Assembly (NCBI RefSeq): GCF_030684315.1
Contig: NC_081387.1
Location: 11,324,867 to 11,388,866, forward strand
DNA from: Stegostoma tigrinum
Taxonomy: Eukaryota
Reading direction: 5' to 3'
DNA length: 64,000 nt
The notes beneath the pieces were generated by a model. The model was not told the origin of the DNA and ran no database searches. It saw nothing but the letters and a program-made list of their open reading frames with translations. The stretch's first letter is position 1. Every line of letters starts with the position of its first letter. A program made the position numbers and the translations under genes. Shown piece by piece: positions 1 through 64,000 of the stretch.

Positions 1-645
1 AGTGTTATTCTCACGTGCTGTCTTTCTCTAGTTCAGCCAAAATAAATATTGCAAACAAAAAGGAAATGTGCCTCTTTTATTTCTACCAGGACAAACTTTC
101 ACTCCAAGTCGTCACTAGCAGCAGGGAGAGCTCTGCATAATTAACTCCAGCAGCCAGTTAACTCGAAATGAAACTTCTGTGCGAGTCTGGCCCTGCAGTC
201 TCGCGCTTCTTATGTCTATGTTTTTAAACAAAGGTAGAACTAAAAAATTCCAACAACCAGACATTCTGGCACCACACCTCTCTCTTAAATGCACAGTCCT
301 TCCACCTCCCCCACCCCCTCCACCACCACCCCGCCACGTAAATCAGTTGTGATTTCCTCCTTCCCATCATCCACTCTGGCTTGTAAGGAAAGATTCCTTG
401 AAAGGAGGAAAGAGACATTGAACTTGGAGATAACAACACTAGGATTTCTAGTGACTGGGGCTGCTAACTCTTAAGATTTTCAAAGCTCCCATTCCTGACT
501 TCAGTCAGTCAGTCCAATCCTTTCCTTGAGTCTCTGGGCTCACAGCCATCTGCACCTCAAGTCCCATGTGAGATAAACCCTAATCAACCTGCCCAGAGAT
601 GGGTACGACATATTTCTGGCTGTGGTGGGACTTGAACCCGGATGG

Positions 646-1048
646 CCCCCTGACCAGTTGAGGAAGGCTCCAGCTGAACCCAGTTACCAGATAGGGCCCC
701 TTTTTCTATTCTGGACGAGGGGTTTCATACGGTGGGGAAAGGCGCGGTGGGGAAAGACCACGGTATGGAACACCTCGTCCAGAATAGAAAAAAGGGCCCT
801 ATCTGGTAACTGGGCCCAGCTGGAGCATTCCTCAACTGGTCAGGGGGACAACGGGGACTGTGCGGGGAGACGACTGCTGGGGAATATCCTTTGCTTTGTT
901 TTTCTTTTCTTATTTGTTTTGTTTTTGCCTTTAGTTGGTGTACGTACCCCCTGGGTAACCCGGAGCGGCTTGCATGACTGGGTGGGTGTATAAATGTTTT
1001 ATTTTCTGTACATTCTATGAATAAAGTATATTTTTTCAAATAAAATAA
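646..1048 (+). mobile_element. Tx1/L1-clade LINE 3' end with inverted 5' duplication
   Basis: Encodes KARWGKTTV (ORF2 C-terminus-like), T-rich 3' UTR, AATAAA and A-rich tail; 646-735 is the inverse of 758-847. Confidence 0.55.
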
Positions 1049-1109
1049 GGTGACGGATTGTCTGAAAACGAACCTTCCAGCTCAGCGAGCAAACTCCCAT
1101 CAGGGATTC

Positions 1110-1878
1110 AAGTTAGAGGATGGCTATGATAGTACTGGAGAGGATACGGGAGAGATTTATCTGAATGTTGCCTGGACCGGTGTGTTTTATTGATGCGGAG
1201 AGATGGGACGCACTGTTTTCCTTAGAGCAGAAGAGATTGAGAAGGGTCGTGACTGAGATGTATAAAATTATGAGGGACACAGAGTAGACATCAAGAAGCG
1301 TTTTCCCTTTTTTGTGGAGGGGTCAATAACTAGGGGACGCAGATTTGAGGTAAGGGGCAGGAGGTTTAGAGGGGATGCAATGAAAGCCTTTTCACGTTGC
1401 GTGTGGTGGGAATCTGGAACTCTCTGCCTGTCGGGATGGTAATGACAGAAATCCTCACAATATTTAATAAGCATTTAGATGTGCAGCGAAGTGCATGTGC
1501 CAAGTGATGGAAAATTGGCTTATAAAAGTTAGGTACGAAATAAAAACCGAAAGAACTGCTGATGCTGTAAATCAGGAACAAAAACAAAGTTGCTGGAAAA
1601 GCTCAGCAGGTCTGGCAGCATCTGTGAAGGGAAAAACGGGGTTAACGTTTCGCGACCGGTGACCCGAAACGTTAACTCTGCTCTGAGTTCTGAGGAAGGG
1701 TCACCGAACCAGAAATGTTAACTCGGTTTTTCCCTTCACAGATGCTGCCAGACCTGCTGAGCTTTTCCAGCAACTTCTGTTCTTGTTACAAGAGTTGGGT
1801 ACTTGTTTTTGACTGGAGTGGACCCGATGGACCGAATGGTCTTTTAGTGTTATAGATTTCTATGAGTCGATGATTCTA
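1110..1878 (+). mobile_element. Degenerate CR1 LINE 3' fragment interrupted by a fold-back element
   Basis: LFSLEQKRLRR-like CR1 C-terminal coding remnant and ttctatga tail. Confidence 0.7.
1537..1787. mobile_element. Penelope-tail-derived fold-back element (family B) with hammerhead-like core
   Basis: Long inverted arms; CTGAGGA...GAAA core at about 1690-1724; diverged 15-bp flanking repeat ataaaagttaggtac / acaagagttgggtac. Confidence 0.7.
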
Positions 1879-3325
1879 AAGGTGACTGGAAATGTTTAAG
1901 TTAAGTCATGAGTCAGTTGTCTGGAGTATCAATAGAGTTGTTTAACCCACCGCTCTTTGGATTCAACCAGAAAAAGCCAATATCAGTGTAAATATTATTC
2001 AACGTTATTGACTGAAGTTGCAGAGGGGTTTGACTATATTCGAAAGATATTTACATTTCTGCAGAAAGGAGGATGAATTTATGAAACAGAACAGAAGCCA
2101 GTGCCAGTAATGATTTTATACACTCCAACTTTCGTGCTGAAACTAAAGGTTTGAAATATTCACCCCTAAACAGTACTGTTTTGAGAAGTGCTGTGCAAAG
2201 TGAGATTCCCGAAATTGCAGAGTCGTGGACCCCTTGGAAAACATTATAACACTTCTTATTCCATTTTAATGTTTTCTGCATGTCTTGCTTCCCAGCTAAA
2301 TTGTAGAAGGCAAAGTATTTGCAAGTGAGATTGGCATTCCTTCCAATCGGATTAACATTCTCCACGCATGAGTTATACACTTAATTTTGCACTCGACTGG
2401 ATTGTGCTCCACTCGCAATATCATAAAGATCGGGTGGGGCGGGGCGTTGGGGACGGGGGAGGGGATTAGGATGTGGAGGATGGAAATTTTGCGCTATTTT
2501 GCGGCCATTTAAGTTCAGTTGCCTTCGCGCTCACGTTAAAGCTGGTCAAGCGTTTCGATTTCGCAGAATGATCGAGCGTACAGCGGTGGGAGGAAGTTTT
2601 TGAATGACAGCGCGAGTTTGCAGGTAACTGTGCGGTGTGCCGACCACCCAGATTCTGCAGGAGTCGGTTTACTCAATCTCACGCCTAGAGTTAGAATCGC
2701 TGGAGAATGAAGTTGCCCCGTTACGAGCAAGACCACATTACTCGCGTTGGGTTCAACTAATTCATGGTAGTGGCGACAATTCCAAAATATATTGAACACG
2801 ATCGTTCGACTGTCTCAAATACTGATCACTTCATTAAGTATCCGACAACTAATTATAAACAGAGAGTGACCACAAAGCAGTTCAATAATACCAAGCGTTC
2901 TCCTCAGTCAAAACCAACCGTGAACTAAACTAAACAAGCGGAGCTGGCGTTCTGAAACAAAAACAGAAATTGCTGGAGAAAGTCAGCAGGGCTGGTAGCA
3001 TGCATGGAGAGAGGAAATAGAGCGAACGTTTGGAGTTCAGTCACATCAGTGAAGGCTGAGTTTCTCCAGAAATTCCTGTACCTATTATCTCTAATAAAAT
3101 CAAAGCTGTTTGTTCTTTTCATATTCTGTGGGAAGTGTTTCCAAATTGTAAACTCAGCCCTTCGACGTGATTAATCTGTTAGGTAGTTAGGAAAGGTTGT
3201 GCGAGAGAAAATGACAGAAGTGGTATTCGATAACATTTGCCAGACTTCTGTCATTTTCTCTTTCACAACCTTTCCTCATCCCCTTCCATCAACACGCACA
3301 CATAGCAAACACTTTAGTACGTGCT

Positions 3326-3543
3326 CAGAGATAATGGGAACTGCAGATGCTGGAGAATCCAAGATAATAAAATGTGAGGCTGGATGAACACAGCAGGCCA
3401 AGCAGCATCTCAGGAGCACAAAAGCTGACGTTTCAGGCCTAGACCCTTCATGATGAAGGGTCTAGGCCCGAAACGTCAGCTTTTATGCTCCTGAGATGCT
3501 GCTTGGCCTGCTGTGTTCATCCAGCCTCACATTTTATTATCTT
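3326..3543. mobile_element. Penelope-tail-derived fold-back element (family A)
   Basis: Near-perfect hairpin 3361-3543 plus a one-sided ~35-nt extension; perfect TSD ACTTTAGTACGTGCT (3311-3325, 3544-3558). Confidence 0.85.
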
Positions 3544-4619
3544 ACTTTAGTACGTGCTGCTATTTTATAGCCGAACTAGTAGCTAGTGGCTATTTTGTAC
3601 TGTGATCTCAACTGAGAACTCAACCCATCCACCAAACAGTTAATACGATGCGTTTTCCTATACCTCAGCCCTCGCCTGAGGTGCAGTGACCCTGAGATTA
3701 AATCTCTAATGGGGGAGCACCCATTATCTGTGATCTGGTAAGACTGCAGTAATTTCACCTTGAATTGGAAGGCATTTTCAAACCATGACTTTTGCATCCT
3801 CAACTGAATGGTTTTACTGGATCGTCGTCAATCATACCATCCAATAGACAACATTTGCTTATCATTTCTGCATAAAAACCGAGATGTCCCCTACCAGTAA
3901 GATGCAAATCTCTAAACTTAATGCCACTTTCCTGCTGATTTTACTTAATCAATTTCACGTGCACAACTTGGAACTCTGCAAGAAACCGTACAATCACCAA
4001 CTGTCTCATTTTCCTGCATTATTTCTGACTTAGTTCATTAACGTTTTGCGGAGCTTCAGAATAGGCCGGAACGCAAGTGCTGACCTCTATGTGATGGGAT
4101 TGATTTATTTGTTTCAATGGTGTTGAACATCAGATGAGGTGCAAAGCAGCTCGCACAGAGTCGCTGCCCACGGAGAATTACCAATTCTACTGCGAAATCC
4201 AAAAGCTCTTTGGTTTACCTGCTAACCTTCCTCTGAAGCGTGAACGATGTTCTGTGATTGTGGTAAGACATACCACACGAGGTGGACTCTGAATATTAAG
4301 TGAGCACTCGATTTGACCCCCTTTAACTTGACCTATGTTTCAAGCTATGCATCAAATAGAAGCCCTTTTCAGTTCTTGCCCTTGTCTCATTCCTGGGCCC
4401 ATCAATTAAAGAGAAAGCATTCAGCATGAAGGGGCTAATCATCAGCTTGCTAAGGGCTCCCATAATTCTTCATTATTTCTAAAGGGAGGAAGACGTGTTG
4501 GAAGGTAGAAAGCAAACAAGGTAAGAAAATATAAATGATATACATTTATTAAAGTTCCACCACTTAAAACCTAGATATACATTACCTTAAAGAGAAATCT
4601 AAGCAGGATATTGATAAGA

Positions 4620-4771
4620 GATAATGGGAGCTGCAGATGTTGGAGAATCCGAGATAACAAAGTCTGGAGCCTGAATGAACACAGCAGGCCAAGCAGCACA
4701 AAAGCTGACGTTTCGGGCCTAGACCCTTCATCAGAAAAGCTGCGCTCATCCAGCTCCACAATTTGTTATCT
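4620..4771. mobile_element. Fold-back element family A, internally deleted
   Basis: Same terminus; core CTGATGA...GAAACGTC on minus strand 4707-4734; TSD aggata(t/c)gataaga. Confidence 0.75.
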
Positions 4772-6039
4772 AGGATATCGATAAGATTTTTTTTCATGAC
4801 TTGCTACATAGCAACACAAAAACGACAGTGTTGCTGTGGACCCTTTGTGTAGCCATTCCCAAATTGTTGCATGTTGAAAAAGGTTTAAATTTCATCCAAT
4901 ATATGTTAAACTGGTACTCAAATGCTTTAAGCAAGTTTTGCTAAGAAATTTCCAAGCTACGCAAGTACGTTAATAGTCTTCTCGTTCCTAAACGTTTTTT
5001 CTTTATTCTTCAAGAACAGGGACTTCGCAGTTCAAGAAGGCAGCTCATCACCACCTTCTCAGGGGCCACCAGGGACGGGCAATGAATCCTGGCCCAGCCG
5101 GCGACGCCCATGTCCCATGAGAATATAAAACAAGAATAATAATTTGTTTTTGATTAATTTTCCAATGAACTGTACTACTTTAGCATAAAAAGAATTACGT
5201 GATAGCTGAATCATCAGTAACAAGGATATTTGTCCTGCGTTTGTAATGGGTTGCAGTCGGGATTTTGCTGTTAACAACACTACCATCGTAAAGTGTGAGC
5301 TGTTGTTCTTCCTGACTTCGGCAAACTGTTGAATTTGTCCACTCTGTTCTGGGGGTATTAAAAAGTTGCCGCAGTTAACGTGGATCACAGCGTCTAAGCG
5401 TAAATGGTGTAAATAATAATTTGTTAAAATTGCAACGATGCTTTAGTGAAGGTATCAACGACACGTATTGACGAAAACAGAGAAATTTATTGGAAGGCAG
5501 TATCTCAATCTATTAGAGCAGACTTTTCAACCAATAACACCTATTTCATCTGTAGCGTTTTTTACATTTGTTCCGATGAGTACAAGACTAAAAGCTTGAG
5601 AACATTTATCTTCTTTTCCAAAAGAATATTCACTTTCTGTGCTAATAAGGGACCGTTTGTAAAAACTTCTGGTCAATTTCTCATGTTGGCAAATATTCCT
5701 TAAGTTCATAGGCTATGTAATGAGTCTTATTATCGCAGACAACTTCCCATTAAAAGTAACATTATTAATTGGGCTTTATTTTATCTTTTCAGTTTTCCAA
5801 TGTACCGAATAACGAGCATGGTGGCAAACACATAATGGATCAGACTCTGTATTATCCTGGCTTGCAGGCTTCATTAATAAATGCTGACTTATACCATGAA
5901 TTGTTTGCCTTGTATTTCCTCTCAGGAGGACAGTCAAGTGATACTGTTGCGGGGACGTGTTACAATGTTTTAGGACAGTTTGAATGAGCCTTTAAAAATT
6001 GAACTGTTTATAAAGGACAAATGTAGAGATGTAATGGTT

Positions 6040-7010
6040 AAGATCCGTCAGAACAAATAAACCTTATTGCTTCTGAAAGTAACTGAAGTGGTGGACCCGG
6101 ACATTTCTTGCATGTAATTGATGTGGATTTCAATTAGACATTCCACAATCGTCCCTGAGAAATATTATTTCGTAAAAAATGAAGATCACAGAATGGAAAT
6201 CAAATTATAAACTTCATTAAACATTTACCTTGGCTGTTGCGGACTGACAGTAGGGATAATAGGTGTAGACTCAAAACAAGAATGAAGTAACCAATAGCAT
6301 CACACGTGTTGGCGTTGGATTCCTACTGGTAAACTGCACATTTTAATGAATAGGTAGTATAATAAAGATATATCTAAGTTAACAAAGATTTAAAGATAGG
6401 AGATAAAGTAAGTCATATAAACGGAAAATGAAATGAAAAGTGAGGTGGAATAATGGTAAAAATTGTGGTAAATTATTTAATGTGGGCGGTGTTTAATTAT
6501 CCATCTTGGATTTAAAGAAATGAAGAGAGTAGAGTATGACCAAATGGAGAATAATAGATATAGAATTCCAAACAAGTTTAAGGATCTTATACACCCAAGG
6601 CATTAAGCTCTCATGCCGATTACAAAGTAAAGGAAACAAATGGAATGTTAACATTGATACTTCATACAGTAGAAATTAAAGGGGAGGTAATATTTTCCCT
6701 ATGACAACGTAAATCCCTGGTTTGGACCATGTCTGGAGTATAGTGCTGCGTACACTCTGGACTCTATGCCTAAAAATGAAAGTTTGCAATAAAAATTTTA
6801 AAAAATTGCAAAGGATATATGTTACAGAAATGGTGCGGGTCAAGGTTACACAATATTAAATTTTATCCACGGACCAAAACAGTTTTTTTGCCTTGGTTAT
6901 TAAAGGGTATATAGATTCCTGGTTTGTTAATGAAAAAGGATCTGCATCAGCCTTATTATAATTTAGTAAGGAAACACACTCGAGGGTTTGAGTGGCCTCC
7001 TCCTATTCTG
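6040..7010 (+). mobile_element. Highly decayed CR1 LINE
   Basis: Remnants of the DV..DF..AFD, KSLVWTMSGV (KxLVRPHLEY-like) and 3' UTR motifs. Confidence 0.5.
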
Positions 7011-7197
7011 ATGCAACACCTGGTAAAAACCCCACCTTGGGCAGACAGACAAACCTCAATGACCCTCCTTCACAATTTAAAAATGCAAGCTTAACCCTTG
7101 CATTGCCGAAGTTAAGCAGGAACAAAAGTTCCTCGTAGGCTTCCAACCGCTGGCCTATAAGTGCAATGTTATAATTACCGATCTCTGAAGCCTGGTG

Positions 7198-7256
7198 ACT
7201 TTCACTTTGTTCTAAAGTGAGAGACAGACAGGGACTTTCTTTTATAGTTGACCAAT
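7198..7256. promoter_or_regulatory. IRF/ISRE + NF-kB-like + CCAAT motif cluster
   Basis: ACTTTCACTTT (7198-7208), GGGACTTTCT (7231-7240), CCAAT (7252-7256) in apparently non-repetitive DNA. Confidence 0.35.
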
Positions 7257-7842
7257 GAATGACCAGTCACCATGCTGTTTCGTGCAGTCAAAAAAATTGA
7301 AGCTCTGTCATTGCACTCAAAGTGGCTCCAATAACATCGTCTGGGCTGAGGGTTCAGTATTTAAGACTCAGTAATGGAATACCTGAGCAGGAATGAATCA
7401 CTGGGTTTAAGCAGTCATCTGGTAAAAGTTGCCAATACATACGTTTGGTGCAGTAGTAATCCTCATGGGCTGGGTAGGAGGCGCAAATCCGATCTTCCTC
7501 CAGCGGTGTGTCCGAGTGGATTGTTTCGGGTTTATTCTTAACAGAGAAAAACGTCCAGCAGGAGGCGCTTTCCTGAATTCGAATAACTCATCGCCAGCCG
7601 TTCATCGGGCTTATAAATGAAATAGGCCCCTTGTGCTGCAGCTGAAAGAACCGCACACGACCTTGAGCTAAAAAGAGGCTGTGAGGCAGCAACAGGGAAG
7701 TAATTAGAGAATCAACTGCCGGAGAGTATTTTTCTTTCTCTCCGCCGAGATGCCCCAAAATCCAGTGATTCCCGCTGGGCTTTTTGCTTATATTATTATT
7801 AGTTAAGTTATATTATTTTCTGAAGTCGTTATTGTTTTGCTA

Positions 7843-9480
7843 TAGAACAGAGGACATAGAACAATACAGCGCAGAACAGGCCCTTCGGCCCTCGATGTTG
7901 CGCCGACCTGTGAACTAATCTAAGCCCATTCCCCTACACTATCCCATTTTCATCCATATGCTTATCCAAGGACTGTTTAAATGCCCCTAATGTGGCTGAG
8001 TTAACTACATTGGCAGGCAGGGTGTTCCATGCCCTTACCACTCTCTGAGTAAAGAACCTGCCTCTGACATCTGTCTTAAATCTATCACCCCTCAATGTGT
8101 AGCTATGCCCCCTTGTACAAGCTCAAGTCATCATCCTCGGAAAAAAGACTCTCACTGTCCACCCTATCTAAGCCTCTGATCATCTCGAATGTTTCTATTA
8201 AATCCCCTCTTAGCCTCCTTCTCTCAGATGAGACCAGACCCAAGTCCCTCAGCCTTTCTTCATAAGACCTTTGCTCCAGACCAGGCAACATCCTGATAAA
8301 TCTCCTCTGCACCTTTTCCAATGCTTCCACATCCTTCCTGTAACGAGGTGACCAGAACTGCACGCAATATTCCAAATGAGGCCGCACTAGTGTCTTGTAC
8401 AGTTGCAGCATGACATCACCGCTCCAGAACTCAATCCCTCTACCAATAAAACCTAAAACACCGAAAGCCTTCAAAATGGGTGGCAACTTTCAGGGATCTA
8501 TGTACATGGACACCAAGAGCCCTCTGCACATCCACACTGCCAAGAATCTTTCCATTAACACAGTATTCTGCCTTGCTATTATTCTTCCCAAAGTGAATCA
8601 CCTCACATTTATCAGCATTGAACTCCATTTGCCACCTTTCAGCCCAATTCTGCAGTTTATCCAAGTCTCCCTGCAACATTCTTCCACACTGTCCACCACT
8701 CCACCGACTTTAGTGTCATCTGCACACTTAATAACCCATCCACCAATGCCTGTGTCCAAGTAATTTATAAAAATGACAAACAGCGGTGGTCCCAAAACAG
8801 ATCCTTGAGGCACACCACTAGTAACCAGACTCCAGGCTGAATATTTTCCATCAACCACCATTCATTGCCTTGTTACAGAAAGCCAGTTTCTAATCCAAAC
8901 TGCTAAATCTCCCTCAATCCCATGCCTCTGTATTTTCTCCAATAGCCTACCATGTGGAACCTTATCAAAGGCTTTACTGAAGTCCATGTACACCACGTCA
9001 ACTGCCCTTCCCTCATCCACATGCTTGGTCACTGTCTCAAAAAAGTCACGGACGTTTGTGAGACACAACCTGCCCTTGACGAATCCATGCTATCTCCAAT
9101 CAAATTGTTGTTTGCTAGATGATTATAAGTCTTTTCTCTTATAATCCTTTCCAAAACTTTTCCTACAACAGACGTAAGGCTCACTGGTCTATAATTACCT
9201 GGGTCATCTCTACTGCCCTTCTTGAACAAGGGCACAACATTTACAAGCCTCCAGTTCTCTGATACTAAACCTGTAGACAATAAGGACTCAAAGATCAAGG
9301 CCAAGGTCAAAGGCTCCACCACCTCCTCCCGAGCTTCCCAGAGAATCCTTAGAAAAATCCCATCTGGCCCAGGGGATTTATCTACCTTCACACCTTCTAG
9401 AATTGATAACACCTCATCCTTACTAACGCCCATCCTTTCAATTCTGGAAGCCCGTAACTCAGTCTTCTCCTCTACAATAT
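7843..9480 (-). mobile_element. CR1 (HER1-type) LINE, 5'-truncated and frameshifted
   Basis: RT motifs [37 protein letters not shown]; (ttctatg)-type tail. Confidence 0.95.
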
Positions 9481-9626
9481 TCAACAATCAGTGGATATCA
9501 GTGGATTGCATCTGCAGCTGACCACAGATATGCTACACCATGTGTAGCTCATTGAGTCCAACACTTACATGCCTCATGGTCATGGGACCTCGTCTTTCAT
9601 TTCATAGTTTGTGCTAATTTGGACCT

Positions 9627-10958
9627 TTGGAAAAGGTTATGAGAGATAGGATTTATAATCATCTAGAAAAGAATAAATTGATTAGGGACAGTCAGCATGG
9701 TTTTGTGAAGGGAAGGTCATGCCTCACAAACCTTATTGAGTTCTTTGAGAAGGTGACCAAACAGGTAGATGAGAGTAAACCGGTTGATGTGGTGTATATG
9801 GATTTCAGCAAGGCGTTCGATAAGGTTCCCCACAGTAGGCTATTGTACAAAATGCGGAGGAATGGGATTGTGGGAGATATAGCAGTTTGGATCGGAAATT
9901 GGCTTGCTGAAAGAAGACAGAGGGTGGTGGTTGATGGGAAATGTTCATCCTGGAGACCAGTTACTAGTGGTGTACTGCAAGTGCCAGTGTTGGGTCCACT
10001 GCTGTTTGTCATTTTTATAAAGGACCTGGATGAGGGTGTAGAAGGATGGGTTAGTAAATTTGCAGATGACACCATGGTCGGTGGGGTTGTGGACAGTGAA
10101 GAAGGATGTTGTAGGTTACAGAGAGACATAGATAAGCTGCAGAGCTGGGCTGAGAGGTGGCAAATGGAGCTTAATGCAGACAAGTGTGAGGTGATGCACT
10201 TTGGTGGGAGTAACCAGAAGGCAAAGTACAGGGCTAATGGTAAGATTCTTAGTAGTGTAGATGAGCAGAGAGATCTCGGTGTCCATGTACACCGATCCTT
10301 GAAAGTTGCCACCCAGGTTGACAGGGCTGTTAAGAAGGCATACAGTGTTTTAGCTTTTATTAATAGAGGAATCGAGTTCCGAAACCATGAGGTTATGCTG
10401 CAGCTGTACAAAACTCTGGTGCAGCCGCATTTGGAGTATTGCGTACAGTTCTGGTCACCACATTATAAGAAGGATGTGGAAGCTTTGGAAAGGGTGCAGG
10501 GGAGATTTACTAGGATGTTGCCTGGTATGGAGGGAAGGTCTTATGAGGAAAGGCTGAGGGACTTGAGGCTGTTTTCGTTAGAGAGAAGAAGGTTGAGAGG
10601 TGACTTAATTGAAACATATAAAATAATCAGAGGGTTAGATAGGGTGGATAGGGAGAGCCTTTTTCCTAGGATGGTGATGGCGAACACAAGGGGGCATAGC
10701 TTTAAATTGAGGGGTGGAAGATATAGGACAGAGGTCAGAGGTAGTTTCTTTACTCAGAGAGTAGTAAGGGAATGGAACGCTTTGCCTGCAACGGTAGTAG
10801 ATTCGCCAACTTTCGGTACATTTGAGTCGTCATTGGACAAGCATATGGACGTACATGGAATAGTGTAGGTTAGATGGGCTTGAGATCGGTATGACAGGTC
10901 GGCACAACATCGAGGGCCGAAGGGCCTGTACTGTGCTGTAATGTTCTATGTTCTATGT
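9627..10958 (+). mobile_element. CR1 LINE, 5'-truncated, with an open 413-aa RT frame
   Basis: QHGF, DFSKAFDKVPH, FADD, HLEYCVQFWSP; (ttctatg)n tail. Confidence 0.95.
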
Positions 10959-11454
10959 ACCCACCGCTATCCGATAAAGGTATCACACAAGATACAGACC
11001 CAATAACACAGAAGTTTTGCAATATGGTGCGAAGATGGGTAATATTGCCTACAGGGTTTTAAATATGAACCGTGTAACAAACTATGTTTGACAGAGTGGT
11101 TCCAATTGAAAGTTGCAACCTTGTGAAAGAAAAGACAATTCCCAATTGCTGATATACTGTGTAGTGATTGGAACCAAGTGGGTCTTATTGACTACGTATG
11201 TCTGAGTAATTTTGCTTAATAAATCTATGGATTGGCAATTCAAAGTCTTGTCCTGACCTGGAGTTGAGGAGGGTAAACGGATTCATTTCTTCGCCTATTT
11301 CCTCCACTAGTTATAGTAAAATTTGAATCGTAGACTTGCCTATAACAGCTGTCAGTCTCTTGTAGTAGAAAAATAACGCATGGTTTGATGCAAAGCATAA
11401 CCCAGGCAGTGATGCAACGTTACTAAATGTCCAACTACATTGTTTGAAAAATAA

Positions 11455-11526
11455 TACACACAAACGTATACACACGCGCACACACACACAGACACAAACA
11501 CTTGCGCACACAGGCGTACAAAGGCA
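11455..11526. repeat. Imperfect (CA)n microsatellite next to the assembly gap
   Basis: cacacgcgcacacacacacagacacaaac. Confidence 0.8.
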
Positions 11527-11720
11527 NNNNNNNNNNNNNNNNNNNNNNNNNNNNNNNNNNNNNNNNNNNNNNNNNNNNNNNNNNNNNNNNNNNNNNNNNN
11601 NNNNNNNNNNNNNNNNNNNNNNNNNNNNNNNNNNNNNNNNNNNNNNNNNNNNNNNNNNNNNNNNNNNNNNNNNNNNNNNNNNNNNNNNNNNNNNNNNNNN
11701 NNNNNNNNNNNNNNNNNNNN
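11527..11720. other. Assembly gap (194 N)
   Basis: Run of n. Confidence 1.
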
Positions 11721-11971
11721 TAATGCTCAGTCTTGTCGTTGAGATACGTTGGCCCAGTAGCAGTTAAACTCGGTAAAAAGGACTGTCAGTCTACAACAGC
11801 TAAAGTAAATGTTTAATGAGGTTTATAATTTGATTTCCATTCTGTGATCTTTATTTTTACGAAATAGCCTTTCTCAAGCACTTAAGTACAAGATGGTTCT
11901 GAGCGCAGCCACTTTCTTCATCAGCTGCTGGTACTGGGCGGGGTTTCATTCGGGATCAGGCATCAGGAAAG

Positions 11972-12075
11972 AGATCACAATGTGCAGAGCTGGATGAACA
12001 CAGCAGGCCAAGCAGCATCAGAGGAGCAGGAAAGCTAATGTTTCGGGCCCCAGACCCTTCTTGAAATCCCCTTTT
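11972..12075 (-). mobile_element. Penelope 3' tail fragment
   Basis: gctggatgaacacagcaggccaagcagcatc shared with family A. Confidence 0.7.
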
Positions 12076-13253
12076 CTGGAGATAGTGGTGAAGCTTCAGC
12101 GCTGTCTTTTAAGAAACTCGCATCTGCAGTGATGCAGTCTTCCAGCGGGTTTTAAAGCCAGTTACATGGGCGAGACCGGTTTCAAAGAAATACTGAAAAA
12201 TCTGTAACTCCTGTGTCAAATTCTCTCTGGCTATGTTCAAAAACCGAGAGTTTTTTTTTACACCACAAAATGGGCCATGTGGCCAATCCCTGAACGTGTT
12301 GGAGACTCATTGTCTCCAGTCAAGCATTTTGTCCCTGCAAATATCACATTGTTGCTTCTGCAGTCAGTTCATTGCTTTGCAAACTGGCAATTTCAAGAGG
12401 TTTCAGAAAACACGTTTTCTTAACAATTCAAATGACACCTTCGTTTTTGAGGAACATATTAAGGTATGTTACTTTTTAGGTTTCACTGGCGGCCATCAGC
12501 TATCACAGTGTTTAAGGACATAAAATGCATGCACTTTTAGCTCAACTTGAGATGTACCTGATTGTCAATGCTGAATGAAGAACCTTCATTTTTTTCTCTT
12601 GGAACAATAGAGAAGAGAACAGAAGATTAGAATGCTTAATGACTTTAAATGACCAGTCAACATTTGCAAACTATCCACGGCTATGATTCTAACTGCAACA
12701 AGTGGATTGACCATCGCGACAAAATGCAAAATTCATCTGTATATCAGTTATTTTACATACAAAGTAAGGTTTCGTTGTAAGCAACAGCCACACGTACACA
12801 AGCAATCAGGGACAAACGCAATCTTCGACAGTTAAAGTGAAGCACATTCGCTGTGGACACTGGATTGTCGTCATTTGGATTCTTGTAAATGCAATTGAGC
12901 TGGATGACAAAATAATGCGCTCTAACTAGTTCGTGTTCTGAACTATGTTTCAATTATATTCATGTTATTTTAGCGCTGATATGTCACTGGTAAAACGGCC
13001 GCTAATTTTAGAACTTGCGGTGAGCAGCTTGGTCACAAGGTTAGAGATTTTACACTGAAGCTACCGGTGCAAGCTACCGGTTGTGGTCGCGTTGCAAATT
13101 GGTAACTCTGATGTTCATTATGAATGAGCAGAAATTGGTGTTTAATGAGTGTAAGAAAAAGAAATAGGCAAAGAAATATCCGGTTTTCTAAAGTTTTTAG
13201 ATATGACCGATTAAATGAAACACTCCGATTTATAAATAAGAATAACTGACAAC

Positions 13254-13332
13254 CTGAGACGTGGAGGCGCCGAACTGATTTGGTCCCAGTCAACACCGCT
13301 CACTATTGGACCTCCCATTTCCTCAAACTTTA
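13254..13332 (-). CDS. Possible cytoplasmic exon of the NCR3-like gene (VKFEEMGGPIVSGVDWDQISSAPPRL); could read through to a stop at 13211
   Basis: tttttctgcag acceptor, open in the required phase; weak donor; no homology support. Confidence 0.35.
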
Positions 13333-13902
13333 CTGCAGAAAAATGGACGTTTCACAGTCTGGCCAGTGGCCAGTTTCAAACCACAATTCGTCTGGAAAGG
13401 GAACTTGTTCTATATTAACGGTTTGTTAGCGAAACTGAAAAAAAGCTATAAGGCAAAAAATATAACATTCTTGCTGCAACGCTCGTAGCTATTATTAAGG
13501 GAGATAATGGCCAATTGCTTCTAGTAGATATATGGAAAGGGCGATAATTTAAATAGATGCAGTATTCAGGGCTATGAGTGAAAGTGCTGCAGAATGACAT
13601 TAAATTGTAGTGTTCTTTAAGAGAGGCTCTGCAGAAACAAGGAGCCGAACGGCCTCCTTTATCGTGTGAAGATCCTGAGATTCCAGGATTGAGAGAAATG
13701 CACTTTGTTATCGGTTTCAAAGGGGAGTGCCCACACTGTCGGAAATAAACAGCACCTTTTAACGTGCGTTGCTTGCACCTGCACGGGTGACTGGAATAAC
13801 AGTGATGATGGTGTAAATAGCGAATTAGAGTTAGGCTTTATAACGATGCAGTTGTTCCCAGTTGCGTGGTGAAGGGTTTGAGATTATATAAACGATACCT
13901 AC

Positions 13903-14022
13903 CTGACACTCTACTTCGGAAGAAGATGGCAGTGACTGTGAAGCAGAACAGCGCCATCACAATTACCCTTACGGTGACATGCAACGTGTCCAGAGAATTA
14001 GGTGGTTCAATTTGATTTCTCG
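13903..14022 (-). CDS. NCR3: NKp30/NCR3-like receptor, stalk and transmembrane exon (ARNQIEPPNSLDTLHVTVRVIVMALFCFTVTAIFFRSRVS)
   Basis: tttctttacaacag acceptor, G|gtagg donor, phase 1-1; hydrophobic helix with an N-proximal Arg as in NKp30. Confidence 0.78.
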
Positions 14023-14230
14023 CTGTTGTAAAGAAACAAAGGTTATTGTCATCGTCCTTCTTCTCCTCACTTCCGCTATTATCACTAGAATGAAAATTAT
14101 TCAATCCCTTCACCCTCCAAAGCTTGAGTTAAAAACACGTCTCCCCTCTACTTGCCATGGGAAATATGTCATGCCAGCCTCGAAATTGATAGATCTTGTT
14201 CAACCCTACTTCTCTGTCTTGCCCCATTTC

Positions 14231-14557
14231 ATGGAATCCCTAGAGAGTGGAAACAGGTCCTTCTGATCAACAAGTCCACACCGACCCTCAGAACATCCCA
14301 CCCACACCCATTCCCCTAATTCTACACATCTCTGAACACCACGGGTAATTTAGCATGGCCAATTCACCAAACTCGCACATCTTTGGACTGTGGGAAGCAA
14401 CCGGACCACCGAGAGGAAACCCACGCAGACACGGGGCGGGGGGCGGGGGGGGGGGTGATGTGCAAACTCCGCACAGACAGTTGCCGTTGGTTGGGATCGA
14501 GCCCTCGTTCCTGGCGCTGTGAGGCAGCCGTGCTAATCACTGAGCCACCGTGCTGCC
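14231..14557 (-). mobile_element. HE1-type V-SINE
   Basis: tRNA-like head (gtggctcagtgattagcac...), V-domain (gtctgcgtgggtttcc...cccacagtccaaagatgtgc), CR1-derived tail. Confidence 0.9.
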
Positions 14558-14659
14558 GCACGCACTTGACATTCTGTCTTTTGGGAAATAATACTGGTGT
14601 AAAGTAAGCTAACGTCCTTCTCAACACCATGAGTTGAGGGGTTCTACCTGGCTAGCAAT

Positions 14660-15535
14660 TATAATTCATCCCTAGTTGCCTTGGAAAAGTGATAGACAGC
14701 AGATGTCTAGAAATGCTGCAGACCGTGGTGCTGCTGATCCAGTGAAAGAGAAATACAATTCTATGTGAAAAATGGTATGTGGAGGGGAATTTGCAGATAG
14801 TGATGCTTCCATGTATCCAGTGCCCTGACCTTCTCAGTGGTAAAGATTCCAGGGTTAAAAACGAGCAGTCTCAGCTGTACCCCTGCAGCGTATCTCGTGG
14901 ATGGTATAAAATACAGTCATTGTGCAACAGTATGGAAGGGAAAAAGTATTGAGGGTAGTGGATATGGTGTTGATCAACGGAGATGCTTTGGCTGGATGGC
15001 ACCAAGTTTAGTGAATGCTGTTGGGTCTGCACCCATCTGTTAAGTGAAGAGTAGTGTATTGCATTCCTGTTTGTTCATTGGAGATAGCAGACACTCTTCG
15101 GCAAGGCAGGAGGTGAGTTGATCAACGCTGACATGCGCTTGTAACCCGAGACAGTATACTGCTGGTGCCGTTCAATTTCTGGTCAATATCAACTCACAAA
15201 ATGTTGTTACTGGCAGCTTAATGGTGGCAATGATATTGAATGTAAAAGTGTGATAGCTAGATTCTCTCTCCTTGGAGGTTGCTACTCCTCAGCCATAGCC
15301 TGGATTGTATAGATCGTTTTACTATACTTGGACATCAACTACTTTCATATCTGAGGAGTCATGAATGGTGCTGAACATTGTAATCACCCCACTTCTAACC
15401 TTATGATGGAGGGAACATCACTGATAAAACAGCCCAGGATGGTTGTCACTACCGTGACAAAGGCTTGCAGTGATGTCCTGGCGCTGAGATGACTGACCTC
15501 CAACAAGCACAATCCCCTTTCATTGTACTAGGTTC
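14660..15535 (-). mobile_element. Old CR1/L2-group LINE fragment
   Basis: Decayed sequence resembling the fragments at 37110-37850 and 16350-16640. Confidence 0.5.
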
Positions 15536-15728
15536 CAACTTACAAATCAATTAAAGCAGACCCTTTTCAAAGTGTTAATTAGCCTTCCTGGGAAAAGTAC
15601 TCTGTCTACTCTTTATACCATAAATTTAATATGTTTTTATGGGTTTTTATTTCAAATTGATCACTATCAAGCCAGTCCCAGTACTGACTACAAGTATGCA
15701 AGATGAAACTGCACGCATTCCAACTTAA

Positions 15729-15927
15729 GAGATAATGGGAACTGCAGATGCTGGAGAATTCCAAGATAATAAAATGTGAGGCTGGATGAACACAGCAGGC
15801 CAAGCAGCATCTCAGGAGCAGAAAAGCTGAGGTCTGATGAAGGGTCTAGGCCCGAAACGTCAGCTTTTGTGCTCCTGAGATGCTGCTTGACGTGCTGTGT
15901 TCATCCAGCCTCACATTTTATTATCTT
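15729..15927. mobile_element. Fold-back element family A with intact hammerhead-like core
   Basis: Inverted arms; CTGATGA-agggtctaggccc-GAAACGTC at 15834-15861; perfect TSD CGCATTCCAACTTAA (15714-15728, 15928-15942). Confidence 0.85.
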
Positions 15928-17773
15928 CGCATTCCAACTTAATATGCTTTTCTAAGTAAATTTAAGCTAAGCTGCTGGAAATAAAATGAACAATCTAACT
16001 GCCATTTTCTCTGTTGCCTTTTCGAAGGAGTGAAATGGAATGAACTTCAGCACTGCACCAGATCTGAAGAAGGTTCAACATTAGATCATAATTAGCTTAA
16101 TACATTCAGTGAAGTGCATGAAAATTTTAAGGCAGGTATGAGAAATTCTTGAATAGTACAGAGTATAAGGATTTCAAAAACAAATCGGATGGCATGATGC
16201 TGGAATTCTTAAGAATTATTCGATTGAAATACATGAAGACATGACTATAGGAAGGTAATGTAGTTGATATTCTGGAAATGATAGGATCAAGCTAGTGCAA
16301 GTGAGAAGTTCTCTGTCTCTGAACTTAGGTTGGACCTGAAAGTGAAAAGTCTTGCACTTTTATTTCAGTTTATAGACCTGAAGCGCTTGTAACTTCACAT
16401 AATTGAAATGTCAAGGGTCCCAGATACATGGGTGCACCAACATCCATAAGTTCCCCTCCAAGACATACACCATCCTGACTTCTAAATGTATCACCATGTC
16501 TTCATTGTCACTGGGTGAGCATCCTGGAACTTGCTCCCTAACAGCACTGAGCCTGTCCCTGTACCGCATGGACAACAATGACATCGTTTTCAGGCCAATT
16601 ATTGAAGGTACACAAATGCTGGCCTTGCCTGTGACATGCACACTCTGTGGGAAAGATACGTCATTATCTTTTTTTTAAAAAAAGATTTGAACATTCCATA
16701 TACATATTGATTTTTTTTTACTTAAATTAACACACTATGTTGACCTTGTCAAACTTGCCCAGCTACCACTTTGGTTTTAGAAGTTGACCTTTAAAAAGGC
16801 AACTTTGGATGCACTGTTGATGTGAAATTATGGATGAGGAGGCCTTAAGAAGAATGGAACTCGATTTCGAAAGAATCAGGGCATATCACATCGAAAGATT
16901 TTGAATTCTTGGGAATTTTACACTGTCAAACATAATTGGATGGCGCCCCTGCCTGCGGCGAGTGTTACTCTATGTCAGGATATCAGAAGGGGTCAATCAT
17001 TCAAAGCTGCAATGAAGAGAATTTTCTCACTTCATTTGGTGCGAACATTCTCAATTTTAAACAAGAGCTGGCTATGGATGAGGTTTTGTTGAGAACGAGA
17101 GAGTATTAACGCGTGGGGCTGTTGCGGTGCAGTGATTGTGCCCCTATCATTAAGGCAGGAGACTGTGGTTCATATTCCACCCCCCCCCCCCCCATCCTGA
17201 GCTGTGTAAATGACATCTCTAAGTAGGTTGATCAACACATACGTTTTTAAATCAATAAACATAGAGGCATGAAGGTGTCGAAGTATCCAGAGAACAGGAT
17301 GAAGTGCAATTTCTGCAAACAGTCGCACTATGATAAAATTGCATCTGAGGAAGACCGGAAGCAATTGGTATTTCTGTTCTGACAGAACAGTGCAATTTTA
17401 CGCACGAAGAGGTCATTCAGCTCATCGTATCAGCACAGTCAACAGGTCCCCCATTCCAATCCTACTTTCCCCTACTACAATCAACAAACTGGGGCAGAGA
17501 ATTCCAGGTACCCAGCAATTACCTGAAACAGTTTGAACTATTAAGGAAACCATTATTCTTATATTTTCCCCCACGGTGTTATACACTGCTTAGAATTCAA
17601 CACAGCCATTCTTTCATGATCACCAATTCATCTTTAAGATATTTTGATATCAACTCATTCAGATATGGTATTAACTTAAGCTCTGGCCTTCTATTCAGAG
17701 GTAAGGACACTTGCTCCTCCCTACAAGAGCCCAGCAAATCAGCTTTCAAGTTTACAGTATGTGGCATGCTCAC

Positions 17774-18112
17774 CTGTCACAATAAGCGTTGTTCCCGGTC
17801 CATAATGTTCACCGCTTGAGACAAATTCCACTTTGCAATAATAGGTCGCCTCATCGCTCAATGTCACATTAACCAGTTGAATCCAGGCGCCCGTCCTTCC
17901 GTCCATTTCCCCCCTGTTTGGTCCGATGACCCTGCCTCTGTATTGTGCTGTGCTGTTACAAAGCTCCGTGCCCCCTGCATTGTTCCGGAACCACTTGAAG
18001 ACCCTCGGTCCATTTGTTCTTTCGTACGCACAGTACATAGTGGCCGACCTCCCCTCGGTTACATTAACAAATGCCGGATTCTGAAGTACTTTGATGTTCT
18101 CGGCACTCGCTG
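17774..18112 (-). CDS. NCR3: NKp30/NCR3-like receptor, single VJ-type Ig V exon
   Basis: tttttcag acceptor, G|gtgagc donor, phase 1-1. Canonical C, W and D.ATYYC plus J-like YGPGTTLIV. WFR...GTELCNSTAQYRGR and YYCKVEF resemble NKp30 WFR...GKEVRNGTPEFRGR and YVCRVEV. Confidence 0.85.
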
Positions 18113-18364
18113 CTGAAAAAGAGCAAACTGCGTTAAAGTGAAGTCTCTTTGTGGCGAGACGTGTTCATAATTCCACTCCTCAAACACCACATTGAAACAC
18201 CAACGCTCCTTTATTCATTTTAACCGACAATAACAGCTTAAAATAATGCAAATAAATCTCCCACTATGATACCTGTCAAGGAAATGCCATGCTTTCAAAA
18301 CTATTTAACCTTTAAATAAATTTGATTTTCCAGTTTGCAAAACACTTCTTCACATGTTGAGGCC

Positions 18365-18610
18365 AGGAGATCAAGTAGCAGATTTGGGCCCATTCCCAGG
18401 CTCCTCCACCATTTGAACATGGCTGATATGTTTCTCAACCTCATCCTCCTGCCTTCTCCCTGCAATCTTTCATTCCCTTATTAATAGAATACCTATCTAT
18501 CTCTGTCTTCAAGACACTCAATGACTTGACCTCCACAGTCTTCTGCAGGAATGAGTTCCACAGATTCACCACACTCTGTCTGAAGAAATTCCTCCTCATC
18601 TTTGTTCTTA
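18365..18610 (-). mobile_element. CR1 3' fragment
   Basis: gagttccacagattcaccac...gaagaaattcctcctcatc motif. Confidence 0.65.
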
Positions 18611-19377
18611 TTCCAAGAAATATTCAAAGCCCTAATTCATTCCAAATAGCACATTAGACAATACAAGAAGGCATGGCTCTGTGAGGTAAAGTCAAACTGC
18701 AACATTTCAACTGGAACTTTGCTGGAGCAAACTTCTTTTCTTTATTTAAAGATGGCCCAGATGCATTTTTCCCTCAAAAAGTGCTTGTCGGTAACAACCA
18801 AGCCAGGAAATATCTTTGGCGAAAGAGCCTGACCGTACAGCTCCTTTGTCATTTTGAACGTGCACAGCATGTCAAATGCAGACTCTGTGGACCAAGTCTC
18901 AGAGATATAGCATCATGGGGGATATCCTTCTCTTAAAATACAGAAAGATGTAATCTTCTCGTTTGACTTACTATCTTGGCTGAGATGAATATTCTTTCGT
19001 GGCTTTTTGTAGGTTAAAATCAATAGTCCTCGGAAGTTGTGGAATTAGGAAGGGAAATAAGCCTTGCATCACTCACATTTGGAACACGTTCTTGTGGAGT
19101 TTACTGGTTAACACTAACGTAATTGGCTAATGAAAATCGCCTGTGCTGATAAAGAATTGATAGGCTGTTATACATCAGTCATGATATCATATTCATGTTT
19201 AATGCTAGTTTAATGGAGGGCTCTTGTGGTGCAGAGGAAGCATCCTCACATTTGAGCCAGGAGGTATGAGTTCAAGCTCCACCAGCTCCAGAGTTCCGTA
19301 GGAACGTTTCTGAGCAGATTGGTTAAAATAGAACCGTGGTGATTATGGTAGTGGGAATTTCACTCAGCTATGTGTGA

Positions 19378-20435
19378 GCCATAGAGTAGCACAGACCCTT
19401 CAGTCCAACGCATCCATGCTGACAAGGTATTCTAAATATATCTAGTTTCATTTGCCAGCATTTGTCCCATATCCCTCTAGATCCTTCCTATTCATGTACC
19501 CATCAAGGTATCTTTTAAATGCTGTAATGGTACCAGCCTCCACCACTTCCTCTGGCAGCTCATTCCATACATGCACCAGCCTCTGCGTGAAAAACCTACG
19601 CTTTCCGTCCCTTTTAAATCTTTCCCCTCTCACCTTAAACCTTATTCCCTATAATTTTGGATTCCTGTACCTTGAGAAAAAGACCTTAGCTATTCAACCT
19701 ACCCATGGTACCCATGATTTTATAAACTTCTGTAATTTCACCCATCAGCCTCCGGCACTCCTGGGAAAACAGCCCCAGCCTATTCACCTTGTTCGCAGAG
19801 CTCAAATCCTCTAACTCTGGCAACATCCTTGTAAATCTTTTCTAAACCCTTTAAGTTTCACAACAACTTTCCTATAGTATGGAGACCAGAATTGAATGTA
19901 ATATTCCAAAAGTGGCCTAACCAATGTACAACCTCAACATGATATCTCAGCTCCTGTGCTCAATGCACTGACCAACCTGTACCAGACCCTGTCTACCTAT
20001 GGCACCCTTCGAAGAAACTATGAACCTGCACTCCAAGGTATCTTTGTTCAGCAACACTGCCCATAGTGCACGCTTCCTGCCTCGAATTGCCTGACCAAAT
20101 TGCAACAGCTCACATTTATCTAAATTTAACTCTACCTGCTGTGCTTCAGTCCTGCCGATCAAGATCCTGTTCTATTTTGAGATAATCTTAGCTCTCCACA
20201 CCATCAATTTTAGTGTCATCTTCAAAACTTACTAGCCATACCTCCTATATTCACACCATATCATTGATATAAACAACAAAAAGCAGTGAACCCAATACCA
20301 ATCTCTGTGGCACACTTCTGGTCACAAGCCTCCAGCTTGAAAAACAACCCTCACCTCTTACTTTCAAATCTATTTTGAAACCCTGGATTTCATGTGATCT
20401 AGCCATACTAACCAATCTGCTAAGAGGAAACATGT
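19378..20435 (-). mobile_element. CR1 LINE fragment in NCR3-like intron 1
   Basis: SVPQRLVLG and FFTQRLVHVWNELPEEVVEAG remnants. Confidence 0.85.
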
Positions 20436-21184
20436 TAAACCTCTGGGTATAATAAAAAAAAATGTGATGCCCCCTTCTAACAAATTACTGGGCTGTGCTG
20501 ATATCTTCTACTTTTGTTTTTCAAAAAGAAACTTAAACACAGAGAATATTGAAAAACTCAGTGGATTTGAGAGTAAGTGATAGAGTCAGCACAGTCCCAA
20601 CAGACGTGAGGGCTGCTCCCTCAGAGGCAGACAACTGGTGGTGTTTAAACCTGAGGGTCACCATGCCTGAGGTGAGGGCAAAGCTTGAGAAGGAGTCCTT
20701 CATGCTAATCTCAACCAGTGCAGAAACTAAATCCATGCAGTTGATCTTAATCATTACTGTAGACCAGCTGCCCAATAATCCAAGCTAATCTATACCGTAA
20801 GAGAAAGCTAAAGAGAGGGCTCAAATTTTAATTATGTTTGTCTCTTCACAGACCTGCTGAGCATCCCCAGCATTCCACATGCTTGTTTCAGCTTTCTAGC
20901 ATCTTTTTTTGTAATCAAACTTTAATTTGACAGGTTGGGCTGCTGGGTTGCTGTAGCAAACAAAAAAAGAAATCAAAGGTCAACGGAAGGTCACAGAACT
21001 GCAACTGATCAAAATTACATAATTACCAGGGGTTGATGATATACCCCAGCCCCTGTGATGCCTATGGATCCCTAAATTCTTCTTTGTGCCCAGTAGCACT
21101 GACCTTCTCAATCTTCAGACGTGTTCGCATTGTACAAAGAGCACATTCGCTCCACTCAGTGTGGGGTTTGCTGAAGGTCCTTAC

Positions 21185-21227
21185 CAAAGACTTGAGCCAG
21201 GATCCAGAGCAGGAGGCTGGAGTGCAT
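21185..21227 (-). CDS. NCR3: NKp30/NCR3-like receptor, leader exon (MHSSLLLWILAQVF)
   Basis: ATG, hydrophobic leader, phase-1 donor G|gtaagg. Splices in frame to the V exon giving MHSSLLLWILAQVFAASA-ENIKVLQ. Confidence 0.8.
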
Positions 21228-22755
21228 TCTCTCGGCCGTAGATGTGCCAAGTCTTTTACGGATTCACAACTTGCAGATTGAATGATGACCATTCACCTTT
21301 TGTGCTGGTGGTACGAACAGGATGTACTGAAAACACAGCATCAACTGTTTCTCCCCTGTAACACTGAGTGGTCACGTTGATTTCAGCTTTTACATCTCTG
21401 TCGTGCTGGAAGCTCGAAGAAGGACTTGCTTCGGAAACAGCAGTGAATCGGCGAAACATTGTGGTTTCTCAACGCACTCTTTCTCACTTCAGCTCATGTG
21501 AGTATGATTTGCCAATGAAGTATCCGGATGGAGCTCCTTGCCAGAAGAGATGAAGAGAATTTGTTGATCTGATTCAAGGTAAATAAAAATGCTGGGGGAT
21601 AGCCAGTGGACCAATGAATATTGAAGGATACAGATGGGACACAATTGCACCAGCAGGGTTGCAGAGCTAAGTTGAAGCAACTGGACAGCATTTATAACAT
21701 GGCACCAATTTACACTAATCTCCAAAGGTACATATAATTGAAACTATCGGAATAGATATTTTTTCTTTGATAGGTGGAAAGAGTTTTGTTTGTGCCCCTT
21801 TTAGTTCATTCTGTAACCACTGACTAGATCTTCTCAGAGAGAACGTAATGAAGTTTTATCAGTGGTCCTAGTTAGCAACGCAATTTATTTCTTTGGCACT
21901 TCATGCAGAGGCCAATGGTAAATAGTGTGAAATGACTACGCGTCATGTTTACAGTAAGTCAGATTCGAAGTTTAGAAAGAAATGATGAGATATTCACCAT
22001 TCCCAAAAGTGATAAGTGAGAACAGAATTCAAGATAAGTGTAATAATTTATGTCACTGCACTTGAAAGCAAATAATGTATCAAGTGGAATATTATATAAC
22101 TTGGTCTATTTCAACTGTACTTGACATCTCACTGAATGAAGCTGTTCTGTTGTAGTGCTTCTGTATTTTATACAGCATAACAGGAACATTCAGTGATATG
22201 AACTTAGAGAGGCTGCAATTGTTTCTTTGTCAAGTAGGTAGTGATATATAATGCTCTGTTTTGGAGTATTTATGCAACAAACCTGTGTTTTGAATCAAAT
22301 TATAACTCAATCATTAACATTTCTCTGCACATTTCTAACTTTCTTGCTACTGACAGTGATTGAAGTTTCTCATTATTTATTAGTGTCGCTCAGCCTTGAA
22401 CCCTGGAAATAGTTTGGCCCAGTGAATGTCACTGAAATGTGCTACTTGCTGTAATCATCTCATGCTCTTAGCCATATTCAGTTGAGCACAAAGATAACTT
22501 AAGTTGCATTTCTTCTGATGGCCTAATCATTGCTCTCAAAATAAAAATGATGAAAATGTGTTATTGATGTCATTTCCTCTCAGACAAAATAGCCTGCTGG
22601 TTGACAATGTTGCACTTAAAAGACCAGCAGCAGTGGGAATGGTGGACGTATGTGTGACTGATGAAGTGTAATGAGGAAAAATAAGACTGTTAGAAGGCTT
22701 TTGATTGGAGCTCACATCAGAGATTAGCAAGTAAAATTAAAACCCAAGAATGGAG

Positions 22756-22919
22756 TGTTTCTCTCTTCACAGGTACAGCAGACATTATGAGCTTCTCCAG
22801 AGTTTCAGGCACCCAACAGCAATAGTGAAGGCTGCAGCTCATGAGTGAATGAAACATTTGGAACAGATGGATTAGTTTCAGCAGCATAAAGCCTGGAGAA
22901 ATGTTAAGACATTTTCAAG
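22756..22919 (+). repeat. ~164-bp direct repeat, copy 1
   Basis: About 90% identical by eye to 25483-25646. Confidence 0.85.
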
Positions 22920-23024
22920 TTGGCAGACAGGAAGAAAAGTGTAGGAATAGACAGGTCTTTTCCAGGTCAAAATCAAATTATGGAAAATCTTAGCAGTCCA
23001 ATGAACGTTTTTAGAACCCCTGCA

Positions 23025-24310
23025 GATCTTCTCTGAGTGGCAGGCAACGACTGGTGGGGGTACCATAGCATTTAGTGTTAGCACTTTAGATAATCACAGT
23101 ATATATTAATGATTTAGATGAGGGGGCTAAATGTATTATCTCCACTTCTGTAGATAACACAAAGCTGGATGAGAGAATGAGCTGTGAGGAGCTTGAGGTG
23201 TGATTTGGACAAGTTGAGTGAGTGGAAAAATATATGGCAGATGATGCATAATCTAGATAAAAGTGAGGTTATCCACTTTGAAAGCAAAAACAGGAAGACA
23301 GATTATTATCTGAATGGTTATAGATTGGGGAAGGAATGGCCTGATGTGACCTGAATGTTCTTGTACACCAGTCACTCAAAGTAAGCATGCAGGTGCAGCA
23401 TAGATTAGATTCCCTACAGTGTGGAAACAGGCCCTTTGGCCCAACAAGTCCACACTGCCCTTTGTAGCATCCCATCCAGACCCATCCTCCTATAACCCAC
23501 ACACCCCTGAACACTACAGCAATTTAGCACGGCCAATCCACCTAGCCTGCACATCTTTGGACTGTGGGAGAAAACTGGAGCACCTGGAGGAAACCCACAC
23601 AGACACAGGGAGAATGTGAAAACTCCACACGGATGCTTGCCTGAGGCTGGAATTGAACCTTGGTCCCTGGCACTGTGAGGCTGCAGTGCTAACCACTGAG
23701 CTGCTGTGCCGTGTAAAGCAGGTGGTAAAGAAAGCAAGTGGAAAAGAAAGCCTTTATAGTGAGAGGTTTCAAGCATGGGAGCCGGGATGTCAGGCTGCAA
23801 TTTTGCAGGGCCTTGTCAAGACTACACCTGGAATAATATGTGCAGATTTGGTCTCCTTATCTGAGGTTGGATGTACTGGCTAAGGAGGGAATGCATTCAA
23901 GACTGATTTCTGGGATGGCAGATCTAATGTAGGAAGAGAGACTGGATCTCCATGTTCACGGGTGTTGAGAAAAAAAATGAGGGGGGATTTCATAGATTGT
24001 AAAACTCGAACAGCGCTTTAGCCAAGGTAACTACATAAAGGATGCATTGGATGACTGAGGAGCCCAGGAACAAAGGCCACAGACTAAAGATACAAGTTAG
24101 GCCATATAGGACTGAGATGGGGAGTCATATCCTCACCCAGAGAGTGGTGAGGCCATGAAATTCTCTGCTACAGAAAATGGTGAAGGTCAAAATGTTTTCA
24201 AGAAGGACTTAGGTATAATTCTTCGCACTAAAGGGATAAGATGTGGAGAAAACGTGGGAGCAGATGATAGAGTTGAGTGATTAGCCACAATCATATTGAA
24301 TGGAGGAACA
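23025..24310 (+). mobile_element. Decayed CR1 LINE interrupted by a SINE
   Basis: YINDLDEG and KSEVIHFESKN (KCEVIHFG-like) remnants on both sides of the SINE. Confidence 0.8.
23401..23712 (-). mobile_element. HE1-type V-SINE, full length
   Basis: A/B boxes, V-domain, (aatct)n tail. Confidence 0.92.
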
Positions 24311-24315
24311 AGGAG

Positions 24316-25022
24316 GACATAAAACATAGAACATAGAACAATACAGCGCAGAACAGGCCCTTCGGCCCTCGATGTTGCGCCGACTCTGAAGTAATCTAAG
24401 CCCCTCCCCCTACACTTTCCCATCATTATCCATATGGCAATCCAAGGACTGTTTAAATGCCCCTAATGTGGCTGAGTTAACTACATTGGCAGGCAGAGCG
24501 TTCCACACCCTTCCCACTCTCTGATTAAAGAACCTGCATCTGACATCTGTCTTAAATCTATCACCCCTCAACTTGTAGCTATGGCCATTTGTACAAGCTG
24601 AAGCCACCATCCTCGGAAAAAGGCTCTCACTGTCCACCCTATCTAATCCTCTGGTCATCTTGTACATCTCTGTTAAATCCCCTCTTAGCCTCCTTCTCTC
24701 CAATGAGAACAGACCCAAATTCTTCAGCCTTTCTTCATAGGGCCTGTGCTCCAGACCTGGCAACATCCTGGTAAATCTCTTCTGCACCTTTTCAAATGCT
24801 TGCTCATCCTTCCTGTAATGGGGCGACCAAGAACTGCACGCAATATTCCAAATGAGGCCGCACTAGCGTTTTGTACAGTTGCAGCATGACATCACGGCTC
24901 CGGAACTCAATCCCTCTACCAATAAAATCCCACACACTGTAAGCCTTCTTAACGGCATGATCAATCTGGGTGGCAACTTTCAGGGATCTATGTATATGGA
25001 CACCAAGATCCCTCTGCACATC
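24316..25022 (-). mobile_element. CR1 LINE 3' part
   Basis: YKTLVRPHLEYCVQF, LFSLERRRLRGDL; close relative of 7843-9480. Confidence 0.93.
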
Positions 25023-25482
25023 CCCCCTCCCCGCACAAAACTGCATACTCCTATTTTCTGTGTTTCTAAATATAAAGCTGGCCTGTTGCAGAGCTTCAGA
25101 TAAACCCAATTTGAAGAAACTTATTTCCTGCCTAGGTTCATTACAGCCGCCAGGACGTAATACTGAGGTTAATAACTTCACAACAAAAGCAATTTCCTCT
25201 GTTTTGATGATCATTCCATTCTCACTTCCCCACTCAGTTTTGGTTTGCATTGTTTCACTTGGCTGAACTGAACAATTTTCCTTGACTTCTCACCTTGCAT
25301 CAACACCTATCACACATCAATATCATTCCTGCCCTATCATTAGACCTTCCTTTTGTCATTTACTCTGGAGGCTCACACCCATTTGTTCCATATACTTCTG
25401 CTCTCCCTCTGTCAACTGCACGAAAAAAAATCCAGCCCTCTTTCAGTTCCGAAGTGTCAAATTGATCTTGAAACATTCTCTC

Positions 25483-25646
25483 TGTTTCTCTCTTCGCAGA
25501 TACAGCTGACATTATGAGTTTCTCCAGAGTTTCAGATGCCCTATAGCAATAGTGAAGGCTGCAGCTCATGAGTGAATGAAGCATTTGGAACAGGTAGATT
25601 AGTTTCAGCAGCATAAAGCCAGGAGAAATGTTAAAGCATTTTCAAG
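25483..25646 (+). repeat. ~164-bp direct repeat, copy 2
   Basis: About 90% identical by eye to 22756-22919. Confidence 0.85.
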
Positions 25647-26161
25647 CACATTTTTCAACTTCAGCGGGTCACAAAGTCCTTTGAAGATAGTTTCGCATTT
25701 GTGAACTTTGGATCTCGTTGGACTGTTGTTAATTTAGGCAATTTAATGTAGCCTGGTCAATCAAAAATGGTCAGATAAAGGAGCAAACAGAATGATTGTG
25801 CGTCAGCAAATAGGCTTGGCAAGAAATTCAAAGACTGGGAAATAAAATGGACATTGAAACTGTGAATACAAAGGTCATTGAATTTTAGGAAACAGAGTGT
25901 AATGAAGAGTAGTCACTACTGGAAGTTGCAGAAAGTTAGAATGGAGTTTCCCCAGAGGTCCGTACCAGGAACATTACTTGTCTTCATCCTTACTAGTCAC
26001 CTACATTTAGAGATACAGAACATTTATTTTTTGAAATTGCAGATGCCGCAAACCTGTAAATATTGTGAACTATGAGGAGGATGACTTCAAAAGGCGAAGG
26101 GCAGACAGGTGGAATTAAAGGAATGTGTGAAATGTTACATATATGGAGGAAACGCAGCATA

Positions 26162-26322
26162 GTGGCATAGTGGCTCAGTGGTAAGCACTGCTGCCTCACA
26201 GCACCAGGGACCCAGGATTGACTCAGCTCTTGGATAATTGTCTGTGTGTGCTTTGCACAATCTCCTTGTGTCTGCGTCGGTTTCCTCCAGGTGCTCAGGA
26301 TTCCCCCCACACTCCAGCTGTC
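26162..26322 (+). mobile_element. HE1-type SINE 5' part upstream of C4
   Basis: gtggctcagtggtaagcactgctgcctcacagcaccagggaccc head. Confidence 0.8.
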
Positions 26323-26469
26323 TTGGTGACAATTTTCAAATTGTGATGACGTTGAATCTCTCCATTGTTGTCTATAGCTAAGATGCAAGGTCAAAGAATG
26401 TGAAAATGCAAGAAGAACTGAAAAATAACATGAAATAAATAGTGCTCTCTCACTGTGGCTCCATTTGAA

Positions 26470-26619
26470 AACAAGATAAATAAGTAACATTAAGTCAATA
26501 TTATTGCTGACATATATATATATAAGGTTGTGAAATATTGCACACAACACAGACAGCTTGACAGAGGAAGATCATTTACCTAGATTTCTCCAACCCGCTG
26601 AGATTGCCTGTTTACAACA
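26470..26619 (+). promoter_or_regulatory. Putative C4 proximal promoter
   Basis: (TA)n/TATAAG run at about 26512-26526, ~100 nt upstream of the ATG; C/EBP-like TTGTGAAAT just after it; AT-rich HNF1-like motifs upstream. Confidence 0.4.
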
Positions 26620-26684
26620 ATGGATCAATTGTTGTTCCTCCTGTGCTGTTCCGTGCTTATGCCTCCAACAGCCCTTTCACCATT
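26620..26684 (+). CDS. C4: C4 exon 1 (signal peptide MDQLLFLLCCSVLMPPTALSP)
   Basis: ATG, hydrophobic leader, phase-2 donor TT|gtaagt that joins in frame to exon 2 (L-YLITAP). Confidence 0.85.
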
Positions 26685-29600
26685 GTAAGTATTTTATGGA
26701 TTCTTTAGAGCTGCTTCTAAACAGCCAACATAACAAATAACAGAAATATGGTCTGTTCCCCTCTCTTGGGAGGTTATAAGAGTGCCCGTGCATTCTCCTC
26801 AATAAGACAAGTTCTAATATATGTTTGAAGACTTTGGGAAAGTCACAGCAGGAGGAGACTATTTGATCCTTTTCGCTAGTTGCAACACTCTTTAAGATCA
26901 TGGACGATCAGCTTGTGGTTGCAGGTTCACTTTCTTGCTTGGCCCCCATGCAAACTAATTACAAGAGTGTTTCAAGTGAGAGTTTACATGGTGGCGTCAT
27001 ATGCAAAGGCACTGGGACACAAATGATCTTGAGACAGCATTCAGGGAATACCCATTGAGTCCTGCAGGGTGCTCTGCCAAGCTAGCATCCTCCCTCAGTT
27101 AACAGCACTAAAATGTGTGAAACTGATTTCATTCCTGCCTGGAGAAATCTTGATCTGTGTATTTTTTTTTCCCTATCATGGGAGGTGTGGGCCACTGCCT
27201 AAGCCAGCATTTATTGTCCAATGCCAATTGCCTCAAACCCAAGTCAGAGTCAATCACATTGCTGTGGTTTTGGAGTCACAGATTGGCCAAAGCAGGGAAA
27301 GATGGCAAATTTTCTTCACTGAAGAATGTCAATGATGTCGACGTGTTTTCTTTTACAACAAACAATATGGCCACCAGCGGCTAGCTTTTAATTCTAGATT
27401 TTAATGAATTCAATTTTCAATTGGAAAGAAAAATTTTCCCAATCTTCCATGGTGGAAGTCAAAACCATTTTGTCTGGGTTCTGGATAACAGTCAGTAACT
27501 TTATCAATCTAGGCATAAGACCATAAGACCATAAGACATAGGAATGGAAGTAAGGCCATTCGGCCCATCAAGTCCACTCTGCCATTTAAATCAAGGCTGA
27601 TGGACATTTCAACTCCACTTCCCTGCACTCTCCCCGTATCCCTTGATTCCTTCTGAGATCAAGAATTTGTTGATCTCTGCCTTGAAAGCATCTAACGTAC
27701 CTGAGGACTGGAGAGAGGCAAATGTAATTCCTCTCTTCAAGAAAGGAAATAGGGAAATCCCCGGAAATTACAGACCAGTAAGTTTCACATCTGTCGTCTG
27801 CAAGGTGCTAGAAAGGATTCTGAGGGATAGGATTTATGACCATCTGGAAGAGCATGGCTTGATCAAATGTAGTCAACACGGCTTTGTGAGGGGCAGGTCG
27901 TGCCTCACAAACCTTATCGAGTTCTTTGAGGATGTGACTAGAAACGTTGATGAAGGTCGAGCTGTGGATGTGGTGTATATGGAATTCAGTAAGGTATTTG
28001 ATAAGGTTCCCCATGGTAGGCTCATTCAGAAGGTCAGGAGTAATGGGATACAGGGGAACGTAGCTGTCTGGATACAGAATTGGCTGGCCAACAGAAGACA
28101 GCGAGTGGTAGTAGAAGGAAAATATTCTGCGTGGAAGTCAGTGGTGAGTGGTGTTCCACAGGGCTCTGTCCTTGTGCCTCTACTGTTTGTAATTTTTATT
28201 AATGACTTGGATGAGGGGATTGAAGGATGGCTCAGCAAGTTTGCAGACGACACAAAGGTTGGAGGTGTCGTTGACAGTATAGAGGGCTGTTGTGGGCTGC
28301 AGCGGGACATTGACAGGATGCAGAGATGGGCTGAGAGGTGGCAGATGGAGTTCAACCTGGATAAATGCGATGTGATGCATTTTGGAAGGTCGAATTTGAA
28401 AGCTGAGTACAGGATTAAGGATAAGATTCTTGGCAGTGTGGAGGAACAGAGGGATCTTGATGTGCAGATACATAGATCCCTTAAAATAGCCACCCAAGTG
28501 GACAGGGTTGTTAAGAAAGCAGATGGTGTTTTGGCTTTTATTAGCGGGGGATTGAGTTTAAGAGTCGTGAGATCTTGTTGCAGCTTTATAAAACTTTGGT
28601 TGGACCGCACTTGGAATACTGCGTCCAGTTCTGGTCGCCCTATTATAGGAAAGATGTGGATGCTTTGGAGAGGGTTCAGAGGAGGTTTACCAGGATGCTG
28701 CCTGGACTGGAGGGCTTATCTTATTCTTATGAAGAGAGATTGACTGAGCTCGGACTTTTTTCATTGGAGAAAAGGAGGAGGAGAGGGGACCTAATTGAGG
28801 TATACAAGATAATGAGAGGCATAGATAGAGTTGATAGCCAGAGGCTATTTCCCAAGGCAGAAATGGCTAACACGAGGGGTCATAGTTTTAAGCTGGTTGG
28901 AGGAAAGTATAGAGGGGATGTCAGAGGCGGGTTCTTTACACAGAGAGTTGTGAGAGCATGGAATGCGTTGCCAGCAGCAGTTGTGGAAGCAAGGTCATTG
29001 GGGTCATTTAAGAGACTGCTGGACATGCATATGGTCACAGAAATTTGAGGGTGCATACATGAGGATCAATGGTCGGCACAACATCGTGGGCTGAAGGGCC
29101 TGTTCTGTGCTGTACTGTTCTATGTTCTATGTTCTATGTTCTATGTACCAGCCTCCACTGCACTCTGTGGCAATGAATTCCACAAGCCCACCACTCTCTG
29201 GCTGAAGAAATGCTATCTCATTTCCGTTTTAAATTTACCCCCTCTAATTTTAAGGCTGTGCCCACAGGCCCTAGTTTCCCCACCTAACGGAGACAACTTC
29301 CCAGCATCCACCCCTTCTCAGCCATACATGATCTTGTAAGTTTCTATCAGATCTCCCCTCAACCTTCTAAACTCTAATGAATACAATCCCAGGACCCTTA
29401 GCTGTTCATCATACGTTAAACCTACCATTCCAGGGATCATCCGCGTGAATCTCTGCTGGACACGCTCCAGGGCTAGCATGTCCTTCTTGAGGTATGGGGC
29501 CCAAGATTGGACACAGTATTCTAAATGGGGCCTAACTATCGCTTTATAAAGTCTCAGAAGCCTGTCGCTGCTTTCATATTCCAACCCTCTTGAGATAAAT

Positions 29601-32600
29601 GACAACATTACATTCGCTTTCTTAATCACGGACTCTACCTGCAAGTTAACATTTAGAGAATCCTGGACCAACACTCCCAGATCCCTTTGTACTTCTGCTT
29701 TACAAATGTTCTCACCATTTAGAAAATAGTCCATGCCTGTATTCCTTTTCCCAAAGTGCAACACCTCACATTTGCTCACGTTGAATTTCATCAGCCATTT
29801 CCTGGGCCACTCTCCTAAACTGTCTAAATCTTTCTGCAGCTTCCCCACCTCCTCAGTGCTAACTGCCTGTCCACCTATCTTTGTATCATCGGCAAACTTC
29901 ACCAGAATGACCCCAGTCCCTTCATCCAGATCATTGATATACAAGGTGAACAACTGCAGCCCCAACACTGAACCCTGCGGGACACCACTCATCACCGGTT
30001 GCCATTCCGAAAAAGAGCCTTTTATCCCAACTCTCTGCCTTCTGTCAGGCAGCCAATCCTCAATCCAAGCCAGTAGCTCACCTCGAACACCATGGGCCCT
30101 CACCTTGCTCAGCAGCCTCCCATGAGGCACTGTTTCAAAGGCCTTTTGGAAGTCTAGATAGATAACTTCGACTGGATCCCCTGGTCTAACATACTTGTTA
30201 CCTCTTCAAAGAATTCTAACAGGTTTGTCAGGCACGACCTCCCCTTACTAAATCCATGCTGACTTGTTCCAATCTGACCTTGCACTTGCAGGAATTTAGA
30301 AATCTCATCCTTGACAATGGATTCTAGAATTTTGCCAACTACCGAGGTTAAGCTCATCGGCCTATAATTTTCCATCTTTTGTCTTGATCCTTTCTTAAAC
30401 AAGGGGGTTACAACAGCAATTTTCCAATCATCTGGGACTTTTCCTGACTCCAGTGACTTTTGAAAGATCACGACCAAAGCCTCTGCCATTTCCTCAGCCA
30501 CTTCCCTCAGAACTCTACGATGGAGCCCACCGGGGCCAGGAGATTTATCAATTTTTAGACCTTTTAGCTTTTCTAGCACTTTCTCTTTTGTAATGCCTAC
30601 CATACTCAACCCTGCCCCCGACTCTCCCTAATTGTTGTCATACTACTCATGTCTTCCACTGTGAACACTGACGCAAAGTACTTATTAAGTTCTTCAGCTA
30701 TTTCCTTATCTCCCATCACTAGCCTTCCAGCATCAATTTGGAGCGGCCCAATATCTACTTTTGCCTCTCGTTTGTTTCTTATGTATTGAAAGAAGCTTTT
30801 ATTATCATTTCTAATATTACTCGCTAGCCTGCATTCATATTTGATCCTCTCCTTCCTTATTTCTCTCTTTGTTATCCTCTGTTTGTTTTTGTAGCCTTCC
30901 CAATCTTCTGATTTCCCAGTGCTCTTGGCCACTTTATAGGCTGTCTCTTTTTCTTTGATACATTTCCTGACTTCCTTTGTCAGCCATGGCTGTCTAATCC
31001 CACCCCGGATAATCTTTCTTTTCTTTGGGATGAACCTCTGTACTGTGTCTTCAATTACACCAGAAACTCCTGCCATTGTTGCTCTACTGTCTTGCCCGCT
31101 AGGCTCTGCTTCCAGTCGATTTTCGTCAATTCCTCTCTCATGCCCTTGTAATTACCTTTATTTAACTGTAACACCATTACATCCGATTTTGCCTTCTCTC
31201 TTTCAAACTGCAGACTGAACTCTACCATATATGATCGCTGCCTCCTAAGCGTTCCCTTACTTTAAGGTCTTTTATGAAGTATGAATTCCCTTTCTTTGTA
31301 TCCATTGGCAACATTAGTCACCCAGTCCACCTGCATGTTGAAGTCCCCCATGATCACCGTGACCTTGCCTTTCTGACATGCCCTATATATTTCCCAGTGC
31401 ATCTTGCGCCCCTGGTCCTGTTACCATTAACCCTTCACCTCCCACTAAAATGTTCTGCAATGAAGCAACATTTTTTAAAAGTTGGCTAGTTATGAATTCC
31501 AAACATTATAGTACCATCAGCTGCATACAAGTCCTTATTTTCATTTTATTTGCTGATTTTGGCAGCTCTTGACCTGCAATAGCATTCAGGAATGATATTT
31601 AGCTCAATTGCCTCCTGCTGTGCATCCAAGAAGATGACATTCTTAGTGATAACAATGTTATAAAAGTGGCCAGGTTGCAAAAGTCAGTGACCTATTTAAA
31701 CTTGCCAGTGTTCCTAAAGCACAGTGTCACGATTGCTCTATTGAATCATGCCAGTTGTAAGCTGGGATCATCACAAACCAATTTCGGTCTGAACTGTTGA
31801 AGACAAACTGTTCCCTTAAAGATACATTCAATGTAGTTAAGCTCAATGAGTCATTTATGCCAAATTGTTAAATTACAGTTGATGATGTTATTAGCAGATT
31901 TATGTGTCAATTTGTACAAGGTATCAGAAAAGCAGCTCATCCCAGTTCGGAGTTTTGCAAAGATTGAAATTAGAGTGAAAACCTTGGCAAATACATGCTT
32001 AAGTTCCCATAGTTCTCTTTTGCTGCATGTGCTATTGTAAGCTCAGGGAAACATCCATAAAGATGTGTCAAGGGGACAATGCTGAAGGAAATCCATCACC
32101 ACTGTTCTCTGTGACGTGTGTATCCTTCAGTGAAAACTTCCACGTGGCATATTGATTAAAGTATGTTTTCTCACTTGTTTTTTTCCCTAGATACTTAATC
32201 ACTGCCCCCAACATTATTCATGTTGGGGTGCCAGAGACTATTGCCATTCAATTGGATGGAATAGAAAAGTCTGTCAAAATGAAAGTTTACTTATTTGACA
32301 TTAATACATACACACGTTGTTCGGATGAAGTTGAATTTGAACTAAACGCTAAGAATGATTATTGTGACTATAAAGATATAGTGGTAAGTAACTTGATCAC
32401 AATAAACTCATGAAAATGAAACTATAACTCTATGTTCCACCTGGATTCTCTCATGTTTTCTATTTCCAAAGTACACACTGCCTTACAAAATCTGAGGCCA
32501 GCACTATGCTAACATTACCTTCTACTGAGAGAATGACTTAATTCCATAATATGAAAACAAATGAAAAAAGAAAGAAAAATACTTCCGTGGAGGATTTGAT

Positions 32601-35600
32601 GCCTTTGGTGAGCATTCCACCCACCAGGAAACACACAGGAAGGCATGCATCAAGTCACTTCTACAATTACTACATGAATAATACTTTAAAGTGACTTTTC
32701 CCATTCAGATGTGAATAATGGCATTTTTAACTACTGAAAAAACAATGCAAACAGCGTGACATTTAATGTCTCAAAATCCAGATCATTTCCTATTTTAGAA
32801 TAGATTTAATCTATTGGAAATAGATAATAGATGGGAATTTTCACTTGGCTGGTTTTCAACGGCCAGACGTGCCAACACATCGATGCTGCTTGCCGTGATA
32901 CTGGAACTTATTGCCAGTGAAAGCACCATACTGCAAATGGGTCACAGTGTGACTCGGTGAAATATTTGAATGAATTACCCAGTTTTACTGCTGTTAACTT
33001 CCATTATATGAAACCCCACAGGCTCTTCCTCGTCGCATCAAGGAGGCTAAAATTTGGTCACGTCGAACCAAGTACATTAATCTCGTTGTTCAATGTCCAG
33101 AACTGTTTACAGAAAGGAGAATGGTCCCAATCCTGCTGTCATCTAAAAAGGGTTATATATTCATTCAGACGGACAAACCAATATACACCCCCAATGAAAA
33201 TGGTGAGCACTACAACATTGTCTACATTTCAATATTTATTTTCACCTAATAATATCCAAAATAAGAGCTAAGAGCTGCTGTCAACTGAATGGATTCACAC
33301 CTAATAGATTCCGAAATAAATCTGAGCACTTCTGCACTCGTCCATTAATGACAATTGCTCTTGTTTCTGGTCCGATGGGCACTTCTGAGATACAGCTGCA
33401 GGGTGGCACGGATAGGGGGCGTGCATACATTTTGGCTAATGTGTTTGCATGTTGAATTTCACATTTCTACTTTCCCCCAGTATTCTGTTATGCCCTTACC
33501 TAAAAGGAATGCTCCTACCTTTGCCTTAACAATATTCAAATACTGCACGCTGACCACTTTCTGAGGCAGAGGGTCGCAAAGGTGCAGAATCCACTGAGAG
33601 ATGTTCAAAAAATTCTCGTGACATGTGCACTTAAATGATGATGCTATATTTTTAAATGGCATCCCCTAATTCCTGATTCACCTATAAGAGAAAATATCCC
33701 TTACAAATCAATATTGTCTTAAACTTCAATCAAGTCAGCAATTTTCCAAACTGCTGTGGAAACAAGCCAGTCAGCCCAAACTGTCCTCACATGCGACTTG
33801 CTTAATGCAAGTAGTAATCTCATGAGATAACAAGGTGTGGAGCTGGATGAACACAGTAGGCCAAGCAGCATCAGAAGAGCAGGAAAGCTGACTTTTTGGG
33901 TCTGGACCGTTCTTCAGAAATAGTGGGGGAGGGGAATGGGGTCAGAAATAAATAGGGAGAAACAGGGAGGCGGATGGAAGATGGATAAAGGAGCAGATTG
34001 GTGGAGAGGAGACAGACAGGTCAATGAGGCAGGGATGTAGCCAGTAGAGGTGAGTGTAGGTGGGGATTTGGCAGGGGATGGGTCAGTCCAGGGAGAATGG
34101 ACAGGTCAAGGGAACGGGATGAGGCTGGTAGAAAGGAGGTGGGAGTGAGGCTTGATAGAGAGGCCGAAACGATGTATAGTATTTACAATGTAGTCTCACC
34201 CATGCTCTATATAACTGGAGGATAACTTTTTTACTTTAATATTCAATCCCTCTTACAATAAAGGATGACATTCCATTAACATTTTGAATAGTTTGTTGTA
34301 CCTGTAATCTCCTGTGATCCCAGTTTTAGTACAATTAGATTCAATTTTTCAGTTTGGCTATTCCGGTGCTCAGTAGTTGAACATATTCAGAAAGATTGTC
34401 AATGCTCTTTTAACCAAAATACAAGAAACAATGATCTTAATGTAAGTAGCAGAAACAAAGAATCAATCCTTTGTCAGCAACATCCTTTGCAGATTTTCAA
34501 TGCCAGTAAAGTGTCATTCCTGTCTGAACTCATTATTTTCTTACAGAACAGAATCTTTCCTGTTTTGATGGCCTAGCAACCTCTTTCCAGTTTTGAGAAT
34601 GCAGATTTTTTTTTGTTCAGTTCTGATAGAATGTTCCTAAAGCTGGGGATTCAACCTGACGATTCGACAGACTGCTTTCTTACCTTTGAAGATCACTATA
34701 ATCTGCCCTTATAGGCAAAACTGTTCTTCTGCAAAGAGGAAACTTCTTTACTTTCTGAACTAAACCTAGCAGTGATCTCTAATCTCTTGATTATCTGTGT
34801 GAAATAACTCTCAGTATAATAAGCACTTCATGTTCAAACTGTAGAATGACAACTCTGAGCCCAAATACATTCATACATACATGCCGTTTCACATACCATT
34901 GAATAATTCAGATTTTCAAGAGGGTGTGAGGCATTCTAGAGGGCATTAGATAATTGTTTGGGTAACAATATGTGCAACGGTATGAGGAAGAAACAGAAGG
35001 TTGGCACTAGACAATGATGCTCATTTAACAAACCAGCGTAGTTCGAATGGCCGTGAAGCCTCTTTCTGAGCTATAACACATCTGTGATTCTAGATTCAAC
35101 GAAATACTGAAACTCATCCATTTTGTTTTATATAATTTAATGATCCAATCAAATGCACTTTCCTTAATATTAAAGATAAACATGTTGACTGGCCCATTTG
35201 TTCCCCTTTTAATTACAGTTCAGTTCCGGATCTTTACTCTCGATCGTTATATGCGACCAGTGGATGAGACTATAAAAATAACTACATACGTAAGTATATT
35301 TGGATACTATATGGCATCAGTCTCATGCTTCTTAAATATATTTCATGACTCCAGCAGAATAAATTAAGTAATTCATGGCAATTTTCAATTACTGATTAAT
35401 GATTTGGATTAGCTTTGCTGGATTCATTCATTTATAACCAATGATGTCCAGTATTTGCATCATGCTATTCATTTAAGCTGGTAGAGTGGTTAGCATACTA
35501 CCTCACAGCACCAGCATCCTGGGTTTGATTTCACCCTCGGGCATCTGCCTGTGTGGCTATTTGCACACTCCCCCCATGTTTATGTGGGTTTCCCTTGGGT

Positions 35601-38600
35601 AATCCGTTTACCTCCCACAGTCCAATGACGTGCATGCTAGCCATGGGAAATGCAGGGTTACAGGGATTGGGTTGGATACTCTTCAGAAGGTCTTAACGTG
35701 GGCTTGGATTAAAATTATACCTCTGAAAAATATGATTTACCAATGCATTAATGGACAGAAACAAGTGTAAATGTGACAGGTTACTTTTTACAAACATTTC
35801 TTCGTGGGATCTGGGCACCACTGGCAAGCCTAAAATTTATTGTCCACCCCGATCTCTCTTGAACTGAGTGGAGTGCCATGTCATTTCGGAGGGCAGTTAA
35901 GAGCCAGGTGCAACAGTTCCATCAGACTGTGGTCCCATTAGAGAGAGGTGGTAGATTAACCAAAAGATCATCAACTCAGACCAGGGGAAAGGTTGAGAAC
36001 AGCAAACATTTGATGTAGCCTCAGCCTGAGTGGAACTGACCATATTGTGTTAAGCATCACAAGCCAGCTATCCAGGCAACTCGCTAACATTAAACCCATT
36101 CCATCCTCTCCCTGGCACATAGTGGCCTCCAAGCTAATCGTTTTCACCAGATCTGAATGACAGCACACCTCTTTGATCTTCTCAGGAAAAGTTTGGGGTG
36201 TTTCTCCTGATTCATGCACGAGAACGTTGGTGGAAAGGGGAGCAGGGTCTCCAGTTGTGAACACTGTAGAATATCCATAGGTGAGAAAATGGAGCCTTTG
36301 AAATTACAGCAAGCTCTACCACAGAGAAGCTGGGGCTAAGGTCAAACAAGTAATATCAACATCGTAAGTCAGCTGCACAGCGTAATTAGGGTGAAACTGT
36401 TTACGCTCACAAAAGAAACAAAAACAAGAAGGCATAGTTTTAAAGTGTGCAAACACAAAAAAACACGATGATATGTGGTAGATAAAGGTTTCATGCAATG
36501 AATTATTAGGGCATGAAATAGAATGTGGAGAAATTGTGGTAGAAGAAGGTTCAATTGAAGGATTCAAGAGTGCATTGGATGCTTATCTAGATAATAATTG
36601 CATGCAAAAGTGTGGGGAAAGACAGGAGTTTAGGTAATAGAACCAGTGCAGGCAGGATGGCCCAAATGGCCTCCATCTGCACTGTAACAATTCTGTTATA
36701 GCCTACCATGTTACGTTGTCAAGTGTGAGCCGTGTTGAGAGCAGAACTATAATTAAGTCTCAAATCGATCTATCACTTTCTCCTGTTAGAACTCTAGAGA
36801 CATGCGGTTTCCCAGCTACTTATTAAACTCAAAATACGGACTGTTCCAGAAGCTAAAGATTCCGGGTATCGCAAAGTGAGTTGCAAGAATATTTCAGCAG
36901 TGTATGTATTTGTTCCACTTTTCCAATTGTTTTTCTACCAATGGACATAAACATATAAGTCAGTGGTAATGATGTGCCCGTTATGGCCTTACGGTCTATT
37001 GCTCAACTAGTCGATTCTAAAAGGTCCAGACCTGAAACATCAGCTTTCCTGCTCCTCTGATGGTGCCTGACCTGCTGCATTCATCCAACTCCACATCTTG
37101 TTATCTCAAGACCTGGACACTTTTCAGTTTTGAGGTGATAAGTGCCAAGCAACATTCATGCCATACAAGTCCCAGACAATGACCATCTCCAATAAGTGAC
37201 AATCTAATAAGTGACATTCAATGCAAAGTCCATCACCTCACCCTCCACTGTCACCATCCTAGGGATTACCATTGACTGGAAGCTCAATCCAGCTAGGCAT
37301 ATAGATATCATGGCTACAAGAACAGGTCAGAGGCTTGAAACATTGCAAAGAGTAACTCATTTCCTGACTCTCTACAGCTTATCCACCATTTGCAAGGGAC
37401 AAATCAGGAATGTGCTGGAAGATCTCTCACTTGCCTGAATGGGTGCAGCTCCATTAATGGTCAAGAAGCTCAACACCATCCAGGGCAAGCTCAATTGGTA
37501 CTACATCCACAAATGTTCACTCCCTTCACCACCGACACTCAGTAGAAGCACTGTATACTATCTACAAGATGCACTGCAGAAATTCACCAAAGCCCCTTAG
37601 ATGAGCCCTTGGTCCCTAGGAAGACAATGACTGCAGATCCACTTCTCTGCATGCTCCCCTTCAAGTCACTCCCCATCCTGATTTGAAAATATATCGTTGT
37701 ATCTTCACTGTCACTAGGTCCAAATCCTGGAACTCAACCTTTAATGGTTTTGTGAGGGCATGGACTGCAGTGGTTCAAGAAGGCAACTTGACACCACCTT
37801 CTCAAGGGACAATTAGGGAGGGGTAAGAAATGTTGGACAATTCAGCAATATATACATCTCTGTATACAGGGGCTAGAAGAGCAAGTAAGAGATGAGGAAT
37901 TCTGAAGAGCGCAACATATCTCATATCTCTCCATAACCTGTCCATCACCTGCAAGCATTAAAGAAAAGACTTTGAACTCTTCTGGCAATGAAACTAAAAC
38001 ACAAAACTCCAACCTGTTTATGGCAGGAGTAAGGTTCACTTCTAATAATTAAAACTGAAACACCCAGTGAAGCTTGCCTTGCCTTTATAATCTGTTAAAA
38101 AGAGTTGTTAAGTGGAAGAATATCCCTGATATTCACATTAGAAGTAACAAGTAACAGTTTATTTATTTAATCCTAACAGTGAACAAATTAACAGAAATAC
38201 GAACAAACCAAACTCCCAACTATTCCTTAACTGAATAAAATTTGACTGGTATGTTATTCCAATAAACAAATGTTTCACTTACACAGCCCAATTAATAAGA
38301 AATAGAAATAAAACTTAGTCTCTGAAAGTCCACGCAGAATGGGTCTTCCAGAATGGTCTGCCTTCTCCACCGTGTCTCCAATCATAAACACCTTTCTTCT
38401 GCTGTTCTCAAGTCATAAACACCTTTTTCCCACTGATCCTGCTGTCAGGGATGTTTTCTCTCTGAATTTTTTTGTGAGAACTCTTAGTTATAAGAGCTGT
38501 GGTACCTTTTATGGATAGATGGTGCTTTCTTACAGAGCTGAGTGATTTCTTGTGAGAGCCAGATGCTTATTTCTGAGATGCTGGCTCATTCCGACCCCAA

Positions 38601-41600
38601 TTTTCAAAAGCCCTCTCCTTTTATACCTTGGATATGCAGGCTAGGTGGGTTAGCTGTGGGAAATGTAGGGATAGGTTTGGGGGAGGGTTCTGTGTCTGGG
38701 CCTGAGTGAGATGCTCTTCAGAGGGTCCGTGTAGACTTGAATGGGTTGAATGGCCTCTTTCCATACTGTAGGGATTCTATAAGTACTGCCCATTAGACTT
38801 CATTGGAATAAAATATCAGAAGTGACAGGAACTTCTACATTGTACAATTCTTTCATGATTTTATCCATTTGGGGGACAAAAAAAAACAAATAAGCGCTCT
38901 TTTATCAACAGGCCTGGCATCTGGCGCATTGAGGCACAGTTTGACGATTCACCAATGTCCATGGCATCCGCACAATTTGAGGTCAAGGAATTTGGTAATG
39001 TTCATGAATACGTTCACATTTAAAACACATGTATCATTTACAGTTACAGTGTTGGAGTTATGTTTAGGCCCAGAGATGGAAGGGATTCAAATACACAAAA
39101 AATTACCTCGGGTTGTTATTTGAGGCATTTCTTCAGCCCATCATATACCAAGTGCATAAAGGTACATACGCGTTGCATGGTAAAGTCTCCCACAGATTCG
39201 ACTGAATCTCAGACTAACCACAGATGGTCATAAGTGCATTGAAACATTTCACGTCTTAACAAGAAATGTTAACGAGAAAACTAACCACAGATGGTCATAA
39301 GTGCATAGAAACATTTCACATCTTAACAAGAAATGTTAACAAGAAAACTAATTCAAAAATTAGTTTGATATCTGCGAGCACAGTTTTGAACTCTGCAAAT
39401 TACATGAACACAACAAAGATTTTATTTTAAAATAAAGCTTGGTGCTTTTGACATTGTCAGTAATTCTGTACCTTTCTGATAGTCTGTTGAGAAACAAAGT
39501 CTGTAGTACATATTCCAAAACAGTAGGAAAGAGATTAGTAAGTGGGAGAGGGTTGAGAAGAGATTTACCAGGAGGTTGCCAAGGTTCGAGTTATGAAGAA
39601 AGGCTGGATAGACTGGGACTTATTTCACTGAAGGCTTGGAGGTTGAGCGGTGACCTAATAGAAGTTTATATAGTGAGGGGTGTAGTTAGAATTAATGGTA
39701 GTGGTCTTTTCCCTATGATAGGGGATTTCAAGACTAGGGAGCACATTTTTAAGGTGGAGAGGAGAGAGATTTTAAAAAAAGACATGGGGGCAATTTTTTT
39801 ATGCAGAAGGTGGTTCATATGTGGAATTAACTTTCTAATGAAGTGATGGATGTGGGTATAATTACAACGTTTAAAAGATGTTGCACATGAAGAGGAAAGG
39901 TTTGGAGAGATATGGGCCAGGAGCAGGCAGGTGGGACTACTTTAATTTGAGAATATGTTCAGCTTGGGTTGGTTGGATCGAGGGGTTTGCTCCTGTGCTA
40001 TACAGCTTTCTGTAATAGCCAAAAAATTATTGTCTTCGAAATTTGAGTGGGGCTTCGTGACAAGAAAAATGACCGATCAATAATAAATTTAACAGCATAT
40101 TTTCAACAGCATATATATGCCAAGTTTCAGAAAGACAGAACAATGTTAACCCATCAGTGCCTGGGAAGGTATGATTTATATTTAAGCAATGCTTAAAAGC
40201 AAGTGCCATTGATTTCTATATGTTTCTTTTGTTGACAGAAACACCTATATTTGACGTACAATTGCGTGTTCTAAGTTTGAAATTACATAGAATTCTGTAC
40301 TATAATGTGGGTAATTTAGCATATTCTGCCCTCATCTGTCGATCGAACAATACACTCACCTTTTATGGTTTCTTCTATAATAGGGACCACTGACCCAAGT
40401 GGAAGCAAATTCGCATGACACGTGACATGTAGACGTATTATAAGGGTAGAGAATTCATTTTGTAGGCAATATATTAACTGAGAAATTTAAATTCTCACAT
40501 GTTCTCAGAGTTATGAGATGAACATTTCTATAACTCAAGTTGTGTGTTTTCCATTATGTTCATTTACTGTGAATTTACTAAATTTATTTTAGTAAAAAGA
40601 AAAACTGTTTCTTAGTTCTCCCCAGTTTCAGTGTCGTGGTGAATCTGGAACATGCGTTTTACCTGGTAACAAAGGCTGAATTCAAATTTGATATCTCGGC
40701 ACAGTAAGTAAAATGTGCTTGTCTAATTAAATAGACCTATTGAAATGACCAGGCGCAGTTCCCATTATCACTCACACATCCAGATGGTCAGTGTGCTGCC
40801 AAGCTTTCATCTCTATTACTATCAAAAAACATGAAACTAAGATTATTTATAGCTGTTATCTGACATGGGCTGAATCGCCTTTCTCACACTTTATGAAATG
40901 CAATTGCTACATTATAACTTATGGATAAAAAGACTTACTTTAGCACTATCGTATTGCATTCTATACCAGTCACTGAGCTTTTGAAACCATACAGTGGTAG
41001 TCATAGAGTCATAAAACATAGAAACAACCATTCAGCCCACCATCTCTATACCAGCCAACAAATGCAAAACTGTACTAATCTCATCTATCTGTACGTGGTC
41101 CATAGTCTACCGTGCACTGGCATTTTAAGTATTTATCCAGATGGGCTTGTTGGGTCTATTAATATCCCACATCTAATTTAGTATGCTCTCAAGGCACTGA
41201 ATGCCATAGTTAGAGTTAATTTCCAAATAGTTTGAGACTCCTGTAGTCCAAATAACATTCTACAATAAGCTTAATCAAATATTTGTGTTTACTCCGAAGC
41301 GTATGATGAAAAATATGTTCTATGGGTTTCTCATTGGCTGATGTCTATCAGCCAGCCTCAACCATCAAAACTATGAGCAACAATCCAGAAATACACCAAC
41401 ATGACTTCAATTAATTTAATAAATATTGAATTAATTTCAATAACGATTTATGAAAAACTACAAACAATATTTTCTGTATTTTCACTTCAACTTAACTGAG
41501 TTTTTTGGAGGAGCAATGAAGAGGATTGATGAGGGCAGAGTGGTGGACATGATGTGTACTTCAGCAAGGCGTTCACAAAGGTTTCTTACTGTAGATTGGT

Positions 41601-44600
41601 TAGCAAGGTTAGATCACATCTAATACAGGGAGAACTAGCTACTTGGATATCGAACTGGCTCCAAGGAGGAAAAAAAGTGTGACAGTTGTCGGACCCGTTA
41701 TCAGCGGTGTGCCACAAAGATTGGTGCTGGGTCCACTGCTTTTTGTTAATTATATAAATGATTTAGATGTGAACATAGAAGGTATAGTTATTAAGTTTGC
41801 AGGTGACACCAAAATTGGAAGTGTAGTGGACAGCCAAACAGGTTACCTCAGAGTAGAATGGGCTGTTGGGCCAAGGAGTGGCTGATGGAATTTAATTTAG
41901 ATAAATGTGACATGATACATTTTGGAAAAGCAAATCAGGGCAAGCTTTATACACTTAATGGTAAGGTCATAGGAAGTGTTGCTGAACAAAGAGACCTCAG
42001 AGTGAAGGTTCATTGTTCATTGAAAGTGGAGTCATAGTTAGGTAGAATAGTGAAGAATGTATTTGGTAGCCTTGCCTTTATTGGTCAGTGATTGGATTGT
42101 GATTGGAGTTGGGTGGTTATGTTGCACCAGTGCAGGATGCTGATTAGCCCAGTTCTGGAATACCATGTGTAATTCTGGTCTACCTGCTATAGGAAGGATG
42201 TTGTGAAACTAGAAAGGCTTCAGAAAAGATACACAAGGGTGTTGCCAGGGTTGGAGGGTTTGAGCTATGAGGAGAGTGTGAATATGTTGATGCTATTTTC
42301 CTTGGAGTGTTGGAGGCTAAGGGGTGATATTATAGAGGTTTATACAACCATGGGGGGCACAGATAGGGTAAATAGCCAAGGTCTTTTTCCCAGGGTTAGG
42401 GAGTCCAAAACTAGAGGGTATAGGTTTCAGGTTAGAGGGGAAATACTTAAAAGGGGCCGATGTGGCAACATTTTTACACAGAGCGGGGTGCATGAATGGA
42501 ATGAGCTGTCAGAGGAAATGGTGGAGTCCGGTTTAATTACAACATTCAAAAGGCATCTGGATGGGTATATAAATAGGAAGGGCGTAGAAATATATGGGCC
42601 AAATGCCAGCAAACGGGACTGGATTAATTTAAGATATTTGGTTGGTTTGGACTGAAGGGTCTGTTTCCCTCTGTGACTCTATAAGAGGTTTAGTTCCACA
42701 TGTTCAAGCAGCCAAATACCAGGTATTGATCAGTCTGAAGCATTTCAAAAGGCCAGTGGTCTTGTTGCCAACCGATAGGTTTTGAGAGCACTCCAAACTC
42801 TATACCATGATATTTTAAAAGTGCATTGATCCCATACGTAACTGATCTGAAAAATGTTGCATTATTTCACTATCAGGTGGAAACTAGCTCATATCGCTTA
42901 TTCTTTCTGTAGTCTGCAGAGACAAAGTGTAACACAACTAGTTGGCAGTGAGGAGAGAAGGAGGCAGAGACAAGAGTCAGAAACTAAACAACTGAGTTGT
43001 TAGGACCCTGAGGGAGAATGTATTAGTCTTGGAGGCAGTACAAAGTAGGGGTGCAAGAATGATACGTGATCTTCAGGAGCTGTTGTGCAGAGATATTACA
43101 CAAACTAAGCCTATTTTCTTTAGAATTTAGAAGGTTAAGTGGCAATCTGATAGAAGTTTGCAATATATTAACAAGAAAAGACAGGGTAGATAAAGATACA
43201 CTACTTCCATTGGTTGGGGATTCTAGAATTTGGGTACACAGCCTGAAAATTAGGGCCAGGCCTTTCAGGAGAGATGTTGGGAAGCACTTCTACACACTAA
43301 GGGTGGTAGATGTATAGGACTCTCTTCCACAAACAGCATGTGGTGCTGAACAGTTCTTAATTGTAAAACGGATTTGGATAATTTTTTGTCAAGAAACTAT
43401 ATGAAGGGATTTGGGTCAAAGGCAGGTATGTGGAGTTAGGTCACAAATTAGCCATGACCTCACTGAAGAGTGGAACAGAGTCAAAGGGCTGTATGACCTG
43501 AAACTCTTGTGCCTATGATCTTATGTTTCACTACAAGGAAAAGAAATTTAATTTTCACTCAGTACATCTCCCTGTTGATTATGTTTTAAAGACACACGTA
43601 TGGCAAGGGAGTGGAAGGAATGGCATATGTGAGATTTGGAATTATAGACGGCATGCAGAATAAAACCTACATTCGCGGTCTGGAACAGCAACTGCAGGTG
43701 AGAATATTTTAACCTTGGTGCTGACCATTGAGCAGTATGGCATAAACAGCAGAAATCCTGAATTACTCACTGTTCCTGTTGAATCAGCAGTAACATTGCC
43801 AAACTTCATCCCATGTCTGTTTTTCAACTAACAAACAATATCATTTCTGCCTTTGTTACCTGAAGATCCATCTGTACTATTGCCACATTCCACTTCACAC
43901 ATATTTGACGATATTCTAAGCCCATGGCTAAACTTTTCTGCACTCATCTCACCCCTGTGCTTTCTGACCTGTGTTGGTTCTTGATCAAACAAGTGATAGT
44001 CAAATCCTTATCCTTGTTGACAAATCCGGGTGATGTCATTCTGTCATCACCTCCAGCTCCACAACACTGAGATTTCTGGGCTTATTTCTCTTCCCCAGTG
44101 TCTCGACCCTCTGCCTTCTGCCTTGCTTTACTCCTTTAAGACACTCCATTAAAACTAACCCTTTGATCCAACTTTGTTTATGTGTCACTTGGGATGATCC
44201 TGAGAAGCAGTTTGAAATTATTGTAGGTTCACCATAACAAACATTCTTCAGATGCATCACAGCTTGGTATGGCAACTGCTCTGCCCAGGGCCGCAAGAAA
44301 CTACAGAGAGTTGTGAACTCAGTGCGGTCCGTAATGCAAGCCAACCTTCCATCCAGTGACTCCATCTATATTTTTCACTGCCTTTGCAAGGCAGCCAACA
44401 TCATCAAAGACCCCTCTGACCTGGGTTATAATCTCTACCAACCCCTTCTGTGAGCAGAAGCTTAAACTCAAGTACATACAGATTCAAGAACAGCTTCTTC
44501 CCTGTTGTTATTAGACTGCTCTAATTTTTAATTTAATGTTGATCTCGCTTCCTGTGCAACTTCTCTGTGGCCATAACATTGTATTCCTCTCTCTGTTCTC

Positions 44601-47600
44601 TTACCCTAGTGCACTTTGTATGGTATGATCTGCCCATACTGCACGCAAAACCAAACTTTTCACTGTATCTAGGTGAATGTGATGACAATAAAACAAATCA
44701 AAAATGTTTCTCCTGGGATAAAGGTGGTGCACACATTGGACTTGTTGCCATTAAGTTAAGAAGAAAATGTTGCCAAATCACCATGCCTTAGCCATTTTCA
44801 AATCTCACAAACTCAGAAGTAGGAGACAGTAATTAACACAAAGGTGATGGAGAGGGTATGTATAGTATTGTTGGCATAATGATCAAGAAAGAGAGTTCGC
44901 CTGGCAAAACTATGTGTTTTCAGAGCCTGTGTGAAAAACACAGAATTGCAGCATTTAACTTTCAGGTCAATTGCTTTCATGGTGGCTAACAACATGATTT
45001 TTCATATGCCCCCCACCCACACCAAAAACAAAAAACCTAATTTTGACATTTTCCAAAGTTAGAAATGTATTAGATGTTTCACACCTCGGATACAATAGTT
45101 TTGACATTTGTGCAAGGTTATAACAGAAGATAAATGATTGTAGACCCAGTATAACAAATGCTGAAGTCAGTGGACTTCAATGGAATTGATTAAGTACTTT
45201 GACCAGCTGATATCCCCTTTTCCTTGCAAACCGATGACGGTTACAATCTGATACATGATTTGATATGTATTGTTAGCAGCATGGGTTCATGTCCATAGTT
45301 ATATGCTGTAAAAATTGCAAGGTATTTCAGCTAGGTGATGGGATGGAAGGGGAAGTTGAGGGAAAATAAATGCCCTGAAGCATAACCTGAAAATATAAAT
45401 TGCTCCTCATTCCTAGATCAAGCGTGGATCCGTTGAATCTTCACTGATAACTGCAACTCTGGAAAAAAAACTCAAAAATTTGGGAAGAATGACTGACTTT
45501 GTGGGGTACCATCTATACATGGCAGTAACAGTTTTTGAAACAGCCAGTAAGTTCACACATTGTAGCTCGATCCGAACTCAAATGTGTTTTCATCAATATT
45601 TTTCAGTTGTGGGCGAAGATGAGCTTGTATGATATCTCTTACTTTACCTCTGATTACTAATCGATGTTCTGTTCTTGTTCCAATCATAATCCAACATCCT
45701 GTATATTTGGCTAATTCTGCCGAATGCTAAATGTTTGGAAGTGCAGTATTCAGGAGAACAATAAGAATTCCTCAGGGCCTCACATCCTTTAGAAAAGTAC
45801 ATGGATGACCACTCAAAATGACATAACGTTGAAGGCTACAGGTCAAATGGTGGGATGTGGGATTACGTCAGAGAAACTCGAAGGGCTGAGGAGCCTCTGT
45901 ATGACCCTGTCACAAAATGAGACTTACATGTTGTGTGGCCTCCCTTCCACAAGTGTATGGAGGGTTAGGAAGCAAGAGGAGGTGGTTATCCATAAGCAGG
46001 GAAGAACCTGTCACCGTACAGATGGAGATAGTAGGAACTGCCAATGCTGGAGAATCTGGGACAACAAGGTGTATAGAGCTGGATGAACACAGCAGGTCAA
46101 GCAGCATCAGAGAGCAGGAAAGCTGACGTTTCGGGTCTGGACCTTTCTTCAGAAATGGGGGAGAGGAAGGGGATTCTATTTATTTCAGACAATCATCCCT
46201 TTTCACTTGGCCTGCTGTGTTCATCCAGCTCTACACCTTCTTGGTCCGACAGATGGAGTTTGCTGATCTGAAGGAGGTAGGCAAAGTGTAAGACACTAGA
46301 TGCAATAATGCCTCAGTTATCGCATGCACTAGCTTTTGTTGCTTATGATGTACAGTGAGATGAGGCAGGTTGAATCTTAGGCCAATAATTTGTATCAGAG
46401 AGTGAGACTCAGATTCTTGTGACCCTGCGGTCAGCACAAAAGCAAGATGTATATCTTAGACATCAGATGTGTTGGACAATTGTTGTGCAGGCAAGTAGTT
46501 GAACTGGTTTTCTAGGAAGGAGGTTGACAAAGTTTTGCAAAATGAGATGAAATAAGATAAGTCATTGGGACATGAGATACAAGATGCAAAGAGGACTTTA
46601 GGATAAATGTTAGAGAAGAAATAACAGGCAGCAGACAGGGAAGAAATCTAATGTCCACTAAGATGGATTTGTAGAGCTTGTGACTTGATTGGCAGTGCAT
46701 GGTGAAAACATTTAGCAAAATATGAACTCAAATTAATGAAATGATGATGGACTAGCGCCAATCCCTGGCTTAAGGCAAGTGGACAAAACTGTATTTAATA
46801 TCACTTGTTGGACCACATTCAGGGCAAATGGGGAATCAAATCAAGGAGATGTTGGTACTATTTCTCAAACGTACTGCTGTAGCACTAGTATAATAGTTTT
46901 AAAGAAATCTATTTGGCTCACATTCGTGAATGGCAGATAAGCCATTTCACTCTTGAGTGTAGCCAATTGGCCACTAAAGAGTGAGCAGAAGTAGGAAGAT
47001 CAACTTTTCGGGTAAATTATTGAAAAATGCAAGTGCATTTGTCCCGGTCATAATAGGCAATTCCAGCTCATCTAAAACGGACAGGAAAAATAGCAGCATA
47101 AATGACAAAATAGGCGTGGGAAATAGGGTGGAAATGTGTGCAAGAGATCTTTCCGGGTCAGCATGTTTCCAAACAAAGGAAAGATCGTTTCCTCTGGAGA
47201 TTCTCCCAGCACTGCCATCACATTTCTCCTAACTCTGAAACTCCTTTCTAAGACGCATCAGTAAGATACATCTGACAGGAACACGGGAACGCTTGTAGGC
47301 CATTCAGCCCATCACAGCTGCCACTTGAAACAGTCATGACTATGCAAACATTCTAATAGCTTTAGTATCTCCAACACTATTCTGTTAATCGTCTACACCA
47401 TTGATAACCAAACAAAAATGTTAACCTCTCATAAAGCAATACTCATTAACTGAGACTTCACTGTCATCTGGGGTCAAGTTTTCCAAGATTCTGAGTAAAA
47501 ATAATCAGCCTGTTCCTAAAAGATATCATCTTAATTTTTAAATTGTGACTTCCTGGTTCCAGACTCCCAAACCAGGGGGAAAAATCTTACCTGTATCCAC

Positions 47601-50600
47601 CCTGCCTATCCATTTAAGTAGTATGCAAGTTACAACGAGATCACCTCTAACTCTTAAAAAAATGCTGGCCTTGTTTGTCCAATCGTCATGCATAGGGTAA
47701 TGCCAGAAACCCAGGAGCAAGTCTGGACCTTCTTTCACAATAATATCGTTCCTGGGATTGTTTTTAAAATAATCCACAGTCACCAACAGACTAGCTGTAT
47801 TTATAACAATTTTTTAAAAATTATTACACTATCTACCAAAGTTGGTTATATATACGGACAGATTGTCCAAAATATACACTGACAGACTGTGTTTTAATGG
47901 AAGGGAAAACTGCAAAATTTCTGCAGAATCATTATTCTGTATTATTCTGTACCTCCCGCCCTGTATATAGAAGAGAAAGAATCTTATAAAGTTTCCCTTG
48001 AATTATATTAATTATTAACAGTGCGTCAATTGCACTCTCCCATCAAAAGTTGCAGACTGTGTTAGTTCATCACAAGTTCGACAAAATCGAACAATAATTC
48101 AAACTAAGTAAAACACCTTCACAAGATCAGCAGTAGGCTGGCTGGTTGATGGGCAGCACCGTGGTTCAGTGGTTAGTACTGCTCCCTCACACCATCAAGG
48201 GTCTGAGTTTGATTTCAGCCTTGGATGACTGTGTGGAGTTTGTATGTTCTCCCTGTATCTGTGTGGGTTTCTGCTGGGTGCTCTGGTCATTCTCCAACAG
48301 TTCAAAAATACGCAGGTTAGGTGGGCCAGCCCTATTAAATTTCCCATAACGTTCAAGGATCTGTAGGTTAGGTGCATTAGCTACTGGAAATGCAGAGTTT
48401 TGGGGATGTGCCTGGGAGGGATGCTGTCTGGGAGGTTAGTGAGGACTTATGAGGCAGGTTGTGTATTGGTGGGGGGGGGGGGGTGGTCTATGATATAATG
48501 GATACATCCTTTTACTTCCCTGCAGGTGGGGAAATGGAAGAGTCCGAAGTCAAAAATGTTAAGCTTGTTTCCTCGCCGTACGTAATCGATTTGTCAAAAA
48601 CAAGAGACTACTTCATACCACGATTTCCATTCTATGTGCTGGTAAGTTTCATTCAGTGCTATGAAACAGCACGGAACTGGCCTCGTAACATGGAACTCTT
48701 CATTAATGTCTGCGATTTTTAGACAGTAATGTGGCCAAGGTAACAGGTAGAAAACAGACACACGCAAATATGCAGCCACGAATATCAGTGAGAAACACAT
48801 TTGTAGGTGTGGCACAAAGGTCATGGCAGTTTGACTGTTATCTGCACAGTGTACATATTACCATGAAATTATCATCTGTTATTCACCAACTGCAAATAGT
48901 TTGTCAATTTACTGTTAGACGTGCAGATTAGAGACGAATGTTATCTGTTAACCAAGGACAGGCCTCAACAGCTTTCTGTATGTTATTAGAGAACAAAGAA
49001 GGACATTTATTAAGGGCCCATTCGGATCAGCCACTATTAGCCAATAGTATTTTGACAGTCAAGTGTGCAGGTAGTGGATGTTCATGACTGTTAATGTTAA
49101 GAACAAAGTCCAACATGGTCAAGGGAAGGAACTAAATTAACTAAAATGGACAACTGGCCAATGCTATTCCTCTGTCTGCATCAGATTGAAAATGCATTTC
49201 CAGAAATTATGCCTATCCAAAAGAAAGATTGGCACCAGAGTACAGTTTTCAACATTTGTATGTTTCCAGAAACAGGCAGATTTGTACACAACAGTTGTCT
49301 CAAGGTGTAAGTCCAACTGATGTAGTGCTCAGTATTTTATAAGTAACCTGCATAATTGATGGCGCACATCTCCACTCTCCGCACCCTCAACACACCACCG
49401 CCACCCCCTCCCCCCCACCGCCCCCATCCAGTTCCAGATTGTGGCAGGGGCTTAATGGATCTTCAGGCAAGCGAAATTGAGCTGAATCAGTTGCTCAGTG
49501 AAGACAAATTCTTAAATCAGTTGCTTAGCGCCTGAGTGATGCTTTCTTAGCTGTTGTTTCATTTTGCAGGCCAAGGTAACATACCCTGATGGAACACCTG
49601 CCTCGGGTGTTCCTGTTAGGTTGGAAGGAACAATGCCAAAAAATACAATGGAAAATGGACAGGCCGAGTTCGTAATACAAAAACTGGCTGACAAGGAAGA
49701 TTCTTTCAACATTAAGGTGAGAGTGAATGTTTCTACTTCACGCTCGTGCTCACAAGGTTTATAGACATTCAGTGAAATTTGTCAGTGTGTGTCGTTGGAA
49801 AATATATTCCACACGACTGTCACCAATAAAATCTTACAGGTTGACATTTGCAAAGATGGCATTGAATATGTAGTGCATGTATTTCCTTATTGTAGAGGTG
49901 CAATGTGGCTCAGTTGCATCGAGAAAGGAGTTACGGTGAAATTCGTATCTTTGTTGGCAAATTGTTTTTTCACAAGTGGGAAGAGCTAATTCAGTTCGCT
50001 GGATTGCAAAAGGATGGCTCAGGATCTGCCCTTTCAATGGCACATCATGCTATCTCCTGCGTCTTGTCACCTCCCTTTGCCAAATCCCTCCAGCATAAGT
50101 TGCTTTGTTGTTACTCTCTTGCTCACACAGTAATAGGATGAGAGTGGTATTTGCATTTCAACAGTACTTCTTGAAACCTCTATCCCAGGACATTGTTCAA
50201 TGTCAGTGCTTTCACTCTGATGTTATTCCCATGCTACACCTTTTGTATCATCTCCATCCCTACCTCATACTACCTTCCTTTGCAAGCTCTAAACTCCATT
50301 CCTGCCCAGCCATGTCAATCACAAATGCCAACCAGTACCTCCCATGCATCCTATCGCTCCCGCAACTCAGCCTCGATATGCTGCCAACCCATCCGACCCA
50401 AACGGCTGCCCTGTTTCACCCAAGCCACCCCAACCCGTTCTCAGTCCCATTCTGTCTGCAGGCCCAACATTCCACACTCCCAAGTTGCCCAGGCTCCTGT
50501 GCATGAGGCCCCAAAGCACATAATTCTCAATAGGACAGAGTCCTCTTCTACAACTCCTTCCTCCATGCCATCTTCCATTCCTTACCTTCTTTCACCTCTG

Positions 50601-53600
50601 ATTTCAGTCCTTGTCTAACCACACTGGAGCCATCCATCTTTTCAACCCTTGGCAGCCATGGTACCTTTACTGTTGGGCTCTCACTTCTTTTTGTTATTTG
50701 TTTGACCCTCAAATTCCTACATGACACGACTGCCATAATCAATACCAGTGACTGTCAGCAACTATACATGCCTCATGCTCTCCATTTGATGTAAATCTAG
50801 GCAGTTATTCCTCAAATCATCGAGTGCTATCTATTCTTTCCCCCAAAAGTACATTTTATTCAAAAAAAATTCTATTAGTGATTGAGATTAGAAAAGTGCA
50901 GTTTACAGAAGGTCGACAAGATTAGTTCAAGAGATGAAAGGCTTTTCTTGTGAAGAGAAATTGGCAAGCTCAAGCCCACATTCCCTAGCGTTTAACAGAA
51001 TGAGAGGAGATCTAATTGAGTTACATAAGATGCTAAAGGGAGTTGACAAAGCAAATGGATGTTACCCCTTGTAGGGCTATCTGAAATGAAAAGTAATTGT
51101 TTAAAGTTAAGGATTGGCAGATTTAAATCAGAAATGAGGGGAAATTCGTTCTCTCAAAGAGTCAGGAACGTGTGGAATGCACTACCTCAGAGTATGGCGG
51201 ATCTTGGGACATTGTGTAAGTTCAAGGAGTAGGCAGATGTTTAATCAATAATGGGTTGAAGAGTTACGGAGACCGCGCAGGAAAACGGAGTTGAGACCTA
51301 GATGTGATCAGCTTGGTTATAATGAATGTTGAGTTATGATTGAAGGGATGATTTGCCTACTCCTGCTCGAAATTCTTGTGCTCGGGTGTGAAGTGGATGT
51401 TACATAACATAGAGAAAAGGTATATCTCTTTCAATTCGGTACGTGTCAGCTTGAACTGCCTCACCAATGCTAAAATTGGAGTTTATGATCACATTTTTTA
51501 CTTGTTCATGGGAGGCAATGATTTTGGGGCAGGACAGCTTTTATTATACAAATGCCGATTGCCTTTGAGAAGATAACATGAGCTACCTTCTTGGACTCTG
51601 CCATTGAATGATATAAGTACACCCACTTGCAGGTACACAGGGAATTCCAGAACTTTGACTCTGATTTTCACAGTAAAGGAGCAGAGATTAGTTACACATA
51701 GGTATAATGTGTCAGGAGAAGTCATGGGTGGCGATATTTCCTTCTACATTCCTCGCTTTGGAAGGTGCTGCCAAAGAAGCGTTGGTGAGTGGCTCCAATA
51801 GACAATACGTAGAAACATAAAATCCCTACAGTGTGAAAGCAAGCCATTCCACCCATCGAGCCCCATTGCTGCCCTTGTGTGTTGTTGTTAAAGGAAATGT
51901 ACACTGATGTTATGAAAGGTGTACCAGTCAAGCAGGCAACTTTGTTTATTCTCGCTTATTCACGGGATGAGGGCAGCATTAATCGACAAGAGTGCAGTTA
52001 AAAGTTAATTATTTTGCTGTGGGTCTGGCATCACATGCTGTGTGGAGTTTGCACATTCTCTCCGTGTCTGCATGGGTTTCCTTCGGGTGCTCTGTTTTCC
52101 TTCCACAGTCTAAAAGTCTACAGGACAGGTGGATTGGCCATGCTAAATTATCCACTGTATCCAGGGAAATTTAGGTTAGATGAGTTAGACGTGGGAAATG
52201 TAGGGGAATGGGTCTGGATGGGATGCTCTTCAGAGGATCAGTGTGGACATTTTGGGCTGAATGGCCTATTTCCACACTGTATGGATTCAATGAATCTATG
52301 AAGCCTATTAACAGACAGGTAAGATCTGGAATGTTGACTATTTTGAGAGCACATTATCGAACATGATGTTTGTAATACATTGGTCACCGAAGACCTATCA
52401 GACTGTAGGGCTGCTCTCTCACTAGACTGACGGTGACTTTAACCTGACGGTCACACCACTCAGGCAAGAGTAGAGTCATACAGCTTAGATAAGGACCCTT
52501 CAGTCCAACCAGTCCAAGCCAACCATGTTCCCAAACTGAACTAGCCCTATCTGCCTTGTGCCATATCCCTCCCAACCTTTCCTAATCATGAACTTCTCCA
52601 AATGTCTTTTAAGCATTGTAACTGTACCCACATCCACCACTTCCTCATTGCACACATCCCACACTCTCTGTGCAAAAAAAGAAGTTGTCCCTCATGTCCT
52701 TTTTAAATCTTTCTCCGCCCACCTTAAAAATATCCCTGCTAGACTTGAACTACAATACCCCCAAAGGAAAAGAACCCAGCTATTCCCCTTATCGATGCCT
52801 CCCATCATTTTATAATTCTGTATAAGGTCAGCCCTCAGTCTCCAACACTCCAAGCTATCCAGCCAAAACCTTCCATTGTGTAACTGAGTGCAGTTGTTTT
52901 TATTCACCCAAGAGGCAGCATTTATTGCCTTTTCCTAATTGCTAAAAAGGCAAATAAGAGTCATTTGAGAAGGAGAGTCCTTCTCAGTAACCTCCGCAGG
53001 CGTGGGGTCTGAAATCCAGTCACCCTGCATCAGAAACCAAATGACAAAACAGCTGAGCTGACCGAAACAACCCCTCCCCGACAAGCCAAAATGTCAGGCA
53101 ATGATTAACCAAGTTCTTCAGGGAGAAATGTCCATTTACCGATCGTATAAATAGCTACTGAGTGATTAGAGCTTGAATAATGTAATGTGTGTCTTCTTGT
53201 GCTAGGTGATAGCTGGGGATGGAGCAGAAACCACTGAAGCGAACAAAAATGTGAGCAGTTACCATTCCAACAACAAGAGATATCTCAACATCAATGTGCC
53301 ACGAGATGTTATAGATCCAAGTAGCTCAATTTTGGCAGAAGTACAATCAGACTCTACTCCAGACAGTCAAGATAGCAAACATTACTACTACATTGTGAGT
53401 ACATTCTTACAGTGATTAAACAAGGATTCAGGTGGCATGGCAGAATAGTCATTATCATGACTGACAGCAAACCAATCAACTGAGACTTTTAATTGCTCCT
53501 TTCTTGACAAAGGAGATATCAGCCACTACAGGCACAGATCCATGCCTACACTTGCAAAATGGAATCAAATATGAATTGATATATACACAGTGACCATGCT

Positions 53601-56600
53601 TGCGCACGCACATGTGCATACACAAGTCAACTTGCACATATGGATTGTGAGATCCTTGGCTGCACACGCTCTGACAATGTGTTTGTATCCCCGCAGGCTA
53701 CTAGCAAAGGCAAAATTCTTAAAATGGGTAAAGCTCTGAAAGGGGATTTCGTAAAAATCCCCATCCAACTGAGTACAGCCATGGTTCCTGCGTTCCGGCT
53801 AGTCACCTACTATTACGCCAATATCGAGGGCAATACGGAGATGGTGGCCAATTCTGCCTGGATTGATGTGAAGGATGTCTGTGAAGGCAAGGTGAGAGTA
53901 TTAGTGATAATGTGTGGCCTGGCCTTGTTCCGTAGGTGGGTTGAGGAGGAGGCCTCAATATTAGTCCATTTGTTGCAAAGGACAGCAAATGACCAATATT
54001 AAATGATCATCCTCAAAAAATGTCAAAAGCTTTTGCCTGCATATAGCAAAACTACAGTGCAAGGTTAAGTGACAGGAAAATTACAGGTTAAGAAGGCCAA
54101 ATACAAATATGGAGGAAGGAATTAGTCACTTACATACAAACAGGAGAAAAAAGAAATATCTATGTTATTCGACAACTTATTATTGGTAGTGAAACATTTT
54201 TAAAGTCTCCCTACCATCATTGGATGCAACCGTTCCAAAATCAGAAATTGCTGGAGAACCTCAGCATCTGTGGAGAGAAAGCAGAGTTAACATTTCGGCC
54301 TGGAAACACTTCCTTGTAGCTTGGGAAAGGTTGGTGCATATGCTAAAGATAGATGGTGGGGAAGAGAAGAAATGAGCAGATACTAGAGACAGTGGCCAGA
54401 GAGATAGGCAGATGGGAGATGGATACTAGCAAACTGGGAGAGAGAAAAGCTGACATCAATGAGGACCGTGAGTAGGTGAAAATGGGTTGACTGTGCTGTA
54501 AGTACTCCATGTCACTGGAGTGTAGGGTTGGGGTAAAAGACATGGAAGAAGGTGTTAAGGCTCTAAAATTATTGAACTAAGTATGCTTGCCAGAAGGCTG
54601 CAGGTTTCCCAAGTGAAAAATGAGGTGTTGCTCTTCTAGCTCATGCTGAGCTTCACTGGAGCACTGAAATAGAGCCTGAAATAAAGTTGTGTTGAAGTGG
54701 GAGGCAACTGGAAGCTCAGAGTCATTTATGAGGACACAAAATAGGTGTTCCACAAACCAGTCTCTGGGCTGTATCTTGTCTCCGTAGCGTAGAGGGGACC
54801 ACATTGTGAGCAGCGAATGCAGCAGACTTCACTGAGTGAAGCTTGGGTAAATTGCTGCTCCACCTGGAAGGTGTCTTTGGGCCCTTAGATAGTCAGAAGG
54901 GAGGAAGTAAATGGGCAGGTGTTACACCTTTGCTGGTTCTAGGGGTAAGTGCCATGGGGCTGTGGGGGAGGGTTGGGAAAGGAGGAGTGGTGGACCAGGA
55001 TGTCCCACAGGGAATGGCCCCTGCTGCAGACTCACAAGGGAGGGGAGGGAAATATGTGACTGGTGGTAACATCCCAAAGGACCTGGAAGCTTATAATTCT
55101 TTTCATTTCAATTTCTTTTAGTATCTAACCGTTTATCAGATAGAGTGCAAAGGAACCAAGCTTATTATTTGCTTAACATGAAAAGCGCACACCAATTATA
55201 TCAATGCTAATGAACTTTTATAACATCTGCCTTCATGTTTGTCTGCTGCTTCTGTTAGACTCTTGCTAGCATAGGAATTAATTTTCCTTTATTTCTGGCA
55301 TCAATTGAACCAGGAAAGTGTAGTGACGGAATGTGAGGAAAACTGCACAAAATGATTGCATGGTTCTCCCATGAGAGTTTCTTGCTGTTGCATTCAGGAA
55401 TATTATGTTACACCTCCAATAGAGATGGACTTCGGGCCTCCTAGCTTAGAGGCAGGGATGTTACCACTGTGCCACACAAACTCCCAGTAAATCAATCTGT
55501 TCAGATTACTGTGCTTTGAAGCAGGTGGGAATTAAACATGGCCCCCCTGGCTCAGAGATGGGGTCACTACCAAAGTAACACATAAGAGCCCTTCAAATCT
55601 TTGTGGCAGGCTTGTGATTGCGGCTTCCAAATAGCTTTCTTCTTTGACTTTGGCACCAATTGCATTGTGGTTCTAGTAACTTGCTACATTCCTCCAGATT
55701 CAGTGGAGATCCTTCAGAAACAGCTAGAGCACTCATCTAGATGTATCTTCTTTGGCTTAGCCTCTCTCCTGTGGCAGTTAGAGAGTCCAAAGAGATTTCA
55801 TAACATGCCAGGCTCCCCAACCTCATGTTGGGCTTTGTAGTGGACATGAGATGCAAAGACCAATGCTGCACATGAGTGGGTCACAGAATAGTTGGGAGAG
55901 GCTGGGTGGCCAGATATACTCCTGGGGAGCTCAGGTTCAAGTACTACCTGCTCCAGAGATGTGTATCTCTGAATAGCAAACAATATGGACAAAGTGGCTC
56001 AAATATGAGAGTTGACAGGATTATCAGTGGAGGTGGTGTTGAGTAGTCGGCCTGGTGTTGTGAAGGAAAATTGTGTGGTTCGTTACTTGACTGTCCAGCA
56101 TTATTGTGTTGTTTTGCCGCAGATTACAATAAAAGATATGCCCAATACATACAGACCAGGATCGGAGGTCAGTCTGCATATTAAAACTGAAGACCAAGGC
56201 AAACTGTCCCTGGGCATTGTGGATACAGCAGCCTATGTTCTCAATAGCAAGAACAGACTCAAACCCGTGAAAGTAAGTGAACTGCACTCCTGGTTCTTCA
56301 GGATTTGGAATTTTCTTTCTGAAAACCCTGCCATCGAACCGGAGCAATCTCAGCCCTCATCGTATCCGATAAAAATACCTCACACTGAGCAGACAAGAGC
56401 ATTGCATTATTTCTGGCATGTGCCACCCTTTCCGTCCAGTGGTATTTCATTTTTGTTTTACTGAGCAGTTATGTGAAAGTGTGCTATGTTTAGGACACTG
56501 TGTCATTGTTGCATTGTGTTGAGATCAATGATTTGTGAAACCAGAAAGTAGATTTGACAAGAATTTTGTCTTGTGCACGCTGGTAGGTATTTGAGATGAA

Positions 56601-59600
56601 TCACCTTCCAGTGGTATCCATGCAGATGCCATGCCCACAATTGGCTATGGGACGTCTTCATAAATGCCGATTGTCTCCATTGCTGTGAGTTGGAAAATTC
56701 TCTACCTGCAATAGCCAGAATACTATTCAGGTATGTGCTGCTCAGGGTAGTAGTAACAAGGTACATCTATTGTGTCTTGTAACATCCTCCTAGTCATAAG
56801 GTCCATTGTAAATAGAGCTGCTGCCAAGGCAGTAAATAGCTCAATTGACTGGATTGATGCTCTATAATACAGCATAGCATCAACAGTGTGAGTTCAATTT
56901 CTGCACTGATTGAGGCTATTGAGATGGGCCGTCCTTCTCAACCTCTCCATTTGCCTGAGTGCTGTAACTCTCAAATTAACTGACCACCAGTCATCGCTGC
57001 CTCGAATGGTGGCAACTTCACCTTACTCTCAGCAACCACGTGAGTGAAATGTTCAAAATACACTTTTTGCTTCTGAGTAGGTCTTTGAGGAGATGAATTC
57101 TTATGACCTTGGATGCACTTATGGAGGTGGTGCTAACAGTGTTGGTGTTTTCATGGATGCTGGGCTGACGTTTATTTCCAATGTTCACACGTCGGAAATT
57201 CGAACTGGTAAGCCAAAAAAACAGGAAAAAGATGACATTTCAGATCTCGATACAATGTCGTAAGCACACGGAAGTAAGAAACTAGAGTGCAATGTTGTGG
57301 TCAGCAACAGTCTTTAAAACTGATACAACAGAAAACCTGCTCACGAATATACCTTGCTTGGAAAGTGCTCGTTAAAGTTTTCAACATTTGCAGCGGGCAA
57401 GACGACATGATCTGTCTTTGCAAAGCAAAAATAAGATCATCTAAATCCTCACTGTACAAGTGGGGACCTAGGTGAGAAACAGCAAGTCATCCCACATAAA
57501 TCTGAGTCAGTGGCAAAGTGATTCTGTAGGTCTCAGCTAGAATTCTGGTCACTATGCATTCCCAAGTTGTTAATGCATTGGAGAAAATGCGATGGACAAC
57601 TTGGAGAGTAGTACAAGAATGTATAGATGCCAACTGCGCAAAATAAATTGAGAACCTAAGATTGTTCTTTTCAAGGAAAAAAAAACACTCAGGAGCAGAT
57701 TTAATATGGCTATTTATGAGACATGGAATGGATGCAGGTTATAGTGTAGAGGGGGCCATTTTGCCCATTGGGTCACTGTCAGCCCACAGCAAGATCAACC
57801 CAGCTATTCCCATTCCTCCCTCTTCTCCTTACTGTTTCTGTCACTACACTTATGGTTCTTTTGCTCTGGTTCAGGTTTGTACTGTTTGGAGTTTAGAAGA
57901 CTGGGGGGAGATCTTATTAAAATATTTTAGATTGCTATGGGGTTTGAGAGAGTAGATATGGAGAGGTGTGGCTGCACCTTGTGGGAGAGCCTCAGCCTAA
58001 GGGGTCACCCTTTTCAGACAAAGGTGAGGAGGACTTTTTCTTTCTTCCAGAGGGCAGCGAATCTGGTGAATTCTTTACCACAGGGGGCTGTCGAGATTGG
58101 CCATGAAGCAGATTCACGGCTGAGGCAGATTGGTAATCTTTCGCGAAATCGAGGCTTGCAGGGAAAAGGTAGCAAGGTGAAGCTGAGGATGACCAAATCA
58201 TCCACTGAATGGCAGAGTTGACTCATTGGGCTGAACAGCCTATTTCGTCTCCTATTTGGGAGTTGGCTAAGTTCCTAGCCAAGGTTGTCTCTGCCCCAAC
58301 CCTACTCTCATGTAGAGTCCTCCAGGTCCTAACCACTTACCTTAATGAGACATTCTATTTTCAAATTTCTTGGCAACCTTAAGCTCTTCTGCCATTTCCC
58401 TTCAGATTCTTCAATCTTCCACCAATGGAAGCAATGTTTCCTACTAGTCTAAACTGAGTATGATGTTTTAGTAAAGCTGTCAAACTACTCTGTGAAGTAA
58501 AGTAAGGTGATTCCTGGAGTAGAATTCCCAAACAACCAAAAGAGGTCATTCAGCCCATTGATCTACACCAACTCTCCAAAGAGCATCCTGTTCAGATCTG
58601 CTCCATTCCCATTACCCTGTATTTCCCGTGGATAACCCAACCTAACCTGCACATCTTTGGGCTGTGGGAGGAAACTGGAGCACCCGGAGGAAACCCACGT
58701 AGGCACGGGGAGAATGTGCAAACTCGACGCAGACAGTCACCCGAAGGTGGAATCGAACCTGTGTACCTGGCGCTGTGAGGTAGCAGCACTAAATACTGAA
58801 CCACCATGCCACACTAAATGGTGAGAAGTTAAGCAATAACAGAAGGAAACCAAGAGGCACACATTTGAGATGAACACAGCAGGCCAAGCAGCATCTTAGA
58901 AGCACAAAAGCTGACGTTTCGGCCCGAGACCCTTCATCAGAAATGGGGGTGGGGAAGAGGGTTCTGAAATAAATAGGGAGCGAGGGGGAGGAGGATCAAA
59001 GATGGAAAGAGGAGAAGATAGGTGGAGAGGAGGCAGACAAGTTAATGAGGCTGGGATGGAGCCAGTAAAGGTACTGTATGTGGGGAGTTAGGGAAGGGAT
59101 AGATCAGTCCAGGGAGAACGGACTGATCAAGGGGGCGGGATGAGGTTAGTAGGCAGGAGATGGGGGTGGGGCTTGAGGTGGGAGGAGTGGATAGGTGGGA
59201 GGAAGGACAGGTTAGGGAGGCGGCGACTAGCTGAGCGGGATTTGGGATGCGGTCGGGGGGAGGGGAGATTTTGAAGCTTGTGAAATCCACATTGATACCA
59301 TTGGGTTTCAGGGTTCCCAAGCGGAATATGAGTTTCTGTTCCTGCAACCTTCGGGTGGCATCATTGTGGCACTGCAGGAGGCCCAGGAATCAAGGGTTAC
59401 AGGTATAGGGCAGGAAAGGATCATCAAATCAGCCATGATCCTATTGAATAGTGGAATGGGCTTAAGGAGCTGAACAGCTACCTCTGTTCATAGTTATTCA
59501 ATTCTAAGAACAAACAGTTCATTCCTGTAAGGGGGCATACAGACTGGCATGACCAAATGCGTTCCTACTCTGTTCAATGATCTAGTGAGCATACGTGATT

Positions 59601-60916
59601 CAGATAAGTGGATTTAGCTGCAAAGAACTGGGAGGCAGTGCATGTGGGTGAGGGAATACATGGCCAGGTGGGTGTCCGTGTTAGGTTTGTTGGGTGAGCA
59701 AACAAGGGTGGGATGATGACATGCCAGGCAATGTGGCAATCCTGGTTGGGTGGCATGGTGGCACAATGGGGAGGACTTGAAGGGTAGATTGGACAACTGG
59801 GTACATAAGGGGACACAGTGGACAGGAAGCAAGCTGGCAGAGTGGATAGGGTAGTTGGACTAGCAGAGGGGAGAGTGGATACTGCCAGGTGAGGTAATAT
59901 GTGATAAGTGGGCAGAGAGGGGCCGGGCACTGATCATATTGAGCCGGATATTGATGGTGGGGGGGAGTCAGGTTGGGCCTAAGGGTGATACAAGGAGGCA
60001 GCTCAGAGTTGGCTGGGAGGAAAGGGGTCTGGCAAGGCAAAGGGGGATATTAGATCGTGCAGGGGTTGGCTGGGATCGGGCTCAGAGGAAAATCAGTCAT
60101 GGGGAGGAAGGGGAGGCTGTTGCTGGTGGGTGTCAATCCCAGGTTTGAGTAGTTATGCAATGGGAGGGTATGATGGAACAGCCTTCATGATTGGTGAGTC
60201 AGATATTACCAAGAGGAAGGAGTTTGAGCAGCTCTTCATTAATGCCACCCTTCCAGCTGACCTATTCAGGGAGGAATCCACGGCAGCTTCCAACTGTAAC
60301 TCAAGAGTGGGGAATACAATAGGTTCCAGGTGCCAGGGTACTGCCTCTCAGAAGTTAAACTGTTGTAAACATTCCAAGTGGTCGGGAATTGAATCCTTCA
60401 GGATTGGTCCAATCTCCAACTGCCCAGAGTCCCAAAGATCTGGGCCATAGCTTAGAAACATAGGAGTAGGCCACTCAGCCTGTCGAATCTGCTCCACCAT
60501 TCAATAAAATCATGGTTGATCACCCAATTCAGCACCACGCTCCCACTTTCCTCCCTATCCCTTGTGGCCCTTCATGCTAAAAACTATATTTTTATTCAAC
60601 TCTCATTGAATACATCTGAGGAATGAAGCAGATAGCCATTATCAATCTTCAGCTAGCTACTGGATTCTATGAGGCGATATGAAAGATGTACATCCGCTCT
60701 CACCTTGAGTCTATAAGGTTTCTTATTTCAATAACTGGGTTATAAATATTAATATTTCTTTTTAATATCACATCTGTAGAATTGGTCAATACAAACATGC
60801 GTGATCCAGATGATGTCTCCTTTATTTTTCATTAATCCTTACAGGATATTCCTGCAAAACAGATAACAAAAGGATGAAAAGATCATTGGACATTCAACAA
60901 CAGTATATGGGAAAAG
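26620..60916 (+). CDS. C4: Complement C4, 5' part (exons 1-16; signal peptide, beta chain, start of alpha chain); continues beyond window
   Basis: 16 GT-AG exons with matching phases give 1999 nt (666 codons) without stops. C4-type motifs: [28 protein letters not shown]...RGLE, GEMEESE...VSSPYVIDLSKT, VFEEMNSYDLGC.GGG, RMKR. These resemble mammalian C4 (GEMEEAE, VFEAMNSYDLGC) rather than C3 (GSDMVQAE, IWDVVEKADIGC). Confidence 0.93.
27514..31420 (-). mobile_element. Long CR1 LINE in C4 intron 1, split by a nested CR1
   Basis: ORF2 pieces at 29318-31076 ([21 protein letters not shown]); 3' end with (cttatggt)n tail at 27514-27700. Confidence 0.93.
27700..29145 (+). mobile_element. Nested young CR1 LINE
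   Basis: RT ORFs 27643-28743 and 28575-29048 separated by one frameshift; (ttctatg)n tail; gtacc at both junctions. Confidence 0.95.
32191..32383 (+). CDS. C4: C4 exon 2 (YLITAPNIIHVGVPETIAIQL...KDIV)
   Basis: ttttccctag acceptor, gtaagt donor; N-terminal MG1 motif of the C3/C4/C5 family. Confidence 0.92.
33022..33202 (+). CDS. C4: C4 exon 3 (ALPRRIK...[21 protein letters not shown])
   Basis: ccccacag acceptor, gtgag donor; [11 protein letters not shown] signature. Confidence 0.93.
33824..34155 (-). mobile_element. Penelope-like element 3' region
   Basis: Family A terminus plus purine-rich UTR matching 58868-59260. Confidence 0.75.
35219..35289 (+). CDS. C4: C4 exon 4 (VQFRIFTLDRYMRPVDETIKITTY)
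   Basis: ttacag acceptor, gtaagt donor; phase 1 to 0. Confidence 0.92.
35480..35700 (+). mobile_element. Decayed HE1-type SINE
   Basis: gtggttagcatactacctcacagcacc head and V-domain. Confidence 0.75.
36790..36875 (+). CDS. C4: C4 exon 5 (NSRDMRFPSYLLNSKYGLFQKLKIPGIAK)
   Basis: tcctgttag acceptor, gtgag donor; phase 0 to 2 fits neighbours. Confidence 0.85.
37110..37850 (+). mobile_element. CR1/L2-group LINE 3' fragment
   Basis: ILGITIDWKLN...LSTICKGQIRNVLE remnant; ggactgcagtggttcaagaaggc tail. Confidence 0.7.
38015..38827 (-). mobile_element. Possible solo LTR with an inserted HE1 3' fragment (38630-38780)
   Basis: TG...CA ends, TATA (ggtataaaagg) and AATAAA on the minus strand; no TSD found. 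Confidence 0.3.
38912..38994 (+). CDS. C4: C4 exon 6 (PGIWRIEAQFDDSPMSMASAQFEVKEF)
   Basis: caacag acceptor, gtaat donor; PG.W.I.A.F and FEVKE motifs. Confidence 0.92.
39213..39350. repeat. Tandem duplication, 2 x 67 bp
   Basis: actaaccacagatggtcataagtgca...gaaa repeated at 39213 and 39280 with about 3 mismatches. Confidence 0.9.
39545..40012 (+). mobile_element. CR1 3' fragment
   Basis: SYEERLDRLGLISL...GDLIEVY. Confidence 0.85.
40616..40703 (+). CDS. C4: C4 exon 7 (VLPSFSVVVNLEHAFYLVTKAEFKFDISAQ)
   Basis: tttcttag acceptor, gtaagt donor; VLPSF motif. Confidence 0.92.
41490..42682 (+). mobile_element. CR1 LINE fragment
   Basis: SGVPQRLVLGPLLF..YINDLD, KFAGDTK, LRGDIIEVY. Confidence 0.9.
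43015..43530 (+). mobile_element. CR1 3' fragment
   Basis: LFSLEFRRLSGNLIEV. Confidence 0.8.
43592..43697 (+). CDS. C4: C4 exon 8 ([35 protein letters not shown])
   Basis: ttttaaag acceptor, gtgaga donor; YGK.V.G.AYVRFG motif. Confidence 0.92.
44240..44702 (+). mobile_element. Rex1/Babar-like LINE 3' end
   Basis: CITAWYGNCSAQGRKKLQRVVNS and RFKNSFFP motifs; aataaa...caaatcaaa tail. Confidence 0.75.
45417..45546 (+). CDS. C4: C4 exon 9 (IKRGSVESSL...GYHLYMAVTVFETA)
   Basis: ttcctag acceptor, gtaagt donor; phase 0 to 1. Confidence 0.9.
46025..46243. mobile_element. Fold-back element family A, diverged
   Basis: Inverted termini; CTGAAGA...GAAACGTC on minus strand 46125-46152; flanking ccg(t)acagatggag repeat. 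Confidence 0.7.
47275..47700 (-). mobile_element. Decayed CR1 3' fragment
   Basis: RVRGDLVVTC..L..I.RVD remnant. Confidence 0.55.
48150..48450 (+). mobile_element. HE1-type SINE
   Basis: gggcagcaccgtggttcagtggttagtactgct head and V-domain. Confidence 0.8.
48526..48641 (+). CDS. C4: C4 exon 10 (SGEMEESEVKNVKLVSSPYVIDLSKTRDYFIPRFPFYVL)
   Basis: ccctgcag acceptor, gtaagt donor. Confidence 0.93.
49570..49716 (+). CDS. C4: C4 exon 11 (AKVTYPDGTPASGVPVRL...FNIK)
   Basis: ttttgcag acceptor, gtgag donor; PDG.PA.GVPV motif. Confidence 0.92.
50915..51380 (+). mobile_element. CR1 3' fragment
   Basis: gaatgagaggagatctaattgag...ttctctcaaagagtc...gtggaatgcactacc. Confidence 0.75.
52020..52300 (+). mobile_element. 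HE1-type SINE, 5'-truncated
   Basis: V-domain and tttccacactgta tail. Confidence 0.8.
52472..52870 (-). mobile_element. CR1 3' fragment
   Basis: SLECWRLRADLIQNYKMM. Confidence 0.8.
53206..53394 (+). CDS. C4: C4 exon 12 (VIAGDGAE...KRYLNINVP...HYYYI)
   Basis: gtgctag acceptor, gtgagt donor. Confidence 0.9.
53697..53891 (+). CDS. C4: C4 exon 13 (ATSKGKIL...MVPAFRLVTYY...VANSAWIDVKDVCEGK)
   Basis: cccgcag acceptor, gtgag donor; contains the CEG cysteine expected to form the beta-alpha disulfide. Confidence 0.93.
54238..55070 (-). mobile_element. Penelope-like element, GIY-YIG endonuclease remnant and 3' end
   Basis: Minus strand VCCIRCSQCGPLYATET (YIGET-like), EHL, LPVASHFN, LEEQHLIFHLGNLQPSG; family B-type tail. 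Confidence 0.8.
56123..56272 (+). CDS. C4: C4 exon 14 (ITIKDMPNTYRPGSEV...LGIVDTAAYVLNSKNRLKPVK)
   Basis: gccgcag acceptor, gtaagt donor. Confidence 0.92.
57081..57207 (+). CDS. C4: C4 exon 15 (VFEEMNSYDLGCTYGGGANSVGVFMDAGLTFIS...)
   Basis: gagtag acceptor, gtaagc donor; linker-domain motif. Confidence 0.93.
57875..58255 (+). mobile_element. CR1 3' fragment; likely resumes at about 59388-59500
   Basis: FFQRAANLVNSLPQGAVE. Confidence 0.7.
58540..58813 (-). mobile_element. HE1-type SINE
   Basis: A/B boxes and V-domain. Confidence 0.88.
58868..59388 (-). mobile_element. Penelope-like element 3' end: endonuclease C-terminus, UTR and hammerhead-like core
   Basis: LGLLQCHNDATRRLQEQKLIFRLGTLKPNGINVDFTSF, pyrimidine-rich UTR, then CTGATGA...GAAACGTC (58913-58940) and the family A terminus. 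Confidence 0.85.
60845..60916 (+). CDS. C4: C4 exon 16 (GYSCKTDNKRMKRSLDIQQQYMGK), beta/alpha junction
   Basis: ccttacag acceptor, gtaag donor; furin-type RMKR at 60871-60882. Confidence 0.9.
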
Positions 60917-61149
60917 GTAAGAATGCACCTTTATCTTCGATGCATTGAATGTCAAAACATGTTCGTCTTTGCATTTAAAAGAAATATTTAAGATGGGGTT
61001 TAATGTGGAATATATGCAAGGTATAGCACAGAAGCTGATGTACACTGTACCTTTGACTGAAAAGCAGTAGAGATGGAGTTGTTTTAACAACTGGCAAAAA
61101 CAGATGAAAAGTAACCCTTGGTGAATTGTTCCCATTGTGTGCACTGCCT

Positions 61150-61500
61150 GACAGAGTAGACAGGATCAACACAGGCAGGGTGTTCACGATGAGGAATCCA
61201 GATCCAGGGATCACAGACTGAGAATATGGGGTAGACCATTTAGGACTGAGATGAGGAGAAATTTCTTCACCCAGAGAGTGTTCAGCCAGTGGAGTTTGCT
61301 ACTGTAGAAAGTGGCTGAAGCCAAAACATTGAACGTTTTCAAAAGGAGTTAGATATAGTTCTTCAGGATAAAGGGAGCAAAGGATATGGGACTTCGGTTG
61401 GGCACAGGGTACTGAGTAGGATGATCAAGAATGGTCATATTGAATGGTGGAGCAGTCTCAAAGGGCTGAATGGCCTGGTCCTGTTCCTAGTCTCAATGTT
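61150..61500 (+). mobile_element. CR1 3' fragment
   Basis: tttaggactgagatgaggagaaatttcttcacccagagagtg. Confidence 0.8.
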
Positions 61501-61904
61501 TACATATCCCATCCCATTATTTTGTTGGAAGTAAAATGGTAAAATGGTGCATAATGGGTGACCTGTTCGATATCAGACAGCTTGCCTCAGCAACTAACAT
61601 TCAGTTGTACCTGCTGTAATCTTAGCACATAAATATTAAACAGAATGTTTGTGTTTGATGCAATCTTCCACTTGAAATACTTCACAAATATTACACAATG
61701 GCAGTGAGTGGGATATTATGTTTGACTTTCAGTGACAGAGTGAATCACATGCTTTCAACTCGTCAACTCTGTCTCTTGTGGCCGAAGATTTCAGTTACGC
61801 AGTGCTATTCAGTCAGCCAACGTGAAACTGATCGTGAATCAGCTGAACTGCTCTCCTCCACGAGGTCAATGGAGATTTCAAGGGTGTATATTTTGATTTG
61901 TAAT

Positions 61905-62585
61905 TATAGAGTCATAGAAATGCACAACATGGAAATAGATCTTTTGGTCCAGCTCGCCCACGCTGACTAGATATCCTAAACTGATTTATCCCCATCTGCC
62001 AGCATTTGGCTCATATCGTCCAAACCTTTCCTATTTATATTCCCATGCAAATAGCTTGTAAATGTTGTAATTGTACCAGCCTCCACCACTTCCTCTGACA
62101 GCTCATTCCATACACGCACTACCGTCTGTGTGAAAAAGTTGCTCCTCAAGTCCCTTTTAAATTTTTCTCACCTTAAACCTCTGCCCTCTAGTTTTGGACT
62201 CCCCTACCCTGGGAAAATGACCTTAGCTATTCACCCTATCCATGCCCCTCATGATTTTATAAACTTCTGTTAGGTCACCCCTCAGCCTCCAACACTCCAG
62301 AGAAAATAGCCCCAGTCTATTCAGCCTCTCCCTCAAGGTCAAGCCCTCTGACCCTGGCAACATCCTTGTAAATCTTGTCAAAACTCTTTCAAATTTAACA
62401 ACATCCTTCCGATAGCGGGGAGACCAGAACTGAACACAGTATCCTGAAAGTAGCCTAAATAATGTCCAGTACCACTGCAACATGATCTCCTGAGCCCTAT
62501 GCTCAACACACTGATCAATAAAGGGAAGCGTACCAGATGCCTTCCTCACAACCCTGTCTCCTTACTACTCCAATTTCAAGGAAGT
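61905..62585 (-). mobile_element. CR1 3' fragment
   Basis: YCVQFWSPRYRKDVVKFERV...LRGDLTEVYKIMRG. Confidence 0.9.
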
Positions 62586-62914
62586 ACACATCTAGCGTGA
62601 ATGAAAACACACATTTCAGCTTCATCCTGATACCAATGGGCCTTACTACCCACTCGGAATCTTGGAACCTCTTGAGATTGAGTTCTCACTAAAATGACAG
62701 TTGAAGCTTCTTCATCCACATATGCTTGCGCATATCCAGGAGTTGGTGTGATGGCACGACAGTCTGAAGTGTTTACTCTTCAAAGTGTGTGAAATTAAGT
62801 TCCAACACCTTACAGAAGTGTTTCAAAACTCATGAGGCAACTGTTCATTTATTAGACAGGCTGCGGTTAAGCCTCATGAGCAAAAAACACCCAGATCTCT
62901 AAGCAGATCTGATC

Positions 62915-63205
62915 ATAGACTCACTATACCGCAGAAAGAGGCCATTTGGCTCATTAATTCTAGCAAATGCCTGAAGAGCATCTCAACCAGACTCCTACCT
63001 TATGCCCATAACCCCAAATTTCCCATGGACAACTCACCCAACCTGCACACCTTTGGACCATGGGAGGATACTGGAGCACCCCGAGGAAACCCCCACAGGC
63101 ACAGGGAGAATGTGAAAACTCCACACACACGCAGTTGCCTGAGGGTGGAATCGAATCCAGGTGCCTGGTGCTATGAGGCATCTGTGCTAACCACTGAGCC
63201 ACCAT
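62915..63205 (-). mobile_element. HE1-type SINE
   Basis: gtggctcagtggttagcac head and V-domain. Confidence 0.85.
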
Positions 63206-63369
63206 ATAAACGAAGCCTGAGCAATGTGCTGCCAAGGTTAAATCCATTGCCCTCTATCTCAGTGATGGGACGGTTGTTTTAATGGGTGAAACCAAGTCCA
63301 TTTGAAATGATGGCACCAGGGACAAGCACTTGGTACTTTCTACAGAAATGGCACTATGATTTAAGAGAT

Positions 63370-63570
63370 AAGAGCAGAGGTAGGCCATTCAGCCCATCGA
63401 GTCTGCTGTGCCATTCAATGAGATCATGGCTGAACTCCACTTTCCTGACTTTTCCCCATAACCCTTGATTTCCCCTTATTGATTAAAAACCTGTCCATCT
63501 CAACCTTGAATACACTCAATGACACAGTTTCTGCAGTGCTCTGTAATAAAGAATGTTACAGATCCACAAA
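63370..63570 (-). mobile_element. CR1 3' fragment
   Basis: aggccattcagcccatcgagtctgct...ccattcaatgagatcatggctga. Confidence 0.7.
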
Positions 63571-64000
63571 TCTGTCTTCATAGGCGACCTCTTATTCAGG
63601 CACAAGGATAGTGTTACAGCAATCTCTTCAAAAGTGTCTGTTGCATTCTAATTTGCAATAAAACATGATGAAACGACAAGTATCATTTTGGAATATAGAA
63701 CCAATAGCATTGAGGCAGATCAATTTTGGTCCATGCTGGGAAGGCTCTAAGGCAAGAGAATGTGGTTAGAAAGATTCGAATTGTTTGAAGTGAGAGAGCT
63801 TAGGCCATCAGACAATAAAAGAAGCTGGAAAGCATTTAAGAAATGGAGAGCAGAATGATATTAGTTAGGATTGAGTATCTGTAATGGATGATGCTGGGAA
63901 ACAGATTCCAATTTTATTTTGCTGCTTGTGTTAGGTTTTATTTAACTGTTGTATACAAAAAATACTCTCATATACATAGCTTTGAATGTGTCTTCGTTCT

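Follow-up and report, generated by a model that had tools for sequence, protein, structure and literature searches.

The short hairpins scattered through the Stegostoma tigrinum genome are the short end of the insertion size range of an autonomous Penelope-like element (PLE) with a reverse transcriptase (RT) and a GIY-YIG endonuclease, a range that extends from about 100 bp to over 3 kb and grades into coding copies. They are probably the shortest insertions of this endonuclease-bearing retrotransposon, made anew at each site by a cut of both DNA strands and two-sided extension. The sample comprises copies in the window, that is, the whole 64,000-nt stretch analysed, and in the initial 6.3 Mb of a single contig; these copies were partly chosen by exact motifs, so the sample leans to young ones. 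Abundance in the same genome was counted by sequence patterns, which found 31,109 perfect matches for the 33-nt tail and 168,924 matches to a degenerate 33-nt arm motif, with none for either pattern in backwards-read controls.

Hairpins and fragments in the window

All five non-coding hairpins with a one-sided tail that the first-pass annotation had called in the window are present. The family A hairpin at 3326-3543 lies between exact 15-nt target-site duplications (TSDs) at 3311..3325 and 3544..3558. Its tailed arm (3326..3451, minus strand) has the tail tip at 3328, which is element position 1, reaches position 124 and matches the long copy L046 at 97.6%; bases 3325-3327 are the element's own sequence past the tail tip. 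The tail-less inverted arm (3451..3543, plus strand) runs from position 126 to 34 and holds the hammerhead core without its first C. The hairpin at 15729-15927 (15714..15942 with its TSD) also has the perfect 15-nt repeats ascribed to it, at 15714/15928. Its tailed arm reaches position 104 and its tail-less arm starts deeper, from position 128, and contains a complete minimal hammerhead core motif read by eye (15834..15861, plus strand) in the order CUGAUGA, helix II, GAAAC and GUC, motif features as described in PMC4209133.

The diverged duplications reported for the remaining copies held at one of them. The older family A copy at 4618-4771 (4605..4786 with its TSD) has a 15-nt repeat at 4605/4772 with one mismatch (score 11), and its tailed arm stops at the first G of a G run (4739), followed by a C. 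The repeats at the old family A copy at 46025..46243 (10 nt exact or 13 nt with two mismatches, score 7) and at the family B hairpin at 1537..1787 (17 nt with three mismatches, score 5) are not above chance, since neither score is better than the maximum of 7 among 195 mismatched-flank controls. The tailed arm of the copy at 46025 measures about 135-147 nt, and the second arm is just about 30 nt long both there and at 4618.

Further family A pieces are a tail-less arm running into the 3' UTR (33825..34154, minus strand, positions 35-315), an arm fragment (11979..12060, minus strand, positions 44-122) and a tail-less arm fragment (37020..37106, plus strand, positions 121-35). The remnant at 58869..59388 (minus strand, positions 605 to 56), described earlier as GIY-YIG-coding and as having the arm sequence for its terminus, comprises the end of the endonuclease domain, the 3' UTR and an arm. 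It does share the arm with the hairpins (93% over 69-71 nt) and its coding part is recognizable (tblastn, 70% over 63 aa, E 6e-19), but only the last ~40 residues of the domain are left, and the GIY-YIG motif, the tail and the inverted arm are absent. Family B is an older Penelope-like family, with a long copy at 54236..55115 (minus strand) containing the arm, the 3' UTR and a decayed GIY-YIG region (36-50% identity, E 1e-30). Its read-through copies continue into the GIY-YIG domain, and its end aligns with that of family A with a score of 97, compared with a mean of 46.5 (sd 5.7, maximum 65) in 300 shuffles.

The parent element

The element has one open reading frame (ORF) that holds an RT plus, at its C-terminus, a GIY-YIG domain, as expected of EN+ PLEs. 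A 766-aa stretch in L046 matches RVT_1 (E 3e-5) and GIY-YIG (E 0.003), both below the Pfam cut-offs; another copy, L117, shows the DKG, YIDD and VVY-CxxC-YIG motifs, and frames of 972-1115 aa are open in 20 loci that were picked for an open frame. In L046, C-x4-C-x2-C precedes the GIY-YIG domain. A CX2-5CxxC linker at this place separates Neptune/Nematis from Penelope/Poseidon (PMC8557442), and the Penelope/Poseidon clade, which is defined by its absence, was rejected on this ground. Judged from its sequence, the parent element carries a linker of the Neptune/Nematis type (CX2-5CxxC plus a CCHH motif), and either clade fits.

The tail lies directly upstream of the ORF in 15 of the 17 copies, out of 79 loci, that reach the start of the unit, a partial tandem or pseudo-LTR (pLTR) arrangement. 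The "3' end" of the element is thus also its 5' end, so that two points of the earlier view need correcting, this one and the type of linker; the Penelope-like origin of the arms is supported. A minimal hammerhead core motif was seen by eye in both families. Helix I is weak in family A, with only about 2 bp, and does not form in the predicted fold; an Rfam search gave no match. As an object, the element is ordinary for its class.

Target sites and junctions

An inverted arm was found at 195 of 260 non-edge tail ends, and hairpins of at most 260 nt account for 134 of the 260. Thirteen of the 195 two-armed copies have a tail at both ends. A TSD flanks 132 of the 195, compared with 0/195 for the mismatched-flank control, and only 21 of the 63 tail ends without an inverted arm. 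The length peak anticipated for the TSDs is present in the tabulated copies, with a mode of 15 nt and 112 of 132 within 12-16 nt; target preference is mild (A+T 62% versus 59%). The tail-less arm ends at element positions 30-40 in 139/195, giving the inverted 5'-truncated copy with a 30-40 bp one-sided tail that characterizes EN+ PLEs. TSD and element overlap by at least 2 nt in 57/98 junctions on the tail side and 68/104 on the other (null 18%), and this microhomology at both target junctions fits priming from both nicks. Extension past the tail tip is alike in short and long copies (p 0.64): at least 4 nt of ORF-side sequence stand beyond the tail in 45/177 short and 21/83 long copies, an indication that the 5' pLTR of elements of full length is involved.

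Arm lengths, centres and rival explanations

The two arms of a copy are either both short or both long in 159 of 163 pairs: both are at most 140 in 127, both are above 140 in 32, and four are mixed (Fisher 2e-29). Short arms pile up at positions 128-136, hereafter the wall, and at 99. Position 128 is reached by 215 arms, of which 110 end within 128-136 and 105 continue past it. Short arms end 1-9 nt ahead of the hammerhead core, often with an extra C after the stop, or else at the predicted site of ribozyme cleavage; in family B, 55/69 arms stop 0-7 nt before the core. Where an arm halts on the G run's first G, an unexplained C comes next in 24/31 cases, compared with 12/44 at eight other stops (p 2e-5), or in 13/20 after removal by eye of 11 doubtful rows (against the same 12/44, p 0.006); position 128 (45 rows), contaminated by a second subfamily, is not among the control stops of this comparison. 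When the wall sequence is passed a second time, in the upstream pLTR, 0/9 copies stop there (p 0.002), which argues against a sequence stall. Among the 127 short copies, inserted bases are found at 51 centres and microhomology of at least 3 nt at 36. Eight centres recur, all at palindromes or at the wall; the palindrome at 112 accounts for 2/127 centres and position 99, also a 4-nt palindrome, for 5/127. Three of the 100 rows listed are head-to-tail 100-nt units, and these stop at the cut site. In one of three sets of sequence contigs, which cannot show starts, a few joints land on positions 131, 128 and 99; loose contig ends at 99 in the other two sets look like divergence, and neither observation counts as evidence for RNA ends.

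The arms of a copy mostly agree for subfamily variants (85-97% at nine diagnostic sites) and have 22 of 598 rare variants in common (0.4% by chance), which fits one RNA copied twice, and also fold-back or later arm-to-arm conversion. Arms differ at three or more diagnostic sites in 17/163 copies. An origin from two RNAs, sought in mixed subfamily haplotypes, was set aside as too weak (discordance 3-15% versus a 4.9% background). An A-to-I editing scar was also rejected: A>G exceeds T>C in cDNA orientation (raw counts of 38 versus 18 and 47 versus 20 in the two arms), the wrong direction for editing of sense RNA, and this accords with an A-rich arm.

Fold-back priming, which the first-pass annotation offered as a route, would have one cDNA prime its own inverted arm, any lopsidedness being due to trimming or to later deletion at an unstable centre. 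Self-priming has been proposed for PLE inverted junctions (PMC3846280, in the portion available); the variants common to both arms agree with it, as do perfect palindromic centres and the 66 of 163 copies whose arms are within 10 nt of each other in depth. The tailed arm is deeper in another 40, and the tail-less arm is deeper by more than 10 nt in 57 and by more than 100 nt in 12, nine of these 12 with a TSD. Because the tail-less arm so often has element sequence missing from the tailed arm, fold-back is not supported as the general route and is, as an overall explanation, fairly unlikely: no fewer than 57 of the 163 copies would need an additional deletion, of up to about 2 kb, with the TSDs staying intact, and it leaves unaccounted for both the end of the second arm at 30-40 with target microhomology and the presence of the wall in both arms. 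Lopsided arms could also result if a longer palindrome, once inserted, lost sequence asymmetrically.

A non-autonomous mini-family, in which hairpins re-insert as units or the RNAs of short copies are used in trans, would suit the large share of tail ends in short hairpins and the sharp separation of short and long classes; an internal promoter is described in the pLTR of D. virilis Penelope (PMC2377424) and non-autonomous PLE derivatives are known (PMC8557442; bioRxiv 10.64898/2026.07.22.740005), as far as the available parts of these sources go. We consider it quite unlikely, since a common centre is missing (116 distinct among 127 short copies), lengths grade into coding copies and the ORF-side extension is as frequent in short as in long copies. 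Of the two options offered earlier, the distinct non-autonomous family thus gives way to stereotyped truncated insertions that record the mechanism, formed independently at each site as had been suggested. In a weaker form, short RNAs from short copies may serve as templates in trans, with which a varying apex is compatible. Very improbable is two-sided priming with a short class that reflects the RT stalling or dropping off at the purine run preceding the hammerhead: the stops do border a G-rich stretch of the cDNA, but the arms should then be hit independently, with about one third of pairs mixed instead of four in 163, no second pass stops at the wall, and family B, whose flanking sequence differs, stops equally far from the core. 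Short, non-coding copies with inverted arms and duplications alongside also resemble MITE-like DNA transposons with terminal inverted repeats. The chance of this is practically nil, as the tail is one-sided, centre and length vary, the TSD is 12-16 nt, and the arms are continuous with the RT/GIY-YIG ORF, which refutes the DNA-transposon alternative.

Proposed insertion mechanism

In the preferred explanation, two-sided priming anew at each site, the enzyme likely makes staggered cuts in the two DNA strands, about 14-15 nt apart, and the ends so made are likely both extended on the element RNA. Copying would begin at the tail tip from one nick and about 34 nt inward from the other, each start being helped by 1-5 nt of pairing with the target; the two cDNAs would be end-joined head to head, and gap filling would then produce the TSD. 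More tentatively, copying of short hairpins may begin on the tail copy near the 5' end of the RNA and run off after about 131 nt at a capped start or 99 nt at a ribozyme-cut start, and long copies may come from templates without such an end (a circle, strand transfer or a read-through transcript). The extra C is likely a copied cap; it could also come from terminal-transferase or snap-back synthesis. The 63 tail ends that lack an inverted arm, 21 of them with a TSD, speak against the preferred explanation, and the palindrome at 99 and the weak helix I of family A against a ribozyme cut. With an anole element in vitro, both strands are cut and extended and two start sites bound the tail; cleavage is not needed in vitro, and 0 RNA-seq reads ended at the ribozyme site (PMC11167929). 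It is of a different clade from the parent element here.

It is conceivable, although we hold it only tentatively, that the tens of thousands of stubs form a fossil map of the transposition cycle. Priming from both nicks would take place on the RNA's 5' tail copy; linear RNA with a cap, whose first base is a C in the pyrimidine run 4-5 nt before the hammerhead, would yield the 131-nt arms; ribozyme-cut RNA would yield the 99-nt arms, as evidence of germ-line cleavage; and the productive long and more-than-unit copies would come either from a monomer in circular form or from strand transfer of a strong-stop-like kind that regenerates the pLTR.

Relation to known elements

The layout of inverted pLTR, tail and TSD is already known; the interpretation given here to the ends did not turn up in the literature searched (main text of freely readable papers), which reported no fixed wall, extra C or two-sided PLE products. 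In the available parts of PMC3846280 (Pen2a_Av) and PMC8557442 (Fig. 2), EN+ PLEs have the same inverted 5'-truncated arm, a 30-40 nt tail on one side only, a TSD, a pLTR in partial tandem and an RT with C-terminal GIY-YIG, as well as a hammerhead motif, of which the core is seen by eye here. They differ from the copies described here, in which about half of the tail ends belong to hairpins under 260 nt that have no ORF, the TSD peaks at 14-15 nt instead of 8-10, and arm lengths are coupled with a fixed wall at their ends. PAc, the Poseidon of Anolis carolinensis, shares the cutting and extension of both strands, the two RT starts bounding the tail, a hammerhead motif about 25-26 nt downstream of an AUG in its core and a modelled dimer. 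PAc is of another clade, without the CX2-5CxxC linker, and its starts have no homology with the cut DNA, whereas the copies here show an enrichment of 1-5 nt microhomology; TSD length, RNA 5' ends and two-arm products that have been joined do not figure in its description (PMC11167929). LINE-1 twin priming, as far as the available part of PMC11702581 goes, similarly has a second nick priming a second cDNA, microhomology, a discrete 12-18 bp TSD and an extra base at full-length 5' ends (a cap-derived G). There, the pieces derive from adjacent parts of one RNA and one begins at the poly(A), unlike the arms here, whose starts lie within 35 nt of each other and which are copies of one and the same sequence, so that a hairpin results.

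Metazoan PLE hammerheads have the same minimal core with an unpaired base before helix II (PMC4209133). For those of PLEs and retrozymes, the available parts of PMC4209133 and bioRxiv 10.64898/2026.07.22.740005 give opposite-strand pairs 100-700 bp apart and propose circular templates. The retrozymes of these sources are head-to-tail arrays and the copies here are head-to-head single insertions with a TSD, so a non-LTR retrozyme, which needs head-to-tail hammerhead repeats, was rejected. The origin of PLE inverted repeats, tail and pLTR and the in vivo cutting by the hammerhead are stated to be open in what is available of PMC8557442, PMC2377424, PMC4209133 and PMC11167929. If the mechanism is true, an element that copies the start of its RNA into both cut strands helps to explain insertion in a poorly understood class. 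The family is a large natural sample, with a stagger of 14-15 nt, copying that starts at about 0 and 34 and predicted RNA ends at about 131 and 99, and such sharp numbers, together with many open reading frames, make each transposition step testable.

Two nurse shark repeats, NSRE1 and NSRE2, were left unclassified, and the hairpin, tail, TSD and Penelope link are absent from the available part of their description (PMC1513397). One primer of each matches the window at 22/24 positions by eye, at 3461-3484 for NSRE1 and 59334-59357 for NSRE2; on these primer matches, they are the same repeat family, seen in 2006.

Hairpin insertions and target sites

The five short inverted-arm insertions (hairpins) reported by the first-pass annotation, at 3326, 4618, 15729 and 46025 (Penelope-like family A) and 1537 (family B), are present in the window as described, with a tail of ~33 nt on one arm only. 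Three more family A fragments and one long family B copy are also found. The target-site duplications (TSDs) proposed for these copies hold as perfect 15-nt repeats at two of them, and the repeat at 4605/4772 (15 nt, one mismatch) is above chance, but no repeat above chance is seen at 46025 or 1537. The hairpins are real and of a kind already known, their layout being published in PMC3846280, PMC8557442, PMC8969392, PMC2377424, PMC7761336 and bioRxiv 10.64898/2026.07.22.740005.

We sampled 265 tail ends at loci in the window and within the first 6.3 Mb of contig C1; 40 loci chosen through a protein search did not contribute. The sample comprises 195 copies with a tailed and an inverted arm, 63 without inverted arm (solo), two complex and five cut by a locus edge. 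TSDs accompany 132 of the 195 two-armed copies (0/195 mismatched pairs) and 21 of the 63 solo ends (control 0/200). In the two-armed copies their length has its mode at 15 nt, with 112/132 within 12–16, which suggests a target-cut stagger of ~14–15 nt once chance extension is allowed for.

Element coordinates are counted inwards from the tail tip (position 1 is 3328 in the first copy), and the cDNA sequence is the copy read tail-first. The inverted arm ends at positions 30–40 in 139/195 copies, at 50–60 in 13 and at 78–92 in 10; in 13/195 it has a tail of its own. Lesser starts of the tail-less arm, around positions 52–54 and 78–92 (13 and 10 of 195), are seen at loci L015, L026, L038 and others.

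The parent element

The source genome contains 31,109 exact tail matches, 168,924 of the arm motif and 62,827 of the arm plus tail start. Long copies, with a unit of ~3.6 kb (locus L117), encode a reverse transcriptase (RT) followed by GIY-YIG (Pfam matches weak, below cut-off; motifs also seen). The ORF starts just past a tail copy, and a direct upstream partial copy (pseudo-LTR, pLTR) is found in 15 of the 17 copies reaching the unit start (79 loci). The remnant at 58869–59388, previously read as GIY-YIG-coding Penelope, does share the hairpin arm; its coding part amounts to the final residues of an endonuclease. By the criterion in PMC8557442, the C-x4-C-x2-C linker of the sequence would place the parent with Neptune/Nematis, not Penelope/Poseidon. 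Family B, an older relative, is laid out in the same way. Compared by eye, primers described in PMC1513397 for NSRE1 and NSRE2, two repeats of the nurse shark that were left unclassified, match the family A arm and endonuclease end.

Formation of the hairpins

Arm depth was compared in 163 one-tailed, two-segment copies (from 182 one-tailed). The arms agree within 10 nt in 66, and the tailed arm is deeper in 40. The tail-less arm is deeper in 57, which disfavours simple fold-back, in which one cDNA primes its own copying: a self-folding cDNA has no means of supplying sequence absent from it, unless one assumes a subsequent deletion. The most lopsided pair measures 717 versus 2676 nt, with a 13-nt TSD. 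A family copied as a ready-made unit is rejected by the distinct centres of 116/127 short copies. Inserted bases (51/127) and microhomology of at least 3 nt (36/127) at these centres are as expected for end joining. With rows containing inserted bases (24 and 18) left out, target junctions overlap the element by at least 2 nt in 57/98 and 68/104 cases on the two sides (null 18%).

An anole element in vitro (PMC11167929) cuts and extends both strands, with two starts bounding the tail. Taken with this result, priming of cDNA on the element RNA from both target nicks is the simplest account of the copies. L1 twin priming (PMC11702581) works alike, but in the shark element, unlike L1, both cDNAs copy the same stretch. 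A point against this account is that the two arms agree at 85–97% of subfamily sites and have rare variants in common at 22/598 positions; a single RNA copied twice, fold-back and conversion would each explain this equally well. The hairpins offer a mechanistic read-out that is worth testing.

A fixed stop before the predicted hammerhead

Both arms are at most 140 nt in 127 of the 163 copies, both are longer in 32 and only four are mixed, so the template, rather than each polymerase, determines how long the arms are. Among 215 arms reaching position 128, 110 end at 128–136 (peak 130–132), just before the predicted hammerhead core; on inspection, six of these stops look like older-subfamily read-through. 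In family B, 55/69 stop 0–7 nt short of the core. A genome-wide pattern with non-G after position 131 gave 10,447 matches, and 93 of the 100 matches listed are true ends by eye. An unexplained C comes directly after the stop in 24/31 cases (strict 13/20) versus 12/44 elsewhere; the implied RNA start, C then pyrimidines, presumably resembles a TCT/5'-TOP start. Full-length L1 insertions are known to carry an additional, cap-derived base (PMC11702581). For Penelope-like elements, our search of the main text of freely available papers found no such stop, extra C or two-sided model.

In the upstream pLTRs this stretch is traversed once more, and their ends lie at about 29 (three), 51, 72, 83, 157, 204, 487, 544, 637, 1111, 1138, 1229 and 1505; none of the nine reaching 128 stops at 128–136 (p 0.002). 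Short and long copies extend equally past the tail tip into sequence on the ORF side. Long copies seem to use a template without the 128–136 end; a hammerhead-made circle, proposed as template in PMC4209133, strand transfer and a read-through transcript all fit.

The predicted ribozyme cut

Position 99 is the first base past the predicted GUC cut. In the sample, 17 arms end there versus 1–4 at each neighbour (94–104), and seven of the 17 have a partner ending elsewhere. Scaling pattern matches by by-eye classing of the 100 matches listed gives genome-wide estimates of ~365 ends at 98, ~1,340 non-palindromic plus ~1,920 palindromic at 99, and ~775 at 100. Genome-wide palindrome counts, covering 72, 99 and 104, put perfect centres at 21, ~700 (estimate) and 37, respectively; centres at 112 make up 2/127 in the sample. 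Microhomology adds 4–5 of 23 non-palindromic rows to the 99 class, and helix I of the family A hammerhead has only ~2 bp. Cleavage in vivo would have about an even chance of occurring. Head-to-tail 100-nt units, from tail tip to position 99/100, occur on C1 at 4383874 and 4383974 (locus L055) and at 6335865; they look as if the RT had left a ribozyme-cut 5' end and begun again at a new start.

Other repeats

At locus L050, 1415–1785 from the tail end, a ~50-nt arm piece (positions 46–82) forms about five tandem repeats within one insertion. In the window, a family B arm at 2940–3092 is decayed and accompanied by a short inverted piece; the other strand has a family A tail-like stretch there. 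The sole N run (11527–11720, 194 bases) touches no copy discussed. A small hairpin with 33-nt arms (3189–3276), directly left of the first family A copy, has no relative among the loci compared. Another at 637–856, with arms of 99 nt (90%) and no relation to either Penelope-like family, has one relative, at locus L175, in 1.95 Mb of loci. LINE-type RT fragments, which we take to be CR1-like by motif, form an inverted pair at 8670–10115 (422-nt arms, 78%) and are abundant, with 149 matches in 70 loci.
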